Translations under genes and position numbers: made by a program
The notes under the pieces: model-generated
The model's database searches: none
Seen by the model: only the letters and a program-made list of their open reading frames with translations
What the model was told of the DNA's origin: nothing
Assembly (NCBI GenBank): GCA_965208125.1
Contig: OZ242320.1
Location: 4,576,001 to 4,640,000 of the forward strand
Direction of reading: 5' to 3'
Length of the DNA stretch: 64,000 nucleotides
Source of the DNA: Candidatus Latescibacterota bacterium
GTDB lineage: Bacteria > Latescibacterota > UBA2968
Part shown: in pieces, positions 1 to 64,000 of the stretch
How positions within the stretch are numbered: position 1 is the first letter of the stretch
Layout of the letters: every line of letters starts with the position of its first letter

Positions 1-1098
1 CGGTATGGTGCTCGCATCGGGCGCATCGCTTATCTCGGGTTGAACGTCGAGGGTTTGCAGGACGCGTTCGGCCTGGACGAGTTGAAGGCGAATGCTCTGG
101 ATCAGCCTGATCATTCTCTCCATTGGGCCTTCAAATTGCCGGGCGAGGAAAAACACAACACTGAATTCTCCGATGCTCAACTCCCCGGTCATGGTGTGGT
201 AACCCACGTAGAGCCACAACACTTTTTCAACGCCTTCAGAGAGAAACCACAGAACGCCCTGGTGCGTAAAGATATGTAGAACGCGGTACTTGATCCAATA
301 TCTGCGGTTCTCGATAAAAGTTGATGCATATCGGCGGGCAGACCAGCGCATGCGGCCGAAACCTTTGACGGTCTTGGTCGCGGCTATACCGTCTCTCAAG
401 ATCGACCTCAGGTACTGTGCCTGCATTCTCATGTCCCAGCGGACTCTCTGAAGGCGCGTGTAGAAGTAGTGGGATAGGGCTGTGTAGGGAAAGGAGTAGA
501 GAAAAATCAAGACTGTGAGCCAGGGATCGACCAGACTGAGGATGATGCCCGTCCAGATAATCCGGTAGGCTATGGTGATCGCATTGGGAACATCGTCGGT
601 GATCATGGTGATCAGGCCACCTGAGACGTCGGCGGTGCTGCGGTACATGTGTTCGCCGATGGGCCGACTCTGAAGAAAACCGAGGGAAAGTTTGTGGAGG
701 TGGTCGTAGAAGATCGTTCGCAGGTGGATGGTGACTTTCATGTCGATATACCACCCGAGGATACGCCGTGTTATTTGAGAGACATTCGAGATGATCCACA
801 TCAGGAATTGGATACCAAAGACAAAAAAGAAAAGCTGCAAGCGACGATCTACTGGCAGGTCGATGTTCAGAATGACTTCATCGACCTGATATCGATTCAA
901 AAAGACGCCTATCTCACGGAGCGGAACACCTACCATGATGAATAGCATCCCGAGGATGACTTTTGTCTTGTGGGGATACAGGTACTTAAAAAATCGCCAG
1001 AAGGTTTCCCATTCGCGGTTTGCCCGTTCCTGTTCTGGAGACCAGGCGGAACCTCGCCATACCTCGGGCTTTTTCTGTCGGATGTCGAGAAGTCTCAT
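1..1098 (-). CDS. ABC exporter permease/ATP-binding protein; N-terminal transmembrane domain, truncated by the window edge
   Basis: Absent from the ORF track because there is no stop in the window. Manual translation from ATG 1098 (GAGGA RBS) is open to position 1: MRLLDIRQKK...FYDHLHKLSLGFLQSRPIGEHMYRSTADV...GELSIGEF...QAERVLQTLDVQPEISDAP. This matches the MsbA-type TMD pattern. Confidence 0.85.
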   Translation of the reverse strand, partial: MRLLDIRQKKPEVWRGSAWSPEQERANREWETFWRFFKYLYPHKTKVILGMLFIMVGVPLREIGVFLNRYQVDEVILNIDLPVDRRLQLFFFVFGIQFLMWIISNVSQITRRILGWYIDMKVTIHLRTIFYDHLHKLSLGFLQSRPIGEHMYRSTADVSGGLITMITDDVPNAITIAYRIIWTGIILSLVDPWLTVLIFLYSFPYTALSHYFYTRLQRVRWDMRMQAQYLRSILRDGIAATKTVKGFGRMRWSARRYASTFIENRRYWIKYRVLHIFTHQGVLWFLSEGVEKVLWLYVGYHTMTGELSIGEFSVVFFLARQFEGPMERMIRLIQSIRLQLVQAERVLQTLDVQPEISDAPDASTIP

Positions 1099-1123
1099 TG
1101 TCATCCTCAGGTCTTGTGAGACC

Positions 1124-2515
1124 TTAATTTTTTTTCCTATTCTCGTGATCTGGATACACAGCATTGAACACACGCGTTACCACATCGGGCGATGTCCGAT
1201 TCTCAAAAGCCTCTAAAACTGGATCGTTGGTTTCCCGCATTTGAGCCTGTAGAATCGTCCGTATTTCATCGGCTTTTGCACTGTATTCCGGGTCGTCAAT
1301 CAAGTTTTTCAAACAATTGGGGTCCTGCTCCAAATCGTATAACTCTTCCGGCACGCGATACCGAAACATTCGCACCCGTTCCGCAATATCTGGATTGCCC
1401 GGTGCAGCCTCCTCCATTGCGTGCATTGTCAAGCCTTCATTGTTATTGCGGTACCGATAGTCATCTCGCACCCACATATTAAATATGTATCCAAACTGAT
1501 GATTCTGCACACACCGCATCGGCGTTGCTGCTCCACCAGCCTTAGAATCGATCTGCGTAAATACATGCTCTCGACCTTCTTGCTTTTCGCCTCTCAGTAG
1601 CGGCACAAAAGATTGCCCATCCACACCATCCAAAGCAGGTAGCCCAATCGCATCTAATGCGGTCGGCAAGAAATCAATGCCCGACATCAGTTCACGACAT
1701 GTTGCACCCTCTTTTGCAACACCGGGCCACCGCACCAGCCAGGGTGTGCGTGTACTCGCCAGATATACATTACACTTGGCAAACGGCACAGCCATCCCGT
1801 TATCCGACAAAAAAGCGACCAGTGTATTGTCTCTCAATCCCGACTCTTCCAGAGCATTCATCACCGCTCCAAATGTATCATCCAGGCGTCTCACCGAATT
1901 GTAATACCACGAAAGTTCTTTGCGAATCAATGGAAGATCAGGCAAGAATCCGGGCACTTCAATTTCATCGGGGCTATACAACCGCGATGGCACCTCAGCA
2001 CCACCCTTTGGTCCTTCATCTGGGTTGTAAAACGGTCGATGGGGATCATGAGAGTTTACCATAAAATAAAAGGGTTTGTCGGCGCTTTTACAGTTCTCGA
2101 AAAATTTCTTACAATACGCTCTATACTTCTGAGGACTACGACCAAAACCCAGGTCTTCTTGATCCCGACTAAAATCCCAGGTAATCGACTCTTTCGGCGT
2201 TGAATGATTCACTTTTCCGAGAAGGCCAGTCATATACCCCGCATCGCTCAACGTTTCGATGATCGTCGGTGTGTCCTCAAATGTATGAAAAAATCCCATT
2301 CCACCATTGTTATAACTATAGCGCCCGGTGTTCAACACATTGCGACTTGGCATACAAATAGCAACATTCACATGCCCATGACTGAACCGCATACCCTCTG
2401 CGGCAAACGCATCCAGGTTGGGAGAAATATCTGGCACGTTTGATCCAAAACAGCCGAGTGAATCGCAACCCAAATCATCTGCTGTAAACAGCAGGATATT
2501 TAATTTACCTACCAT
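1124..2515 (-). CDS. Sulfatase (S1, N-sulfoglucosamine sulfohydrolase-like), cytoplasmic
   Basis: NILLFTADDLG, CMPSR formylglycine motif, GKVNH, HDPHRPF, SDNG, ELYDLEQDP; no signal peptide. Confidence 0.92.
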   Translation of the reverse strand: MVGKLNILLFTADDLGCDSLGCFGSNVPDISPNLDAFAAEGMRFSHGHVNVAICMPSRNVLNTGRYSYNNGGMGFFHTFEDTPTIIETLSDAGYMTGLLGKVNHSTPKESITWDFSRDQEDLGFGRSPQKYRAYCKKFFENCKSADKPFYFMVNSHDPHRPFYNPDEGPKGGAEVPSRLYSPDEIEVPGFLPDLPLIRKELSWYYNSVRRLDDTFGAVMNALEESGLRDNTLVAFLSDNGMAVPFAKCNVYLASTRTPWLVRWPGVAKEGATCRELMSGIDFLPTALDAIGLPALDGVDGQSFVPLLRGEKQEGREHVFTQIDSKAGGAATPMRCVQNHQFGYIFNMWVRDDYRYRNNNEGLTMHAMEEAAPGNPDIAERVRMFRYRVPEELYDLEQDPNCLKNLIDDPEYSAKADEIRTILQAQMRETNDPVLEAFENRTSPDVVTRVFNAVYPDHENRKKN

Positions 2516-2586
2516 ACGATCCTCACTTTCTCAAATCAACATTGGACACGTAAATTTATGAATATTCCGAATAATCCGCTACCGAA

Positions 2587-4545
2587 TTAGTATAGCGCGA
2601 GTGAATGCCCGTCATCGGGAAACCATATCATGTCAACGACAAACGAAATCCCGACACCAACGAAATACCCCAGCATCATACCAAAGAAGAAGGGTGAGGC
2701 TTTGCGATACAGGCTGATGCCGCCTATACGGAGGATGGCGGCTTTGGCGAACCAGGCGAAGAAAATTGAGAATATAGTGCGATTGGCAGGGTATGAGGTT
2801 GCCGAGACCAGGCCGATGGGGTGTAGCGGAAAAGCCGGATAGATATAGCGGAGGACCATATTGGCGACGGTGACGGCAGTTCCGATCAGACCCCACAAGG
2901 CGAGATGTCGCTTCATTGCGAAGGGATCGCGGATGTAACCTACTCCTCTGTCAAATACGGCCTGTACGGATCCCGCATAGATGCCGCCGTAGTTGTATGC
3001 GCCCGTCTGGTAGCCGGAAGCGATCGCGTAATAGGCGCTGCCTCCCACAACAACGGCAACGGCGATCGCGACTGCGAGGATCATTCTCCCTCTGTCTTCG
3101 CGGACATCATCGAAGAGTTTCGTGGCGTTGGCCATCGGGGCCATCAGGACGGTTTTCAGGTCGCGGTGCCAGGTGTAGGTCAACGCCAATGCCACAATGC
3201 TCTGCGCGTTCATGTTTGTGAGCCCAACAATATGGTAGGTCGCAAACTGCGCGTGTATGATGCGAGAGCTGATCAGCCCCGTTTCGATGCTGATCTTCGA
3301 GATTCCAAGCCAGACGATAATGACAAGGGCGACGAAGACAAATGCCACATATACGGTCATTCCCGATGCGACGCACCACGCGCAGATGAATATCGCACTG
3401 AGGACGAGTCCGAATACCGCTGAACGGTAGGAGAGCATTTCCCGAGTATCGACTATCGCAGGGTCCTTTGTGAATGCCTTTCTGACGACATCTCTCAAAT
3501 GGCCGCGGGCGGTCCACAGTCCCCAGGGAATCAGGACGAAAAGTGCGCCAAGTCCTTGCCAGTTTTCAAAATCGGAAGTGTCTGCACGCAGTGGACCTGT
3601 TTCGAATCCAAATCTTCTGAACATACCAAGCTGAAACGTCAGGAACAGGAAGTAGATGATGATGCTTCCGGATACTTCGAGCTCAACGAAGTAAGAGGCA
3701 CCGATGATCAGTGGATAGAATCGGGTTTCGATGGGTGGAAAGTCCCGACCCAGTTGGATAAGCCCAAAGTCTCTTGGAATGGTCGGGAAAATGGGTGTGA
3801 AGTATCCGATCATATTCCACATAATCGGGAAGATCGCGAAAGCGAAACCGATCCAGAAAACAGGCTGGTTCATGAACCCGGCGGTGAAAAACCCACGAGG
3901 CTCCTCGTCCGCCATGTTCATCGGCAGCTTCATCAGGGGGAAGGAGAGCCGCTCGTTCTCGACCCATTGTTTCCGGAAGATCGCAACCATACAATAGCAG
4001 AAGCAGGCGACCGCGCCTACGAGCGACAGACGCCAGGTCAACGGTATGAGCCAGGCTTTCCACGGGATCGAAGCACCGCGGGGGAGTCCTTCGTAGAACC
4101 ATTTGGCTGCCATAATATCCGTTACGACTGCCCAATCGACTAGATACGGATGTAGCTCGGTCGCCCAGCCATTCTCGGATGATGGAAAATAATAGGGCGC
4201 ACCGATGTTCGCGATCATGTGCGCCATGAAGTAGCTGGGCAGAGCCGATCCGATCAGGGCCATTGCAAAGATGACGAGAAGCTCGGCTCTTGTGAGCATG
4301 GCCTTCGGTCGGACGGCCTGGATGACTTTGTTAAGGATGACAGCGATGATGAAGAAGGGAACCATCACGCCCCAGGGCAGATGGTCCTGCGCCATTTTGG
4401 TCGTATGACCGATGTGACGCGTGTAGTGACCGCCCCAGGCCATGAAAGTCACACACAGCGTACCCAGCGCAATGGATCGAGCCGTTATGGCGTGCCGAAA
4501 GGGACGAATCGCCGGTTCCGCTATGGATTGTTGTGCCTCGGCCAA
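2587..4545 (-). CDS. Polytopic membrane protein, DUF6785/DUF6784-like; putative transporter
   Basis: About 16 hydrophobic segments, QWVENERLSFPL and FPLHPIG motifs; TTG start with GGAGG RBS. Confidence 0.75.
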   Translation of the reverse strand: MAEAQQSIAEPAIRPFRHAITARSIALGTLCVTFMAWGGHYTRHIGHTTKMAQDHLPWGVMVPFFIIAVILNKVIQAVRPKAMLTRAELLVIFAMALIGSALPSYFMAHMIANIGAPYYFPSSENGWATELHPYLVDWAVVTDIMAAKWFYEGLPRGASIPWKAWLIPLTWRLSLVGAVACFCYCMVAIFRKQWVENERLSFPLMKLPMNMADEEPRGFFTAGFMNQPVFWIGFAFAIFPIMWNMIGYFTPIFPTIPRDFGLIQLGRDFPPIETRFYPLIIGASYFVELEVSGSIIIYFLFLTFQLGMFRRFGFETGPLRADTSDFENWQGLGALFVLIPWGLWTARGHLRDVVRKAFTKDPAIVDTREMLSYRSAVFGLVLSAIFICAWCVASGMTVYVAFVFVALVIIVWLGISKISIETGLISSRIIHAQFATYHIVGLTNMNAQSIVALALTYTWHRDLKTVLMAPMANATKLFDDVREDRGRMILAVAIAVAVVVGGSAYYAIASGYQTGAYNYGGIYAGSVQAVFDRGVGYIRDPFAMKRHLALWGLIGTAVTVANMVLRYIYPAFPLHPIGLVSATSYPANRTIFSIFFAWFAKAAILRIGGISLYRKASPFFFGMMLGYFVGVGISFVVDMIWFPDDGHSLALY

Positions 4546-4565
4546 TCAGGACCTCCAATATTTTC

Positions 4566-5720
4566 TTATCCGCTTATTCGATACTTTTCCAGGGCATCCT
4601 CATCGAGTTCACATCCAAGTCCTGGCTTTGTTGGAACAATGGCTTTGCCTTTTTCAAATTGGATGCCATCTACAATTAGATCATCTTCCCGCGTCCAACT
4701 CCCGACAAAATCACTGGGCATAACGCAATTTCGCGGCACACTTGCCGCGTGAAGATAGGCCATTTCCATTACGCCGAGGTCATTTCCGGATCCATGCCAG
4801 CAGGGAATGCCCGCAGCATCGGCAATCGCCGCGTTGTGGACAAATTGCCACATGCTGCCCCCCAGATTGAAAATATCTACTGCTTCCACCTTGATTGCGT
4901 TGATGATGTCGTGGGGATTCGCCAGATGCAATGCGACCGGGATTGTCGTTGCCGCTCTCAGTTGGCAATACCAATCCAGGTTCCATTTCGCCATTGGATC
5001 TTCGAGCACGCCGACATTGCCGACTGCCTCGAATTGTTTTGCCAATGCAATGGCTTCTGCTGGGCGATAAAATCTCTGATTCGGATCGATTGTGCATTTG
5101 AACGATATATCTGTGGCTTCCAGAATTGCCTGGACGCGAGCGACCATTGGTTCATCAGAGGTACATTTCATTTTGACACCGTGAAATCCGCGTTCGTAAC
5201 CGAGCCGCGCATTAAGGGCTGAGTCTTCGGGCGTTTGATGGCCGATCCAGTAATCCGCTGGTACGCGGTCTCTGTACGCACCGCCGAGCAGTTCGTGGAC
5301 AGGGCAGTTTCGGATTTTGCCCACGATGTCAAAAACCGCCATTTCAAACGCCTCATAACCCGCGCCAGTTCCCCAGCCGGTCAAATTCTCCCAATCGCGC
5401 GTTCCGACTTCGTCTTCAGACGCAACCGCGTCTCTGAAAGGCATGACTGTGTTGCGGTGCGTAGCGGCGTTTCTAAATACGTTTTGCAGGCTCAGTTTGA
5501 GAGGATCTCTTCCTTTGAGTTGGTTAAATCCCTGTCGAATTGCACTTTCAGGCGTCCCGCGCGAGGTTTCTCCCAGTCCGTAAATCCCTTCATCGGTATT
5601 TAGCCTGATGATGTGTTTGGGAACCTGGTCCCAGCCCGCAGGACCAAATGATGCGCTGTGTACACGGCCGGGTATGGTTGGAACAACGACTGTAATGATG
5701 TCGATGGATGCGATTTTCAT
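4566..5720 (-). CDS. Mandelate racemase/muconate lactonizing enzyme family protein
   Basis: TDEGIYGLGE, FDIVGK..PVHELLGG, KMK, IDPN, LEDP, PGLG; start re-set to MKIASID at 5720. Confidence 0.9.
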   Translation of the reverse strand: MKIASIDIITVVVPTIPGRVHSASFGPAGWDQVPKHIIRLNTDEGIYGLGETSRGTPESAIRQGFNQLKGRDPLKLSLQNVFRNAATHRNTVMPFRDAVASEDEVGTRDWENLTGWGTGAGYEAFEMAVFDIVGKIRNCPVHELLGGAYRDRVPADYWIGHQTPEDSALNARLGYERGFHGVKMKCTSDEPMVARVQAILEATDISFKCTIDPNQRFYRPAEAIALAKQFEAVGNVGVLEDPMAKWNLDWYCQLRAATTIPVALHLANPHDIINAIKVEAVDIFNLGGSMWQFVHNAAIADAAGIPCWHGSGNDLGVMEMAYLHAASVPRNCVMPSDFVGSWTREDDLIVDGIQFEKGKAIVPTKPGLGCELDEDALEKYRISG

Positions 5721-5742
5721 GGCGTTTTTCTCACAGTGATGC

Positions 5743-6486
5743 CTATATGCTTCGCCCGCCATCTACAATGAGATTTTCCCCCGTGACAAAGGGGCTGAGG
5801 ATGAGTCCGAGGATGGCGTCGGCACAGTCTTCACCGGTTGCGACGCGGCCCATTGGCGTGGCTTCCAGGTGGAGTTTGCGAAAGGCGTCCCAGCCGATTC
5901 CCCAGCGCGTATCGACAAAGCCCGGGGAGATGGCGTTGACCTGGATATCGGGTGCTTGACTGGTTGCCAGAGAATTCGTCAGGCAGATCAGCGCGGCTTT
6001 GGACGCGGAATAGGCAATTGAACTGCCCTTTCCAGAGATACCGGAGATGGAGGCGACGTTGACGATGCTCCCACCGCCACTTTCTTTCATTTTTGGGATT
6101 GCTGCCCTGGCTGCGAAGAAGGCCCCCTTTACATTGACGGCCATTGCGCGATCCCAGTCCTCCTCTGTCAGGTTCTCCAGGTCGTCCAATGGCACGAACC
6201 GCGTCATTCCCGCGCTGTTGACGAGAATGTCGAGGCGGCCGAGTTCATCGACTACGCGATCTACCATTTGCCGAACGGCTGAGTCGTCCGATACGTCTGC
6301 TTTGACGGCGATGGCTTTGCGCCCCAGTGCTTCGATATCTAAACAGGTTTTGTTGGCGTCATCTTCAGATCGACTGTAGTTGACGGCGACATCCGCGCCT
6401 TCTGTGGCGAATAGCAGCGACGTTGCGCGACCGATGCCCGTTCCTCCTCCAGTGACAAGTGCTACTTTGCCATCGAGTTTTCCCAT
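5743..6486 (-). CDS. Short-chain dehydrogenase/reductase
   Basis: TGGGTGIG, NSAG, YSASK, ISPG; start MGKLDGK with AAGGGAG RBS. Confidence 0.93.
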   Translation of the reverse strand: MGKLDGKVALVTGGGTGIGRATSLLFATEGADVAVNYSRSEDDANKTCLDIEALGRKAIAVKADVSDDSAVRQMVDRVVDELGRLDILVNSAGMTRFVPLDDLENLTEEDWDRAMAVNVKGAFFAARAAIPKMKESGGGSIVNVASISGISGKGSSIAYSASKAALICLTNSLATSQAPDIQVNAISPGFVDTRWGIGWDAFRKLHLEATPMGRVATGEDCADAILGLILSPFVTGENLIVDGGRSI

Positions 6487-6523
6487 GGTGACTCCCTTCA
6501 ATGTTGTGTGTATAAAATCGCTT

Positions 6524-6553
6524 AAATTAGGCGAAGATATGCCCAAATGTCAA
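6524..6553 (-). promoter_or_regulatory. Candidate sigma70 promoter of the leftward operon
   Basis: TTGACA-18 nt-TAATTT on the minus strand upstream of the SDR gene. Confidence 0.5.
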
Positions 6554-6728
6554 TTGGGTTTTTAATGATCCCAAGATCTGGTATTATATGCGAAAAAGGA
6601 AGTGTATTAAAGTGGAAATTGACGTCGTTCGATTCTGATGCGGCGTCTTTTTTTATTTTATTTTTTGAATTTGATACCATATTGGAATAACGAGCCGATT
6701 TCAATACAAGATCACAGGAGATTTGATT

Positions 6729-7508
6729 ATGACCCCCGAAGAAAAATTCATGTTTGACCTCGAAGGTTATCTCGTCGTCAGAAATGTGCTCTCCAAAGAG
6801 GAAGTTGATCAATGCAATGAAGTTGCAGACCGCATCGCGCGCGACCAGTTTGAAATCTATCGAGACGATGGGCTAAAACTCGCCCGGAATATCACGCTGT
6901 GGGATCCCTGCGTTCAGGGTCTCATAGATCATCCCAAAATTGTCCCTTATTTGATCGAACTTTTGGGACCGAGTATCCACTTTGATCAGGATTATTGCAT
7001 TTTTTTGGACAAAGGCGGTTCCAAAGGTCCGCTGCACGCCGGTACGATGAAATCGAAAACGGAATTACTCCCATTTTTTTACACGTATCGCGACGGCATC
7101 ATGCGCAATGGTTTGACAACACTGGTCTATGCGCTCACGCCCGTGCGAAAGGGCGATGGCGGTTTTTGCTGTATTCCTGGCTCGCACAAGTCCAACTTCC
7201 AACTCGCTATCCCCGAGGATGTTATGTATTTCAAACGGCCCGCCCATTACGTCGTACAACCCGAATTGGAGCCGGGTGACCTGATCATTTTTACGGAGGC
7301 GACAGTACACGGCACTATGCCCTGGACAGCCAATCACGAACGCAGATCATTTCTCTTTAAATACAACCCCGGGAATACGATTTCATGGGCGAATTATTAC
7401 AATATAGATGACTATGATCACTTGACCGAGAACCAAAAACGCATGATGACGCCGCCGGGAGGCCACGGTCCAGGGAAGCCTCCAAGGCTTGAAGTCATTG
7501 CGCCATGA
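6729..7508 (+). CDS. Phytanoyl-CoA dioxygenase (PhyH) family protein, HxG variant
   Basis: FDLEGYLVV, LHAG, GGFCCIPGSHK, GDLIIFTEATVHGT, RRS; AGGAG RBS. Confidence 0.88.
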   Translation: MTPEEKFMFDLEGYLVVRNVLSKEEVDQCNEVADRIARDQFEIYRDDGLKLARNITLWDPCVQGLIDHPKIVPYLIELLGPSIHFDQDYCIFLDKGGSKGPLHAGTMKSKTELLPFFYTYRDGIMRNGLTTLVYALTPVRKGDGGFCCIPGSHKSNFQLAIPEDVMYFKRPAHYVVQPELEPGDLIIFTEATVHGTMPWTANHERRSFLFKYNPGNTISWANYYNIDDYDHLTENQKRMMTPPGGHGPGKPPRLEVIAP

Positions 7509-7526
7509 TACACAAAGGAGACAGCG

Positions 7527-8519
7527 ATGAAAGCAGCTATTTATTGCGGTCCGCATGATATTCAGGTGGCAGACTTGCCAGAGCCGGAAATCAATGCAAA
7601 TGAGATTCTGGTGAGGGTGAAGGCGTGTGGGATCTGTGGGTCGGATCTGCACGCTTATCGCATCGGGCTGTTTGAAGATTCTTTGGGACGTCCGACAGAG
7701 AAGGGCCTCATCATGGGGCACGAGTTTAGCGGTGAGGTTGTGGAAACGGGGCGGGATGTGCAGCGATTTCGGGTGGGCGACCACATTTCTGGTGGGGGGT
7801 TGGGCGGGTTTGCCGAATATCTTCCCCTGGAAGTCAATCCCGAGCGTCCCTATAAGTTGCCCAAAACCATTAGCTTTGAAGAAGGCGCGATGATGGAGCC
7901 TCTCGCCACGTCGATACACGCAGTGGGGCTGGCAAAACCCATTGAGGGAGAAACTGTTGTTATTCTGGGCGTTGGGATTATTGGTCTGGGATGTATCCAG
8001 GTCATTCGGGCAACTGCGGGCGGGCGCATTATCGCGGTTGATACGTCGCCAAAACGATTGGCTATGGCGCGCCAATTGGGCGCAGATGAGATCGTGAATT
8101 TGACGGAGGTAGATCCCGTGGATGCTGTTATTGAACTCACGGGTGGTGAGAGACCTGTGGAAAGATTTGGCGCGCGGGGAGGAAATGCTGATGTGGTTAT
8201 CGATTCTGCTGGTGCGAAAGCCTCGCCGAATCAGGGGTTGACGATGCTAAAACAACAAAATGGTCGCCTCGTTCCCGTCGCTTTGTTTGAAGATCAACCC
8301 GAACTCAATTTTAACCAGGTGGTGCGCAAGCAAGTGACGCTTCAGGGGTCCTGGTCATGGACTCCCGATGACTACAGGTGGGGGATTGAACTCGTCAGGA
8401 GTGGGAAAATTGATCGGAAACCACTCGTTTCACACGCCTTTCCACTCGACCAGGCACCCGAAGCGTTTGCGACACAGGCCAAGCCAGGCGCTGCCATCAA
8501 AACCTTGATAAAACCTTGA
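7527..8519 (+). CDS. Zinc-dependent medium-chain dehydrogenase
   Basis: CGICGSD, GHE, EP, GVGIIG; the structural-zinc Cys loop is absent. Confidence 0.9.
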   Translation: MKAAIYCGPHDIQVADLPEPEINANEILVRVKACGICGSDLHAYRIGLFEDSLGRPTEKGLIMGHEFSGEVVETGRDVQRFRVGDHISGGGLGGFAEYLPLEVNPERPYKLPKTISFEEGAMMEPLATSIHAVGLAKPIEGETVVILGVGIIGLGCIQVIRATAGGRIIAVDTSPKRLAMARQLGADEIVNLTEVDPVDAVIELTGGERPVERFGARGGNADVVIDSAGAKASPNQGLTMLKQQNGRLVPVALFEDQPELNFNQVVRKQVTLQGSWSWTPDDYRWGIELVRSGKIDRKPLVSHAFPLDQAPEAFATQAKPGAAIKTLIKP

Positions 8520-8539
8520 GTAATCATGAAAGGGATAGC

Positions 8540-9697
8540 ATGAAAATTACCGATGTTCAAGCCTGTGTGATTGGCAAACCCGAACCCCATAGTGGTGGGT
8601 GCGTGTGGACATTTGTTCGGATATATACCGACGAAGGCATTGTGGGTACGGGCGAATGCAATTCAGCCTCGTATTACACGGGTTTTGGTTTGAAAGAATC
8701 GATTTTAAAAATGAAGGGGATGTTGATTGGTGAAGACCCGATGAATGTGGGGCCTTTGTACGAGAAAATGCGTCGTCGTGGGCGGTATGCGGGTACTACC
8801 CAGGCACCGCTGATTTTTGCATTGACCGGCATCGAAAATGCGTTGTACGATATTGTGGGTAAGGCGTTGGGGGTGCCAATTTATCAGTTGTTGGGGGGCA
8901 AGTTTCGCGATAAGATCCGTCTCTACGCCGATTGTCACGCTGGGGATTCGGCCACGCCAGAGGCGTATGCAGAGAAGGCGCTGAGTGTTGTTGAGGAAGG
9001 CTACAGCGCGGTAAAATTTGATGTGGATCATTCGGGTGTGGGCAAGCTCGATCCGATCAATTGGACGGTGGGGGCACGGGAAATGACGCATGTGACTAAT
9101 TTGATCCGTGCGATTCGTGAGGGCATTGGTTTTGACATTGATTTGGCGATTGATTGCCACGGCCAGTTTGATTTGCCTTCGGCGATTACGTTGGCAAAAG
9201 CTGTGGAAGATGTGCGGTTGATGTGGTTGGAAGAGCCAGTACCTGCTGAGAATATTGATGCGTTGGTTCAAGTGCGTGCATCTACGAGCACGGTCATTTG
9301 TACAGGTGAAAATCATTACACCCGTTTTGAGTTTTTGGAGATGTTCAGACAAAAAGCGGTGGATATAATTATGCCCGATTTGGCCAAATCGGGTGGCATT
9401 ATGGAGGCTAAGCGCATTGCCGAAATTGCCGATGCGCATTATATCCCCATTGCGCCACATAATGTGTCGTCACCTCTGGGCATGATGGCCGCGTGTCATG
9501 TAATGGCGACAGTTCCCAACTTTTTTGTGCTCGAATTTCACGGGCGCGACATTCCATGGTGGGCCGATCTGTGTGGAGGCGAAGAATTTATCAAAGGGGG
9601 CTGGATGGCTGTTTCTGACAAACCCGGTATAGGCGTCGAGTTAGATCCTACCGTCGCCAAAACACTGCTGGCTGACGGGGATACCTATTTTGATTAA
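8540..9697 (+). CDS. Mandelate racemase family enolase, gluconate/galactonate dehydratase-like
   Basis: KFD, IDCHG, LEEP, TGEN, PD, APHN, LEFH, PGIG. Confidence 0.9.
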   Translation: MKITDVQACVIGKPEPHSGGCVWTFVRIYTDEGIVGTGECNSASYYTGFGLKESILKMKGMLIGEDPMNVGPLYEKMRRRGRYAGTTQAPLIFALTGIENALYDIVGKALGVPIYQLLGGKFRDKIRLYADCHAGDSATPEAYAEKALSVVEEGYSAVKFDVDHSGVGKLDPINWTVGAREMTHVTNLIRAIREGIGFDIDLAIDCHGQFDLPSAITLAKAVEDVRLMWLEEPVPAENIDALVQVRASTSTVICTGENHYTRFEFLEMFRQKAVDIIMPDLAKSGGIMEAKRIAEIADAHYIPIAPHNVSSPLGMMAACHVMATVPNFFVLEFHGRDIPWWADLCGGEEFIKGGWMAVSDKPGIGVELDPTVAKTLLADGDTYFD

Positions 9698-9728
9698 CGA
9701 ATGGGGACACAGAACGCTTTAGCAGCCC

Positions 9729-10436
9729 TTAGATAAGTTCGATATCGCGCAAGATCCAGGATAGCAGTGTGAATGTGACAAAGACAGGGCGCTGTTGTGA
9801 ATCGAATACATAGTGGATGGGCAGTGTTCCCTGTCCTGTATGGCAAAAAGAGAAGAGGGATTGGCCGTTGGATTCGATTTGTTCGGGACCGTGAAGTAGT
9901 TGATTTGTTTTACAGTACGTAAGTTCGTCGATGGTTGTAAACGCTTCGTCCATGGGGGTGGTCCGATTGGCAAGCGCAAAGGGGAGGATCCATTGACACG
10001 ATATGGATGTATCCGCCGAGAAGTATTTTTTACCCACTGTCCCGTTCATTTCTATGATTGCGTCTCGAACTGTGCCATTGATGAGCAGGCGTTTATCCGG
10101 TGTTTCTGCCTGGTACCAGGCGAGTTCCCAGTCCTGGATTGATTCACCAATGCGCTCATCCCGCGCTGTTGTGACGGTTGCTTCGTAAATTTCCCGCCCA
10201 CCGCCATTGCGTTTTTCAACGATCTGGTATTTTGCGCCGTTCTCTTTGTTGTAGTGCGAGATTTCTACTGTTCCTATTGGTCTGTCGTCGGTCAATCCGT
10301 CGGGATGTGTTTTTGTCCATTGCAGGATTTCGTAGGTCAATTTGCAATTGGAATCCAATTGCACGGTTTGAGTTGGGGCATCGTGGTTTTGCAATTGCCC
10401 GGCGATTGCGTTGAGTTCGGCTGGTATGGTGTTCAT
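9729..10436 (-). CDS. Hypothetical protein, paralogue of 57851..58381
   Basis: Strong GAGGAGG RBS; start overlaps the upstream sulfatase stop; no recognisable family. Confidence 0.75.
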   Translation of the reverse strand: MNTIPAELNAIAGQLQNHDAPTQTVQLDSNCKLTYEILQWTKTHPDGLTDDRPIGTVEISHYNKENGAKYQIVEKRNGGGREIYEATVTTARDERIGESIQDWELAWYQAETPDKRLLINGTVRDAIIEMNGTVGKKYFSADTSISCQWILPFALANRTTPMDEAFTTIDELTYCKTNQLLHGPEQIESNGQSLFSFCHTGQGTLPIHYVFDSQQRPVFVTFTLLSWILRDIELI

Positions 10437-11743
10437 GATCCCACCTCCTCTGTCCATCCATTTCCACGTTTGAGATTTTCCATTCTCTCTTCTCTTATTC
10501 TATCTCTTTCGCCCGTTTTATCAGGTCCGCTGTAGGGTGTGACGGTGTTTGCGTATTCGGCGAGGTATGTGGCGTGCCTGTGTTTGACGGCATCAAAGCC
10601 GGGTTCTGATGCGAGATTGTGTTTTTCCAGGGGGTCGTTTGCTAAGTGGTAGAGGGTGTGCTGTCCCGAGTCGTAGAGAATGGATTTGTACTGGTCGTCG
10701 CGAATGGCGATTGCACTCGCGTTTTCTCCTATGACGCTTTCCCGCCATGCGATGTCGTCATTCCCTTCGAGGAGTGGGCGCAGGCTATTTGCATAGGTGG
10801 TGTCGGGCAGGGGAGGTGCGCCGGCGTAATCGCAGATTGTGGCGGGGATATCCACGCCCGATATGAAGTGCGAATCGTTTTGCCCATTGGGGATACTGCC
10901 GCGTTGCGAAATGACGAGTGGGACTGCCCAGGCTTCTTCTTCAAAAAAGCCTTTCAATACTCTTCGATGATGCCCAGAGCCTTCGCCGTGGTCGGCTGTA
11001 AAGATGATGAGGGTGTTTTCAATGAGGCCGTTGTTTTCCAATGTGTCGTAGATCAATCCGATCTGGGCGTCAACGGTTTCTACCATTCGGTAACACTGAT
11101 AGATGTAATATCGCCAGTCTGCGTCTGACCAGTGGCCGACCCGGTGTTTCTGGTTTGGCGGCATGAGACTGATTTCGAAGTTGCCGGGTAAATCGGGCAG
11201 ATCGGGCAACTGAGGCTCCATGCCGTATTTTCCCACGGGTCCGCTGACGCCGCAGACATAACAGCAGTCGTGTGGGTTCAGAAGACCGACGGAGAGGAAG
11301 AAGGGGCGGTTGTCATTTGCGTGTTCGGCGATATATTGTGCTGCTGCTCTGGCAGAGCCAGAGTCTTGCAGTTCTCCGTAGGGATGTCTGTCGTAGATCA
11401 CGTCAAAACTTTTGGCAACATCTCGTCCCGTGACATGCCATTTGCCGGAATACACGCAGTTGTAATCGGTGTGTTTGGTCAACCACTGACCGAGGTCGGG
11501 CAGGTTGGGATCGATGGGGAACGGATTGCTGATAACGCCGTGTTCGACGGACATGCGTCCGGTGTACCAACTCGCGCGCGCAGGACAACAGACGGGGTTG
11601 GCGCTGTAGGATCGCCTGAAAGATATGCCTTCTGAGATCAGGCGGTCCATGTTGGGCGTTGACACGTCTCGATTTCCATAGGCGGATATCGCGAGGTGAT
11701 GTTGTTGATCCGTGTGGATGAATACAATATTGGGTTGGTTCAT
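10433..11743 (-). CDS. Sulfatase (S1, choline-sulfatase-like), cytoplasmic
   Basis: PNIVFIHTDQQ, CCPAR, GKWH, NPHD, ADHG, DPLEKHNL. Confidence 0.92.
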   Translation of the reverse strand: MNQPNIVFIHTDQQHHLAISAYGNRDVSTPNMDRLISEGISFRRSYSANPVCCPARASWYTGRMSVEHGVISNPFPIDPNLPDLGQWLTKHTDYNCVYSGKWHVTGRDVAKSFDVIYDRHPYGELQDSGSARAAAQYIAEHANDNRPFFLSVGLLNPHDCCYVCGVSGPVGKYGMEPQLPDLPDLPGNFEISLMPPNQKHRVGHWSDADWRYYIYQCYRMVETVDAQIGLIYDTLENNGLIENTLIIFTADHGEGSGHHRRVLKGFFEEEAWAVPLVISQRGSIPNGQNDSHFISGVDIPATICDYAGAPPLPDTTYANSLRPLLEGNDDIAWRESVIGENASAIAIRDDQYKSILYDSGQHTLYHLANDPLEKHNLASEPGFDAVKHRHATYLAEYANTVTPYSGPDKTGERDRIREERMENLKRGNGWTEEVGS

Positions 11744-11894
11744 TTTTTTTCCTATCACTTTTTTGTAGAACTATATTTGTTACGACAGATGTTGAGAATC
11801 TGGAGACATGAACGTGATAAGTGGGCTGGTATTCTGGCAAGAATGGATATGATCCGACGCTGTTTGGTGTGAGTTGTCTTGACGTTCACGGGTG

Positions 11895-11923
11895 GATAAT
11901 ATGCATTTCAAATGCACATTATC
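11895..11923. repeat. 29-bp near-perfect inverted repeat (operator or terminator)
   Basis: GATAATATGCATTT-C-AAATGCACATTATC, one mismatch. Confidence 0.6.
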
Positions 11924-11955
11924 GACTTACATAGTTTCGCTCTCTCTCTGGGAAC

Positions 11956-12222
11956 TCATCCCTCCATCGCCTGCTGAATTTCATCCAGAGTTGGCTCATT
12001 CCCAGGTTGTGTTTTTCCCAGGAAAGTTCCAAATTTAGCGATCACAAGGTCGGGATTTTTGCCACTCAGACGGCTTTTCATCCACTCGAGTGTTTCATCT
12101 TGTTGGACAGCCGCTTGAAGCCAGTAGTTTACTAAACTATTAAAAGACATATTTTTCTTTTTTGCCAGCCGCATCGCTTTGTCCTTTAGTTCATCTGGCA
12201 ATCGTACAGAAATCGCGCTCAT
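11956..12222 (-). CDS. Ribbon-helix-helix antitoxin
   Basis: MSAISVRLPDELK..A..LAKK.NMSFNSLV RHH pattern; directly downstream of a PIN gene. Confidence 0.8.
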   Translation of the reverse strand: MSAISVRLPDELKDKAMRLAKKKNMSFNSLVNYWLQAAVQQDETLEWMKSRLSGKNPDLVIAKFGTFLGKTQPGNEPTLDEIQQAMEG

Positions 12223-12238
12223 GGTTTGTCTCCATCGG

Positions 12239-12673
12239 CTATAGATACAGGTCGCAAAATTGTTGAGGGGTCAAAACTACGAGGTCTGGAAATCTCAACT
12301 CACCCATTCTAAAGTCTGTAATATTTTTTGTCACCACCAAAGCGTTGGTTGCAATAGCCGCTTCTAATACAAAATTGTCTTCTTCATCGGGCAGATTTGG
12401 ACGCCACAAATAAAATACTTCAGATTGAGAGGCAAGTGCCAGCAATGCGTCCAGGACAAACGCGATTTCTTCTTTACTGGCACCTATTAATTTGCGGATG
12501 CTTCTTCTTGTCAAGACCGATTCATATTCGAGATATAGCTTTTGTGTTAAAACCAGGGGAATAGTTGTCTTTTGAATGTTTTGAAGAATTTTGAAACTGG
12601 GAGAGTCTATACGGCGACATAGTCCAGCTACAAGCACATTTGTATCCAGAACGATTAACGGCGGCGTAGCCAA
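12239..12673 (-). CDS. PIN-domain toxin (PIN_3-like)
   Basis: VLDTNVLV, EYE, DEEDNFVLEAA, VTKNITDF acidic PIN motifs; TTG start. Confidence 0.88.
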   Translation of the reverse strand: MATPPLIVLDTNVLVAGLCRRIDSPSFKILQNIQKTTIPLVLTQKLYLEYESVLTRRSIRKLIGASKEEIAFVLDALLALASQSEVFYLWRPNLPDEEDNFVLEAAIATNALVVTKNITDFRMGELRFPDLVVLTPQQFCDLYL

Positions 12674-12819
12674 GTTGTCATCCCTCAGGCGATGGTGTGA
12701 TTAAGGTTGTGATACCAAATATAATACCATTTTAGATAAAAATACAAATAAATTGATGCTGACAGATCAATTCCGGTTGTGTATTTTGTGCTGACTACCC
12801 ATAACATGAGAAAATTGAG

Positions 12820-13026
12820 ATGAGTTATCGAGAACCTCTTGTAACTGTTATCACCGCAACAAATCCCGGCTTGCTCGCGGTGATCAAATCCGTGCTTGAC
12901 GATGCCGAGATCCCCTGTATAACCCGGGGCGAGGGATTTCAAACTCTGTACGCGGCAGGACATGTTGACGTGCTGGTATTTGAAAGCGACGCCGAGCAGG
13001 CAAGGGCACTATTAAAAGACCTTTGA
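12820..13026 (+). CDS. DUF2007-like small protein
   Basis: LVTV..A.....AVIKSVLDDAEIPC..RGE....V.V.E.DAEQARALL pattern. Confidence 0.75.
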   Translation: MSYREPLVTVITATNPGLLAVIKSVLDDAEIPCITRGEGFQTLYAAGHVDVLVFESDAEQARALLKDL

Positions 13027-13106
13027 CGTATTTTTCTATAGAAGGCGATGAGGTTAATTTGGTTCAAGTTGAGGAGATCAATAGAGGTTGCTATTGTTCA
13101 GGTAAT

Positions 13107-14471
13107 TTATGGCAGTACGTTTGTTAGGAGTGGATCTGCTTTACGCCAGGGTTTGAGGGCAAATCGGCAGCCCAGGCCTTGCTCAATCTCACGCCATTTC
13201 CCCTCTTCTCTTGGCGTGATAAACGTTACTGCCTTTCCCGAGCGGCCCATGCGGCCAGTCCGTCCGACCCGGTGAGTGAAAAGTTTCTCTGATTCAGGCA
13301 AGTCATAGTTGATGACCTGACCGATGCCCTCAACGTCCAGGCCTCGCGCAGCCACGTTTGTTGCCACCAAAATCGGTGCGGTACCGGAACGGAAGGCCAT
13401 CATCACACGCTCGCGTGCGCTTTGGCTGAGGTCGCCCTGGAGCACTCCTACGGGGTAGCCCAACGTGTCGAGCCGTCTCGCCAGTCTCTTGACGCCGTGT
13501 CTGGTCCTGCCAAAGACGATTACCGGATCGCCGTTCCGCTGGTCCAACTGCGTTTGGAGTGCCTTTATCTTATCTTTTTGCCGGATGGTATAGACCAGGT
13601 GCTCCACAGTGGGCAGTGCTTTAAGGTCGCCGTCTATTTTCACCGTTACAGGGTTGCGCAGATATTTCTTCGCTGTGTTCGCCACCCACTCGGGCATGGT
13701 TGCAGAGAGGAGAGCGGTCTGCCGCCTGGAGGGCGTCTGGCTAAGGATCGCTTCAACATCTTGGGCAAAACCTTTATCCAGCATTTCATCTGCCTCATCA
13801 AGGACCAGGAATTGCACTGATCGCAGGTCTAGCGTGCCCTGTCTTAGATGGTCTAACGTACGGCCCGGGGTCCCAATGATGATCTGGGGCCCGCTCTTCA
13901 GGGCTTTGTACTCTGGCCTCAATGACCGGCCGCCGTACAGTAATGTTACGCGCAACCGCTGCGATGAAGCCAGGGCCTCTGTGACTTTAGCTACCTGAAT
14001 GGCCAACTCCCGCGTAGGCACCAGCACAACTGCCTGGACCCGTCGCACCGATGGGTTCAAGCTCTCTGCCATGGGTACTGCAAACACCAGCGTCTTTCCA
14101 GATCCCGTGCGCGCCTGTCCGATCAAGTCTCGCCTTGCCAGGAGATGGGGGATTGATTTCGCCTGAATGGGCGTAGGCTCTGATATGTTCATCCTGGAAA
14201 TTGCCTCCTTGGTCGCGACTTTCAACGCCATTTTGGGAAACACGGCGGTGATATTAGCAATGGGTTTAGTCGCAGTAAGTGACCTGCTTACGGGGCCTTT
14301 GGTCGGGGAAGAACGGCCGTTGCGACGGTTTTTGAAGCAAGAGCGACAGTACACTGGCCTGCCTGGTCTTAGTCGGAAAGGGACGGTTGTCAATGTATTG
14401 CAATCGGCGCACGCGGTGCGCTTTGCACGGCGAGATGGGCGCGGGTTAGTCGAGCGAGATTTACGAGGCAT
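13107..14471 (-). CDS. DEAD-box RNA helicase with N-terminal CxxC-x17-CxxC zinc ribbon
   Basis: CADC-17aa-CRSC, then PTPIQ, TGSGKT, PTRELA, TPGR, DEAD, SAT, ARGLD, HRVGRTGR; AAGGAG RBS. Confidence 0.95.
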   Translation of the reverse strand: MPRKSRSTNPRPSRRAKRTACADCNTLTTVPFRLRPGRPVYCRSCFKNRRNGRSSPTKGPVSRSLTATKPIANITAVFPKMALKVATKEAISRMNISEPTPIQAKSIPHLLARRDLIGQARTGSGKTLVFAVPMAESLNPSVRRVQAVVLVPTRELAIQVAKVTEALASSQRLRVTLLYGGRSLRPEYKALKSGPQIIIGTPGRTLDHLRQGTLDLRSVQFLVLDEADEMLDKGFAQDVEAILSQTPSRRQTALLSATMPEWVANTAKKYLRNPVTVKIDGDLKALPTVEHLVYTIRQKDKIKALQTQLDQRNGDPVIVFGRTRHGVKRLARRLDTLGYPVGVLQGDLSQSARERVMMAFRSGTAPILVATNVAARGLDVEGIGQVINYDLPESEKLFTHRVGRTGRMGRSGKAVTFITPREEGKWREIEQGLGCRFALKPWRKADPLLTNVLP

Positions 14472-14597
14472 GCGGGAATAGACTCCTTAGTCTAAAGAGA
14501 TGACTCAGCGTGGGGTAAAAATACGAGCAGGGAAAACCGATGAGCTACTGCTGCGAGAAACCCGGTGCGCTAATTATAAAAAAGTGGGTACAAGCAA

Positions 14598-14788
14598 CAA
14601 GCCCCCGATAGGGTCGCACATCGGGAGCTTGCGTTAAATGCGGTGCCGTATAAGAGTTAGCAGTTGGAAGTTTAGCGCCAGCGGTAGGGATCAAATAGAT
14701 GCCCTTAACAGCTATTTGTTTACTATCTGAGCAATGCTAAAATATCATAATAGCCTCTAAATATGCGGGGAGTGAATATATCTGTCAA
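14598..14788 (-). promoter_or_regulatory. Candidate promoter and structured 5' leader of the helicase gene
   Basis: TTGACA(14788-14783)-17 nt-CATATT. A 12-bp hairpin at 14598-14631 pairs fully, with one G-U, only on the minus strand. Confidence 0.45.
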
Positions 14789-14951
14789 GTGTAATTTTTG
14801 ACATCATTTTGTTCTGAGCCTCGTACGAGTTGAGGCTTGGAAATTTTGAGCCGAATTGCTAATATAGAGATTAAAAAATTAAATTGCCCCACCATTGCGC
14901 TTCGCGCACTTCTCAGGAGAGCAAATATCTCAATAAAATTAAGGATCTGCT

Positions 14952-16697
14952 ATGCACAATATTCTGAAGTTGATGGGTTATATGCGGCCCTATTGGAAGC
15001 AGGCGACTATCGGTCCGCTGCTGAAATTGATCGAGGTGATGCTGGAGTTGATGCATCCCCGGTTGGTACAGCGGATTGTAGATGAGGGGATTGCCAGAGG
15101 AGATCTGGATCTGGTGATTGAGACGGGGTTGTGGATGCTGGGCCTGGCGATTGGGGGCGTTTTGTTTGGAATCGGCAATGCCTGGTTTGGCGTGTGGGTG
15201 GCGCAGCGGGTGGAGACCGATGTGCGAAGCGCGCTTTTTGGCAAAATTCAGTCGCTTTCGTTTGGCAATCTGGATAAGCTGTCAACGGGACATCTGATTA
15301 CGCGACTGACCAACGATGTGCGGCAGGTGGGAGAAGTGGCGCGTTTGATATTGCGCATTCTGTCGCGTATGCCGATGGCGATGGTGGGCGGTCTGGTGAT
15401 GGCGATTGTGACCAGTCCCCGCCTGGGGTTGATGTTTATTGGGCTGGCTCCCGTGATTCTGGGGACTTTGATTCTGGTGTTTCGAAAAGCCAATGCGATG
15501 TTTGGCGAAGTGCAGAATCGCCTGGATCGGGTGAATCAGGTGACGCAGGAAAATCTGGCAGGTGTGCGCGTGGTGAAGGCTTTTTTGAGGGCAGATCACG
15601 AGACCGAACGGTTTGGAACGGCCAATGACAGGTTGATGGAACAGACGATTCGGGTGACGCAACTGGTGGCTCTGGTGATGCCGTTTATGATGCTGCTATT
15701 GAATCTGGGTGTTGTGGGGGTGATCTGGTTTGGGGGTATTGCCGTAACCCAGGGTGGGATGAAGCTGGGCGAGATTATTGCGTTTATCAATTATCTGTTG
15801 CTTTTCTTGCAATCCCTGATGATAGGCAGTATGGTGCTTATCCGGATGTCCCGAGCAGAGGCTTCTGCCGAGCGCATTGTCGAGGTGCTGAATAGCGAGC
15901 CTGAGTTACAGGATCGGGCAGATGCAAAGCGCGATGTGGTGTTGGAGGGGCAGGTTGCGTTTGAAGATGTGACATTTAGCTATAACGAGACGGCAGATGA
16001 TCCGGTATTGCGAAATCTGAGCTTTGTCGCGGAGCCGGGGCAGAAGGTGGCGATTCTGGGTTCGACTGGGGCGGGCAAGTCGTCGCTGGTGAATCTTATA
16101 CCGCGGTTTTACGATGTGGATGCAGGGCGGGTGATGGTGGATGGGATGGATGTGCGCGATGTGGATCAGGGGACGCTGCGACAGCAGATTGGGATGGCAC
16201 TCCAGGAATCGGTGCTTTTTTCGGGTACGATTCGGTACAATATCCGGTACGGACGTCCCGATGCGACCGATGAAGAGGTTGAGGCCGCTGCCCGGGCAGC
16301 TATGGCACACGATTTTATTGTCCAGTTTCCAGATAAGTACGAGACGCTATTGGGGCAGCGCGGCGTGAATCTATCGGGAGGACAGAGGCAGCGGATAGCG
16401 ATAGCCCGGGCGTTGATCTCCCGTCCAAAGGTGTTGATTTTAGACGATAGTACCAGTGCGGTAGATCTGGAGACAGAGGCCGGGATTCACGATGCGCTTG
16501 AACAGATGGTCGGGTGTACGAGTTTTCTGGTGGCGCAGCGGATCAGTACGGTGTTGAAGGCGGATAAGATTCTGGTGCTGGACGATGGTGTGCTGGTTGC
16601 CGAGGGTACGCACCAGGAATTAATGGAATCCAGTTCAGTATATCAGGAGATTTACGATTCACAGCTCGGAGAGGGAAACGGATATGGCGGAAGTTGA
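14952..16697 (+). CDS. Heterodimeric ABC exporter subunit (TM287-like, degenerate site)
   Basis: TMD plus GSTGAGKS, LSGGQ, LDDSTSAVD (E to D), VAQR (H to Q). Confidence 0.93.
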   Translation: MHNILKLMGYMRPYWKQATIGPLLKLIEVMLELMHPRLVQRIVDEGIARGDLDLVIETGLWMLGLAIGGVLFGIGNAWFGVWVAQRVETDVRSALFGKIQSLSFGNLDKLSTGHLITRLTNDVRQVGEVARLILRILSRMPMAMVGGLVMAIVTSPRLGLMFIGLAPVILGTLILVFRKANAMFGEVQNRLDRVNQVTQENLAGVRVVKAFLRADHETERFGTANDRLMEQTIRVTQLVALVMPFMMLLLNLGVVGVIWFGGIAVTQGGMKLGEIIAFINYLLLFLQSLMIGSMVLIRMSRAEASAERIVEVLNSEPELQDRADAKRDVVLEGQVAFEDVTFSYNETADDPVLRNLSFVAEPGQKVAILGSTGAGKSSLVNLIPRFYDVDAGRVMVDGMDVRDVDQGTLRQQIGMALQESVLFSGTIRYNIRYGRPDATDEEVEAAARAAMAHDFIVQFPDKYETLLGQRGVNLSGGQRQRIAIARALISRPKVLILDDSTSAVDLETEAGIHDALEQMVGCTSFLVAQRISTVLKADKILVLDDGVLVAEGTHQELMESSSVYQEIYDSQLGEGNGYGGS

Positions 16698-18534
16698 TCG
16701 ACAGCGCGACGGTGAACAGCAGGGTCCAGGCGGAATGATGATGGGGGGGCGTCGCCGGATGATAATGATGGGTGACGACGAGCGGGCGCGGGATATCCGG
16801 GGAACTACCCGCCGTTTGCTGGGGTATATGAGACGCTACAAGGGGACTTTGATCGGGGTGGTGGGGCTGGTGGTGATCACAACGGGGTTGGAGGTGGCAG
16901 GTCCGTATTTGATGGCGCGCGCGATTGATGAGTATATCGCCTATAGCGACTTGCCGGGCCTTTTTCAAATTACCCTGTTGTTGGCGGGGGTGTATGTGGC
17001 GATGGCACTGACATCCTGGCTTCAGACGTTTATTATGGCACGGGTATCTCAAAGCTCTGTGCGGGATTTGCGACAGGATCTTTTTGATCGCTTGCAGGTG
17101 CTTCCGCTGCGGTTCTTCGACCGGCGTGCCAGTGGCGATATCATGAGCCGGGTGACCAATGATGTGGATAATATCAGCAGTGTGTTGTCGGATAGCGTGA
17201 CGCAGTTGATTAATAGCGTGTTGACCCTGGTGGGCGTGTCGGCCATGATGTTCTGGATGGATTGGCCTCTGGCGTTGATTAGTTTGCTCACCTTTCCGCT
17301 GATGGCGTCTTTGACAGGGCAGGTCGCCAAACGGGCGCGCCGGGGGTTTCGCGAGCAGCAGGCGGCACTGGGTGCGCTCAATGGGATGGTTGAAGAGACA
17401 ATTGCGGCAGAGCAGGTGGTGAAAGCTTATGGACGCGAACAGGCTTCGATTGAGGCGTTTGAAAAGTTCAATAACAGGTTGAAGTACGCTGGTACGCGCG
17501 CGCAGTTTTTCGGGACGCTGATGCCGCCTCTGACCTTTTTTGTGAATAATATGGGTTTGGTGATTGTGGCTTTTGCCGGTGGCTATATGGCGATTCAGGG
17601 CGATGTGACAATAGGTGTGATTGCCGCTTTTATCAGCTATGTGCGGCAGTTTGGACGACCGTTGGGCCAGGTTGCCAATTTGTACAATTCGATACAGTCT
17701 GCACTGGCCGGGGCAGAGCGGGTTTTTGAGACTATTGACGAGTTTCCCGAAGCGCCTGATATGCCAGATGCGGTCGCGTTAGATCAGGTTCGGGGCGATG
17801 TGGTTTTTGATCGGGTGTGTTTTGGTTATGAAAAAGATGTGCCGGTGCTCAAAGAGGTGAGTTTGCACGCCAGGCCGGGAGAGAAGATTGCGCTGGTAGG
17901 ACCGACGGGAGCGGGGAAGACGACCATTGTGAATTTGCTGACCCGGTTCTACGATATCGATAGCGGGGCAATCTATATCGACGGCCATGATATTCGGCAG
18001 GTGAAACGGGAAGCGTTGCGTCGGCAACTGGGTATTGTGTTGCAGGATACTTTTTTGCTGTCTGATACTGTGCGGGAAAATATCCTTTATGGAAGGCTCG
18101 ATGCTTCGGATGAGGAGGTGGTTGATGCGGCAAAATTGGCCAATGCGGATCCCTTTATTCACCGTCTGCCCCAGGGATATGATACGGTGCTTTCGGAACG
18201 CGGCGGCAATTTGAGCCAGGGACAGCGTCAAATGCTGGCTATTGCGAGAGCCGCGCTGGCCGATCCGTCGATTCTCATTTTAGATGAGGCGACCTCCAGC
18301 GTGGATACGCGAACGGAAATGCGGATTCAACAGGCGCTTTTAAGGCTGATGGAGGGACGAACGAGCTTTATTATTGCCCACCGATTGAGCACGATTCGCA
18401 ATGTGGATGAGATTCTGGTTATTGACGATGGACAGATTATTGAACGCGGTTCGCATCGGGCGTTGCTGAAGGCCGAGGGATTTTATTACAATTTGTATAT
18501 GAGCCAGTTTAAGGGAGAGGTCACTTTTGTTTAA
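16684..18534 (+). CDS. Heterodimeric ABC exporter subunit (TM288-like)
   Basis: TMD plus GPTGAGKT, LSQGQ, LDEATSSVD, IAHR; overlaps its partner gene. Confidence 0.93.
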   Translation: MAEVDRQRDGEQQGPGGMMMGGRRRMIMMGDDERARDIRGTTRRLLGYMRRYKGTLIGVVGLVVITTGLEVAGPYLMARAIDEYIAYSDLPGLFQITLLLAGVYVAMALTSWLQTFIMARVSQSSVRDLRQDLFDRLQVLPLRFFDRRASGDIMSRVTNDVDNISSVLSDSVTQLINSVLTLVGVSAMMFWMDWPLALISLLTFPLMASLTGQVAKRARRGFREQQAALGALNGMVEETIAAEQVVKAYGREQASIEAFEKFNNRLKYAGTRAQFFGTLMPPLTFFVNNMGLVIVAFAGGYMAIQGDVTIGVIAAFISYVRQFGRPLGQVANLYNSIQSALAGAERVFETIDEFPEAPDMPDAVALDQVRGDVVFDRVCFGYEKDVPVLKEVSLHARPGEKIALVGPTGAGKTTIVNLLTRFYDIDSGAIYIDGHDIRQVKREALRRQLGIVLQDTFLLSDTVRENILYGRLDASDEEVVDAAKLANADPFIHRLPQGYDTVLSERGGNLSQGQRQMLAIARAALADPSILILDEATSSVDTRTEMRIQQALLRLMEGRTSFIIAHRLSTIRNVDEILVIDDGQIIERGSHRALLKAEGFYYNLYMSQFKGEVTFV

Positions 18535-18546
18535 GGGAGAGAAAAA

Positions 18547-19278
18547 ATGTCCTATCGATTAACACCAGAAGATGTGCGGTTCTTTCACGACGAGGGGTAT
18601 CTCGGGCCATATACGATGCATTCGCCAGAAGAAATGGATCGTATTCGGCCTGTTGTTGAGCGTGAAATTTTTGAAGCCGAAGGCCCGTTTCACGTCAATC
18701 GGCAAAAAGCGCGGCATCTCGATAGTCGAACGATCTACGATCTGTGTACACATCCGACAATTATGGATCGGGTAGAAGGCATCCTCGGTCCGGATATCGT
18801 GCTCTGGCAATCCAACTTTTTTAACAAACCCCCCGGTGCCAAAGAAATTCCCTGGCATCAGGATATGAATTTCTGGTCCACCGAAATAGAACCGGGTATC
18901 AATGTTTCTGCCTGGTTAGCCATTGACGATACAGATGTCACCAACAGTTGCGTTCAACTCATGCCGGGGTCGCACCGAAAAATGATTCCGCACATTAAAG
19001 CAACACCTGAACAGGCTTTTCGCCAACAGGGCGATCCCGATCACATCGGTATTGATCCGCATCGCGTTGTGAAGATGAAAATGAAAGCCGGACAATTTTT
19101 CCTATTCACCGAGCGCATGCTCCACTACTCAGCAGCCAATACGTCTGATCGCCGACGCCTGGGATTGGCCATACGCATTACCATTCCGATTGTGCGCTGT
19201 TACAAAAGGTATCACCTTCATCTGGTGCGCGGTGAGGATCGGATGGGATTTAATGTGTATGGAGACGCGCCTGAATAA
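18547..19278 (+). CDS. PhyH family Fe(II)/2OG dioxygenase
   Basis: FHDEGY, FFNKPP, WHQD, PGSH, LHYS, RR. Confidence 0.9.
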   Translation: MSYRLTPEDVRFFHDEGYLGPYTMHSPEEMDRIRPVVEREIFEAEGPFHVNRQKARHLDSRTIYDLCTHPTIMDRVEGILGPDIVLWQSNFFNKPPGAKEIPWHQDMNFWSTEIEPGINVSAWLAIDDTDVTNSCVQLMPGSHRKMIPHIKATPEQAFRQQGDPDHIGIDPHRVVKMKMKAGQFFLFTERMLHYSAANTSDRRRLGLAIRITIPIVRCYKRYHLHLVRGEDRMGFNVYGDAPE

Positions 19279-19319
19279 TCGGGATTACTAAACGACAATA
19301 TCGAAAACGGTGAAAACCT

Positions 19320-20327
19320 ATGAAAAAAGCCATACTCTATGGTCCGCGAGACCTCCGCATTGAAGAGCACCCGCTTGATACGAGCGCGCTTGGCGCTGAT
19401 GATGTCTGGGTTGAAACGCAGATCAGCGCGTTTAAAATTGGGACAGATCGGGGCAATTTTGAAGGCGCTGATCGCGTACCGGGTGCGCCGGATTATCCGC
19501 GATTTGTTGGCGATAGCAATCTGGGTATTGTCCGCGGCATTGGTGCCGAGGTCACGCGTTTTGAGGTTGGCGACCGCGTTGTGGCGACACAGCCGCACCA
19601 ATCTGAATACATCATAAGCCAGTTTGGTGACATCTTCAAAATACCCCCTGATGCAGATGATGAAGATGCTGTGTATGCACACCTCTATGCGCTCAGCGCA
19701 CATTGTTATCACAAAGCATTATTTAGACCCGGCGAAAATGTCGCCGTTGTTGGTCTGGGTGTTCTCGGCCTGGGAGCAGTCGCTTTAGGTCCTTTGTTTG
19801 GTGCCCGCGTCGTTGGGCTTGGAAATAGTTCCATCAGGTTGGATATGGCAAAGCAAATGGGTGCTCAGGCGGCTTATTTATCAGACGATCCAGACCTCGA
19901 AGAGAAACTCGACGTTTTTACAAATGGAAGAGGCATTGATCTGGTTATTCTTACGGCGAATCCCTGGCCGGCTTTCAGGACATCTGTTGAAATTGTGCGG
20001 CCAAATGGTCGGGTCTCTATTGTCAGTCTTCTGGGGCGGGGCGAACCGCCGCTTGATTTTAATCCTCTGGCAATGGAATGGTTTTACGCCAAGGGGATAT
20101 CTCTGATTGCCGTGCATGGAGAAGATGCCCAATTATATCCGCATGCCGATGCATCGGGTCATTTGGGGCATTGCGATCACGTTCTTTCTCTTATGGCACA
20201 AAAAAAACTTCAGCCCAGCCGTCTTATTACGCACCGTTTGCATTACACGGAAATGGTCCAGGCTTATGAAATGGCCTACGCGCGTGAAAAATCCATGCTG
20301 GGTGTCATATTTAACTGGCGGGAATAG
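19320..20327 (+). CDS. MDR-family dehydrogenase (YcjQ-like sugar dehydrogenase)
   Basis: GroES-like N-terminus, GDRV, GLGVLG, LITHR; lacks canonical Cys/GHE zinc ligands. Confidence 0.82.
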   Translation: MKKAILYGPRDLRIEEHPLDTSALGADDVWVETQISAFKIGTDRGNFEGADRVPGAPDYPRFVGDSNLGIVRGIGAEVTRFEVGDRVVATQPHQSEYIISQFGDIFKIPPDADDEDAVYAHLYALSAHCYHKALFRPGENVAVVGLGVLGLGAVALGPLFGARVVGLGNSSIRLDMAKQMGAQAAYLSDDPDLEEKLDVFTNGRGIDLVILTANPWPAFRTSVEIVRPNGRVSIVSLLGRGEPPLDFNPLAMEWFYAKGISLIAVHGEDAQLYPHADASGHLGHCDHVLSLMAQKKLQPSRLITHRLHYTEMVQAYEMAYAREKSMLGVIFNWRE

Positions 20328-20330
20328 GCT

Positions 20331-21662
20331 ATGTCACACGATGTCACAAAATCGTTAGAACTGTATAAGAAAGCGGGAGAACGCATTCCGGGTTGGACAC
20401 AACTCATCAGCCGGAGAGCCGATCGGGTTGCAAATGGGGTTAGTCCTCTCTATGTCGCGCGATCAAAAGGCGCGCGATTTGTCGATGTTGACGGCAACGA
20501 GTATATCGATTGGATTCGCGCTTTGGGGGCTATTATTTTGGGCTATGCAGATCCCGTTGTCGATGGTGCTGTAAAAAAGCAGATCGATCTGGGCAGTCTG
20601 CATTCTATGAATAGTGCGCTCGAAATTGAGCTTGCAGATGAGTTGATCAATACCATACCGAGTGCTGAAATGGTGCGCTATACCAAAGGGGGAGGGGAAG
20701 CCTGTGCAGTGGCTGCGCGTATTGCTCGGGGTACGACAAACCGAGATGTCATCCTTTTTTGCGGTTATCACGGATGGCACGATTGGTACCAATCGGCAAA
20801 TTATCTCGTCGATCCCGAGAGTGGAGAATATCCCTTTGCCGGTATTGAACCGATCGGTGTGCCGCGTGCTCTGGCGGGAACGGCGATTCCATTTACCTAT
20901 GGCGATCTCGATATGCTCGGCCGTTTGTTGAACGAATATCAGGGCGAGGTTGCCGCTGTTATGATGGAGCCAGCCCGGTCTGAGTGGCCCGAAGAGGGGT
21001 ATCTCGAAGGGGTCAAAGAGCTTGCCCGCAGGCACAGCGCTTTGCTCATCTTCGACGAAGTCTCCTGTGGCTGGCGCGAGTCTATTGGCGGTATGCAGAA
21101 ATATTTGGGTGTTACGCCAGATATCACGGTGATTGCCAAAGGCATGTCCAATGGGTATCCGATGGGGGCTGTTGTTGGATCGCGCGAGGCGATGGAACCC
21201 GCCAAAGCGATGTTTATTTCCAGTTCGTATTGGAGCGATAATATCGGTCCGATTGCGTCGCTGACCACCATCCGCGAACTCAAAAGGCGAGATAGCGAGA
21301 CACACCTATCCGAAATGGGTCAAAAAGTAGCCAGGGTAATTGACGAAGCCGTCTCATCTGCTGGTCTTTCGGGATCGTGCAAAGGGTTTCCCGCAACGCC
21401 CAATCTGGTGCTCGATTTGCCCGATGAGGCATTGCGTGGCAAGGTTCAGACGCTTTTTATTCAGGAGATGGCTCGCCGAGGTGTGCATTGTTACATGGGT
21501 TTTGGTCCTACGCTTGCACATACCGAAGAGGATGTGCGTATTACTGCTGACGCGGTTGAAGCCTCTTTGCGCGTCATAAAGCAGGGGCTTGAAAATGATT
21601 CTATCGACGATCTGCTCATTTGTGATCTATATTCGGAACCCTTCCGCCGGATTGTTCGATAA
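20331..21662 (+). CDS. Class III PLP aminotransferase (GSA-aminomutase-like)
   Basis: DVDGNEYID, GYHGW, FDEV, AKGMSNGYP. Confidence 0.9.
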   Translation: MSHDVTKSLELYKKAGERIPGWTQLISRRADRVANGVSPLYVARSKGARFVDVDGNEYIDWIRALGAIILGYADPVVDGAVKKQIDLGSLHSMNSALEIELADELINTIPSAEMVRYTKGGGEACAVAARIARGTTNRDVILFCGYHGWHDWYQSANYLVDPESGEYPFAGIEPIGVPRALAGTAIPFTYGDLDMLGRLLNEYQGEVAAVMMEPARSEWPEEGYLEGVKELARRHSALLIFDEVSCGWRESIGGMQKYLGVTPDITVIAKGMSNGYPMGAVVGSREAMEPAKAMFISSSYWSDNIGPIASLTTIRELKRRDSETHLSEMGQKVARVIDEAVSSAGLSGSCKGFPATPNLVLDLPDEALRGKVQTLFIQEMARRGVHCYMGFGPTLAHTEEDVRITADAVEASLRVIKQGLENDSIDDLLICDLYSEPFRRIVR

Positions 21663-21673
21663 AGGAGTAAAAA

Positions 21674-23971
21674 ATGGCATTGACAATTGACGAAAGGCCC
21701 GCACAGCCGGGAGAATGGGGATTTAGACCTGAAAATGTGACGACAGAGGAGACGCCACCGGCATTTGTGTGGCGCCCGCAGGAGAATGCTGCGAGCTATG
21801 ATATCCAGTGTGCGCGGGGCGCGGATTTTTCAAAGGTCGCATACGAGGCTAAGAGCGTGACATATACGGTTCACCGCCCGGCAGAAGTGTTTGAACCGGG
21901 GCAGTGGTACTGGCGGTTCCGATTTGTCGATAGGGGAGGAAAGGTGTCGGAGTGGAGTTCGGGGCGCGCTTTTGTGATTGACCAGAATGCAAAAGCATTG
22001 CCCTTGCCCAAACGCAGTGAATTGATTGGGCGCATCCCAAAGAGCCATCCGCGCCTGTTTGTGCGTCCAGAGGATTTGGATAGCTTGCGCACACGGGCAC
22101 AGGGAGATCTGAAATCGATTTACGACGATCTGGTCGCAACATGCGAAGATATTCTGGCTGATATGCCATCTACGAAAGAACCGCCCCTGTATCCCGAAGG
22201 GACTGTTGTTCTGAGTGAGGAATGGCGGGAGATCTGGTGGGGAAATCGGATGTACACGATTCGCGTGTTAAACAGCGCGGCGACGCTGGCTTTTACGCGG
22301 CTTTTGGGTGGGCAGGATCACTACGGTGAGAAGGCGAAAGAACTGCTGCTGGCGTGTGCCAAATGGGATCCCCTGGGGGCGACAGGCTATCGGTATAATG
22401 ACGAAGCGGGTATGCCTTATAATTACTATTTTTGCCGCACTTATACGTTTGTGAACGATTTGTTGAGCGAAGAAGAGCGCGATATATGCCGGGCGGTGAT
22501 GAAGGTGCAGGGGCAGGAAATGTACGACCATCTGGCGACTGAGATGCGCTATTTGTGGCATCCTTATGGCAGCCATGCCGGTCGTGCCTGGCATTTTTTA
22601 GGTGAAATTGGCGTGGCATTTTTGGATGAGATTCCCGAGGCGGAAGAGTGGGTGTGGTTCGCTATGAATGTGTTTGGTGCTGTGTATCCCGCGTGGTGCG
22701 ATGAGGATGGCGGCTGGCACCAGGGATTGCAATACTGGGACAGTTATGTTCAGCGCTTTACGTGGTGGGCAGATATCATGCAGGCGGCAATGGGAATTGA
22801 TGCATATTGCAAACCGTATTTTGCGCGTGCTGGCGATTTCCCGATGTATTTTCAGCCTCCCGGTACGCGGGGCGGCGGCGTGGGCGATTTGACGACGACG
22901 AGAATGTCGGATCAGAATTGCAGTTTGATGCGAACGCTGGCGGCTCAGGCGCGCAATCCATATTGGAAGTGGTATGTGGATATGCACCCGAAGAAAGTGA
23001 AAGAGGAAACGAGAGAGCGTCGGTTGGATGCCGTGGGTGCCGGGCGGTCGCTCTATATCGATTTTGTGCGGGGTGCATTACCAGAAGTGCGCGCGAAAGC
23101 ACCGGTGGATTTGCCTTCTTCAAAATGTTTTCGCGGTACGGGGTTGGTGGCGATGAATTCGGCTTTGACGGATGGAAAAAACAATGTGTCGGTCATTTTT
23201 AAGAGCAGTTCATTGGGGTCACAGAGTCACGGTTTTGACGCGCAAAATTCGTTTTCGCTATTTGCTTTTGGCGAGCGTTTATTGATCCACACGGGGGAGC
23301 GCGATATTCACGGTAGCGACCACCACAAGAACTGGATGCACCATACAAAATCAACCAATTGCATTGGGATAAACGGCGAGAGTCAGTTGCGCAACCAGGC
23401 TGCATCGGTGGGTGAAATTCTGGATTTTCAAACGTCGGATGTATTTGATTATGTGGCTGGTGAAGCCGCTCCGGCTTATGGGGGTAAGCTGAAAAAATTT
23501 ACGCGGCAGATTTTGTTTGCCAAACCCGATGTGGTGATGATTTGCGATACGGTGGTGGCACAGGAGGCTGCGATATTTCAGTATTATTTGCACGCCGAAA
23601 CGGAAATGAATATCGAGGGACAGACGCTGAAAATCACAACGGGTGATGCTGGTTGTGTGGTGTCTCTGCTGAGTCCAGAAAATTTGAAAATCAGTCAGAC
23701 AGATCAGTTTGATCCACCGCCGAGAGAACGCGTTCAACTTACGGAGTATCACATGACAGCAGAGACACCGATACCGCAAGAAGAAACTGTCTTTATTGCG
23801 GTATTGCGACCGCACAGGGCCGGGGATATGCCCGAAGGCGATCCCGTTCTGATGGACGATGAAACTCTGATGGTGCCATTGCCTGATGGCGAGTTGAAGG
23901 TTTGGGTGGGTGAGACATTGCGCGCTGAGAAAAGAGATCAGAACGGTGCTGTGGTGGCAACGTTGTGTTGA
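21674..23971 (+). CDS. DUF4962 / heparinase II/III-like oligosaccharide lyase
   Basis: N-terminal Fn-like domain (P.FVW...WYWR), HPRLF, GGWHQGLQYW, SHG...QNSF, HTKSTN; no signal peptide. Confidence 0.82.
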   Translation: MALTIDERPAQPGEWGFRPENVTTEETPPAFVWRPQENAASYDIQCARGADFSKVAYEAKSVTYTVHRPAEVFEPGQWYWRFRFVDRGGKVSEWSSGRAFVIDQNAKALPLPKRSELIGRIPKSHPRLFVRPEDLDSLRTRAQGDLKSIYDDLVATCEDILADMPSTKEPPLYPEGTVVLSEEWREIWWGNRMYTIRVLNSAATLAFTRLLGGQDHYGEKAKELLLACAKWDPLGATGYRYNDEAGMPYNYYFCRTYTFVNDLLSEEERDICRAVMKVQGQEMYDHLATEMRYLWHPYGSHAGRAWHFLGEIGVAFLDEIPEAEEWVWFAMNVFGAVYPAWCDEDGGWHQGLQYWDSYVQRFTWWADIMQAAMGIDAYCKPYFARAGDFPMYFQPPGTRGGGVGDLTTTRMSDQNCSLMRTLAAQARNPYWKWYVDMHPKKVKEETRERRLDAVGAGRSLYIDFVRGALPEVRAKAPVDLPSSKCFRGTGLVAMNSALTDGKNNVSVIFKSSSLGSQSHGFDAQNSFSLFAFGERLLIHTGERDIHGSDHHKNWMHHTKSTNCIGINGESQLRNQAASVGEILDFQTSDVFDYVAGEAAPAYGGKLKKFTRQILFAKPDVVMICDTVVAQEAAIFQYYLHAETEMNIEGQTLKITTGDAGCVVSLLSPENLKISQTDQFDPPPRERVQLTEYHMTAETPIPQEETVFIAVLRPHRAGDMPEGDPVLMDDETLMVPLPDGELKVWVGETLRAEKRDQNGAVVATLC

Positions 23972-24005
23972 GCCTCGCGGGTCTCTGGAAAGAAGAGGGT
24001 GAGAG

Positions 24006-25181
24006 ATGGATGAAATACGCATTGGTATTGCCGGATTGGGCCGTCGTTCCCAACACTGGATTCGCACCTTGCTAAAGATACCGGGCTACCGCATCACGGC
24101 ACTATATGACTGGATTGAGCCGCTGCATGATCGGGCGCTATCCCTGATCGAGTACCGGAACGATGTGGTGGTTTTCAGAGATTACGAGGATTTTCTGGCC
24201 TATGAGGGTATGGACGCAGTCGGTTTGGTCGTTCGCCGGAAGGACCAGGGGACAATGGCGGCGCAGGCTCTGGAGGCTGGCAAGCATGTGAATATGGAGG
24301 TTCCCGCCGCGCATACAATGGAGGATTGCTGGCGGATTGTGACGGCGGCGGAACGCACGGGACGGGTCTATCAGCTTGCGGAACAGACGCGCTACTGGGG
24401 GTTTGTCGATGCCTGGCGGGACATGGTGGCTGAAGGACGGTTGGGGCGGGTGACCTATTGCGAGGGGCAGTATATCGGATATTACGGCACTCGCCAGTTT
24501 TTTCAGGACTATAAGACAGGCGAGCAGTGCAGCGTGGAAGAGCTTTCGGCGCATCCAGAGGCAGAGCCTACGTGGCTGCACTTGATGCCGCCGATTCACT
24601 ATCTGCCGCACGAGTTGAGTCCGATGCTGAAGGTTCTGGACGACCGGGTAATTGAAGTAACGGCGATGAGTACCGCGTCGCCCAGCTATTCGCATCCAGA
24701 GATCGATCAACCAGATATTCAGGTCGCCTTGATGAAGACTGAGAAAGACAGGCTGTTGCGGATGGCGACCGGGTTTACGCAGAAAATTCCGAGTCGTCGA
24801 GGACATCACTGGTACCAGATCATTGGGACGAGGGGATGCGTGGAGTGGAAGCGGTCTGAAAAGGGGTGCCCCCTGATGTGGCTGGCGGATTCCCAGATGC
24901 ACGATCTGGCTGAAGTAGATTGGCGGTTCGAGCGCACGGACGCGCCTTTAGAAGCGCAAGGCAGCGGCCATGGGGATGCAGACTATTACGTCCACACCAC
25001 TTTTTGGAATGCCGTGGTTAAAAATAAGCCTCTGGAGTTCGATGTGTACAGGGCGATGGAGACAGCGGCACCTGCGGTTTTGGCTGCAGAGTCCATTGCC
25101 CGGGGAACCGAGCTGATGAAAGTTCCGAATTTTCGTTCAGACGGGTCGCGGGCTCCCGGGCAGATGCCAGAAGGAGTCTGA
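24006..25181 (+). CDS. Gfo/Idh/MocA oxidoreductase
   Basis: RIGIAGLG, AGKHVNMEVP, C-terminal GHGDAD. Confidence 0.88.
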   Translation: MDEIRIGIAGLGRRSQHWIRTLLKIPGYRITALYDWIEPLHDRALSLIEYRNDVVVFRDYEDFLAYEGMDAVGLVVRRKDQGTMAAQALEAGKHVNMEVPAAHTMEDCWRIVTAAERTGRVYQLAEQTRYWGFVDAWRDMVAEGRLGRVTYCEGQYIGYYGTRQFFQDYKTGEQCSVEELSAHPEAEPTWLHLMPPIHYLPHELSPMLKVLDDRVIEVTAMSTASPSYSHPEIDQPDIQVALMKTEKDRLLRMATGFTQKIPSRRGHHWYQIIGTRGCVEWKRSEKGCPLMWLADSQMHDLAEVDWRFERTDAPLEAQGSGHGDADYYVHTTFWNAVVKNKPLEFDVYRAMETAAPAVLAAESIARGTELMKVPNFRSDGSRAPGQMPEGV

Positions 25182-25183
25182 GC

Positions 25184-26890
25184 ATGCGTGTCGGCATCTT
25201 ATCCGACGGACCTGATCTTTCGGCTTACCTTGACGAGATTTTCAATACCTGGGGATTGGTCCTGTGCGAGATGGTGGGACCAGATAGGATTTCAGAACTG
25301 GATCCCGAAGATGTGCCAGTTGTGGTTTGCCCTGCGTCTCAAAGTAGCTGTTCTCTGGTTGATTTCGCACGCCGGGGTGGGATAGTGATCTGTTTTCTGC
25401 CTGAGGGTACTCTGGCCGAGGCAGCCGGACTTGTGTATGAGGGGGAAAAGGAAGCGCCACTGCGGTTGCGTGCTACCGCGTACCCGGCTGCGGGCATGGC
25501 GGGAGAGCGATTTCCAATCGTGGGTCCTGCAAATAACTATAGCCCAGCGCCCGGGGTTCAGGTGTTGGGCTATTTTTCATATACAGACCGCTATAAAGGA
25601 GAAAGTGTCGGGATTACAGAAACTGTGGTCGGGCGAGGGAGGATCGTGGCGTTCGCGTTTGATCTGGCTCTTTGTGTCCTGTTGCTGCGGCAGGGCGATC
25701 CGAACCGCGCCGAGGTGGTTCCCGAGGGCACAGGGTGCGCCCGCCCGTCCAGTCTGGCGATTGATATCGGGCCTTCGGATTCCGGCTGGGTTCCCTTTGC
25801 CGACTTGCTTGCCAGGCTTTTTGTGGATACGGTGCGGCGTTACCTGCCGGGGCCTGTGCCGCTTCTGTCGCATCTGCCGGGGACGGCACCCGGCATACTC
25901 CTTTATTCCGGTGATGAAGATAATGCGGATGTGGCGAGCAATGATGCGGAATTCGAGTGTGTGGCAGCCGCAGGCGGGCGCATGAATCTCTATATTATTC
26001 CGAATAGGACAAAATCTACGGCGCTGGATGTGGAGCGATATCGCGTCCAGCACGATGTGGGACCGCACCCGAATCTCCGACCGCTGGACGGATGCTCTAT
26101 ATCGGAACGTTTGGCAGAGTTTGAACAGCAGATCCGAATGTTTCAAGACCAGTTCGATACGCCCGCGCGATCCCTTCGAAACCACTGCACAGCATGGGCC
26201 GGGTATCTGGAACCAGTCGAGGTTATGGAGAAACTGGGTGTGGGTATGGATGGGAATTATTTTTCCGGCACGTATGGATATAGCCGAGAAGATGCGCCGT
26301 ATGCTGCGTTTGGAGGCGCTATGCCGATGCGTTTCTGCTGGCCAGATGGTCGGGTGCTCAATGTTTTCCAACAGCATACGCAGCTTGCAGACGATATTAT
26401 GTTCGGGACCGCAGACTATTCCTACCGGCTATCTCCGCAGGTTTTTGCCGCCATGCTGGACCGGATTTTCGTGGATATCGAGACCCGCTTTCACACGCCC
26501 TACGGGGTGTGCATCCATCCTGGCAACTGGGTGAGGTTTTCTCGGCCTCAAGGACGGGAATTGCTTCGCCAGGCGACTGAGAGGCGATTTCCCATCTGGT
26601 CTTTCGACGAGTGGCTGACATTCTGGGAGGCGCGCGATACGTGGCGGTTTAATGGAATGGTCCGGCAAGGATGTAGGCTACAATTCGCGATTGAGGGAGA
26701 ACGGTCACACGACGCGCTCTGTCTTGCGATCCCAGTGAAAGATTCGGAGGGATCTCTCGTAGAGATAAAGCTGGATGGGGCGAGTACCGGGTGGCAGATG
26801 GTCCGCCGATATGGTGAGGCCTTCGCGCTTGTGTCTGTACCGGTCGGGAGAACGGCTATGTCGGTTAGTGTTATTTATGGCAGTGTATGA
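25184..26890 (+). CDS. Hypothetical protein with a polysaccharide-deacetylase/NodB-like barrel
   Basis: SGDED, VGPHP, RNHC..W.G and IHP motifs in the C-terminal half; fold is inferred. Confidence 0.6.
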   Translation: MRVGILSDGPDLSAYLDEIFNTWGLVLCEMVGPDRISELDPEDVPVVVCPASQSSCSLVDFARRGGIVICFLPEGTLAEAAGLVYEGEKEAPLRLRATAYPAAGMAGERFPIVGPANNYSPAPGVQVLGYFSYTDRYKGESVGITETVVGRGRIVAFAFDLALCVLLLRQGDPNRAEVVPEGTGCARPSSLAIDIGPSDSGWVPFADLLARLFVDTVRRYLPGPVPLLSHLPGTAPGILLYSGDEDNADVASNDAEFECVAAAGGRMNLYIIPNRTKSTALDVERYRVQHDVGPHPNLRPLDGCSISERLAEFEQQIRMFQDQFDTPARSLRNHCTAWAGYLEPVEVMEKLGVGMDGNYFSGTYGYSREDAPYAAFGGAMPMRFCWPDGRVLNVFQQHTQLADDIMFGTADYSYRLSPQVFAAMLDRIFVDIETRFHTPYGVCIHPGNWVRFSRPQGRELLRQATERRFPIWSFDEWLTFWEARDTWRFNGMVRQGCRLQFAIEGERSHDALCLAIPVKDSEGSLVEIKLDGASTGWQMVRRYGEAFALVSVPVGRTAMSVSVIYGSV

Positions 26891-26986
26891 AGCGCGGAGT
26901 TGCTCGGATGAGTCAGAGCGTACCGGGGTTGTCTCTGCCATCCGTTCTTACGCCGCTCGCAGGATTTTTTGTAGGAGGAGATTGCA

Positions 26987-28234
26987 ATGCGTTTTGGAAT
27001 TGCCTGTCGGGATATCGTTCCTCCGTTTCGCACGAGAATGTACGGGTATGGTGCGCGGGTGGACCTCTACGAAGATGTCAACGACCCGTTGACGTTTACA
27101 GCGATTGTGCTGGAAGAGGGGGACCGCCGTGCGTTGTTGGGTGCTGCGGATCTGGGTACATTTCCGAGGCTCGATGAGTTGTCTGGCTTCCTGGGCCAGC
27201 TCGGAGAGATTGTCGGGTGTCCAAGAGACCATATCATGCTGAACTGCTCGCACTCTCACGGAGCCGCGACGGTGTCGGATGAGCGATACAGGGAGTGGTT
27301 ATACGAAAAGATCCGCGAAGCTGTTCAGGAGGCTTCGGAAAACGCGAATGAGGGGACGTTGTGGTACGGCGAAGGCAAGACGAGTTTGCCGTTGAACCGC
27401 CGCCCGGAGCGAGATGGGCTGGTCGTGAATGCGCCCAATCCGAGGGGTACGGTAGATGATCGCATGCGGCTCCTGGTCTTCAGGAAACCAACAGGAGAGA
27501 TTGCTGCGCTCGGGATGTCCGTGGCGTGTCATCCGGTTGCTACAGGGGCACAGCATCTGCTGACAGCGGAGTATCCCGGGGCCTGGAGAACCGCCTTCTC
27601 CAGAGCGTTTGGTCCGGATGTGACGCCGTTTTTCCTGCAGGGAGCGGGCGGAGATATACGGCCCCGACATGTAGCTGAAGGAGATCACTGGCGGGCGATG
27701 AAGCATGCCGAACTTCCCGGCATGGGACGGGAACTTTTGAGGGAGATGTTGAAGATCCTCCTGGAGGCGGACTTCAAACAGATCGACAATCTGACACTTG
27801 CGGGCAAGATCAATCGGGTTGAGGCACCCTGCCAGAGGCTTTATACCACGCGCGAGGAACTCGAGTTGCTGAGGGATCGGGATGGAAGATTTGGTTCTTA
27901 TGCGGAGAAATGCCTGCGGCACCTCGAAGCTGGAGAGAGGGTTCCGGACCGTGCGGAATTTCACGTTCAGACTCTCTGGTTGAACCGGGATTTCGCCCTG
28001 ATCGGCCTCGACGCCGAGCCACTCCACGCTCTGGGCCGGGCCATAGAGGATTCCGTTGCTCCCAGACAGGCGTTGTTCCTGGGATATACGAATGGCTGCG
28101 TTGGCTACGCGATGGATGGGAAGGAGACAGAACGCGGCGGTGGCACGGAGATCGGTACCTATCTTTTCAGGGGATGGTCGGGCCCTCCTGAACCTGGCCT
28201 TGAGAAGTTCCTGGCTGACGCTGTTGTGAAATGA
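26987..28234 (+). CDS. Neutral/alkaline ceramidase-like hydrolase (paralogue 1)
   Basis: MYGYGAR, DPL, SHSHG, NRR, ACHP, FLQGAGGD, GYTNG. Confidence 0.8.
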   Translation: MRFGIACRDIVPPFRTRMYGYGARVDLYEDVNDPLTFTAIVLEEGDRRALLGAADLGTFPRLDELSGFLGQLGEIVGCPRDHIMLNCSHSHGAATVSDERYREWLYEKIREAVQEASENANEGTLWYGEGKTSLPLNRRPERDGLVVNAPNPRGTVDDRMRLLVFRKPTGEIAALGMSVACHPVATGAQHLLTAEYPGAWRTAFSRAFGPDVTPFFLQGAGGDIRPRHVAEGDHWRAMKHAELPGMGRELLREMLKILLEADFKQIDNLTLAGKINRVEAPCQRLYTTREELELLRDRDGRFGSYAEKCLRHLEAGERVPDRAEFHVQTLWLNRDFALIGLDAEPLHALGRAIEDSVAPRQALFLGYTNGCVGYAMDGKETERGGGTEIGTYLFRGWSGPPEPGLEKFLADAVVK

Positions 28235-28265
28235 ATTGTCTCTCAATACACAAGGAGAAAATGCC

Positions 28266-29561
28266 ATGCGTTTCGGTATTGGCCGCAGAGATATTACCCC
28301 GCCGCTTTACACTTATATGCACGGGTACGCAGCAAGGCGAGATACGAACGATGGGGTGAACGATCCCCTGACATTTACAGCGATTGTGATGGAGGAGGGA
28401 GGCCGGCGCGCACTATTGGGTGCTGCGGACATTTGCACATTTCCGAATGACGGGAGCGTGCTTGACTTTCTGAAGCAAGTTGGGAAAGCGATTGGATGTC
28501 CGGCGGCCAACGTGATGCTCAATGCCTCGCACACCCATGGAGGACCGAGGATACCGGGTTCTTCTCGGTATTGGAGAGACTTTCCTTCGCGAACAGTAGA
28601 GGATTACAGAGATCAGCTCTACGCGCAGGTACTGGAGGCCGCCCGCGAGGCTGCGGATAATCTGATGGAAGGGAGCCTCTGGTATGGGGAGGGGAAGACG
28701 CGGCTGCCGATGAATCGGCGTCCGGAGCGGGATGGCCGGGTTGTGAATGCGCCGAATCCGGACGGACCGGTGGACGATCGGATGCAGCTTCTGCTTTTCA
28801 GAAAGGCCACGGGAGAAGCGGCGGCGGTCGGGGTCAAGGTATCCTGCCATCCAGTTGCCACAGGTGCGCAACATTTGATCACAGCAGATTGGCCGGGGGC
28901 ATGGCGTGCGGCGTTTTCCAATGTGTTTGGTCCTGATGTGATCCCGTTTTTCCTGCAAGGGGCGGGTGCAGATGCACGCCCTCGACATGTGGCCGAAGGA
29001 GACCACTGGCGGGCGATGAAGCACGCCGAACTCGCTAAGATTGGCGATGAACTGCTGGCTGAGACCCTGGCGATCCTCACAGGAATGAATCTCCGTCCGA
29101 TAGATAATCTGACGCTGCAAGGGAAGATTAACGTTGTGCAGGCTCCATGTGAGAAGCAATATACTACTCGCGAACAACTCGAATCTTTGAAGGGTGAAGG
29201 CGGACTTCTGCAGCAGTATGCGAAAGCGGGTCTGGAGCGTCTGGATATGGGAGAAGAGATTCCTGATCAAGTGGCGTTTCAGGTTCAGACGCTGTGGTTG
29301 AACCGGGATCTGGCTTTGATCGGTCTGGATGTAGAGCCGCTTTGTGGCCTGGCGAGGACAGTTGAGGAGATAGTTGCGCCAGCGCAGGCGGTTCTTCTGG
29401 GATATACGAATGGCTGTGTTGGTTATACCCCCGATACAGAGGAGATGAAGCGCGGGGGGTACGAGACCGGTAGCTATCTGCCCAAGTTATGGTCCGGGCC
29501 ATTGAAGCCGGGTCTTGAAGATCTGTTTGCGAGTGCTGTTGTTCTCCATGCGGGAAATTAG
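28266..29561 (+). CDS. Neutral/alkaline ceramidase-like hydrolase (paralogue 2)
   Basis: MHGYAAR, SHTHGGP, NRR, SCHP, FLQGAGAD, GYTNG, GGYE. Confidence 0.82.
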   Translation: MRFGIGRRDITPPLYTYMHGYAARRDTNDGVNDPLTFTAIVMEEGGRRALLGAADICTFPNDGSVLDFLKQVGKAIGCPAANVMLNASHTHGGPRIPGSSRYWRDFPSRTVEDYRDQLYAQVLEAAREAADNLMEGSLWYGEGKTRLPMNRRPERDGRVVNAPNPDGPVDDRMQLLLFRKATGEAAAVGVKVSCHPVATGAQHLITADWPGAWRAAFSNVFGPDVIPFFLQGAGADARPRHVAEGDHWRAMKHAELAKIGDELLAETLAILTGMNLRPIDNLTLQGKINVVQAPCEKQYTTREQLESLKGEGGLLQQYAKAGLERLDMGEEIPDQVAFQVQTLWLNRDLALIGLDVEPLCGLARTVEEIVAPAQAVLLGYTNGCVGYTPDTEEMKRGGYETGSYLPKLWSGPLKPGLEDLFASAVVLHAGN

Positions 29562-29590
29562 AAATCTGTGTCAGATAGGAGAAATGACCG

Positions 29591-30757
29591 ATGAAGATCA
29601 CTGAGGTGGAACCCATCCTGCTCACGGTTGATATGCCGGAAGAGCATCCTTTGCGATGGTCGGGAGGAGAAACAGACAGCGTAAACTGCGCGCTGGTGCG
29701 GGTGCATACCGACGAAGGCGTCACCGGTCTGGGAGATTGCTACGGGCCGGGGTTTGTCGCGGGTGAAGCCACGGCTGAGTTGTTCCGCCTGTTCGGGCAG
29801 TTTCTCCGGGGCAAAGACCCACGAGACGTGGCCGGGTGTTACGAGATGATGTACCGTCGCATCCTGTACTGGGGTCGGTCCGGGCTGGCAGTAGCAGCGG
29901 CCAGTGCGGTCGAGAACGCCCTGTGGGATATTGCGGGGAAAGCGGCCAGCGTGCCGGCATATCGCCTGCTGGGAGGGTTGTGCCACGAGAAGCTGCCAAT
30001 TTATGCCAGCGGCGGTCTGGAACAGCCTCTGGAGGATCTGAAAGCAGAGATGAGAGCGCATCTTGAAGCGGGGTTTCGAGCCGTGAAGATGCGGATTGGC
30101 GTGAATCGGGAACACGATCTGGAACGGGTGGCCGCGTGCAGGGAAGTGCTGGGACCTGAGGTGAAGTTGATGGCGGACGCGGTGATGGGACACAACCCGG
30201 ATCCGTGGACGGCAGCCGACGCAGTCCGGGTAGCGAAGGCTTTAGAGCCTTACGATTTGTTCTGGCTGGAGGAGCCTTGTTTTGCGGCGGACTACGAGGG
30301 CTATGCCCATGTCCGTCGAAATACCTGTATTCCCATTTCGGGCGGTGAGAGTTCGTGCATGCGGTATGAGTTCAAACATTTTTTTGAGCGTCAGGCATTG
30401 GATGTGGCTCAGCCAGATGCGTGTCAGGCAGGGGGCATCTTAGAGTGTATGAAGGTGGCTGCGATGGCCGACGCCTATGGTGTAAAAGTGGCGCCCCACG
30501 CCTGGGGGACTTCGATCACGGTCGCAGCCAACCTGGCTTGGGCATTTGTCACGCCCAATACCGTGCTTGCCGAGTATCCGACCTGGCATTTCCCGCTCAC
30601 AGATGCGCTATTTGTGGAAAAACCGCGGATTGAAGATGGGATGGTTTATCCTCCAACAACGCCTGGACTGGGAGTAGAACTTCCGAAAGAGCTGGAGGAA
30701 AAGTACCGTTACCGACCGGAAGCTTCCAGGCTGGATATGCGGAGAGAAAGAGAATGA
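29591..30757 (+). CDS. Mandelate racemase family enolase
   Basis: ALWDIAGK, YASGG, KMR, MAD, LEEP, GGE, QPD, APH, PGLG. Confidence 0.92.
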   Translation: MKITEVEPILLTVDMPEEHPLRWSGGETDSVNCALVRVHTDEGVTGLGDCYGPGFVAGEATAELFRLFGQFLRGKDPRDVAGCYEMMYRRILYWGRSGLAVAAASAVENALWDIAGKAASVPAYRLLGGLCHEKLPIYASGGLEQPLEDLKAEMRAHLEAGFRAVKMRIGVNREHDLERVAACREVLGPEVKLMADAVMGHNPDPWTAADAVRVAKALEPYDLFWLEEPCFAADYEGYAHVRRNTCIPISGGESSCMRYEFKHFFERQALDVAQPDACQAGGILECMKVAAMADAYGVKVAPHAWGTSITVAANLAWAFVTPNTVLAEYPTWHFPLTDALFVEKPRIEDGMVYPPTTPGLGVELPKELEEKYRYRPEASRLDMRRERE

Positions 30758-31308
30758 AATTCGGTACTGATGAAGGACGCCTGATCGAGCAATGGAGCGT
30801 TGATGGCGGGGAATACATGATGCGCACAGCACGCTGGAGCGATCTGGCATCCTATGGAGCGATGCACCGCGAGTTGTATAAGGAGCAGGTGATGGCGAGT
30901 CCAAAGAACGCCGATACCCGGGTCGCAGGAGAAGCACTCGGCGGGAGACTTACGGACATGGCCTGTGGTGTCGGCGTGCTACTGGTCGTGGAGACAGACG
31001 GGCGGATCGTAGGAGAAGGGACGCTTCAGCGCTCCAACGGGAACGATTCGATTACTCTGGGGCTGCTGATTCTCAAGGATTTTCGAGATAAGAGGATCGG
31101 CAGGCGGCTGATGGGTGCATTAGAGGACGAGGCGCGCCAGCTCGGCAAACGGCGAATTGATCTAACGGTCTGGAGTGCCAACGAACGGGGCTACCACCTC
31201 TATACCAGCATGGGCTATCGGGAAATCGGGCGGTTTCCGGATTGGATCCGCTCGGATCTTGCGCCAGGAGGGACATCCGACCTCGTGTGGATGTTGAAGG
31301 ATCTGTAG
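30754..31308 (+). CDS. GNAT family N-acetyltransferase
   Basis: FRDKRIGRRLM acetyl-CoA motif; L.V..ANE....LY...GY. Confidence 0.85.
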   Translation: MKFGTDEGRLIEQWSVDGGEYMMRTARWSDLASYGAMHRELYKEQVMASPKNADTRVAGEALGGRLTDMACGVGVLLVVETDGRIVGEGTLQRSNGNDSITLGLLILKDFRDKRIGRRLMGALEDEARQLGKRRIDLTVWSANERGYHLYTSMGYREIGRFPDWIRSDLAPGGTSDLVWMLKDL

Positions 31309-31353
31309 GTTTGCAGGATCAGAAAATCGTATATGAAGAAAAAAGGAGGATCG

Positions 31354-32223
31354 ATGTCGAAGAAAGGCTATCGGGTGGACTGCCACACACACCTCTGGCG
31401 CTATCCGGGCGAGTTGACCGACGAATTGGCGCGCGAGACTTTTATTATGCGCAATAAAGAGGTAGATCTGGATATTACACCCGATATGCACATGGCAGCC
31501 GTGGCAGAGGTGGACTGCGCTATCGTGTTCGGGTTGCGGGCACCACTGACGGGCTTTTTTACTGTCAATGATACGGTTGCTGATTACGTGCGTACGCATC
31601 CGGTGAAGATGATCGGTTTTGCTGCGATCTGTCCAACGGAGGACAACGCGCTTGAGGAGGTTGAGCGCGCGGTCAAAGAGCTGGGGTTGCGGGGCCTGAA
31701 GATGAGTCCGATCTACGGTGGGTGGGACCCATTGGATGCGAATGCGCTGGCCATTTTTGCCAGGGCAGAAGAGTACGGGTTGCCCATTATGTTTCATCAG
31801 GGAACGACTTTTCCGCGCAAGGCACCGCTGAAGTATGCGAATCCCGTTCTGCTGGAGGAGATCGCGCTCCGGTTTCCAGATCTAAAAATGATAATCGCCC
31901 ATCTGGGACATCCCTGGGAGGCGGAGACTATTGTCCTGATCCGGAAGCAGCCAAATGTGTTTTCGGATATTTCGGGTCTGTTCTACCGCCCCTGGCAGTT
32001 CTACAACTCGTTGCGGCTGGCGGTCGAGTACGGAGTTGTGGATAAACTGCTTTTTGGAACAGATTATCCTGTGGCTACTTTTGAGGAAACAGTGGAAGGG
32101 CTGCACCAGGTGGTCCGGCTTTCCCTGGAGATGCGGTTGCCTCCGCTTCCAGAAGACCTGCCGGATCAGATTCTGTACCGCGATACCCTTGGTCTGCTGG
32201 GGCTTTCTGATACTGTGATCTGA
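31354..32223 (+). CDS. Amidohydrolase (Amidohydro_2 family)
   Basis: VDCHTH, GLK, FHQG, AHLG, LFGTDYP. Confidence 0.9.
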   Translation: MSKKGYRVDCHTHLWRYPGELTDELARETFIMRNKEVDLDITPDMHMAAVAEVDCAIVFGLRAPLTGFFTVNDTVADYVRTHPVKMIGFAAICPTEDNALEEVERAVKELGLRGLKMSPIYGGWDPLDANALAIFARAEEYGLPIMFHQGTTFPRKAPLKYANPVLLEEIALRFPDLKMIIAHLGHPWEAETIVLIRKQPNVFSDISGLFYRPWQFYNSLRLAVEYGVVDKLLFGTDYPVATFEETVEGLHQVVRLSLEMRLPPLPEDLPDQILYRDTLGLLGLSDTVI

Positions 32224-32257
32224 CGCTCGCGTTTCAGCATATTGAAAGGAGATGTTG

Positions 32258-33541
32258 ATGGGAAAGCTGGCATTGACGGGTGGTTCTAAGGCGGTAACGC
32301 TCGACAGAAGAAAATTCGCGGTTCCCCCTGTGAGTGAGGAGGCGATTGCAGCGGTGGTAGAACTGATGCGCAAGGGCGAGACTTCCATTTCACCATCGGT
32401 TGCCGAGTTCGAGCGCGAGTTCGCCGATTACGTCGGTTGTGAATACGGGCTGGCGCTTACCAGCGGTACGGCAGCGCTTCAAACGGCCCTGTTTGCGGTG
32501 GGGGTGGAGCCAGGCGATGAGGTTATTGTTCCTTCCTTCACATTTCTTACTACAGCGACGACTGTGCCGGCTATGGGGGGAGTCACTGTTTTTGCCGATG
32601 TAGATCGCGATACGATGACTCTGGATCCCACCGACATTGAGCGGAAGATTACAGGGCGGACCCGTGCGATTGTCGTTTGCCACGTCTGGGGTAATCCTGC
32701 GGATATGGAATCGATTTTAAAACTGGCACGCCCGCGAGGAATTGCCGTGATTGAGGACTGTTCGCACGCCCACGGGGCGACCTGGCAGGGAAAGAAAGTC
32801 GGTTCTGTAGGCGATGTCGGTTGTTTCAGTTGCCAGGGATCCAAGCTGGTTGCGGCGGGGGAGGGCGGTGTACTCACGACAAACGACCGCGACCTGTACG
32901 AGCGGGCTATTGTGCTGGGCCGTCCGGAAAAGCGTGCCGAAATTCGAGAGGATTCATGGATAAAACGCTTTGCCTTCACAGGGTTGGGTTTCAAATATCG
33001 TCCCCACCCACTGGGCATTGCAATCGCCCGCGAGCAACTTCATCACCTGGATGAGATGAACGAAATCCGAGACCGCAATGGTGCGGTCCTGGACACCGGG
33101 CTGGCAGATGTGGCAGATGTGGTGCCTCAGCGAGTGCTTCCGGGTTGTCGGCGCGTTTACAATAGCCACTGTATGCGGTATGATCCGGATAGGCTTGGAG
33201 GTGTTTCGGTCGAGACCTTCCTGCGGGCGCTCTCAGCAGAGGGCGTGGGTATCGGCAGAATGAGATACGGACATTTGCACGGGAATCCGATTTTCACGGA
33301 GGGATTTCCCTATGGTACGAAGGCTGCGACGTTGAGCGCACAGGGACATGATGCGTCGGATTTTGCAAATGGCCCACTTCCAGTGACAGAACATCTCAGA
33401 GAGTATGCTTTTCGCGCGGCTCCCCGGCTCGAAACGGAGTGTCGAGAACTGATCAACCAGTATCTGGATGCCTACCACAAGGTGGCATCGGCCGTCGATG
33501 AACTCCTAACTTACGAGAAAGAGCACAAATCAGAGGCTTAG
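32258..33541 (+). CDS. DegT/DnrJ/EryC1/StrS aminotransferase
   Basis: SGTAAL, GDEVIVP, IEDCSHAHG, FSCQGSK, GEGG. Confidence 0.93.
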   Translation: MGKLALTGGSKAVTLDRRKFAVPPVSEEAIAAVVELMRKGETSISPSVAEFEREFADYVGCEYGLALTSGTAALQTALFAVGVEPGDEVIVPSFTFLTTATTVPAMGGVTVFADVDRDTMTLDPTDIERKITGRTRAIVVCHVWGNPADMESILKLARPRGIAVIEDCSHAHGATWQGKKVGSVGDVGCFSCQGSKLVAAGEGGVLTTNDRDLYERAIVLGRPEKRAEIREDSWIKRFAFTGLGFKYRPHPLGIAIAREQLHHLDEMNEIRDRNGAVLDTGLADVADVVPQRVLPGCRRVYNSHCMRYDPDRLGGVSVETFLRALSAEGVGIGRMRYGHLHGNPIFTEGFPYGTKAATLSAQGHDASDFANGPLPVTEHLREYAFRAAPRLETECRELINQYLDAYHKVASAVDELLTYEKEHKSEA

Positions 33542-33561
33542 AAGAGACACGGAGGTGTGTT

Positions 33562-34293
33562 ATGACACCCAAAGAGATAACAAATCCTGCTCCGACATTG
33601 ACGGACGAGACATTGGAAATCGAAGATCTGGCGTATCGGGATCCCACATTTAGCTGGGCGGGGTATCCCGAAGATGGATTGGTTTTACACCTGAGCGTTC
33701 GGGACCTGCCCCGGAAGGTGGATACGCGACCTTCGGGAATGAAGCGAGAGGCGCACAATCAAGATTACGTCTGGTTCCGACGGGAAGAGGTGCTGTCTAT
33801 GATTCCACTGGATGCGGCTGTGGGTGATGTCATTCCCATGCCCGATGGACTGGTCAGACGGCTGGTGCGTTATCATCTTGCCGATTACGTTCGAGGGGAA
33901 ACGTCTTCGTGGCCGTCCGAGGCGATCCGAGATGCGTCTATGACATTGACGGTGACTGAGGAGACACCGGAATGGATGGATTTAAGGCTTTCCGGATCCG
34001 CGCAGTTGTTCTCGGAGGGGAGTTGGTACGAGGGCGCATGTCGAGAACGGGGGCTGGATGTATCGCTGTTGGGTTATCTCTGTTTTGATCTGCGGACGGA
34101 ACGGTTCGTGAAGTTCGATATTGTGGCGGTGGGATCGCGGTGGGGCGGCACGGACTACAACGTACGGCAGGACGATTTGGAGCCTGCACCTATCGGGATT
34201 GCGATGACGATTGCCGGACAAGAGGCGAGGGATCGCACCGCGCCGCATGCGTGTCAGAGATGGGGTGGTTTGGAATGGTATTTTAACGCGTGA
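33562..34293 (+). CDS. Hypothetical protein
   Basis: GGAGG RBS; last gene before a terminator; motifs GLVL....RDL, D.VW, HL.D.VRGE. Confidence 0.75.
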   Translation: MTPKEITNPAPTLTDETLEIEDLAYRDPTFSWAGYPEDGLVLHLSVRDLPRKVDTRPSGMKREAHNQDYVWFRREEVLSMIPLDAAVGDVIPMPDGLVRRLVRYHLADYVRGETSSWPSEAIRDASMTLTVTEETPEWMDLRLSGSAQLFSEGSWYEGACRERGLDVSLLGYLCFDLRTERFVKFDIVAVGSRWGGTDYNVRQDDLEPAPIGIAMTIAGQEARDRTAPHACQRWGGLEWYFNA

Positions 34294-34323
34294 TTTGATA
34301 GTTGGGATGTGTTTGTCATCTTC

Positions 34324-34351
34324 AAAAAACTCGGCAAGAGCCGAGTTTTTT
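34324..34351. terminator. Bidirectional intrinsic terminator
   Basis: AAAAAACTCGGC-AAGA-GCCGAGTTTTTT perfect hairpin with A and T tracts. Confidence 0.88.
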
Positions 34352-34452
34352 GTTTTTACCCACGGATTTTTTAAAGGGGAACGCCAGACCAGAGATACAG
34401 GTCTAATAATTCAGGGCCGAGGAGAGTAACCGATCCACCGGAGAGGGAAAAA

Positions 34453-36018
34453 ATGACCAGATACACACATAAATTGCCTGATTCTATTGACCGGAGGGAT
34501 TTTATTCATCTGGCCGGTCTTGGCACAATGGGTGCGCTTGTTCTGGGGCTGGATGTTCCTGTTGGCGCACAAAAACAACCCAATTTTATCTTTATGGTTT
34601 CTGACGATCAGGGGTGGGACGGGCTTTCGGTGCAGATGCACGATGCGATTGCCGGTTCAAAGAGCGACTTTTATCAGACCCCTAATCTCGAGAAATTGGC
34701 ACAGCAGGGCATGCGCTTTTCGGCTGCTTATTCGCCTTCGCCCGTTTGTTCGCCAACGCGATGCAGCCTTCAAACGGGTAAGAGTCCGGCACAGAACCAC
34801 TGGACAAAGGCATCCCCTATCCTGACTGCCGCAGACGGCCGTAAACTCATCCCGCCGATGCATGGTAGAAATCTTTCCAGTGGTGAGATAACCCTTGCTG
34901 AAATGTTGAAACAGGCCGGTTATACCACGGCACATTATGGCAAGTGGCATCTCGGTGGTGGTGGACCGGGAAACCACGGTTATGACGTACACGATGGAAA
35001 TACGGGTAACAGGGATGCAGCTCGTCATGTCGATCCCAATCCAGTAGATATATTCGGTATGTCCCGGCGTGCCAATGCGTTTATGGAGGAGAATACAGAA
35101 GCGGGCAAGCCGTTCTTTATCCAGTTGTCTTACTATGCTCTGCACTATCCCCGGAATGCGCTGGAAAGCACGCGGCAGGCATACTTAAATCGGCCGAGAG
35201 GGCGCGTCCATCAGAATGTCAATCGCGCGGCGATTACAGAAGACCTAGATACGGGTGTGGGTATGATCATGGACCAAGTTGAGAAACTCGGTATTGGTGA
35301 TCATACATATCTGATTTACATGTCTGATAATGGTGCTGTGGGAGGTGGTTTGGGTGTGTTGCGCGGGTCGAAGGGGTCTTTATGGGAGGGAGGAATCCGC
35401 GTGCCGTTGATCATCCAGGGGCCTGGTATAGAGCCAAATACGTTTTGTGATGAACGCGTGGTCGGTATTGATTTGTTTCCCACGCTTTGCGAATTGGGGG
35501 GCGTGAGTCAGCCGTTGCCATCGGGTATTGAGGGGGGTAGCATCACATCGTTATTATCTGGTGGTACGGGCGCGGTGGAGAGACCACGTGAGGAGATTGT
35601 GTTTCATTTTCCGCACTATCAAAGCGGGGATGGACCACATTCTGCTATTGTACAAGGCGATTACAAGTTGCTCAAATTTTACGAGACTGATGAAGTGCGG
35701 TTATACGATTTGGCCAATGATATTGGGGAACAAAATGATTTGTCCAAAGATATGGGAGAAGAGGCGATGCGTCTGCGCGAACGGCTCGAACAGTATCTGG
35801 TATCTGTTGACGCTCAGTTGCCCGTGCCGAATCCGAATTATGGACCAGGCAAATCAAGTGATTTTAATAGCGATGGGCAAATCGATTTCCAGGATTTTCT
35901 GGAATTTGCCAGAGCTTATGGGTCGGAGGAAGCTCGGTTTGATCTGGATAATAGCGGTCGTGTGGATTTTGCCGATTTTTTGAGGTTTATACAAGATTTT
36001 GGAAGTTCAGGAAATTAA
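34453..36018 (+). CDS. Tat-exported sulfatase with C-terminal dockerin/EF-hand-like tag
   Basis: DRRDFI Tat motif, SDDQG, CSPTR, GKWH, SDNG; C-terminal DFNSDGQIDFQDFLEF..AYG....FDLDNSGRVDFADFLRF..DFG. Confidence 0.93.
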   Translation: MTRYTHKLPDSIDRRDFIHLAGLGTMGALVLGLDVPVGAQKQPNFIFMVSDDQGWDGLSVQMHDAIAGSKSDFYQTPNLEKLAQQGMRFSAAYSPSPVCSPTRCSLQTGKSPAQNHWTKASPILTAADGRKLIPPMHGRNLSSGEITLAEMLKQAGYTTAHYGKWHLGGGGPGNHGYDVHDGNTGNRDAARHVDPNPVDIFGMSRRANAFMEENTEAGKPFFIQLSYYALHYPRNALESTRQAYLNRPRGRVHQNVNRAAITEDLDTGVGMIMDQVEKLGIGDHTYLIYMSDNGAVGGGLGVLRGSKGSLWEGGIRVPLIIQGPGIEPNTFCDERVVGIDLFPTLCELGGVSQPLPSGIEGGSITSLLSGGTGAVERPREEIVFHFPHYQSGDGPHSAIVQGDYKLLKFYETDEVRLYDLANDIGEQNDLSKDMGEEAMRLRERLEQYLVSVDAQLPVPNPNYGPGKSSDFNSDGQIDFQDFLEFARAYGSEEARFDLDNSGRVDFADFLRFIQDFGSSGN

Positions 36019-36051
36019 AAATAAATATCTGTTTATACAGGAGATTATTTC

Positions 36052-37368
36052 ATGAAAATTGTTGGATTTGCGATTGTCGCGTGTTTGTTGTGCGCTTCGA
36101 AACCGAATGCGTGTAGTGCGGATTTGGATAAGGATGGCGAGGTAGGGTTTTCCGACTTTCTGGTGTTGGCTGCCCAATTCGGTCAAACGTGTCCACCTGA
36201 AATGCCGGATACTCTGAGTGCGTTATCCGTAGAGGCAGGCTATGGTCGGATCGTGCTTCCGGGTACACAGGTGGATCTCAATGCCACGCTTACCAATGGT
36301 CCAGGCGCCCGTGTTGTGTGGCGGCAAGTGCAAGGGGCGTCGGCGACGATCAGTTCACCCAATGCGCTTCAGACGACGGTTAGCGTTCCTGTCAATGTCA
36401 GCAGTGCGGAGACTTTGCTGTTTGAAGTGCGTGCGGAGATGGAATCGGGACAACAAGCATCGGATACGGTTTGGATCGAGGTGTACGTACCTGAACAGAA
36501 TCCCGCCGACCTGACGCTTGTGGCAGATTTTTCGCCGAAAGTTGGTTGGGAGTGCAACCAGGATCCAGTAGAGGTTCCAGAGGTTCAGACCCGTGTTTTG
36601 GAAAATACCATCGAATACACTACCAATGGCATTCCCGCCCATGCGACGGGAATATTTCCCAATCGGGGCAATCCGAACATGATTTGGTCGGTGCCGCAAA
36701 CCTGGCGCATTCCCCGCTATCCCGAAAAGACGGACACGCCTACTGAAATGGCTGTATTTGGCATCACGCTCGAGGGCATCAAACTCGAACGCGACACTGC
36801 CGAAAGTTACCGCAACCAGCGGCAGTGGAATTACGAGGCGCTGACCCCGGGTATGGCGCGTCGATTGAGCGGCAATGCACGGTTCGAATGGCTGGGTACA
36901 GATTGCAATAACGCGCACGTTCAGCCGACGGGTATTTACCACTACCACGGCGTGCCGCATAGCTTGATAAATGAAATCACGAGTGGGATGGAAGGAGAGG
37001 AGATGGTATTGGTAGGATATGCTGCCGACGGTTTTCCGGTTTATGTCGCCAGCGGACCCAATGCTCCTGAGGGAAGTTGGGAATTGCGCCAGGGTACGCG
37101 AGAAAGTGGACCCGGGGGAGAATACGATGGCACGTTTCGGGAAGATTGGCAATTTGTCGAGGGATCGGGCGACCTCGACCAGTGCAATGGGCGATTTGGA
37201 GTTACGCTCGAGTTTCCGGAAGGAATATACCATTACTATCTTACCGATGACTACCCGTACATGCCCCGCTGTGTATGGGGGACACCAGATCCTTCGTTCA
37301 GACAACGTCGAGCCGGCCGACCTCCCGGCGGTCCTGGTTTTAGAAGGCGTCCACCACGCCGTTACTGA
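36052..37368 (+). CDS. Secreted YHYH protein with single EF-hand tag and PKD/Ig-like domain
   Basis: Signal peptide; CSADLDKDGEVGFSDFLVLAAQFGQTC; TNGIPAH; DCNNAHVQPTGIYHYHG; GYAADGFPVY; LDQCNG; YHYYLT; Arg/Pro-rich tail. Confidence 0.88.
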   Translation: MKIVGFAIVACLLCASKPNACSADLDKDGEVGFSDFLVLAAQFGQTCPPEMPDTLSALSVEAGYGRIVLPGTQVDLNATLTNGPGARVVWRQVQGASATISSPNALQTTVSVPVNVSSAETLLFEVRAEMESGQQASDTVWIEVYVPEQNPADLTLVADFSPKVGWECNQDPVEVPEVQTRVLENTIEYTTNGIPAHATGIFPNRGNPNMIWSVPQTWRIPRYPEKTDTPTEMAVFGITLEGIKLERDTAESYRNQRQWNYEALTPGMARRLSGNARFEWLGTDCNNAHVQPTGIYHYHGVPHSLINEITSGMEGEEMVLVGYAADGFPVYVASGPNAPEGSWELRQGTRESGPGGEYDGTFREDWQFVEGSGDLDQCNGRFGVTLEFPEGIYHYYLTDDYPYMPRCVWGTPDPSFRQRRAGRPPGGPGFRRRPPRRY

Positions 37369-37417
37369 TCTGGTATTCATAGATTGAACAATATTCGTGT
37401 GGAGGACAACAGACATC

Positions 37418-38575
37418 ATGTTCTTAAAATTATTGAAATCAAAATGGGCTTTGGGTGCGATCTTCACTTTATTTTGTATTTTTAGCCCAATCACTTTGAA
37501 AGCGTCACTGCCCGATTTTGATGGGAATGGCAAAGTCGATTTTGCCGATTTTCTACTTTTTGTAGCTGTATTTGGGCAATCGGCAGTTGGGCAAAATGCG
37601 ATTTACGATCTGGATACAAGTGGAACAGTCGATTTTGGAGATTTTTTAATTTTTGTCAGTGCATTTGGACAACCCATCTCTAATACTGTTCTCGGTGTTA
37701 GCACTCAGGGTTTTGCAACGCAAACAATTTCCAATTTGCTCGATTGTCCCGGGGGGCGCATAAGTCGTGTGGGGACAATTACATCTGACGATGGCAATGT
37801 GTGGATTATGCCTGCCGAGACGCAATACACAACCGCAAGACAGGCATCGGACATGTATAATCAATGCACAAGTGTTTTCACTTCCAATAGCAGTGCTCTC
37901 AATTTGTCGGCTGTGCCAGTCGTAGAGATTGATCAAGGTGGTGAGACGATTACGGGATATATCTTTGCTGACAATTACTTTGAATTGTATGTGAACGGTA
38001 CCTTGATTGCTGTTGATGCAGTTCCGTTCACACCGTTTAATTCGAGCATGGTTCGGTTTAAGGTTAAGCGACCATTTACGATTGCAATGAAGTTGGTCGA
38101 TTGGGAAGAGAATCTGGGGCTTGGCACAGAAGCTAATCGCAATTTTTTACATCATCCGGGAGATGGTGGTCTGGTAGCGAGTTTTCACGATGCCAATGGA
38201 AATACGGTTGCAATTACAAATGATCAATGGAAAGCGCAGACTTTCTATATTGCACCGATTAGAGATTTGAGTTGTATTGTCGAGAAGGAGACCGAGCATT
38301 TGTCCGGCGACTGTGACACGCGTGATACAAATGATGGCAGTCAATTTTACGCAATGCACTATCCCGTCCCATCGAACTGGTACGATAGCGACTTTGATGA
38401 TTCAGCCTGGCCACAAGCCTATACTTATACAAATGCGACAGTTGGTGTGAACAACAAACCCGCATATACAAATTTTACGGATCTATTTGATGATCCTGAG
38501 CACGATGCACAATTTATCTGGTCATCGAATCTCATTTTGGACAATGAAGTGATTGTGCGATATACCGTAAAGTAA
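37418..38575 (+). CDS. Secreted protein: dockerin/EF-hand-like tag plus putative CBM67/lectin-like beta-sandwich
   Basis: Signal peptide; DFDGNGKVDFADF / DLDTSGTVDFGDF; FADNYFELYVNG...TNDQWK...FDDSAWPQA. Confidence 0.75.
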   Translation: MFLKLLKSKWALGAIFTLFCIFSPITLKASLPDFDGNGKVDFADFLLFVAVFGQSAVGQNAIYDLDTSGTVDFGDFLIFVSAFGQPISNTVLGVSTQGFATQTISNLLDCPGGRISRVGTITSDDGNVWIMPAETQYTTARQASDMYNQCTSVFTSNSSALNLSAVPVVEIDQGGETITGYIFADNYFELYVNGTLIAVDAVPFTPFNSSMVRFKVKRPFTIAMKLVDWEENLGLGTEANRNFLHHPGDGGLVASFHDANGNTVAITNDQWKAQTFYIAPIRDLSCIVEKETEHLSGDCDTRDTNDGSQFYAMHYPVPSNWYDSDFDDSAWPQAYTYTNATVGVNNKPAYTNFTDLFDDPEHDAQFIWSSNLILDNEVIVRYTVK

Positions 38576-38601
38576 TGTTATGCTATGGAGGAATTGGACC
38601 A

Positions 38602-40029
38602 ATGAAGCGTAGAGAGTTTCTCGGTGTCGTCGGTGCCGGTGTATGTGGGGTGGCGGTGGCTAATGCGTTTGGTCAAGTTACTTCTAAGCGTCCCAAACAA
38701 CCCAATTTTATTTTTATGGTTTCTGACGATCAGGGGTGGGATGGCCTTTCGGTGCAGATGCACGATGCGATTGCCGGTTCAAAGAGCGATTTTTATCAGA
38801 CCCCTAATCTCGAGAAACTGGCACAGCAGGGCCTGCGCTTTTCGGCTGCTTATTCGCCTTCGCCTGTCTGCTCGCCAACGCGATGCAGTCTTCAAACAGG
38901 CAAGAGCCCGGCGCAGAATCGCTGGACAAAGGCATCCCCTATCCTGACTGCCGCAGATGGCCGCAAACTCATCCCGCCGATGCATGGCAGAGATCTTTCC
39001 AGTGATGAGATAACCATTGCTGAAATGTTGAAACAGGCCGGTTATACCACGGCACATTATGGCAAATGGCATCTCGGTGGCGGTGGACCGGGAAACCACG
39101 GTTATGACGTACACGATGGAAATACGGGCAACGGGAATGCGGCTCCTTTTGTCGATCCCAATCCTGTAGATATATTCGGTATGTCCCGGCGTGCCAATGC
39201 GTTTATGGAGGAGAATACAAAAGCTGGTAAGCCGTTCTTTATTCAGTTGTCTTATTATGCGCTGCACTATCCCCAGAATGCGCTGGCGAGTACGCGGCAG
39301 GCATACGAAAATCGACTGAGAGGGCGCAGCTATCGGGAGATCAACCGTGCGGCCATTACTGAAGATCTCGACACAGGTGTGGGTATGATTATGGATCAAG
39401 TTGAGAAACTCGGTATTGGCGGTCACACATATCTGATTTACATGTCAGATAATGGCGCTGGTGGAAGAGGTCGAGGTGTGTTGCGAGGCGGGAAGGGGTC
39501 TTTGTGGGAAGGTGGCATTCGCGTGCCATTGATCATCCAGGGGCCTGGTATAGAGCCAAATACGTTTTGTGATGAACGCGTGGTTGGCATTGATTTGTTT
39601 CCCACGCTTTGCGAATTGGGAGGTGTGAGCCAGCCGTTGCCAGCGGGTATTGAGGGGGGGAGCATTACATCGTTATTATCCGGTGGCAAGGGCGTGGTAG
39701 AGAGACCCCGTGAGGAACTTGTGTTTCATTTTCCGCATTATCAAAGCGGGGATGGCCCGCATTCGGTAATCATGTTGGGTGATTACAAGCTGATCAAACT
39801 TTATGAGACTGATAAATTGCACCTGTTTGATCTGAGTAAGGATATAGGTGAGGAGAATGATCTGGCAGGTCGCAAACCTGAGGTTGTTGCAAAATTGCAC
39901 GACCAGCTAAATGCGTATTTAGCCTCAGTTGATGCCCAAATGCCCCAGCCCAATCCGTATTACGATCCGAATTGGCCGGTCGGCGGGCGAAGGGGGAGAA
40001 ATAATCGGAGAAGAAGGAATCCGAGATGA
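38602..40029 (+). CDS. Tat-exported sulfatase, near-identical paralogue of 34453, without the tag
   Basis: MKRREFL Tat motif with GGAGG RBS, CSPTR; ends GGRRGRNNRRRRNPR. Confidence 0.93.
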   Translation: MKRREFLGVVGAGVCGVAVANAFGQVTSKRPKQPNFIFMVSDDQGWDGLSVQMHDAIAGSKSDFYQTPNLEKLAQQGLRFSAAYSPSPVCSPTRCSLQTGKSPAQNRWTKASPILTAADGRKLIPPMHGRDLSSDEITIAEMLKQAGYTTAHYGKWHLGGGGPGNHGYDVHDGNTGNGNAAPFVDPNPVDIFGMSRRANAFMEENTKAGKPFFIQLSYYALHYPQNALASTRQAYENRLRGRSYREINRAAITEDLDTGVGMIMDQVEKLGIGGHTYLIYMSDNGAGGRGRGVLRGGKGSLWEGGIRVPLIIQGPGIEPNTFCDERVVGIDLFPTLCELGGVSQPLPAGIEGGSITSLLSGGKGVVERPREELVFHFPHYQSGDGPHSVIMLGDYKLIKLYETDKLHLFDLSKDIGEENDLAGRKPEVVAKLHDQLNAYLASVDAQMPQPNPYYDPNWPVGGRRGRNNRRRRNPR

Positions 40030-40065
40030 TTATCTATTCGTTTTTTTTCATCATTTGATTGGCAA

Positions 40066-40117
40066 TGACGATTTATCCCACGCCTGAAGGCTGTGGGTTT
40101 TACGGGCTATCAGATAA
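40066..40117. mobile_element. IS200/IS605-type end hairpin remnant
   Basis: TTTATCCCACGCCTGAAGGCTGTGGGTTTTACGGGCTATCAGATAA: imperfect palindrome resembling IS200/IS605 sub-terminal hairpins; no tnpA or tnpB nearby. Confidence 0.5.
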
Positions 40118-40148
40118 GCCGGGGATAATAAATTACAGGTGGTGGCAA

Positions 40149-42743
40149 ATGATGAGGCGACAATTGAGGATGTTCGGATTGGTTTTTTGCATGATGAGTG
40201 TGTTGTGTACCAGTTATGCAGAAGGGCACATGCTCTACAGCGATGAAAGTGATGTGACAGATTTCAATGACGACGGAAAAACGGACTTCGTTGATTTTGT
40301 CATGTTTGCGGCTGTATTTGGTTCGCAACAAGTACAGTTCGATTTAAATCAGAATGGTCTGGTGGATTTTCCCGATTTTCTGGTGTTTATCTCTGCATTT
40401 GGACAGCCTGGGGCTGGATCCTCTGGTGGTACAAATGGCGATGCCCCTTTTAGTGCACAAGCATTCCAGCATTTTGCGGATCGGCTGAATATCCGGTGGG
40501 ATGATGATTTTTTATATATCGAGTCCGACGCTTTTCCCGATCACCGCATGATGGTGGGGATTACAGCCTGGAATCAGCAGGTGCCTTTGCCCCAGCCCTA
40601 TCAAGGCGATAATGCTTGGCAGATTCCATTGAAACCCGCGGTTGCAGATGTGCCAGTTTATGCAAGCCAGACGCTGTTTCGGGGGGCTATTGGTCTGGCT
40701 ATTAACGGCGTGCCCATTTTTAATCCCATCAAACAGAATGGCCGCACAGACACGTATTTGGCTGGGGAATTAGATGAATTTGGGGGACATGCTGGTCGTG
40801 CGGACGACTATCACTACCATATCGCGCCGTTGTTTCTTACAGAAAAAGTGGGCGATGCCGTACCCATTGCGTATGCCCTGGATGGCTATCCGATGTATGG
40901 TCTCAATGAACCCGATGGCACCCCGGCAACGAACCTGGACGATTTGAACGGACATTTTGATGCAAATGGAAATTATCACTATCACAGCACGCTGGATTAT
41001 CCCTATGTCAATGGCGGATTTAAGGGCGTTATTGAACTTTTCAGGGGAGAAGAAGTCGCAAATCAACCCCGTACAAGGCCCGTTCGCCCTTCTGGAAGGG
41101 GGATGCGGGCAAATATCACAGATTTTGTGAAGGATATAGATGGCTGGTATCGGCTTACGTATGAGGCAAACGGTGGAACACAGGCGATTGCCTATTTTCT
41201 CAGGCCAGATGGGGATTATGATTTTCAATTTACAGATGCCAGTGGCAATATCACGCGACAGACTTACCGCTCCAATGGGAGTGTTGAGGTAGAAAGTGAT
41301 GCGGGAACGTCAGGCCAGAGCGGTGGGTCTAATGATTCAGGACCTCAGACTGTAACCGATCCATCTGATACAGATTCTGATTCTTTGTTTGTTGCATCCG
41401 AGTTGTTGGGACGACCAACCGACAGATCCGTGACTGTCAATTTGGTTCCATCAGCAGACCTGGAAATTTATCTGGAATACGGAACAGAATCAGGTGTTTA
41501 CACAAATCAGACATCCGTGGTGATGGGGTCACGAAATACACCGATTGAAATTGCGATGGAGGGGTTGCTTTCTGACACGCGGTATTATTATCGAACCCGC
41601 TACCGGCGCGCAGGAGAAACAGAGTTCAAAAGGCGGGGCGAATATACGTTTCACACATATCGGCCACCGGGCACAACATTCACTTTTTCAATTCAGGCCT
41701 GCGCACATTTAGATGGTCGATCCAGCCTGGAACTCTACCATCGCTCGCTGGAAAATGTCGCAGCATATCAGTCCGATTTTCTCATCGATCTCGGTGATAC
41801 ATTTATGTGCAACAAACACTCAGAACCACTTACGGCGACTGTAAGACCCGCACCCGATTACGCAACCGTTGAGCGTCGGTATTTGTACGAGCGTGGGAAT
41901 TTTGGAAAGATTACACATTCTATTCCGCTGTTTCTCGCCAATGGAAACCACGATGGGGAAGAGGGGTGGTCATTGAATGGCACGCCAAACAATGTGGCTG
42001 TTTGGGCTACAATGGCGCGAAAAAAATATTATACGAATCCCGTGCCAGATATGTTCTATTTTGGAGATTCCGATGAAGAGCCGTTTGTTGGTGTGCGAGA
42101 GAGTTATTATTCGTGGTCGTGGGGAGACGCGCTATTTGTCGTGATTGACCCTTATTGGTACACGACAACAAAGCCCAAACGCGGTGGCGTATCGGATAAC
42201 TGGCGCTGGACCCTTGGCGCAAAGCAATATCAGTGGCTGCGGCAGGTGCTGGAGGCGAGTGATGCGACCTTTAAGTTTGTATTTTCACATCAACTGGTGG
42301 GGGGTATTCATACAGGAGAAGGACGCGGCGGTATTGAGATGGCTCCGTATTATGAATGGGGCGGAAAGAATAGAGATGACAGTTGGGGGTTTGACACAAA
42401 ACGCGCGGGATGGTACAAGCCGATTCATCAACTGATGGTAGAGAACAATGTGTCGGCTTTTTTTCACGGTCATGACCATGTGTTTGTGAAGCAGGAATTA
42501 GATGGGGTGGTGTATCAGGTGTTGCCACAACCTAGTAACACAAATTATCGAAATGGTGACAAAATAGCTGCTGAAGGGGGATATTTTAGTGGTACTGTCC
42601 TGGGAAATTCAGGGCATCTGCGTGTGACTGTTTCTCCAGATGATGTTGTGGTGGAATACATCAGAGCTTATCTGCCAGGAGATGAAGGTGCTGGACGGAC
42701 AAATGGTGAGGTGAGCTATTCTTATCGGATAGAGAAAAGATGA
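40149..42743 (+). CDS. Secreted fusion: dockerin/EF-hand tag, YHYH domain, FN3 and calcineurin-like metallophosphoesterase
   Basis: Signal peptide from 40149; DFNDDGKTDFVDF / DLNQNGLVDFPDF; GHAGRADDYHYH, NYHYHST; Ser/Gly linker; DLGD, GNHD, FSHQ, GHDH. Confidence 0.88.
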   Translation: MMRRQLRMFGLVFCMMSVLCTSYAEGHMLYSDESDVTDFNDDGKTDFVDFVMFAAVFGSQQVQFDLNQNGLVDFPDFLVFISAFGQPGAGSSGGTNGDAPFSAQAFQHFADRLNIRWDDDFLYIESDAFPDHRMMVGITAWNQQVPLPQPYQGDNAWQIPLKPAVADVPVYASQTLFRGAIGLAINGVPIFNPIKQNGRTDTYLAGELDEFGGHAGRADDYHYHIAPLFLTEKVGDAVPIAYALDGYPMYGLNEPDGTPATNLDDLNGHFDANGNYHYHSTLDYPYVNGGFKGVIELFRGEEVANQPRTRPVRPSGRGMRANITDFVKDIDGWYRLTYEANGGTQAIAYFLRPDGDYDFQFTDASGNITRQTYRSNGSVEVESDAGTSGQSGGSNDSGPQTVTDPSDTDSDSLFVASELLGRPTDRSVTVNLVPSADLEIYLEYGTESGVYTNQTSVVMGSRNTPIEIAMEGLLSDTRYYYRTRYRRAGETEFKRRGEYTFHTYRPPGTTFTFSIQACAHLDGRSSLELYHRSLENVAAYQSDFLIDLGDTFMCNKHSEPLTATVRPAPDYATVERRYLYERGNFGKITHSIPLFLANGNHDGEEGWSLNGTPNNVAVWATMARKKYYTNPVPDMFYFGDSDEEPFVGVRESYYSWSWGDALFVVIDPYWYTTTKPKRGGVSDNWRWTLGAKQYQWLRQVLEASDATFKFVFSHQLVGGIHTGEGRGGIEMAPYYEWGGKNRDDSWGFDTKRAGWYKPIHQLMVENNVSAFFHGHDHVFVKQELDGVVYQVLPQPSNTNYRNGDKIAAEGGYFSGTVLGNSGHLRVTVSPDDVVVEYIRAYLPGDEGAGRTNGEVSYSYRIEKR

Positions 42744-44101
42744 CCAGATACACACAATGGGCTTTGGGTGCGGTCTTCGCGTTATTTTGTATTTTTAGCC
42801 CAATTACTTTGAAAGCGTCACTGTCTGATTTTGATGGAAATGGCAAGGTCGATTTTGTCGATTTTCTCGCCTTTGCTGGTGCTTTTGGCACCGATCAAGC
42901 CCAATTTGATCTTAATCAAAATGGGCAGGTAGATTTTCCTGACTTTCTGATATTTGTTAGAGCATATGGTGCGAATGATGACACATCCTTACCCGAGCCG
43001 TCTGCATTTTACAAGCTACCAGATGATTGGCAGGTTGTACCTATAGAACAACAAAATTGTGCAAAAGAGGATCTTGTTGGTGTTGATCATGTTTATGTTG
43101 AAACGGCATCAAAATTGTTGGTGTGGCTTACTGGCACGGTTGAGAATGCACATTATGAACCCATTGGTGAGGTGGCAAATTATTTTGGTTTTGCAGCACT
43201 CAGGAACGAGATTCGGGAACGCGATGGGAACAATGCAGATGCCTCTTTTCGGGGTGCAGTCTATAAGGAAGTCTTGGAGCTTTTGGATGATTCTCAACGG
43301 TCGTTTTTATATGAATTATTGGCCGAGCATCGAACGGCAATCAACGGATTTTTGGAAGACCGTGTTTTGTTGGTCGATGAATTGTGGCGTTTAAAAAATA
43401 ACTTTACAATGGACTATGTTCGTGTGATGAACTTAATACAATCAATTGGGGAATACGAAGGTACCATTACGGTCATAACGGCCCAATACTATGCAAAATT
43501 ACTACCTCTTTTAAGCTCTGAACAGGTGCAATACTTAGAAGATATTCGTCGTGGCGTTGTCACCTTAGATCAGATGCAAAATACCTCATTGCCATATGCT
43601 GCAGAAGCAAAAACTCAATTTAACGCACTTAGCCGTGATGATGCTAAATTGATGCAGGAAGTGTCGAGCAAGTTCGTTGCCTGGGCAACGGGTGATTTAG
43701 ATGACGCGCTCTTTTTGCCAAGAGGTAAAATTGGCAACTACTTTGGGTTTTCAAGCTTTCGGTATGTAGATCGAACATCAGTGAGTCGTGGGGGGGCTGC
43801 GGATTTGATTGATCAGGTATTAACCCCAGATCAACAAGCCATTCTTTGTGGTCTCTCGACTAATGTTGTGGGTTATACCCAGGATTATGTTAATGGCCGA
43901 GCGACTTTGATCACGAAATTGGATGCTCTCAAAAAAGATCCTACGCTGCCAGTAGATCATCTTGTAACGGACTATGCTGACCTGGCTGGTCAGGGTGAGG
44001 GCCGCAGAGTAGTGGTAGAAGCATTAACATATCATCTCATAGAGTCTATGATGAGTGCAGAACAAATCCAAAGTCTTAAAGCACTTCGAGTCACAAATTA
44101 A
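42740..44101 (+). CDS. Secreted protein: dockerin/EF-hand tag plus duplicated helical Spy/CpxP-like domain
   Basis: Signal peptide and tag; two repeats of about 190 aa, each with W.TG, NYFGF and two LTxxQ-like motifs. Confidence 0.72.
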   Translation: MTRYTQWALGAVFALFCIFSPITLKASLSDFDGNGKVDFVDFLAFAGAFGTDQAQFDLNQNGQVDFPDFLIFVRAYGANDDTSLPEPSAFYKLPDDWQVVPIEQQNCAKEDLVGVDHVYVETASKLLVWLTGTVENAHYEPIGEVANYFGFAALRNEIRERDGNNADASFRGAVYKEVLELLDDSQRSFLYELLAEHRTAINGFLEDRVLLVDELWRLKNNFTMDYVRVMNLIQSIGEYEGTITVITAQYYAKLLPLLSSEQVQYLEDIRRGVVTLDQMQNTSLPYAAEAKTQFNALSRDDAKLMQEVSSKFVAWATGDLDDALFLPRGKIGNYFGFSSFRYVDRTSVSRGGAADLIDQVLTPDQQAILCGLSTNVVGYTQDYVNGRATLITKLDALKKDPTLPVDHLVTDYADLAGQGEGRRVVVEALTYHLIESMMSAEQIQSLKALRVTN

Positions 44102-44240
44102 ACGATTCAGCTCAATTTTTCTTTGGCTGAAAAAGGGATGGCGTTTATAGAGCGTCAGGTTGGCGCAGGGAGATCTTTCTATGTGCCATTACCTCCATTT
44201 CGGCAGGAGAGAAGACCCGACGCAGAGCCAGAAATCCATA
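44102..44240 (+). pseudogene. Possible decayed internal fragment of a third sulfatase
   Basis: Translates FSLAEKGMAFIERQVGAGRSFYVPL, which aligns with FGMSRRANAFMEENTEAGKPFFIQL of the operon sulfatases. Confidence 0.4.
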
Positions 44241-44257
44241 AGCCTCGCCTAACACGC

Positions 44258-44292
44258 TACGCCGCGCAAATTTGCGCGGCGTATTCTTTTTT
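44258..44292 (+). terminator. Intrinsic terminator of the YHYH/sulfatase operon
   Basis: Perfect 26-bp palindrome TACGCCGCGCAAATTTGCGCGGCGTA followed by TTCTTTTTT. Confidence 0.75.
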
Positions 44293-44610
44293 AGCCTGAT
44301 TTATGCAATTAACCACAGATAAACAGCGTAGCGGACAAATGGGCAAGTGGTACATATTTTTCACATTGCCGACCATTCGTGGTTCAAAATGTACACTTTC
44401 ACATCCGAGATTGTTCTGCGCCAAACAGGCGATCCTTAAATTCAGGTTGTAAACAAGGGGGCAATACGGCATATTGAAGGCATAATAAGGGTATTTGGTG
44501 CTGTCCATACCATTTGTCGCGCGATTCTGTGACATTGGCCTGATATTTGCTTGAGTTCTGATTGTTGCGTTTGTCCAAAATACGACCAACCCTCAGACCA
44601 GGCATCTCAC

Positions 44611-44949
44611 ATGGCCGAATTTGATACGATTTCTAATATTATTTTTAAGGAGGGCATCATGGATCTGATCTGCGAATCATCACTTTTTCAATCCCTTACC
44701 CAGCAAAGCAGAGAGGAAAGTTTTGAACAGGGCATTGAGCAAGGCATTGAGCAAGGCATTGAGCAAGGAGGTAGAGAACGCGCTATTGAGGATATCCTCG
44801 ACGTGCTGGAGATCCGATTTGATCTCCGTCAGACAGATCCCTTATCTGCTCGCATTGCAGCTATTGAAGATTTGCAACGCCTCAAGCAGTTGCACCGTGC
44901 GGCGATACAGGTGTCCAATCTTGATGAATTTGAACGCCTGTTAGATTAA
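44611..44949 (+). CDS. Rpn/YhgA-like family C-terminal module (internally deleted gene or Rpn-short-like protein)
   Basis: EQGI x4 repeat, then ILDVLEIRF..IAAIEDLQRLKQLHRAA; internal AAGGAGG RBS before ATG 44659; no nuclease domain. Confidence 0.7.
   Translation: MAEFDTISNIIFKEGIMDLICESSLFQSLTQQSREESFEQGIEQGIEQGIEQGGRERAIEDILDVLEIRFDLRQTDPLSARIAAIEDLQRLKQLHRAAIQVSNLDEFERLLD
44725..44769 (+). repeat. 12-bp tandem repeat (GAGCAAGGCATT) x about 3.75
   Basis: Directly visible; encodes EQGIEQGIEQGIEQG. Confidence 0.95.
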
Positions 44950-44998
44950 GCGACGTGACGTGTTGCTCCACAAATGGTGTATCCAAAGTGCTTTGAAT

Positions 44999-46615
44999 CT
45001 ATGAATCGCTTCCTGCAGACCATGTATTGCCACCTGCCCGGACAGTTCCTTCTGCTTTTAGAAACTCCGCGCAGTGGATCCCGCCGCCCAGACTGTTGAC
45101 CGATGTGATTTCGTGGCCCATTTTGATTAATCCATTCACAATATCATCGGGCAAGGTACGGGTCACACTTACCGGCTCGTGGGTTTGTACATGCATCCTT
45201 GGACCACTGACAGCCTCGAAGGATGTTGCGCCGTAATCGATGATTTTTTGGGCTGCACGCGCGTTCACAGAGATGATACGCCTGCCGCCTGGCATTCCGA
45301 TAGCTACATCCCGATCTGGAAGCTGAATGATGAGCGGAACTGTATTGTTCAGCGGTCGCTTGAGCGAATCCACGGAATTTTTGCGCCCGGGTCTGGGATC
45401 TAATCTGCACATTCCATGTCCCAGAATGATGCCTGTATCCGGCACCGTAACAAGGGAGCCGAAAGCGCCGCCTTGAGAAATTGTTACGGCCGCCACATTC
45501 CCTTCGGCATCTGCAGAAGAGACGTGGAGCGTACCATCATTTGAATCACCTATTGGCAGTGGCACAAGCTGATCTACCGCATTGGGAAACTGGCACAGTG
45601 TTTCCACGCGACCGGCTGCATAATCTTTGCTCAGCAGTCGCTCGATCGGTACATCCACATGATTTGGATCTGCGAGATGAAGAAGGCGATCTCGCCAGAC
45701 CAGCTTGAGTAGCTCGGCGAATCGGTGCCAGTACTCGACTGTGTCTTCCGGCAGGGGATCGAAGCATTCCCACATGTTGAGCAGTTGCAAGCTGGACAAT
45801 CCGCCGTTGGGCAAAATTGCACCATGCACGGATGCCTCGCGGTAGGTCGTGGTATATGGTTCGGTCACGCCTGGCTTGAAGGCAGCCATATCTTCCATTG
45901 TCAAAATACCGCCAGTGGCTTGAACGTGATCCACTATTTTGTGGCCGATTTCCCCCGTGTAGAAATCCTGCCATCCGGCTTCTGAAACTCTTGCAAGGGT
46001 TTTTTCCATATCGCGGCGGTGCCAGATATCATCTGCTGTTGGGACACGCCCCTCGGGCATCAGGTGTTTCTCTGTTGCTGCAAATCTGCGGATCACTTTC
46101 TGCTGATTTTTGATCGCCCCTGCAGTAGAACCAAAGGGAAAGCCATCCTCGAGTAGCTTCAGCGATGGTGCTACCACATCGGACCATTTGAGTTTTCCCC
46201 ACTTTTCCCAAATGGTGCCCATGCCTGCCATCATACCCGGGGGACCAATGGCGAGAGGTCCATGGACGTTGGCATTGCCCTTTACGCTGCAGTTGTATTC
46301 CTTTTCATTGATGCCTCCGGGGGTACGCGTTGGCAGGATGGTGTACATGTGTTCGTGAGCCGCTTTGGGCGAAATTGAATTGGCGTCTATCGACCAGACT
46401 TTGCCCGTGGTGCCTTCCAAGATCACGGCACACAGTACATAACCACCCACACCCGTAGATTGTGGCTGTAACATGCAGCATGCCATACTGGTTGCCACCG
46501 CTGCATCAAAGGCGTTGCCGCCCTGTTCGAGTATTCTCGCACCGACTCTTGCCGCCTCTGGAGGCCCGGCTGCAACTGCTCCTGTTGTGCTGGTAACTTC
46601 TTGTCCCTCAGTCAT
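44999..46615 (-). CDS. Gamma-glutamyltransferase family Ntn-hydrolase
   Basis: GGNAFDAAVA, GVGG, PG, FYTG, GTLHVS nucleophile Thr, FGS, PGG; no signal peptide. Confidence 0.9.
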   Translation of the reverse strand: MTEGQEVTSTTGAVAAGPPEAARVGARILEQGGNAFDAAVATSMACCMLQPQSTGVGGYVLCAVILEGTTGKVWSIDANSISPKAAHEHMYTILPTRTPGGINEKEYNCSVKGNANVHGPLAIGPPGMMAGMGTIWEKWGKLKWSDVVAPSLKLLEDGFPFGSTAGAIKNQQKVIRRFAATEKHLMPEGRVPTADDIWHRRDMEKTLARVSEAGWQDFYTGEIGHKIVDHVQATGGILTMEDMAAFKPGVTEPYTTTYREASVHGAILPNGGLSSLQLLNMWECFDPLPEDTVEYWHRFAELLKLVWRDRLLHLADPNHVDVPIERLLSKDYAAGRVETLCQFPNAVDQLVPLPIGDSNDGTLHVSSADAEGNVAAVTISQGGAFGSLVTVPDTGIILGHGMCRLDPRPGRKNSVDSLKRPLNNTVPLIIQLPDRDVAIGMPGGRRIISVNARAAQKIIDYGATSFEAVSGPRMHVQTHEPVSVTRTLPDDIVNGLIKMGHEITSVNSLGGGIHCAEFLKAEGTVRAGGNTWSAGSDS

Positions 46616-46632
46616 ATTCAATTTTTCCTGTG

Positions 46633-47799
46633 TTATTTCACTGCGTACTGTATCAATTTTTTTTCGTCGATTTCAATGCCCAGTCCCGGACGGTCGGGCA
46701 GTTCGAGATAGCTGCCATTCCGGGTGAGAGAGTGTTTCAGGATTTGATCGCTTTTTAGCTGGAAGCTCTGGTCGAAGTGTTCCATGATGACAAAATTGAG
46801 GATACCTGCCGAGAGTTGGAGTTGCGCGGCGGTGGAGAGGACGTTGCCTGCGCCGACGGCTGGGGCGAGTGGGATGTCGAAGGTTTCGGCGAGGTGGGCG
46901 ATGCGCTGGCTGCCCGTGATGCCTGTTCGCGCGAGGTCGGGCAGGAGAATGTCGGCGGCATGCGCTTCCAGAACAGCGCGGAATTGATAGGCGTTGTAAT
47001 ATTCCTGGCCGATGCAGATGGGCAGTGTGAGGTCGCGCGGCACTTCGGCATGACGGCGAAGGTCTTCGCTGGGTACGGGCGATTCGAGCCAGAAGACGTC
47101 GAATTTTTCGAGTTCTTTACCCAGGGCAATTGCCCCGGGTACGTCGTAATGCCAGGTGAGATCGACGAGGATATCGACGTCGGGACCAACGGCTTCGCGT
47201 GTGGCTTCTACGACGGCGACGGCATTTTTTAAGGGCCGATTGAGGTGATATTTGACCGCGTCGTAACCCATTTCAACGGCTTTGAGGGCTTGCTCAACAC
47301 CTATTTCGGGTGTGGGACCATGAATGTTGTTGTAGATACGAACTTTGTCGCGGTAGGGGCCACCGAGAAGGACGTAGCAGGGTACGTCGAGGGCTTTGCC
47401 CGATAGATCCCAGAGGGCGTTGTTGATGCCTGCAAGGGCAGCCGCGAGATAACCCGAGCGGTAACCTCGACCGCGCATGGTGCCGTAGGTCATGTCGTAG
47501 AGTTTTTCGCGGGCGAGTGGATTTTCGCCGATGAGAATGGGGGCAAACAGGTGATCTACGACTGCTTTGGTGGCTTCGGGAACGAGCAGGGATTGACCTT
47601 CACCCCATCCGACAAGGCCATTGTCGGCAGTGATTTTGACAAAGAGGGCTTCGGCATAACGCGCGGCTGCCATGTCGTCGATGGGAGGCGTTGTGTCATA
47701 GGAGAGCGATTTGCGAGGACGCGCATAGTCGGGCACATTTTCTGAGACATTGGGGCGGGGTAATTTAACGACGTAGGCGTCGATTTGTTCTATTCGCAT
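46633..47799 (-). CDS. Mandelate racemase family enolase with atypical active site
   Basis: GLVGWGE, ALWDL.GK, KYH, LVD, LESP, GQE, PD, APA, PGLG. Confidence 0.88.
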   Translation of the reverse strand: MRIEQIDAYVVKLPRPNVSENVPDYARPRKSLSYDTTPPIDDMAAARYAEALFVKITADNGLVGWGEGQSLLVPEATKAVVDHLFAPILIGENPLAREKLYDMTYGTMRGRGYRSGYLAAALAGINNALWDLSGKALDVPCYVLLGGPYRDKVRIYNNIHGPTPEIGVEQALKAVEMGYDAVKYHLNRPLKNAVAVVEATREAVGPDVDILVDLTWHYDVPGAIALGKELEKFDVFWLESPVPSEDLRRHAEVPRDLTLPICIGQEYYNAYQFRAVLEAHAADILLPDLARTGITGSQRIAHLAETFDIPLAPAVGAGNVLSTAAQLQLSAGILNFVIMEHFDQSFQLKSDQILKHSLTRNGSYLELPDRPGLGIEIDEKKLIQYAVK

Positions 47800-47841
47800 C
47801 TATGACTCCTGTTTTCATCTCCAGGCAGATCAGGGGCAGGG

Positions 47842-48576
47842 TCAAACTCGGGTTGTGGGGCGGGCGTTGAATCCCAAAAGTTGTCGCAGGAGCGGGGTGG
47901 CGCGGTTCAAGACTTTTTTTGTTGCGAGGCGCATCTGATCCTGCTGGGTTTTGAGGATGGAACGGTTGTAAAATCCGAGCAATCCCACGCGCTCGCGGTC
48001 GGTCTGGTTTGCGCCCGAGCCGTGCCAGGTTGCGCCATTTAAGATCATGACCGAGCCTTTTGGTCCTTTGACCTGTATTTCATCTGGATATGTTTGATCT
48101 CGTTTCGGCATGGTGTCGAGTCGTTTGTGGCTGCCGGGCACACAACGGGTGGAGCCGTTTTTGGGATAAAAGTCGTCGAGGAACCAGACGCTGTTGGCTG
48201 AAAGCGGAAAAGAGGGGCGCGGTGTGGGCAGATTGCCCAATGGAAAATCGATGTGCAAATTGCCTGCCGGCGTGCCGGGACCGATGATGTTGGCTGTAAA
48301 TGAACTCAGGACCAGATCTTCGCCCAGCAGATATTGTTGGGCTTCGATGATGCGCGGGTGTTGTATGGCCTGTTCAAAGATTTCGTGTTTGTTTACCAGA
48401 TTCCAGACCCTACGCGCGTTTTCGATGTGGCTATAATCTCGTCCTGCTTTGATATCTTCCTGAGCCAGTTCCAGCGCGAGGTTGCGCATGGTGTCTGCTT
48501 CATCGACGCTGATGACATTTTTGAGAATGAGATAGCCCTGTTCGTCGAGGCGTTGTTTTTCGCTGTCGGTGAGCAT
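47842..48576 (-). CDS. PhyH family Fe(II)/2OG dioxygenase
   Basis: LDEQGY, LHID, NGST..VPGSH, WHGS, R. Confidence 0.9.
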   Translation of the reverse strand: MLTDSEKQRLDEQGYLILKNVISVDEADTMRNLALELAQEDIKAGRDYSHIENARRVWNLVNKHEIFEQAIQHPRIIEAQQYLLGEDLVLSSFTANIIGPGTPAGNLHIDFPLGNLPTPRPSFPLSANSVWFLDDFYPKNGSTRCVPGSHKRLDTMPKRDQTYPDEIQVKGPKGSVMILNGATWHGSGANQTDRERVGLLGFYNRSILKTQQDQMRLATKKVLNRATPLLRQLLGFNARPTTRV

Positions 48577-48608
48577 TCGGTTGTCCCCCGGTTGAGCTCT
48601 TTCTGATT

Positions 48609-48637
48609 AAGATATGATAAAGGCTGATATATTTCAA
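48609..48637 (-). promoter_or_regulatory. Candidate sigma70 promoter
   Basis: TTGAAA-17 nt-TATCTT on the minus strand, about 33 nt upstream of the PhyH start. Confidence 0.45.
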
Positions 48638-48695
48638 ATGCGGATAGGGTAGGGCGTATCCTTTAGATCGAACTTGCCAAACTCCCGTTTTTCAA

Positions 48696-50126
48696 TTATG
48701 CAACGCCCCAGCCAGGATACTTATCCGGATCCGCAAACTCCTGTCCCAATTCCAAAAAGCCACGGGGGCCACGCCTGCCGTATTCAAATGGATCTTTTGT
48801 ACCTTCCATCCAGCGATGCAATCTTTCTTCCATTTCTTGAAGTGCTGGCCGCGCTTCAGCAGAATTCGCCAGGTTAACCATCTCGAGCGGATCTTCCTGC
48901 CGGTCAAACAGCCAGGGACCTCGCTCATTAGCAAACCAACGCGCATACGTATAGCGTTCGGTACGCACACCGCGCCAGCGCCCAACCCAACCGTCGCGAT
49001 TGGGCCAACCATGTGCCATATTCTGCAAATAGACAGACTCCGATCCACCAGGCGTTAACTCCGTATCTGCAGGTGCTTTACCACCCTGCCACACGCTCGA
49101 AATATCTCGCCCTTGCAGACCTTGTGGTAACGGCACGCCACAAGCACCAAGCAATGTAGGTACAATATCAATCGCACCGAAGAAAGCATCCGTTCGCGTA
49201 CCAGCTTCAATAGCATCAGGCCAACGCACCACAAACGGCACATGGCAAGATTCTTCATAAGGTGTTGCCTTTGAAGCCCGCATCGACTCGTCCAACCATC
49301 TACTACTGGGTTTGCCATACCCATGGCTTGAAAGGTGATCTCCATGATCTGATGTATAACAGACAATTGTATTATCCTTGACCCCCAGGCGATCCAGCGC
49401 TTCTAACAATCGCCCCATCTCTGCATCAAGTCCTGTACAGCACCCGTAATAGTCTGCAAGTTCCTCATGTGCCCATGCTTTCATCTCGTCTGGTACATTG
49501 CCCGGCACATCCATGTCCGCAGGATCATAAATATTATATTCGTCGGGATACTGCTTATATGGCCAGTGAGGAGGTCGCCAGGACACAAAGACGGCAAATG
49601 GATCATCTGTTCGGGCACTTAGGTGTTTTTCTATAAATTGAATAGCCAAATCCGTTTCGTTCGTTGGTGCCCAGCCTCCGTAAAAGTTCGGTCCCTCATC
49701 GTTTTCGTAATAGGTTCTGTCGAAGTAGGCGCCCCGCCCTCTCCCGCCTGCCAGCGCCGCAAGATAATCCAGCCCGTATCGATTGTCGTCGCCGTACGGC
49801 CCTTTACCCAGATGCCAGGTACCCACATGCGCAGTGCCATACCCATGCTCGCGCAAAGTGCCTGGCAAGGTTGGGATATCTCGTCGCGGACTGTACTCAT
49901 TATCAATTACCAAATTTTGCCAACCATACCGACCGGTTAACAAAATAGCTCGATAAGGCGAACACAACGGGTGGTTGGAAAACATATTGTCACACACCAT
50001 TCCTTCAGCTGCCATAGCATCCAAAACAGGCGTTTGGATTACGTCATTGCCATTCGCACCCAGCGCGCTATAACGCTGCTGATCAGAAAATACGAACAGA
50101 ATATTTGGGCGTTTCTCATTACTCAT
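48696..50126 (-). CDS. Sulfatase (S1), cytoplasmic
   Basis: PNILFVFSDQQR, CSPYR, GTWH (K to T), PPH, SDHG. Confidence 0.92.
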   Translation of the reverse strand: MSNEKRPNILFVFSDQQRYSALGANGNDVIQTPVLDAMAAEGMVCDNMFSNHPLCSPYRAILLTGRYGWQNLVIDNEYSPRRDIPTLPGTLREHGYGTAHVGTWHLGKGPYGDDNRYGLDYLAALAGGRGRGAYFDRTYYENDEGPNFYGGWAPTNETDLAIQFIEKHLSARTDDPFAVFVSWRPPHWPYKQYPDEYNIYDPADMDVPGNVPDEMKAWAHEELADYYGCCTGLDAEMGRLLEALDRLGVKDNTIVCYTSDHGDHLSSHGYGKPSSRWLDESMRASKATPYEESCHVPFVVRWPDAIEAGTRTDAFFGAIDIVPTLLGACGVPLPQGLQGRDISSVWQGGKAPADTELTPGGSESVYLQNMAHGWPNRDGWVGRWRGVRTERYTYARWFANERGPWLFDRQEDPLEMVNLANSAEARPALQEMEERLHRWMEGTKDPFEYGRRGPRGFLELGQEFADPDKYPGWGVA

Positions 50127-50145
50127 GGGGATTCCTTTCATGTGG

Positions 50146-52983
50146 TTACAGGAGGGTCTTGAGCATGTTGCTCAGTAAACGATCCGCTACCGGGTCTGTG
50201 CCCAGGTTTTCGACAATGCGATGAGTACACAGGACATATTTGCCATTGCCGTGGGAGATTGGTGCCAGATCAGCGCCGTGAAAGGCTTCAGTGACGCCGA
50301 TGTAGTTCTGTTTGTGTTTGAGGCCCGCATACCAATCGTAGGTGATGTTGCCGCCGATCCAATCGGTTTTGGGTTCTACAATAGACCATTGGGAGGAGAT
50401 GTTTTGATATTCTTGTCCCATCAGGCAATTTGAGGGCAAGCCCTCGTAGAAGGGGTGATTTTTGACGACATGACTGCAAGGGGTCCATAATCCTTTGCCG
50501 GAGTAGAGTGATAGTGGGAATGGGAAAAGGGTGTCTTTGTCGATGTGGCGATACATACGACTTTTTCCTGGCTCCATTTTGAGAAGGTGCATGGCTGGCA
50601 GGTTGAGGAAGAGTGCTGTGCCGCCGTTTTCAACCCATGTGGCGAGATCGGCGAAGCGGGTATCGGGTTTGCCGTTCCAGCCCTGGAGGTTGACGAGTGC
50701 GACCTGGTCTGTGGGTGTTTGAGTGGAGAAGTCGGTGGTGTTGGAAAGGTATCTGCCGAGTGCGCCGTTGAGGTCGATTGTCGCTATGGGTACATCTGGA
50801 ATAGCGGATTTGCTTTTGTCGAGGACGTAGATGCTGGATTGATTTTTGATGGGTTCTGCTTCGCCAGATGTGAATGTCACTTCGATCTGGCATAGACCTT
50901 CGACGCCACTGGTGTTGATTTCGTAAGTCGCCAGGTCTGTAATGCCGGTGGGTATTTTTATTTGTTCGTTTGTGTCGAGAAGATTTTGTCTGTCGTGTGT
51001 GGTGACGCTCAGGGAGAGTGTGCCCGATAGATCGTTTTTGTCATTGACAGTGGTGAGCAGGATTTGAACAGATTCGCCTGCATAGGCATTTTGTGAACTG
51101 GGGCGAATGGCGACATAACGGTCGGCAAATACTTCTTTGATGGCGTAATAGGGTCCTTTGGGATTGCGGAAGTTGTCGATTAAGCCAGCCCCCAGGATCC
51201 AGTCGCCGTCGTTGAGTGCGTGGATGCCGATACCCGCGATGTCGGGATTGATGCGGCAGGCTTCGGTCATGAGTTTATTGCCTGTGGCGTGTATTTTCTG
51301 GCAGGCTTGCACAAAGGCGTGGAAGTTGGGAAAGATCTGGTCTGTTTCGGTTTCGCGGAAGACTGAGAGATAAGAATTGAGTAGGCGTTCGTGCATGCGG
51401 TAATCCGGTGTGATTGGATTTCCCTCTTTTTTGTACTGTTCAAAATTTGCTTCGAGGTCGGGGATACTGCCATACCCGAGTTCTGAAATATTGGTGAGTA
51501 GGTCGGGTTTGATTTTGCTGTTGGTAAATTGGGCGATTTCTAATCCCATTTCTTTGAGTTGTGCCTCGGTTTTGCCGAGTGCGAGCAAATTGTCGTAACT
51601 GCTTTGGGCAAAGGGTGTGCCGGGATAGTTGTGTACATCGTTGATGACAATGGGTTCGTAGGATCCGGGGAGGTAAATACTGCATCCATCGGCAAATCCA
51701 CCGGCTTCGTCGATGATCATGCGGGAGTGATCGCATTCACGAGCTTTTAAGGATACGCTATGTTTGAGGCGTTTGAGGCCGTCGCGCATGATTTCATTAA
51801 ACATTTCCCAGATGACGATGGAGGGGTGATTGCGATCGCGTTTGACCATTTCCGTGGCTTCATTTTCGATGCGCTGTTGGGTGTAGGGGGTGATCTGCGG
51901 CCAGTTGTCCATGCATTCGACGGGGAGTGCGCCTACAAATAAGACGCCCATTTCGTCTGCGAGGTCATATACGATTGGCGGTTGGGGTTTGCGCCACGGG
52001 CGGATCATGTTGATGTTGCCGTCTTTGATAAGCTGAAATTCTTTTTTTAGAAGATTGAGGTCGCGTGGGTATGCGAGGGAGTGTGGATAGAAGGCTTCGT
52101 TGAAGGTGGTTTTGAGGATGATTTTTTCGCCGTTTAAGTAGAAGTTTTTGCCTTTGGCTGTAAATTCTCGGAAGCCGAAGCGCGTTTGTTCAATATCTGA
52201 GGTTTCACTCCCAAGGGCGACTGTGGTGGTGACGATGTAGAGATTGGGTTCGTCGAGTTGCCAGAGCTTGTGGTTTGCGATGATGAATATTTCTTTGTGG
52301 TGACTTGTGCCAGGATTCAGGTTGATCGTTTTTTCACCAGAGGCGACCTGTGTCCCGCTTTTGTATTCTGTGATCGACCAGGTGATGGTCGCGGGTTGTA
52401 TTTTTAAATCCCGATTTTGAAATGTGCTGGCGATATTGATTTCGCCCGTGTGGATGTCGGATGTAACGAATGTGTCGTCAACGTACACGGGTCCCGTAGC
52501 GATGAAGGAAACCGATTGCCATATACCACCGGCGATTGCGCCGCGCCAGTGGGGCATGTCATCGCGGCCCAGGCCATCGATGACCACGTCGCGGAGGATG
52601 AGTGGGGTGATGACGCGAACGGCGATGAAGTTTTCGCCTTCGGTTAAGAGGTCGTCTATCAGGAGTTCAAAGCCGATGTATCCGCCTTCGTGCGCGCCAG
52701 CGGCTTCGCCATTGACCCAGATTTCTGCGCGGTAGTTGACTGCTTCAAAATGCAGGCGGATTGTTTTGTTTTGCCAGTCGGGTGGAAGTGTGAAGGTTTT
52801 GCCGTACCAGGCGACACCTTCATAATCTTGTTCGAATTCTTCGAGACATGCGGGAACGGTTATTTGTTCCAAGTCTGTGCAGGCGTAGAAATTTTCGCGA
52901 TGCTGTAAGTTGAGCGTGCGGCCCTTGTTGTCGTGATCGTAAATAACTTGCCAGATTCCGTCGAGTGGGTGGGTTTGTTTCAT
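50146..52983 (-). CDS. Glycoside hydrolase family 2
   Basis: GVAWY, LHFEAVNY, HEGGY, GGIWQ, FGFREF, RNHPSIVIWEMFNE (acid/base), ISELG (nucleophile). Confidence 0.9.
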   Translation of the reverse strand: MKQTHPLDGIWQVIYDHDNKGRTLNLQHRENFYACTDLEQITVPACLEEFEQDYEGVAWYGKTFTLPPDWQNKTIRLHFEAVNYRAEIWVNGEAAGAHEGGYIGFELLIDDLLTEGENFIAVRVITPLILRDVVIDGLGRDDMPHWRGAIAGGIWQSVSFIATGPVYVDDTFVTSDIHTGEINIASTFQNRDLKIQPATITWSITEYKSGTQVASGEKTINLNPGTSHHKEIFIIANHKLWQLDEPNLYIVTTTVALGSETSDIEQTRFGFREFTAKGKNFYLNGEKIILKTTFNEAFYPHSLAYPRDLNLLKKEFQLIKDGNINMIRPWRKPQPPIVYDLADEMGVLFVGALPVECMDNWPQITPYTQQRIENEATEMVKRDRNHPSIVIWEMFNEIMRDGLKRLKHSVSLKARECDHSRMIIDEAGGFADGCSIYLPGSYEPIVINDVHNYPGTPFAQSSYDNLLALGKTEAQLKEMGLEIAQFTNSKIKPDLLTNISELGYGSIPDLEANFEQYKKEGNPITPDYRMHERLLNSYLSVFRETETDQIFPNFHAFVQACQKIHATGNKLMTEACRINPDIAGIGIHALNDGDWILGAGLIDNFRNPKGPYYAIKEVFADRYVAIRPSSQNAYAGESVQILLTTVNDKNDLSGTLSLSVTTHDRQNLLDTNEQIKIPTGITDLATYEINTSGVEGLCQIEVTFTSGEAEPIKNQSSIYVLDKSKSAIPDVPIATIDLNGALGRYLSNTTDFSTQTPTDQVALVNLQGWNGKPDTRFADLATWVENGGTALFLNLPAMHLLKMEPGKSRMYRHIDKDTLFPFPLSLYSGKGLWTPCSHVVKNHPFYEGLPSNCLMGQEYQNISSQWSIVEPKTDWIGGNITYDWYAGLKHKQNYIGVTEAFHGADLAPISHGNGKYVLCTHRIVENLGTDPVADRLLSNMLKTLL

Positions 52984-53012
52984 GGGTTGAAAAGTTCCTT
53001 TTCTATACGAGC

Positions 53013-54020
53013 TTATGAGCTACGCGGTCGAAACCGGTTTATTGCATCGTCTGCCCGCGCGTGATTTGCATCAATCGTGCGCCCGGCATTATGCGGCGTG
53101 TGGACCACATTGTGGCGGCCAAGCAGTGGAGAATCCAAACGCACCGGTTCAATGTCCCAGACGTCTGCGGCCAGGGCGAGTTCGTCATTGAGGACCCGTT
53201 GATACAGTGTTTCGGTGTCGCAGATCGCTGCGCGTGTCACCAGAACGACGAGCGATTGATGCGGCAATGTGCGAATGGCCTCCGGGCCAACCAGCCCACG
53301 CGTATCGTCCTTCAGGGGGACCATCGGGGCAAAAATATCGGCGTCTTTCACGAGTTCTGAGAGATCGAAGCATCGCTTGACACCGGCGAGTGTAAATGAT
53401 GCCTCCGGAGCAAATGGATCCCAGACAGCCACATCTGCTCCCATGTTCGAACACCACGAAGCGTACCGTCCGCCAATATTACCTATGCCAACGACGCGTA
53501 CTCGCTTCCCTGCAATGGTGCCGCTCACAAAGCGTGGGTCGTCGCCAAATTGGGCACCCCTTTGTCCGGGTTTGCCAACGTCTGGTTTGTATTGCCAGGT
53601 CTCGTGGCTCTCCATCATCTCCACGTAGGTCTGCGGTATCCGCCGCAATGCACTTATTGTGAGTCCGAGCGCAAACTCGGCAACTGTTTGCCCCCATTGA
53701 ATGGTACCACGAGGGCGAATTATGTTCACCCCACGGGCGTGTGCGCTATCGAGGCCAGCGTTTGATTGGCCTGCTGGATCATGGTAGAGTTCCTCAAGAC
53801 CAGAAAATGGCTCAAGATCCTCAGTGTCAGCCGGAAGGCCAAGGAGGACGAGCCGATGTACCGATGAAGGATTCTCCACCATCTGTGGCGCTCGGGCCCC
53901 AGATGCCTCGGTGCGATAGAGTTCGCAGTCTCCCGATTCCTGCCAGCGGCGGTTCCAGTGGTCGGCCACAAAAGGCCAGTTGGCGTCAAAGCGTTCGTGA
54001 ACACAGATTACTGATCTCAT
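53013..54020 (-). CDS. D-isomer-specific 2-hydroxyacid dehydrogenase family
   Basis: VAEF.L, GIGNIG, WDP, TRA, ADV..EP, TPHNAG. Confidence 0.85.
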   Translation of the reverse strand: MRSVICVHERFDANWPFVADHWNRRWQESGDCELYRTEASGARAPQMVENPSSVHRLVLLGLPADTEDLEPFSGLEELYHDPAGQSNAGLDSAHARGVNIIRPRGTIQWGQTVAEFALGLTISALRRIPQTYVEMMESHETWQYKPDVGKPGQRGAQFGDDPRFVSGTIAGKRVRVVGIGNIGGRYASWCSNMGADVAVWDPFAPEASFTLAGVKRCFDLSELVKDADIFAPMVPLKDDTRGLVGPEAIRTLPHQSLVVLVTRAAICDTETLYQRVLNDELALAADVWDIEPVRLDSPLLGRHNVVHTPHNAGRTIDANHARADDAINRFRPRSS

Positions 54021-54060
54021 TATTTTCTCCTTTAATAAAATAGTCTGCCAGATTCAACGC

Positions 54061-54160
54061 AATTTAGCTTACAAATGTATGTAAATCAAGTTTTCCAGGA
54101 GATTACCGATTATTTGTTCTGAGCATTCTCCTTGACACGCCTTCTTGAACGTCGTAGATA
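54061..54160. promoter_or_regulatory. Divergent promoters with a palindromic operator candidate
   Basis: Minus strand TTGATT-17-TAAATT spans TTACA-N6-TGTAA (54069-54084). Plus strand TTGACA(54132)-17-TAGATA. Confidence 0.5.
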
Positions 54161-54208
54161 AGACCGATAGATCGAATGTCGGCAAAAGGCCATACGACAG
54201 GAGGAATT

Positions 54209-55594
54209 ATGGCACCAAATATTGTTTTGTTTCTTACAGATCAATTGAGACGCGATGCGTTGGGGTGTTATGGCAATGAGATTTGTCAGACGCCCAATCT
54301 GGATCAACTCGCAGAGGAAGGTGTGCGATTTGATCAGGCATATACCACAAGCCCTGTTTGTTCTCCTGCACGCGCTTCTTTGATGAGCGGTCTTTATCCG
54401 CACAATCACGGGGTGATGCTCAATACGCATATTGCGCCTGCGTGGAATAGGGGATTGTCAACAGATGTGCCGACGTTTAGCCGTTTGCTCAAAGAGGCGG
54501 GATATGTGCTGGATTATGCGGGTAAGTGGCATGTCCATCAAGATATTGGACCTGAGGAATACGGCTTTGATCGGCATGAGATGGGGAGGGGAGGGCGCGG
54601 GCAAATAGTCCCCGGTACAGAATTGACGGTTGAGTTTCCCGGAAGTTCTTTTCCTGTGGCGGGTACAGGTGAGATGTCGCCAGAAGAGTATAAAACGTGG
54701 ACGGTGACGGATTGTGGGATCGAGATGTTGCGCGAACGGGCAGGAGGAGACAAGCCGTTTTTTTTGCGGATTGATGCAACAGCACCTCATTTTGCCAATA
54801 TTGTTCCGGAGCCTTATGCGTCGATGTACGATCCTGAATCCATTCCACCCTGGCCAAATTTTGACGAATCCTTTGAAGGCAAACCCGCGGCTCATTTGCG
54901 CAAACATCGAGAATGGAATCTTCAAGATAAAGATTGGGCGTGGTGGCGACAGGTGGTTGCCAAGTATTACGGCGATGTGTCTCTGATTGATACCTGCGTG
55001 GGGCGCCTGCTGGATGCGATACGGGAATGTGGGATTGAGGATAATACGATATTCCTCTTCAGTACAGATCACGGAGATGCCATGGGCAGTCACAAGCATT
55101 TTGAAAAATCCGGTACTATGTACGATGAAGTGTTTCGGATCCCATTGCTGATGAAAGTGCCGGGGGGCGTGAGTCGCAATGTGTCGCAATTTGTTCGGCT
55201 GATGGATTTGATGCCTACATTTGTCGAATGGGGTGGTGGGAAATTGCCCGATGGATTGGATGCGAGGAGTTTGGTGCCGCTTGTAAATGGCGATGATCCC
55301 GATGATTGGGCAGACAGTGTGTATTGCGAAAGCCACGGTGAGGTGTGGGGATATAGTTCTCAGCGAATGGTGCGGACGGAGAAATGGAAATACGTTTATA
55401 CACCTCACGACCTGGATGAATTATACGATCTCGAAGTCGATCCCGCGGAGATGAATAATCGGATTGATGATCCGATGTGCGCCGATGTGTTAGAGAATAT
55501 GAAAGGTCGCTTGTTGGGATGGAATGACGCGACCAATGATATGTTTCAGTGGCATTGGGTGAGATTCAATTTTCCCGAGCCGATTGCGCCGTAA
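54209..55594 (+). CDS. Sulfatase (S1, choline-sulfatase-like), cytoplasmic
   Basis: PNIVLFLTDQ, CSPAR, GKWH, PH, TDHG, ELYDL..DP; AGGAGG RBS. Confidence 0.93.
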   Translation: MAPNIVLFLTDQLRRDALGCYGNEICQTPNLDQLAEEGVRFDQAYTTSPVCSPARASLMSGLYPHNHGVMLNTHIAPAWNRGLSTDVPTFSRLLKEAGYVLDYAGKWHVHQDIGPEEYGFDRHEMGRGGRGQIVPGTELTVEFPGSSFPVAGTGEMSPEEYKTWTVTDCGIEMLRERAGGDKPFFLRIDATAPHFANIVPEPYASMYDPESIPPWPNFDESFEGKPAAHLRKHREWNLQDKDWAWWRQVVAKYYGDVSLIDTCVGRLLDAIRECGIEDNTIFLFSTDHGDAMGSHKHFEKSGTMYDEVFRIPLLMKVPGGVSRNVSQFVRLMDLMPTFVEWGGGKLPDGLDARSLVPLVNGDDPDDWADSVYCESHGEVWGYSSQRMVRTEKWKYVYTPHDLDELYDLEVDPAEMNNRIDDPMCADVLENMKGRLLGWNDATNDMFQWHWVRFNFPEPIAP

Positions 55595-55617
55595 ATAACG
55601 AAAAACAAAGGTAAGGC

Positions 55618-56547
55618 ATGGAATATCGCGAGTTGGGAAAAACGGGTTTGAAAGTCTCGGTGCTGAGTTACGGGGCATCTGGTTTGGGCAGTATTTATGG
55701 AACGCCCGATGAAGCTCGGGGAATCAAAGCTGTGCATACAGCTATTGACTGTGGGATCAATTTGATTGATACCTCGCCGCTTTACGGTGGGACAAAATCG
55801 GAGAGCGCGCTGGGGAAGGCTTTGAAGGAGATTCCGCGAGACAAATATTATCTGGCAACCAAAGTTGGGCGTTATGCCGGTGGGGTGTCCGATTTTTCAG
55901 TTAGGCGAATCGTGGAAAGTATGGATGAGAGCCTTATGCGATTGGGGTTGGATTATGTGGATATTTTCCAGTGTCACGATATCGATTTTGTCTCGCTGGA
56001 CCAGATTGTAGAGGAAGCTCTTCCCACTTTGCGGCGGTTGCAAGAACAGGGGAAGACCAGATTTGTGGGCATCACCGGATTTCCGTTAAAAGTCTATCGA
56101 TATGTGCTCGATCGGGCGGATGTGGATACGGTGCTGTCGTTTTGCCACTATATGCTACATGATACATCCTTTGAAATGCTGGTGCCTTATTTAAGGAAAA
56201 AGGGTATGGGGATGATCAATGCTTCACCTTTGGGGATGGGACTCTTCACTGAACGGGGACCAGCGCCAGGTCATCCCGCCACCGAAAATATCAAGCGGGT
56301 TTGTGCAAGGGCTGTGGCGTTTTGCAAGCAGAAAGGCGAGAATATCTCTAAGCTGGCTATGCAATTTGGATTGGCCAATCCAGATTTTGCAACGACGCTG
56401 GTCGGTACAACACGGCCTGAACATTTGAAAGAGAATATCGAGTGGTTAGAAACGCCGATTGATGAAATATTGCTTGCTGAGGTGCTGGAGATTCTCAAGC
56501 CGATACAGAACACAACTTGGATGCGTGGACTGCCAGAGAACAATTGA
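55618..56547 (+). CDS. Aldo/keto reductase (L-galactose dehydrogenase-like)
   Basis: YRELGKTGL, DTSPLYG, ATKVGRY, QCHD, NASPL.MG. Confidence 0.9.
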   Translation: MEYRELGKTGLKVSVLSYGASGLGSIYGTPDEARGIKAVHTAIDCGINLIDTSPLYGGTKSESALGKALKEIPRDKYYLATKVGRYAGGVSDFSVRRIVESMDESLMRLGLDYVDIFQCHDIDFVSLDQIVEEALPTLRRLQEQGKTRFVGITGFPLKVYRYVLDRADVDTVLSFCHYMLHDTSFEMLVPYLRKKGMGMINASPLGMGLFTERGPAPGHPATENIKRVCARAVAFCKQKGENISKLAMQFGLANPDFATTLVGTTRPEHLKENIEWLETPIDEILLAEVLEILKPIQNTTWMRGLPENN

Positions 56548-56560
56548 AATACAAGTTGAT

Positions 56561-57658
56561 CTATACCGCGTATTTTTTTACCGCCTCGGGATCCAGTTCC
56601 AGGCCCAGGCCCGGCTTGTCGGGGTTGGGCGACCAGAGGCCATTGACCGGCTCGGAGAATTCTGTGTAGGTTATCCGGTCTGATTCTTCCACCGTGCCGA
56701 GGTATTCCACAATTCGCAGATTTGGGGTCGCGCAAGATAGGTGCAGGTGGATGAGCTGGTAGGCGTGTGGCGCAACGGGCAGGTTGAAGGCGTGGGCCAG
56801 GTGTGCCACTTTCATCCATTCGGTGATGCCGCCGACCCGGCCCACATCGGGCTGGACGATATCCGCTCCGCCCCGGGCGATGAGGTCTTTGAAGCCGTAT
56901 TTGGTGTACTCGTGTTCGCCGGTTGCGATGGGAATCGCGGTGGCACGAGCAATTGCGGCCAGGCCTTCGATGTCATCGGCCAGTACAGGTTCTTCAAACC
57001 AGCCGATGTTGTATTCCTCAAACGCCTGAGCCATGCGAATGGCTTGTTTGGCATAGTACCCATTGTTTGCGTCAATGAGAATCTCTACGTCATCGCCCAG
57101 TGCTTTCCGCACCGCAGATAGTCGCGCCACATCTTCACTTTCACTGCGCCCAAAATCTTTGCCGACCTTCATTTTGACGGACTTCATGCCGCGTTCTACA
57201 TAGCTGGCCTGTTCGGCAATTAATTCATCTACGCTGAAGTGGGTCCAACCGCCGCTACCGTAAACCGGGACGGTGTCCGTATAAGGACCGAGCAGTTTGT
57301 AGAGGGGGGTTTGATAATATTTGGCTTTCAGGTCCCACAGGGCAATATCGACTGCTGAAAGGGCGCAAAAGGCCAGGCCCTTGCGGCCCACACCGCGTAT
57401 GCGCCAGAACATGTCGTCCCACAATTGTTCGATGTTAAGTGGGTCCTGACTCATTAGAATGGGTTTGAGCGACCCTTCGATGATCTCACGGGCAGCCCGT
57501 GCGCCCCCTCCGGTGCCCAACCCTTCCAAGCCTTCATCGGTGACGATGTGGACAAAGCACTGCGTTCTGCCCTGTTCAAGGTGACGAATGGTGGCGTCCT
57601 GGATGCCTGTCAGATGAGGCATCGACAGGACGGTTGTTTTTACATCTGTAATTTGCAC
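56561..57658 (-). CDS. Mandelate racemase family enolase
   Basis: DIALWDLKAK, VYGSGG, KMK, DAN, FEEP, TGE, QPD, APH; GTG start with AGGAG RBS. Confidence 0.93.
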   Translation of the reverse strand: MQITDVKTTVLSMPHLTGIQDATIRHLEQGRTQCFVHIVTDEGLEGLGTGGGARAAREIIEGSLKPILMSQDPLNIEQLWDDMFWRIRGVGRKGLAFCALSAVDIALWDLKAKYYQTPLYKLLGPYTDTVPVYGSGGWTHFSVDELIAEQASYVERGMKSVKMKVGKDFGRSESEDVARLSAVRKALGDDVEILIDANNGYYAKQAIRMAQAFEEYNIGWFEEPVLADDIEGLAAIARATAIPIATGEHEYTKYGFKDLIARGGADIVQPDVGRVGGITEWMKVAHLAHAFNLPVAPHAYQLIHLHLSCATPNLRIVEYLGTVEESDRITYTEFSEPVNGLWSPNPDKPGLGLELDPEAVKKYAV

Positions 57659-57850
57659 GGTGATGTTCTCCTGAGAGGTGTTATGATATTATGATCTGCT
57701 GCATCTATTTAGACCAGAAGACGCCAACCCGTGTTCCCAGTACTCTGGAAAGGATAGGAGCGATCCGGTCTAGAGTGGATCTGACGAATGTCCTTGACAG
57801 AAGAGTATGCTTCTCAAATCATAGAAAAGAAAAGAGGAGGATAAAATAGT

Positions 57851-58381
57851 ATGAGTGAAACAATAAATCTACATTGGTCTTTCAATCACGACAGAAAGGA
57901 GCAGGGACAATCTCCAGATTTTGCACAGCAGTTTCGTTCCCTGGTAAAGGGGACGCTGGAAGCGACAGCCTCCGGGGATCACGGAGGAGAAGTTACTCGC
58001 TATACGATTCTCCCCAATTTCAGGCGCGGCTATAAAGGTCCGGCAGACGGCGATGACCTGTCCGTGGGCGAGGTGGTGATCCGCCAGACGGTCAGGGGTG
58101 AGAATCGCCTGAACTATTCTGTTGTGTACAGAAACGCTGCGAGCGGAGAACTTATGGATATGCAATTTGCATCCAATAGGGATGCATTTCGCACGTTGAC
58201 CGGTACCTGGTCTGTGCACGTAGAGAACTGCGCTGGAGACGGTTACAAGGAATTTTCCTGTGACGGACATCTGGAAGAGGACGGCTCTGTTTTCCTTACG
58301 ACCAATGGACTGGATTTGCAAGCGGGTTCGGCCGATCTATCCGCACCACTGACCTGTAACTGGGCTGGAACAGATATTTGA
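57851..58381 (+). pseudogene. 3'-truncated hypothetical gene, homologue of 9729..10436
   Basis: GAGGAGG RBS; aligns with the 9729 protein up to LTCNW (vs ISCQW), then stops 5 codons later. Confidence 0.65.
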
Positions 58382-58604
58382 TCTGGCCGAAGATCCCAGC
58401 GAGACGCACAATCTGGCATATCAGCCGGAAATGCGGGAAATGCTCAAAAGATTCAGGCAATTGATGATGGATTTTGAGGGGCAACTGAACCGGCGAAGGA
58501 TGACGGCCCAACGGCCTGCTACGCAATTGCTCAATTGGGGAAAGCAAATTCGGGGATATTGGGATGCACATCCCGAGTTGGAGGGGATGCGGATAAAGCT
58601 ATGA
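58368..58604 (+). pseudogene. Orphan sulfatase C-terminus
   Basis: A different frame reads EQIFDLAEDPSETHNLAYQPEMREML...*, the typical sulfatase C-terminal motif; no upstream catalytic part. Confidence 0.75.
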
Positions 58605-58786
58605 TCCGCAATGGGAAGGCGTGTTCGTATCCGGGACCGATTCGCAAATAAAGTGCGATTCATCACAAAAATTTTTTAAAGAGTAATCACTATGCAAAAA
58701 CCAATTGATAAATTTGCCGATTTAGCTTTGGGGACAAGATACAGAGACAAACGATTTTGGAAAGCTGCAAAACTACGGAGGATGTT

Positions 58787-59650
58787 ATGTCTGTATCTGA
58801 AATAATTGAATCTCATGTTGGGCAAATGAAAGCAGAGGGCTGGTGTTTGGTCGAAGGGGTGATTCCTGAGGATCAGGTCGATTCTCTTTGTGATCATGTG
58901 CAGGAGGGTCATAAAAATGGTCTGAAGTATTATGAAGAGATCGGTGGTTCACTTGTGTTTCAATCTGACGCAGAGGGCAAACCTCATAGAAATGCAGTTT
59001 CGTTTATTCCCGGTCTTGCAGCTTATTTTGGCGATGAACGCGTGGTGGGCATTGCAAAGGCACTGTTGGATCCGCATCACATACGTATTGCACAGACGGA
59101 GTTTAAGACACGGCAACCCGGTGAGCGAAAGATGGGTCACCGGGGGTGGCATTCAGATTTTCCACACGATTTGACAGACCGAGAACGGGCAGGTGCTTTT
59201 ATAATGCCGTTTCCCAATGTGGTGGCAGGGATTACGGCATTATGGATGTTGTCGGATTTTTCACCAGAGAATGGTGGCACCTGGGTGGTGCCTCGCAGCC
59301 ATCGGGATTTGCGGAATCCGCGGAGTCACTTGGACCCGCGCAATCCGCCAGAAGTGCACGATGATATTCCGATCAAGCAATCGATCCTGGGCGAGATTCA
59401 GCTGGAAGGAAAAGCAGGGAGTGTGGTGATGATCGACAGTCGAATCTGGCATACGGCGGGAAATAATCCGAGCGATGAACCGCGAGTGACGATGCTGACG
59501 CGGTATTCGCCATGGTGGATGAATCTGGAATTTGGGGGGCGTAATCAGGCAATGGTGCCGAGGGAGATTTATGAAAGGTTTCCTGAGGAAGTAAAGTTGC
59601 TGTATAAGCATCGGGTTGAGGGGGAGGCGAATCCTATTCAGCGATATTAA
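58787..59650 (+). CDS. PhyH family Fe(II)/2OG dioxygenase
   Basis: WHSD, NGGTWVVPRSH, WHTAG, R; GGAGG RBS. Confidence 0.9.
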   Translation: MSVSEIIESHVGQMKAEGWCLVEGVIPEDQVDSLCDHVQEGHKNGLKYYEEIGGSLVFQSDAEGKPHRNAVSFIPGLAAYFGDERVVGIAKALLDPHHIRIAQTEFKTRQPGERKMGHRGWHSDFPHDLTDRERAGAFIMPFPNVVAGITALWMLSDFSPENGGTWVVPRSHRDLRNPRSHLDPRNPPEVHDDIPIKQSILGEIQLEGKAGSVVMIDSRIWHTAGNNPSDEPRVTMLTRYSPWWMNLEFGGRNQAMVPREIYERFPEEVKLLYKHRVEGEANPIQRY

Positions 59651-59802
59651 TCCCCAGCCACTCACAACGTGCTATTCCAAGTGTATCACGTGATGCGATG
59701 CACAAGCGAGACAACGGATCTACACTGGTCCTTAAACCACGGCAGAAAGGGGCAATCCCCATATTTTGCATAACCACAGATGCAAAAAGAAAGGTTTAGC
59801 AG

Positions 59803-61134
59803 ATGAGTAAGTCGATAGATGACGATATCAAAGAACGTCCCAATATTCTGATTATTTTCACCGATGATCAGGGGTATGCGGATCTGGGCTGTTTTGGAAA
59901 CAAAAAGAACAAGACACCGCGGCTGGATCAACTGGCGAAGGAGGGTACCCGCTTCACCAGCTTTTACGCCCAGCCTGTGTGCGGTCCGTCGCGGTCGGCA
60001 TTGCTCACCGGTCGCTATCCGGTCCGCAGTAAGGGCTGGGGGATGCCCGCCAGTGAGATCACTTTTGCCGAGTTGATGAAACCCGCAGGATACCAGACGG
60101 CCTGTATAGGTAAGTGGGATGTCTCGAACAGGAAGGAAATTATCGAGCGCATGCCGAATGCACAGGGGTTTGATTATTATTACGGTACTCTTGGCGCAAA
60201 CGACAATGGGTTTATAAAGTTTCATGAGAATAACACGGCGGTTGGTGAAACGGAAGACATGAGCTGTACGATTCGCCTGTACACCGATAAAGCGATTGAT
60301 TTTCTGGAGAATCGCCGAGATCCGAACAAGCCGTTTGTGCTCTATCTGGCGCATACGATGTTGCACACGATCATCGATGCATCTCCTGAGTTTAAGGGAA
60401 AATCGGCTGGTGGGCTATATGGGGATGTGGTTGAAGAGTTAGACCATGAGACCGGACGTTTGCTCGACAAGCTGGACGCGCTGGGATTGCGCGACAACAC
60501 ACTGGTGATCTATACTACGGATAACGGACCGTGGTGCCAATCCAAGTACTATGAAAACAAGAAAGGTCATCCAGAGGGTTCCATCTTTTGGGGCGATCCC
60601 GGGGCGTTGCGCGCCGGTAAGGGATCAGCTTATGAAGCCGGATCTCGTGTGCCCTGTATTGTCCGCTGGCCGGGTAAAGTCCCGGCTGGGCGCACCTCGG
60701 ATGCGCTCTGGGCCACGATTGATTTAATGCCGACTTTTACCGCACTATCAGGTGTCACACCGCCGATGGATCGCGTGATTGACGGCATTGATCAAACCGC
60801 ATTGCTCCTGGGACAGGCCGAAGAAGGCCGAGAAACCTTTATCTATGATCAGGTGGGAGATGGTGATGCCAATATGGGCGTTGGTATTAGAAAGGGAAAT
60901 TGGAAGTTGCTGCTTCCTGGGCGCAAACCGGAACAAGACCATCGCTTTCTGATGGATTTTGGAACCAATGGTCTGGAGTTATACGATCTGGATAGCGACA
61001 TTGGCGAAAAGAACAACGTCACAGACGATCATCCTGAAGTTGTGAAAGAACTCCGTGAAACCTTAGACAGTTTTAAAAAAGGAGTAGCAGATGGATGCGT
61101 TTTATATCCCCGAAGATGCAGAGGCGCAGTTTGA
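59803..61134 (+). CDS. Arylsulfatase-type sulfatase (S1)
   Basis: TDDQGY, CGPSR, GKWD, TDNGP, ELYDL..D.GE. Confidence 0.92.
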   Translation: MSKSIDDDIKERPNILIIFTDDQGYADLGCFGNKKNKTPRLDQLAKEGTRFTSFYAQPVCGPSRSALLTGRYPVRSKGWGMPASEITFAELMKPAGYQTACIGKWDVSNRKEIIERMPNAQGFDYYYGTLGANDNGFIKFHENNTAVGETEDMSCTIRLYTDKAIDFLENRRDPNKPFVLYLAHTMLHTIIDASPEFKGKSAGGLYGDVVEELDHETGRLLDKLDALGLRDNTLVIYTTDNGPWCQSKYYENKKGHPEGSIFWGDPGALRAGKGSAYEAGSRVPCIVRWPGKVPAGRTSDALWATIDLMPTFTALSGVTPPMDRVIDGIDQTALLLGQAEEGRETFIYDQVGDGDANMGVGIRKGNWKLLLPGRKPEQDHRFLMDFGTNGLELYDLDSDIGEKNNVTDDHPEVVKELRETLDSFKKGVADGCVLYPRRCRGAV

Positions 61135-61882
61135 AGAACGTGGTTATTTTGTGGTTCGAAATCTAATTTCAGCCCAGGCAGTTGAGACCGTGCGAAGTGA
61201 ACTTGAAAGGGTCATCGCAGAAAAGCCGAAAGGATTCAGATTGACCACTGATCGCGCAGATGATACAGGTGTTGACGGTGATGCGGCGGTATGGGCTGTG
61301 GGCGATCGGGACCTTCATAGCCGGGTGCTTTGGGAGGAATGGCTGACCGCAGAAAACGTGATTGCAATGAACCGACGCTTTCTGGGTGAAAATGTTCGCG
61401 TTCAGGGCACGCGTTTTTTTACCAAACAGGCCCGAATAGGTGAATCTGTGCCCTGGCATCAGGACATTTGGTTGTGGGAGCGCGATGCGTCACGAGGCAT
61501 CAGACCGCACAAGCGAGAACATTTTAACTGCTGGGTGGCTCTGGAGGCTGTCGATCTTGAGAATGGGTGTTTGCATGTGATGCCGGGCACTCACAAAGGC
61601 GAAGTCATCGAACACGTGCAGTATGATGGCTTGCACCCAGAGATTCCGCGTGATCAGGTGGCTGATAATACACCTGAGCCTGTGCCCTTAGGGCCGGGCG
61701 ATGCGGTGATCTGGCATGCACACATGTGGCATATGAGTCCACCGAATCCGAGTGATCGCCCGCGATGGGGCGGTGTTATGATCACGTTTCGAGATGAGAT
61801 GGCTGAAAAGGCGAATCAGGCCGATCGGGGAATGCTCATCCGCAATGGGATGGCGTGTTCTTATCCAGGACCGATTCGTTGA
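61091..61882 (+). CDS. PhyH family Fe(II)/2OG dioxygenase
   Basis: FEERGY, WHQD, ENGCL...PGTH, WHMS, R. Confidence 0.9.
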   Translation: MDAFYIPEDAEAQFEERGYFVVRNLISAQAVETVRSELERVIAEKPKGFRLTTDRADDTGVDGDAAVWAVGDRDLHSRVLWEEWLTAENVIAMNRRFLGENVRVQGTRFFTKQARIGESVPWHQDIWLWERDASRGIRPHKREHFNCWVALEAVDLENGCLHVMPGTHKGEVIEHVQYDGLHPEIPRDQVADNTPEPVPLGPGDAVIWHAHMWHMSPPNPSDRPRWGGVMITFRDEMAEKANQADRGMLIRNGMACSYPGPIR

Positions 61883-61942
61883 GCCACATCTCCAGTTTTT
61901 CATTTTTAACCATTTGTCACACCGACATGAAGGGATCGAAGA

Positions 61943-63337
61943 ATGCCAAAAGAAGCACCGAACATCATCCTGATAAATTGCGATGATTTAGGATACGCCG
62001 ATATCGGCTGTTATGGATCAACGCTCAATAAGACACCAGCACTCGACCGGTTGGCCGAACAAGGCATGCGGTTCACCGATTTCTACGCTGCTGCGCCGGT
62101 ATGCACCCCCTCCAGAGCTGCTATGCTGGCTGGCTCATACCCTCGAAGGCTTAACATGCATGCTTTCGACATTCGAAAAATCGATGGCTCAGGAGAGATT
62201 CTCGAACATCGGGGGGTGTTGTTTCCTGGACAGGCCGAGGGGTTGAACCCCCAGGAGAAGACGATTGCGTCGGTGTTGAAGGGTGGTGGGTACACGACAA
62301 AACTGATCGGAAAGTGGCATGTGGGAGACCAGCCTGAGTTTTTACCTGCGCATTATGGTTTTGATTCCTGGTTTGGGATCCCGTATAGCAACGACATGGG
62401 GCTTCAAACCCGGAGCCCCAAAAAAACCTGGGCGCAACATATCAAAGCTCCCCTGCCTCTCGTGCGGGATAGCGTGGTGGTACAAGAACAGCCCGATCAG
62501 ACCTCCATTACGGAACGATACACCGAGGAGGCGGTGGCGTTCATCCGAGAAAACGCTGATCGGCCGTTGTTTATTTATTTCGCGCATACCTATGTACACA
62601 ACCCATTGTTCGTACCGGAAGTCTTCGAAAGACAGTCAGAGAATGGTGTCCTCGGTGCAGCAGTCGCGCATATCGACTGGAGTTTGGCGATGCTCGAATA
62701 CGAGCTCGAACGGTGCGGCTTGACGGACGATACACTCATTATTTTTACGTCCGATAATGGTGGCGCGAGGAAGAGTGTTAATACACCCTTGCGGGGATTC
62801 AAGGGATCGACCTGGGAAGGCGGTCAGCGGGTAAATTGCATCATGAAATGGCCTGCACGCATTCCTGCAGGAACAACCTGTGGCGAGATCAGCACCATGA
62901 TGGATTTCCTGCCAACATTCGCTGACATAACTGGAGCCGATATTGAAGACGGCGTTATTCGAGATGGTCATACGATGCTGGGGCTCATGACGCAGGAAGC
63001 TGGCGCGTCATCTGGATACAAAAAATTCCTTTACTTCAAGGAGGGCAATCTTGATGCGATACGGAGTGGCGACTATAAACTGCATCTCCATCTCAAAGAG
63101 CTGTACAATCTGGATACCGACATTGGGGAGACAGACAATAAGTACGACGAACTTCCTGATGTGGTTCAGAAGCTCTTATATATGGCTGAATTAGCCCGCG
63201 AGGATTTGGGAGACGACATCACGGGCGTTGCCGGTGCAAACCAACGTCCCTGTGGTCGGGTGGAAAATCCTAAGCCACTCACGACGTACGATCCCAACCA
63301 TCCGTATATCGTCGCGTTGTACGATATACCGGGATAA
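61943..63337 (+). CDS. Arylsulfatase A-like sulfatase (S1)
   Basis: CDDLGY, CTPSR, GKWH, PYSNDM, SDNG, WEGG.R. Confidence 0.93.
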   Translation: MPKEAPNIILINCDDLGYADIGCYGSTLNKTPALDRLAEQGMRFTDFYAAAPVCTPSRAAMLAGSYPRRLNMHAFDIRKIDGSGEILEHRGVLFPGQAEGLNPQEKTIASVLKGGGYTTKLIGKWHVGDQPEFLPAHYGFDSWFGIPYSNDMGLQTRSPKKTWAQHIKAPLPLVRDSVVVQEQPDQTSITERYTEEAVAFIRENADRPLFIYFAHTYVHNPLFVPEVFERQSENGVLGAAVAHIDWSLAMLEYELERCGLTDDTLIIFTSDNGGARKSVNTPLRGFKGSTWEGGQRVNCIMKWPARIPAGTTCGEISTMMDFLPTFADITGADIEDGVIRDGHTMLGLMTQEAGASSGYKKFLYFKEGNLDAIRSGDYKLHLHLKELYNLDTDIGETDNKYDELPDVVQKLLYMAELAREDLGDDITGVAGANQRPCGRVENPKPLTTYDPNHPYIVALYDIPG

Positions 63338-63535
63338 AGAGAGAATAAAATTTGGGAGCGTAAATTCGTGAATGTTGGCACACCATCCTGAATTGAAAGA
63401 ATGTGGATACCATATGAGATTTAATGTGTATAGAAATACGCCGGCGTGAACGCAGTCGCAGGGGTTTTGTTTTATCAGAGGCAATTTAAATCGCTTCTCT
63501 GGATGCTAAAAAAAGAAATTTTGAAAGGCGCAGAT

Positions 63536-64000
63536 ATGTCAGAGCGAATTCTGGCACAGGAGCAGGTCGATATTTTTCATCGCGATGGATTTGTAGTGGT
63601 GCGGCACCTGATTCCTGAAGAGATGGTTGCTAGACTGGCACGAGATTATGATCGGGCGACGCGTGATGAGTTTGATGTGCCGGCTTGGAAGGGTCGCATT
63701 GCACCGGGTAAGACGCTGCAACTTGGCAATCCTTCATTGAGGATTCCTGGGTGGAAAGACCATGAATATCGACAGCGAATTGTGCAGGTAGGAAAGGAGC
63801 TGTTGGGTGAGGATATTGACTATCGGTACGATCAATTGATTTACAAGCCGCCTCATTCTCCGGTAGAATTATTGTGGCACCAGGATGCGGGATATGGTTG
63901 GCCGGGTGAAGCGAACCATCGGGGGCTGACATGCTGGTTGGCTTTGTCTAAGGCGACAAAGGAAATGGGGTCTTTACAGTTTATTCCCGGCAGTCACTTG
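63536..64000 (+). CDS. PhyH family dioxygenase, truncated by the window edge
   Basis: Not in the ORF track. Manual translation: MSERILAQEQVDIFHRDGF...YKPP...WHQD...CWLAL...GSLQFIPGSHL. Confidence 0.88.
   Translation, partial: MSERILAQEQVDIFHRDGFVVVRHLIPEEMVARLARDYDRATRDEFDVPAWKGRIAPGKTLQLGNPSLRIPGWKDHEYRQRIVQVGKELLGEDIDYRYDQLIYKPPHSPVELLWHQDAGYGWPGEANHRGLTCWLALSKATKEMGSLQFIPGSHL

Follow-up and report, generated by a model that had tools for sequence, protein, structure and literature searches.

A secreted sulfatase, YHYH and phosphoesterase module, conserved across phyla, carries a lineage-wide dockerin-like tag in Candidatus Latescibacterota

Six adjacent genes in a metagenome-assembled genome of Candidatus Latescibacterota (one-contig assembly, rated 96% complete) encode exported proteins, five of which share a dockerin-like tag, thereby raising the question of whether these proteins build a complex of their own or whether tag and cargo are independent of each other. 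An earlier note on this DNA proposed the former, namely, that the six proteins join through the tag in an operon-specific envelope complex with His-rich YHYH domains as the metal-binding core. In this study, the operon was analysed in its window, the whole 64,000-nucleotide stretch of DNA, and the tag and the cargo were followed through the genome, related genomes and other phyla. The operon, with genes g1 to g6, comprises the following features:

34323-34352, + strand: terminator-like hairpin ending the upstream unit (13-bp stem, then a T run)
34453-36018, + strand: g1, Tat-signal S1 sulfatase with a C-terminal double dockerin-like tag
35851-36015, + strand: g1 tag (aa 467-521), motifs at aa 470 and 497
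36052-37368, + strand: g2, with Sec signal, half tag, PKD-like domain, canonical YHYH and Arg-rich C-terminal tail
36112-36192, + strand: g2 half tag, single motif
36250-36483, + strand: g2 PKD-like domain (K319L-like_PKD, 30.8 bits), absent from the earlier note
36700-37281, + strand: g2 YHYH domain (183.7 bits)
37397-38575, + strand: g3, with Sec signal, N-terminal double tag and a domain of predicted CBM67/lectin-like fold
37505-37681, + strand: g3 double tag
37694-38572, + strand: g3 conserved domain, 293 aa
38575-40029, + strand: g4, Tat-signal S1 sulfatase, untagged, with Arg-rich C-terminal tail
40059-42743, + strand: g5, with Sec signal, N-terminal double tag, divergent YHYH, linker and PAP/PhoD-like metallophosphoesterase
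40251-40412, + strand: g5 double tag
about 40617-40904, + strand: g5 divergent YHYH (50.5 bits)
about 41418-42488, + strand: g5 metallophosphoesterase, PAP/PhoD-like
42740-44101, + strand: g6, with Sec signal, N-terminal double tag and all-helical two-repeat cargo
42818-42985, + strand: g6 double tag
42986-44098, + strand: g6 all-helical cargo
44258-44283, + strand: terminator-like hairpin ending the operon (11-bp stem with 8 GC pairs, then a T run)

The layout, export signals and cytoplasmic surroundings described in the earlier note were all recovered. Six plus-strand ORFs lie between hairpins at both ends, with intergenic gaps of 33, 28, -1, 29 and -4 bp from g1 to g6; judging from orthologues and codons, translation probably begins at the ATG at 37418 in g3 and at the ATG at 40149 in g5. 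By inspection, all six N-termini carry export signals, which are twin-arginine in g1 (DRRDFIHLAGLG) and g4 (KRREFLGVVGAG; 13.1 bits with NCBIfam TAT_signal_seq, below the 16.7 cut-off) and hydrophobic, Sec-like in g2, g3, g5 and g6. The other enzymes of the window look cytoplasmic: four more sulfatases have no signal and open with the catalytic PN(I/V)..D motif itself, and the further neighbours are MR_MLE, GNAT, Amidohydro_2, DegT, PhyH and GH2. Across the genome, an N-terminal motif could be recognised in 106 sulfatases, 105 of which have no signal-like extension, and the six-gene operon is the exported exception among the sulfatases of this genome.

Of the cargo named earlier, two sulfatases, two YHYH domains and a metallophosphoesterase were confirmed by profile searches. 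Sulfatase (PF00884) matched g1 with 144.3 bits and g4 with 141.1 bits; the two are paralogues (86% identity over 425 aa) and share the maturation motif C-x-P-x-R as CSPTR, at aa 99 of g1 and identical in g4. Among solved structures, g4 is closest to carbohydrate sulfatases: the best match is 9fo1 (entry title 'k-carrageenan sulfatase S1_16', E 2.9e-85), and GalNAc-6-sulfatases come next. In g5, Metallophos scored 25.4 bits (cut-off 21.5) and PhoD 26.4 bits, just under its cut-off of 27, and the metal-binding motifs GDTFM, GNHD and GHDH are present at residues 579, 629 and 804. The g2 protein resembles the YHYH family (PF14240, including phage tail-associated copies) over the full model (positions 1-193), whereas g5 (positions 2-109) and its Bacteroidota orthologues match the first half only. 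In an alignment of 65 sequences, three His and three Asp columns do not vary, and both g2 (H289, H297, H299, D284, D326 and D376) and g5 keep them. These residues appear to fit the predicted catalytic metal site in the available part of PMC7824862, whose His triad and Asp are matched by g2. Binding of Zn by YHYH is predicted there and in the accessible text of a 2026 preprint (bioRxiv 10.64898/2026.10.18.759936), which still calls YHYH uncharacterised. Both YHYH copies of this genome lie inside the operon; nothing marks them as the core of an assembly, and this part of the earlier proposal found no support.

The tag motif, D-x-[DN]-x-[DNS]-G-x-[VI]-D-F-x-D-F-L-x-F, occurs in nine copies in five proteins, distributed as first reported: doubled in g1 (C-terminal, aa 470-512) and in g3, g5 and g6 (N-terminal, directly after the signal), single in g2 (aa 24-39, between Cys21 and Cys47) and absent from g4. 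In the four proteins with paired copies, which start 27-31 residues apart, the tag has the two-segment layout of type I dockerins, each segment of ~22 residues holding a 12-residue EF-hand-type Ca loop and a helix, in agreement with the duplicated Ca-loop-helix recognised before. The comparison with profile models gave a divided result, in which EF-hand_1 was matched and Dockerin_1 remained mostly under threshold. Whole-protein hmmscan with Dockerin_1 gave 20.3 bits for g1, 18.7 for g6, 14.9 for g3 and 13.8 for g5 (gathering score 22.9), and no match for g2. A six-frame search gave 23.4 bits for g1 and 18.0 for g3, and g5 and g6 passed the cut-off only when neighbouring matches were counted together. 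EF-hand_1 scored at least as high as Dockerin_1 on the window tags (g1 29.6 bits, g6 25.5 bits), NCBIfam dockerin_GC stayed below threshold, and weak sequence matches connected the tag with the solved dockerins 2y3n_B and 2jnk_A.

The tag is not confined to the operon. A profile HMM of the four double tags matched 86 of 25,559 stop-to-stop ORFs genome-wide, with 41 tags in C-terminal, 32 in N-proximal and 13 in internal position. With Dockerin_1 (E<=0.001), 56 matches were obtained here and 8-60 per genome in 40 relatives; the model was matched in all 41 genomes of the order, representing 8 genera. Tagged proteins elsewhere in the genome were mostly LRR and beta-propeller proteins: in the 56 tagged proteins scanned, a set that excludes 24 tagged ORFs of more than 900 aa, LRR, WD40/beta-propeller, PD40 and Vgb_lyase were the leading families, and the 25 families listed include no glycoside hydrolase. 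The tag is a generic, lineage-wide motif and not the mark of an operon-specific complex, which is the outcome that the earlier note itself had set against its proposal; the operon would thus be one client set of a display system and not a private 'cellulosome'. Although the tag is present on five of the six neighbouring genes, a density that chance would hardly produce with 86 tagged ORFs genome-wide, although the signal-plus-tag DNA of g3 and g6 is near-identical (86% over 136 nt), and although the YHYH domains, with their invariant His and Asp, are confined to the operon, a union of the six proteins around a YHYH core is very unlikely: the tag occurs throughout the order and in this genome sits mostly on LRR and beta-propeller proteins, g4 is untagged, the g2 orthologue of one species (locus L028) has lost the tag, the closest cohesin is distant, and in Bacteroidota this cargo is found together although it bears no dockerin. 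Tagged genes also form groups of 3, 4 and 7 elsewhere in the genome.

The search of the genome for cohesins, the partners expected of a dockerin, succeeded. Cohesin (PF00963) gave 7 matches, 5 of them over the cut-off, and 1-12 matches apiece were found in 41 of 41 related genomes. None lies in or near the operon, and the closest is ~165 kb off, at C1:4784058. Three cohesin modules directly precede C-terminal domains (CTDs) of type IX secretion (T9SS). A cohesin is combined with a C-terminal Por_Secre_tail/FlgD_ig domain in a 1610-aa carrier (cohesin aa 1382-1501, CTD aa 1525-1606) and a 277-aa carrier (cohesin aa 61-150, CTD aa 195-266). The tail module of the former is 65% identical to that of a 2172-aa protein, for which the six-frame search gave 36.1 bits with Cohesin and hmmscan of the whole frame listed no Cohesin at E<=0.01. 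The SprA translocon, with 641 bits, was well over its cut-off of 200; PorV-like (157.7 vs 250) and PorU-like (265 vs 420) matches remained under their cut-offs. Only ~18 proteins in the genome have a T9SS CTD of their own, and tags outnumber cohesins by ~10 to 1. No secretin match (TIGR02517, PF00263) and no T2SS were found in the genome.

The tag resembles the clostridial type I dockerin-cohesin system in its module of ~55-60 aa with two Ca-binding loops (D-x-D/N-x-D/N-G-x-V/I-D-F-x-D), each followed by a helix, and in the presence of cohesin modules in the same genome. Unlike the clostridial system, about one third of the Latescibacterota tags are N-terminal after the signal peptide, scores are mostly sub-threshold, the carriers have one or two cohesins with no CBM seen, contrary to a cellulosome, and the host is didermic, with anchoring apparently by T9SS CTD and not by SLH or sortase. 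The cargo consists of LRR and beta-propeller proteins plus the hydrolase set instead of CAZymes. Non-cellulosomal cohesin-dockerin sets have been proposed in FCB/PVC candidate lineages: in the available parts of the reports, Cloacimonadota 'Ca. Stygibacter' would have a cohesin scaffoldin whose conserved T9SS-type CTD attaches it to its own cell surface, together with dockerin enzymes (PMC8542988), and Planctomycetes would have a 'planctosome' (PMC6461901). As far as these parts describe them, those proposed systems carry peptidases, GH18 and GH57, in contrast to sulfatase, phosphoesterase and YHYH here, and the carriers here are not tandem-cohesin scaffoldins.

The real finding is the cargo set, which is conserved across phyla. 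For the g3 domain, 2370 homologues with 55-60% identity were found, and neighbours were counted within 10 kb of this domain in 80 loci of other genomes: g5-type YHYH was present in 62, g5-type phosphoesterase in 24, sulfatase in 21 and g2-type YHYH in 14, with full flanks in only 37 of the 74 loci outside Latescibacterota. The co-occurrence of the families elsewhere, a check that the earlier note had suggested, therefore holds for most of the cargo but not for g6, which was near the g3 domain in 0 of these 74 loci. Clusters of freshwater Bacteroidota, Saprospiraceae, Flavobacterium and Chitinophaga (e.g. L074, L046, L065 and L035) contain co-oriented genes for a sulfatase, a g2-type YHYH, 2-3 PAP/PhoD-like phosphoesterases, a g5-type YHYH and the g3 domain, with identities to the window of 55-60% for g3, 39-53% for the g5-type YHYH, 42-52% for the phosphoesterase and only 24-30% for the sulfatases against g1. 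Unlike the window, these clusters keep YHYH and phosphoesterase, fused in g5, in separate genes, add Lcl_C, two thioredoxin-like proteins and HupE/UreJ, lack g6, and bear Por_Secre_tail on every secreted member and dockerin on none. A shorter version occurs in marine Flavobacteriaceae, accompanied by PEBP, a LytS-type kinase, a LytTR regulator and a TolC-HlyD-MacB set.

The tag swap is seen directly in these loci. Outside Latescibacterota, T9SS CTDs occur on 39 of 39 phosphoesterases, 14 of 16 sulfatases, 31 of 61 g5-type YHYH proteins and 36 of 73 g3-domain proteins (25 more being lipoprotein-like), and those of locus L074 were confirmed by Pfam; a dockerin-like tag is present on one g3 homologue from Pirellulaceae. 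Cargo co-occurrence is independent of the tag, since the Bacteroidota proteins use T9SS CTDs or lipoprotein-like signals. The module is accessory: among 20 species of the genus, 13 have g3 and 8 have g6, and the same queries recovered neither gene from 20 genomes of other genera.

We consider it modestly probable that the operon is a conserved secreted module re-addressed here by a generic cohesin-dockerin display tag. The module would comprise the g5-type YHYH, the g3 domain, one or more PAP/PhoD-like metallophosphoesterases, an S1 sulfatase and often a canonical second YHYH, with a per-protein T9SS CTD in Bacteroidota and a type-I-dockerin-like double EF-hand module instead in the Latescibacterota lineage. 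The tag would be an order-wide address, most probably for Ca-dependent docking on the cohesins that precede T9SS CTDs, and a few cohesin-CTD carriers would display the tagged proteins at the cell surface. Some observations speak against display: there is no secretin for outer-membrane passage of Sec/Tat-exported tagged proteins, there are ~10 tags per cohesin, the window tags fall under the Dockerin_1 gathering score, and a Spy/CpxP-like g6 and Tat-exported sulfatases suit the periplasm equally well.

The tag could instead be no cohesin ligand but a periplasmic, Ca-dependent EF-hand module serving, for example, folding after export, retention or envelope-polymer binding, so that the six proteins would act on imported oligomers. 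Such a role would agree with EF-hand_1 scores that equal or beat those of Dockerin_1, the lack of a detected secretin or T2SS, two Tat members, the likeness of one member to periplasmic Spy/CpxP/ZraP proteins, the surplus of tags over cohesins and the intracellular remaining sulfatases, but the orthologous Bacteroidota cargo is addressed to T9SS (surface or medium), Cohesin and Dockerin_1 are both in all 41 related genomes searched, and cohesins adjoin a surface-anchoring CTD; we regard it as rather unlikely.

What the module might do is suggested by its less familiar members. The cargo part of g3 has no Pfam match, and the core of its predicted model (pLDDT 75.8; model residues about 67-262) aligned with 6kbj_A (Z 8.4, rmsd 3.4, 123 aa, 20% identity), residues 130-299 of 3w5n_A (Z 8.4, rmsd 3.1, 127 aa) and 2okx_B (Z 8.2), while the first unrelated fold in the ranking stood at 5.1; entries 6kbj_A, 3w5n_A and 2okx_B again ranked first with Foldseek. 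In this model the fold matches a rhamnose/galactose-binding lectin and CBM67, which supports the lectin-like label given before (Pleurotus lectin and the CBM67 regions of GH78, Z 8.2-8.4). The g3 domain differs from CBM67 and the Pleurotus ostreatus lectin in showing no detected sequence-level relationship, in its ~290 aa with additional N- and C-terminal parts, and in a very high conservation across phyla (55-60%), which a pure binding module would rarely show. Lcl_C adjoins or is fused to the g3 domain in 36 of 74 loci, in Bacteroidota, and is the commonest accessory gene; its founding member binds sulfated glycosaminoglycans, according to the accessible text of PMC11162425.

The g6 protein has 179 relatives and a predicted model with pLDDT 94.1. 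Like Spy/CpxP/ZraP proteins, its cargo consists of helices only, in two repeats that close with L-[ST]-x-x-Q-like motifs; unlike them, g6 is ~3x longer and has a dockerin-like tag. The Spy/CpxP-like label of the earlier note has indirect support from relatives, as LTXXQ matched 4 and Metal_resist 5 of 30 family members (cytochrome c matched 6), whereas the cargo of g6 itself had no LTXXQ (PF07813), Metal_resist (PF13801) or other Pfam match. ZraP (3lay) aligned over 79 of 79 residues (rmsd 2.6), but at Z 4.0 and rank 35, a score within the noise for proteins made of helices, and an atlas cosine of 0.78 to LTXXQ/Spy-CpxP-ZraP is a lead only. A distant relationship of the g6 cargo to LTXXQ/Metal_resist (Spy/CpxP/ZraP) proteins is indirectly suggested by its family.

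As a secreted and displayed module, the operon would perform an extracellular first attack on an anionic glycoconjugate: g3 would bind the substrate, g1 and g4 would remove sulfate and g5 phosphate esters, the metal-dependent YHYH domains might cut the substrate, g6 may act outside the cytoplasm as a chaperone or in metal handling, and the products would feed the otherwise cytoplasmic catabolism. HupE/UreJ_2 (14 of 74 loci) and thioredoxin-like genes (17 of 74) in the Bacteroidota clusters, together with Metal_resist-like partners, point equally to metal handling. A module mainly for metal acquisition or handling, or a set of metalloenzymes with maturation factors, could also draw on the invariant YHYH site with its predicted Zn binding (PMC7824862; bioRxiv 10.64898/2026.10.18.759936, in their available parts), the Metal_resist, LTXXQ and cytochrome c matches among g6 relatives and the binuclear metalloenzyme nature of the phosphoesterase. 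We consider it unlikely in view of sulfatases near carbohydrate sulfatases, the CBM67/lectin-like model of g3, the frequent Lcl_C of a GAG-binding adhesin family, and the loci examined, which showed neither a metal-responsive regulator nor a TonB-type receptor.

With no secretin, ~18 own CTDs, 86 tagged ORFs and cohesins placed before CTDs, the dockerin may be an outer-membrane ticket. Cargo would then bind a periplasmic cohesin-CTD carrier and cross SprA as a complex; we think this quite unlikely. If true, the lineage would have swapped the per-protein CTD of Bacteroidota for a trans-acting adaptor. On a second, independent reading of this unlikely kind, the g3 domain and YHYH, as a conserved pair, would represent a novel type of metal-dependent enzyme that acts on anionic glycans.

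The operon spans 34453-44101 of the window, which is located at positions 4576001-4640000 of contig C1 in a one-contig, 5.75-Mb genome (G000); near-identical loci (95-97%) are known from Candidatus Latescibacterota MAGs. Six genes, with intergenic gaps of -4 to 33 bp, are bracketed by terminator-like hairpins at 34323 and 44258 and encode nine tag motifs in five proteins, thereby bearing out the anatomy described in the earlier note. The gene products were as follows:

g1, + strand, 521 aa: S1 sulfatase with twin-arginine N-terminus and CSPTR maturation motif
g2, + strand, 438 aa: PKD-like domain and full YHYH domain (183.7 bits)
g3, + strand, 392 aa: no Pfam family beyond the tag
g4, + strand, 484 aa: S1 sulfatase with twin-arginine N-terminus and CSPTR maturation motif
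g5, + strand, 894 aa: divergent YHYH domain (50.5 bits, first half of the model) fused to a PAP/PhoD-like metallophosphoesterase with the motifs GD, GNHD and GHDH
g6, + strand, 453 aa: no Pfam family beyond the tag

The two sulfatases are 86% identical across 425 residues; among solved structures, 9fo1 ('k-carrageenan sulfatase S1_16', E 2.9e-85) is nearest to them, ahead of GalNAc-6-sulfatases. When solved structures were searched by sequence, g2, g3 and g6 matched EF-hand/dockerin chains through the tag only, and g5 yielded no match at E<=0.1. Arginine-rich tails (7-9 Arg per last 20 residues) were observed at the C-termini of g2 (37300-37365) and g4 (39985-40026), the two operon proteins without a full double tag; these tails are kept in the orthologues of other species, and a similar one occurs on one cytoplasmic sulfatase elsewhere. 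Immediately before g1, 66 nt at 34377-34442 are 76% identical to 41303-41368 within the g5 linker joining YHYH and phosphoesterase, and this repeat may be a rearrangement scar.

The tag motif, D-x-[DN]-x-[DNS]-G-x-[VI]-D-F-x-D-F-L-x-F, is paired at the C-terminus of g1 and directly after the signal peptide in g3, g5 and g6; g2 carries one copy flanked by two cysteines, and g4 carries none. By this architecture the tag would be a type I dockerin, as had been proposed, but by score its membership is borderline: Dockerin_1 reached 13.8-20.3 bits against a threshold of 22.9 and NCBIfam dockerin_GC was likewise sub-threshold, whereas EF-hand_1 reached up to 29.6 bits (cut-off 25.4).

The tag is not confined to the operon. 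A tag HMM derived from the four double tags detected 86 tagged ORFs genome-wide, with the tag at the C-terminus in 41, N-proximal in 32 and internal in 13; 51 of these genes are solitary, and the remainder form eight pairs and clusters of three, four, five (the operon) and seven. Outside the operon, Pfam scanning covered 56 of 81 tagged ORFs, all of 900 aa or shorter. The families met most often on these 56 proteins were LRR, beta-propellers including WD40, PD40 and Vgb_lyase, and no glycoside hydrolase was present among the 25 families listed for them. Dockerin_1 matches (8-60 per genome) and Cohesin matches (1-12 per genome) were found in all 40 relatives, covering eight genera of one order. 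The tag is thus a generic, lineage-wide motif; the operon-private complex envisaged earlier finds no support, and YHYH as the core of a private cellulosome-like assembly is unsupported. Two further regions, C1:4774371-4832877 and C1:5662321-5681645, were noted for an island of large dockerin-bearing proteins and, separately, the cluster of seven adjacent tagged genes. The island comprises four paralogues of 1233-1516 aa in which an internal FlgD_ig/Por_Secre_tail-like domain precedes the dockerin, as well as small cohesin ORFs, two of which are near-identical fragments at 4783923 and 4796670.

The conservation of the operon lies in its cargo. The 293-aa g3 domain, the unnamed cargo part of g3, has at least 2370 homologues at E<=0.001; among the best 120, identity is 55-60% for most, many carry PF18962, and those with a named source belong to Bacteroidota, Ignavibacteria or Kapaibacteria. 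Neighbourhoods were surveyed at 80 loci seeded on this domain in named genomes, 74 of them outside Latescibacterota and half curtailed by contig ends. A g5-type YHYH gene lay within 10 kb of the g3 domain at 62 of the 80 loci (57 of the 74 outside Latescibacterota), together with g5-type phosphoesterases (24 loci), sulfatases (21) and g2-type YHYH genes (14). YHYH is rare, with two matches in the host genome, both within the operon, and zero in 14 control genomes, so its adjacency to the g3 domain is not due to chance. The expectation that the six families co-occur across phyla was sustained for YHYH, the g3 domain, phosphoesterase and sulfatase, but not for g6, which was found at only 4 of the 80 loci, all in Latescibacterota. 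Gene maps showed fixed orders, for example:

L074 and L046: sulfatase, YHYH, two thioredoxin-like genes, two phosphoesterases, YHYH, g3 domain, Lcl_C, phosphoesterase
L065: two phosphoesterases, YHYH, g3 domain, Lcl_C, sulfatase, HupE/UreJ

Lcl_C is fused to the g3 domain in Haliscomenobacter. In marine Flavobacteriaceae the g3 domain occurs with YHYH and PEBP, and the flanking genes encode a LytS-type kinase, a LytTR regulator, Lcl_C and TolC-HlyD-MacB. Accessory genes at the 74 loci included Lcl_C (36), thioredoxin-like AhpC/TSA (17) and a HupE/UreJ_2 membrane protein (14) in Bacteroidota, with example sites at L065:13963-14532, L074:3180-4284 and L035:9902-12058. None of the passages on the YHYH domain found in the literature describes the gene cluster; supplements, such as secretome tables, might hold cluster-level data.

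In a quick IQ-TREE analysis of 83 g3-domain sequences with midpoint rooting, the 67 Bacteroidota rows formed one clade (support 100), with Latescibacterota and the homologue P0002 outside it. Recent horizontal transfer of the domain from Bacteroidota finds no support in this tree, and no direction is claimed. Within its own genus the operon is accessory: of 20 species, the queries used recovered g3 from 13 and g6 from 8, and 20 genomes of other genera yielded neither.

The address of this cargo differs between lineages. The T9SS C-terminal sorting domain (CTD) was detected using an HMM built on eight Pfam-confirmed CTDs of L074 with one iteration, and lipoprotein-like proteins were called by a crude regular expression. 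Outside Latescibacterota, the CTD occurred on 39 of 39 phosphoesterases, 14 of 16 sulfatases, 31 of 61 g5-type YHYH proteins and 36 of 73 g3-domain proteins, a further 25 of the last being lipoprotein-like. At the six Latescibacterota loci the cluster proteins bear the dockerin-like tag. A Pirellulaceae g3 homologue also has a C-terminal dockerin-like tag and adjoins a sulfatase and a CotH/LTD protein, the latter clearly matching Dockerin_1 (36.7 bits). That the same cargo carries a CTD in Bacteroidota or a dockerin-like tag in Latescibacterota and at least one member of Pirellulaceae argues for a role of non-cellulosomal dockerins as a surface or secretion address in didermic candidate phyla.

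Across species of the genus, the tags act like cassettes that can be moved. The signal-plus-tag DNA of g3 and g6 is 86% identical; in one related species (L028) the g2 orthologue has no tag, and in another (L031) it has a g5-like tagged N-terminus, g4 is missing and the g5 orthologue starts with the Tat signal of g4. Signals and tags recombine among the operon genes.

Structure models and conserved sites were examined for the unnamed cargo. The g3 model (pLDDT 75.8) resembles a Pleurotus ostreatus lectin and, in GH78 rhamnosidases, the CBM67 regions (Z 8.2-8.4; next fold, Z 5.1). Foldseek returned the same targets, whose entry titles name complexes with rhamnose, GalNAc and melibiose. In an alignment of 65 sequences, three His and three Asp are invariant and kept by both YHYH copies, in agreement with the predicted Zn hydrolase of PMC7824862; a 2026 preprint, where it lists the family, gives it as uncharacterised. 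The g6 model (pLDDT 94.1) is a two-repeat helical protein without a Foldseek match in the PDB at E<=0.001. Its fold was not accepted as proof of the Spy/CpxP membership suggested for g6, the best wide VIA matches being photosystem I subunits (Z 6.2, helical noise) and ZraP reaching Z 4.0. With 179 representatives among 1.84 billion, the g6 family is small, and some members match LTXXQ, Metal_resist or cytochrome c. Among 30 relatives (P0121-P0181) of this nameless family, six contain a cytochrome c domain and one a T9SS CTD.

The exported sulfatases stand out in their genome, where S1 sulfatase matches number at least 150 (193 candidates, of which 150 were scored, g4 not among them). Signals were called by a hydrophobicity rule, with the N-terminal motif not recognised in 44 of the 150 and minus-strand frames picked loosely; of the 106 with a recognisable motif, 105 have no signal-like extension and start a few residues from the catalytic domain, g1 being the sole exception. 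The arsenal is unusually large and apparently cytoplasmic. Four signal-less members in the window adjoin cytoplasmic-looking sugar-acid enzymes and a GH2:

48696-50141, - strand: signal-less sulfatase
54176-55594, + strand: signal-less sulfatase
59803-61134, + strand: signal-less sulfatase
61943-63337, + strand: signal-less sulfatase

On these grounds the operon stands out as the exported fraction of a mostly intracellular arsenal. With more than 100 other sulfatases seemingly cytoplasmic, it is a good candidate for the outward-facing step in the organism's use of sulfated substrates.

The cellulosome-like proposal does not fail for want of a cohesin, since seven matches were found in the genome, five above the cut-off. 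Proteins of 1610, 2172 and 277 aa have a C-terminal cohesin directly before a FlgD_ig/Por_Secre_tail domain, the sorting signal of T9SS, and cohesin, dockerin and LRR occur together in a 662-aa protein. For the whole 2172-aa frame Cohesin was unlisted by hmmscan, yet the tail modules of the 2172- and 1610-aa proteins share 65% identity. SprA was recovered with 641 bits (cut-off 200), PorV-like and PorU-like matches were both under their cut-offs, and there are only 18 Por_Secre_tail matches. No secretin was found with GspD (TIGR02517) and PF00263 in the one-contig assembly, rated 96% complete; with SprA present, T9SS is the only recognised outer-membrane route for folded proteins. The best PorV-like gene (157.7 bits; G000:C1:424498-426878 region) is the immediate upstream neighbour of a dockerin-tagged gene (C1:425526-426878) and lies about 3 kb from a 1019-aa frame with the genome's best CTD match. 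Co-folding of the 1610-aa protein's tail cohesin with the g6 tag and two Ca scored 0.08 against a mark of 0.32, a result without controls and neutral on binding. That cohesin-CTD carriers ferry tagged cargo through T9SS appears improbable.

Such a cohesin-dockerin system is already of a known kind. A cohesin scaffoldin with a T9SS-type CTD has been proposed for Cloacimonadota (PMC8542988) and non-cellulosomal cohesin-dockerin complexes for Planctomycetes (PMC6461901), and passages in PMC7081726 and PMC7424252 attribute dockerins to Latescibacteria, citing Farag et al. 2017. Youssef et al. 2015 (PMC4454575) mention sulfatases and neither dockerin nor cohesin, and the literature search found no paper combining Latescibacteria, dockerin and cohesin.

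Taken together, the evidence supports a phylum-spanning, conserved secreted module that is addressed here by a generic dockerin-like tag, with T9SS-anchored cohesins as candidate partners; cohesin binding, surface location and substrate of the tagged operon proteins are what we infer. The YHYH family (PF14240) and the widespread, unnamed g3 domain gain a conserved context of phosphoesterases, carbohydrate-type sulfatases and Lcl_C, and many members occur in cultivable Flavobacteriia (Winogradskyella, Zobellia, Maribacter and Flavobacterium), thereby making the function testable by ordinary genetics. The findings raise the question of how tagged proteins cross the outer membrane in a genome with T9SS and no detected secretin, and the operon constitutes a natural experiment on protein addressing, in which one cargo set is equipped with either a CTD or a dockerin-like module.
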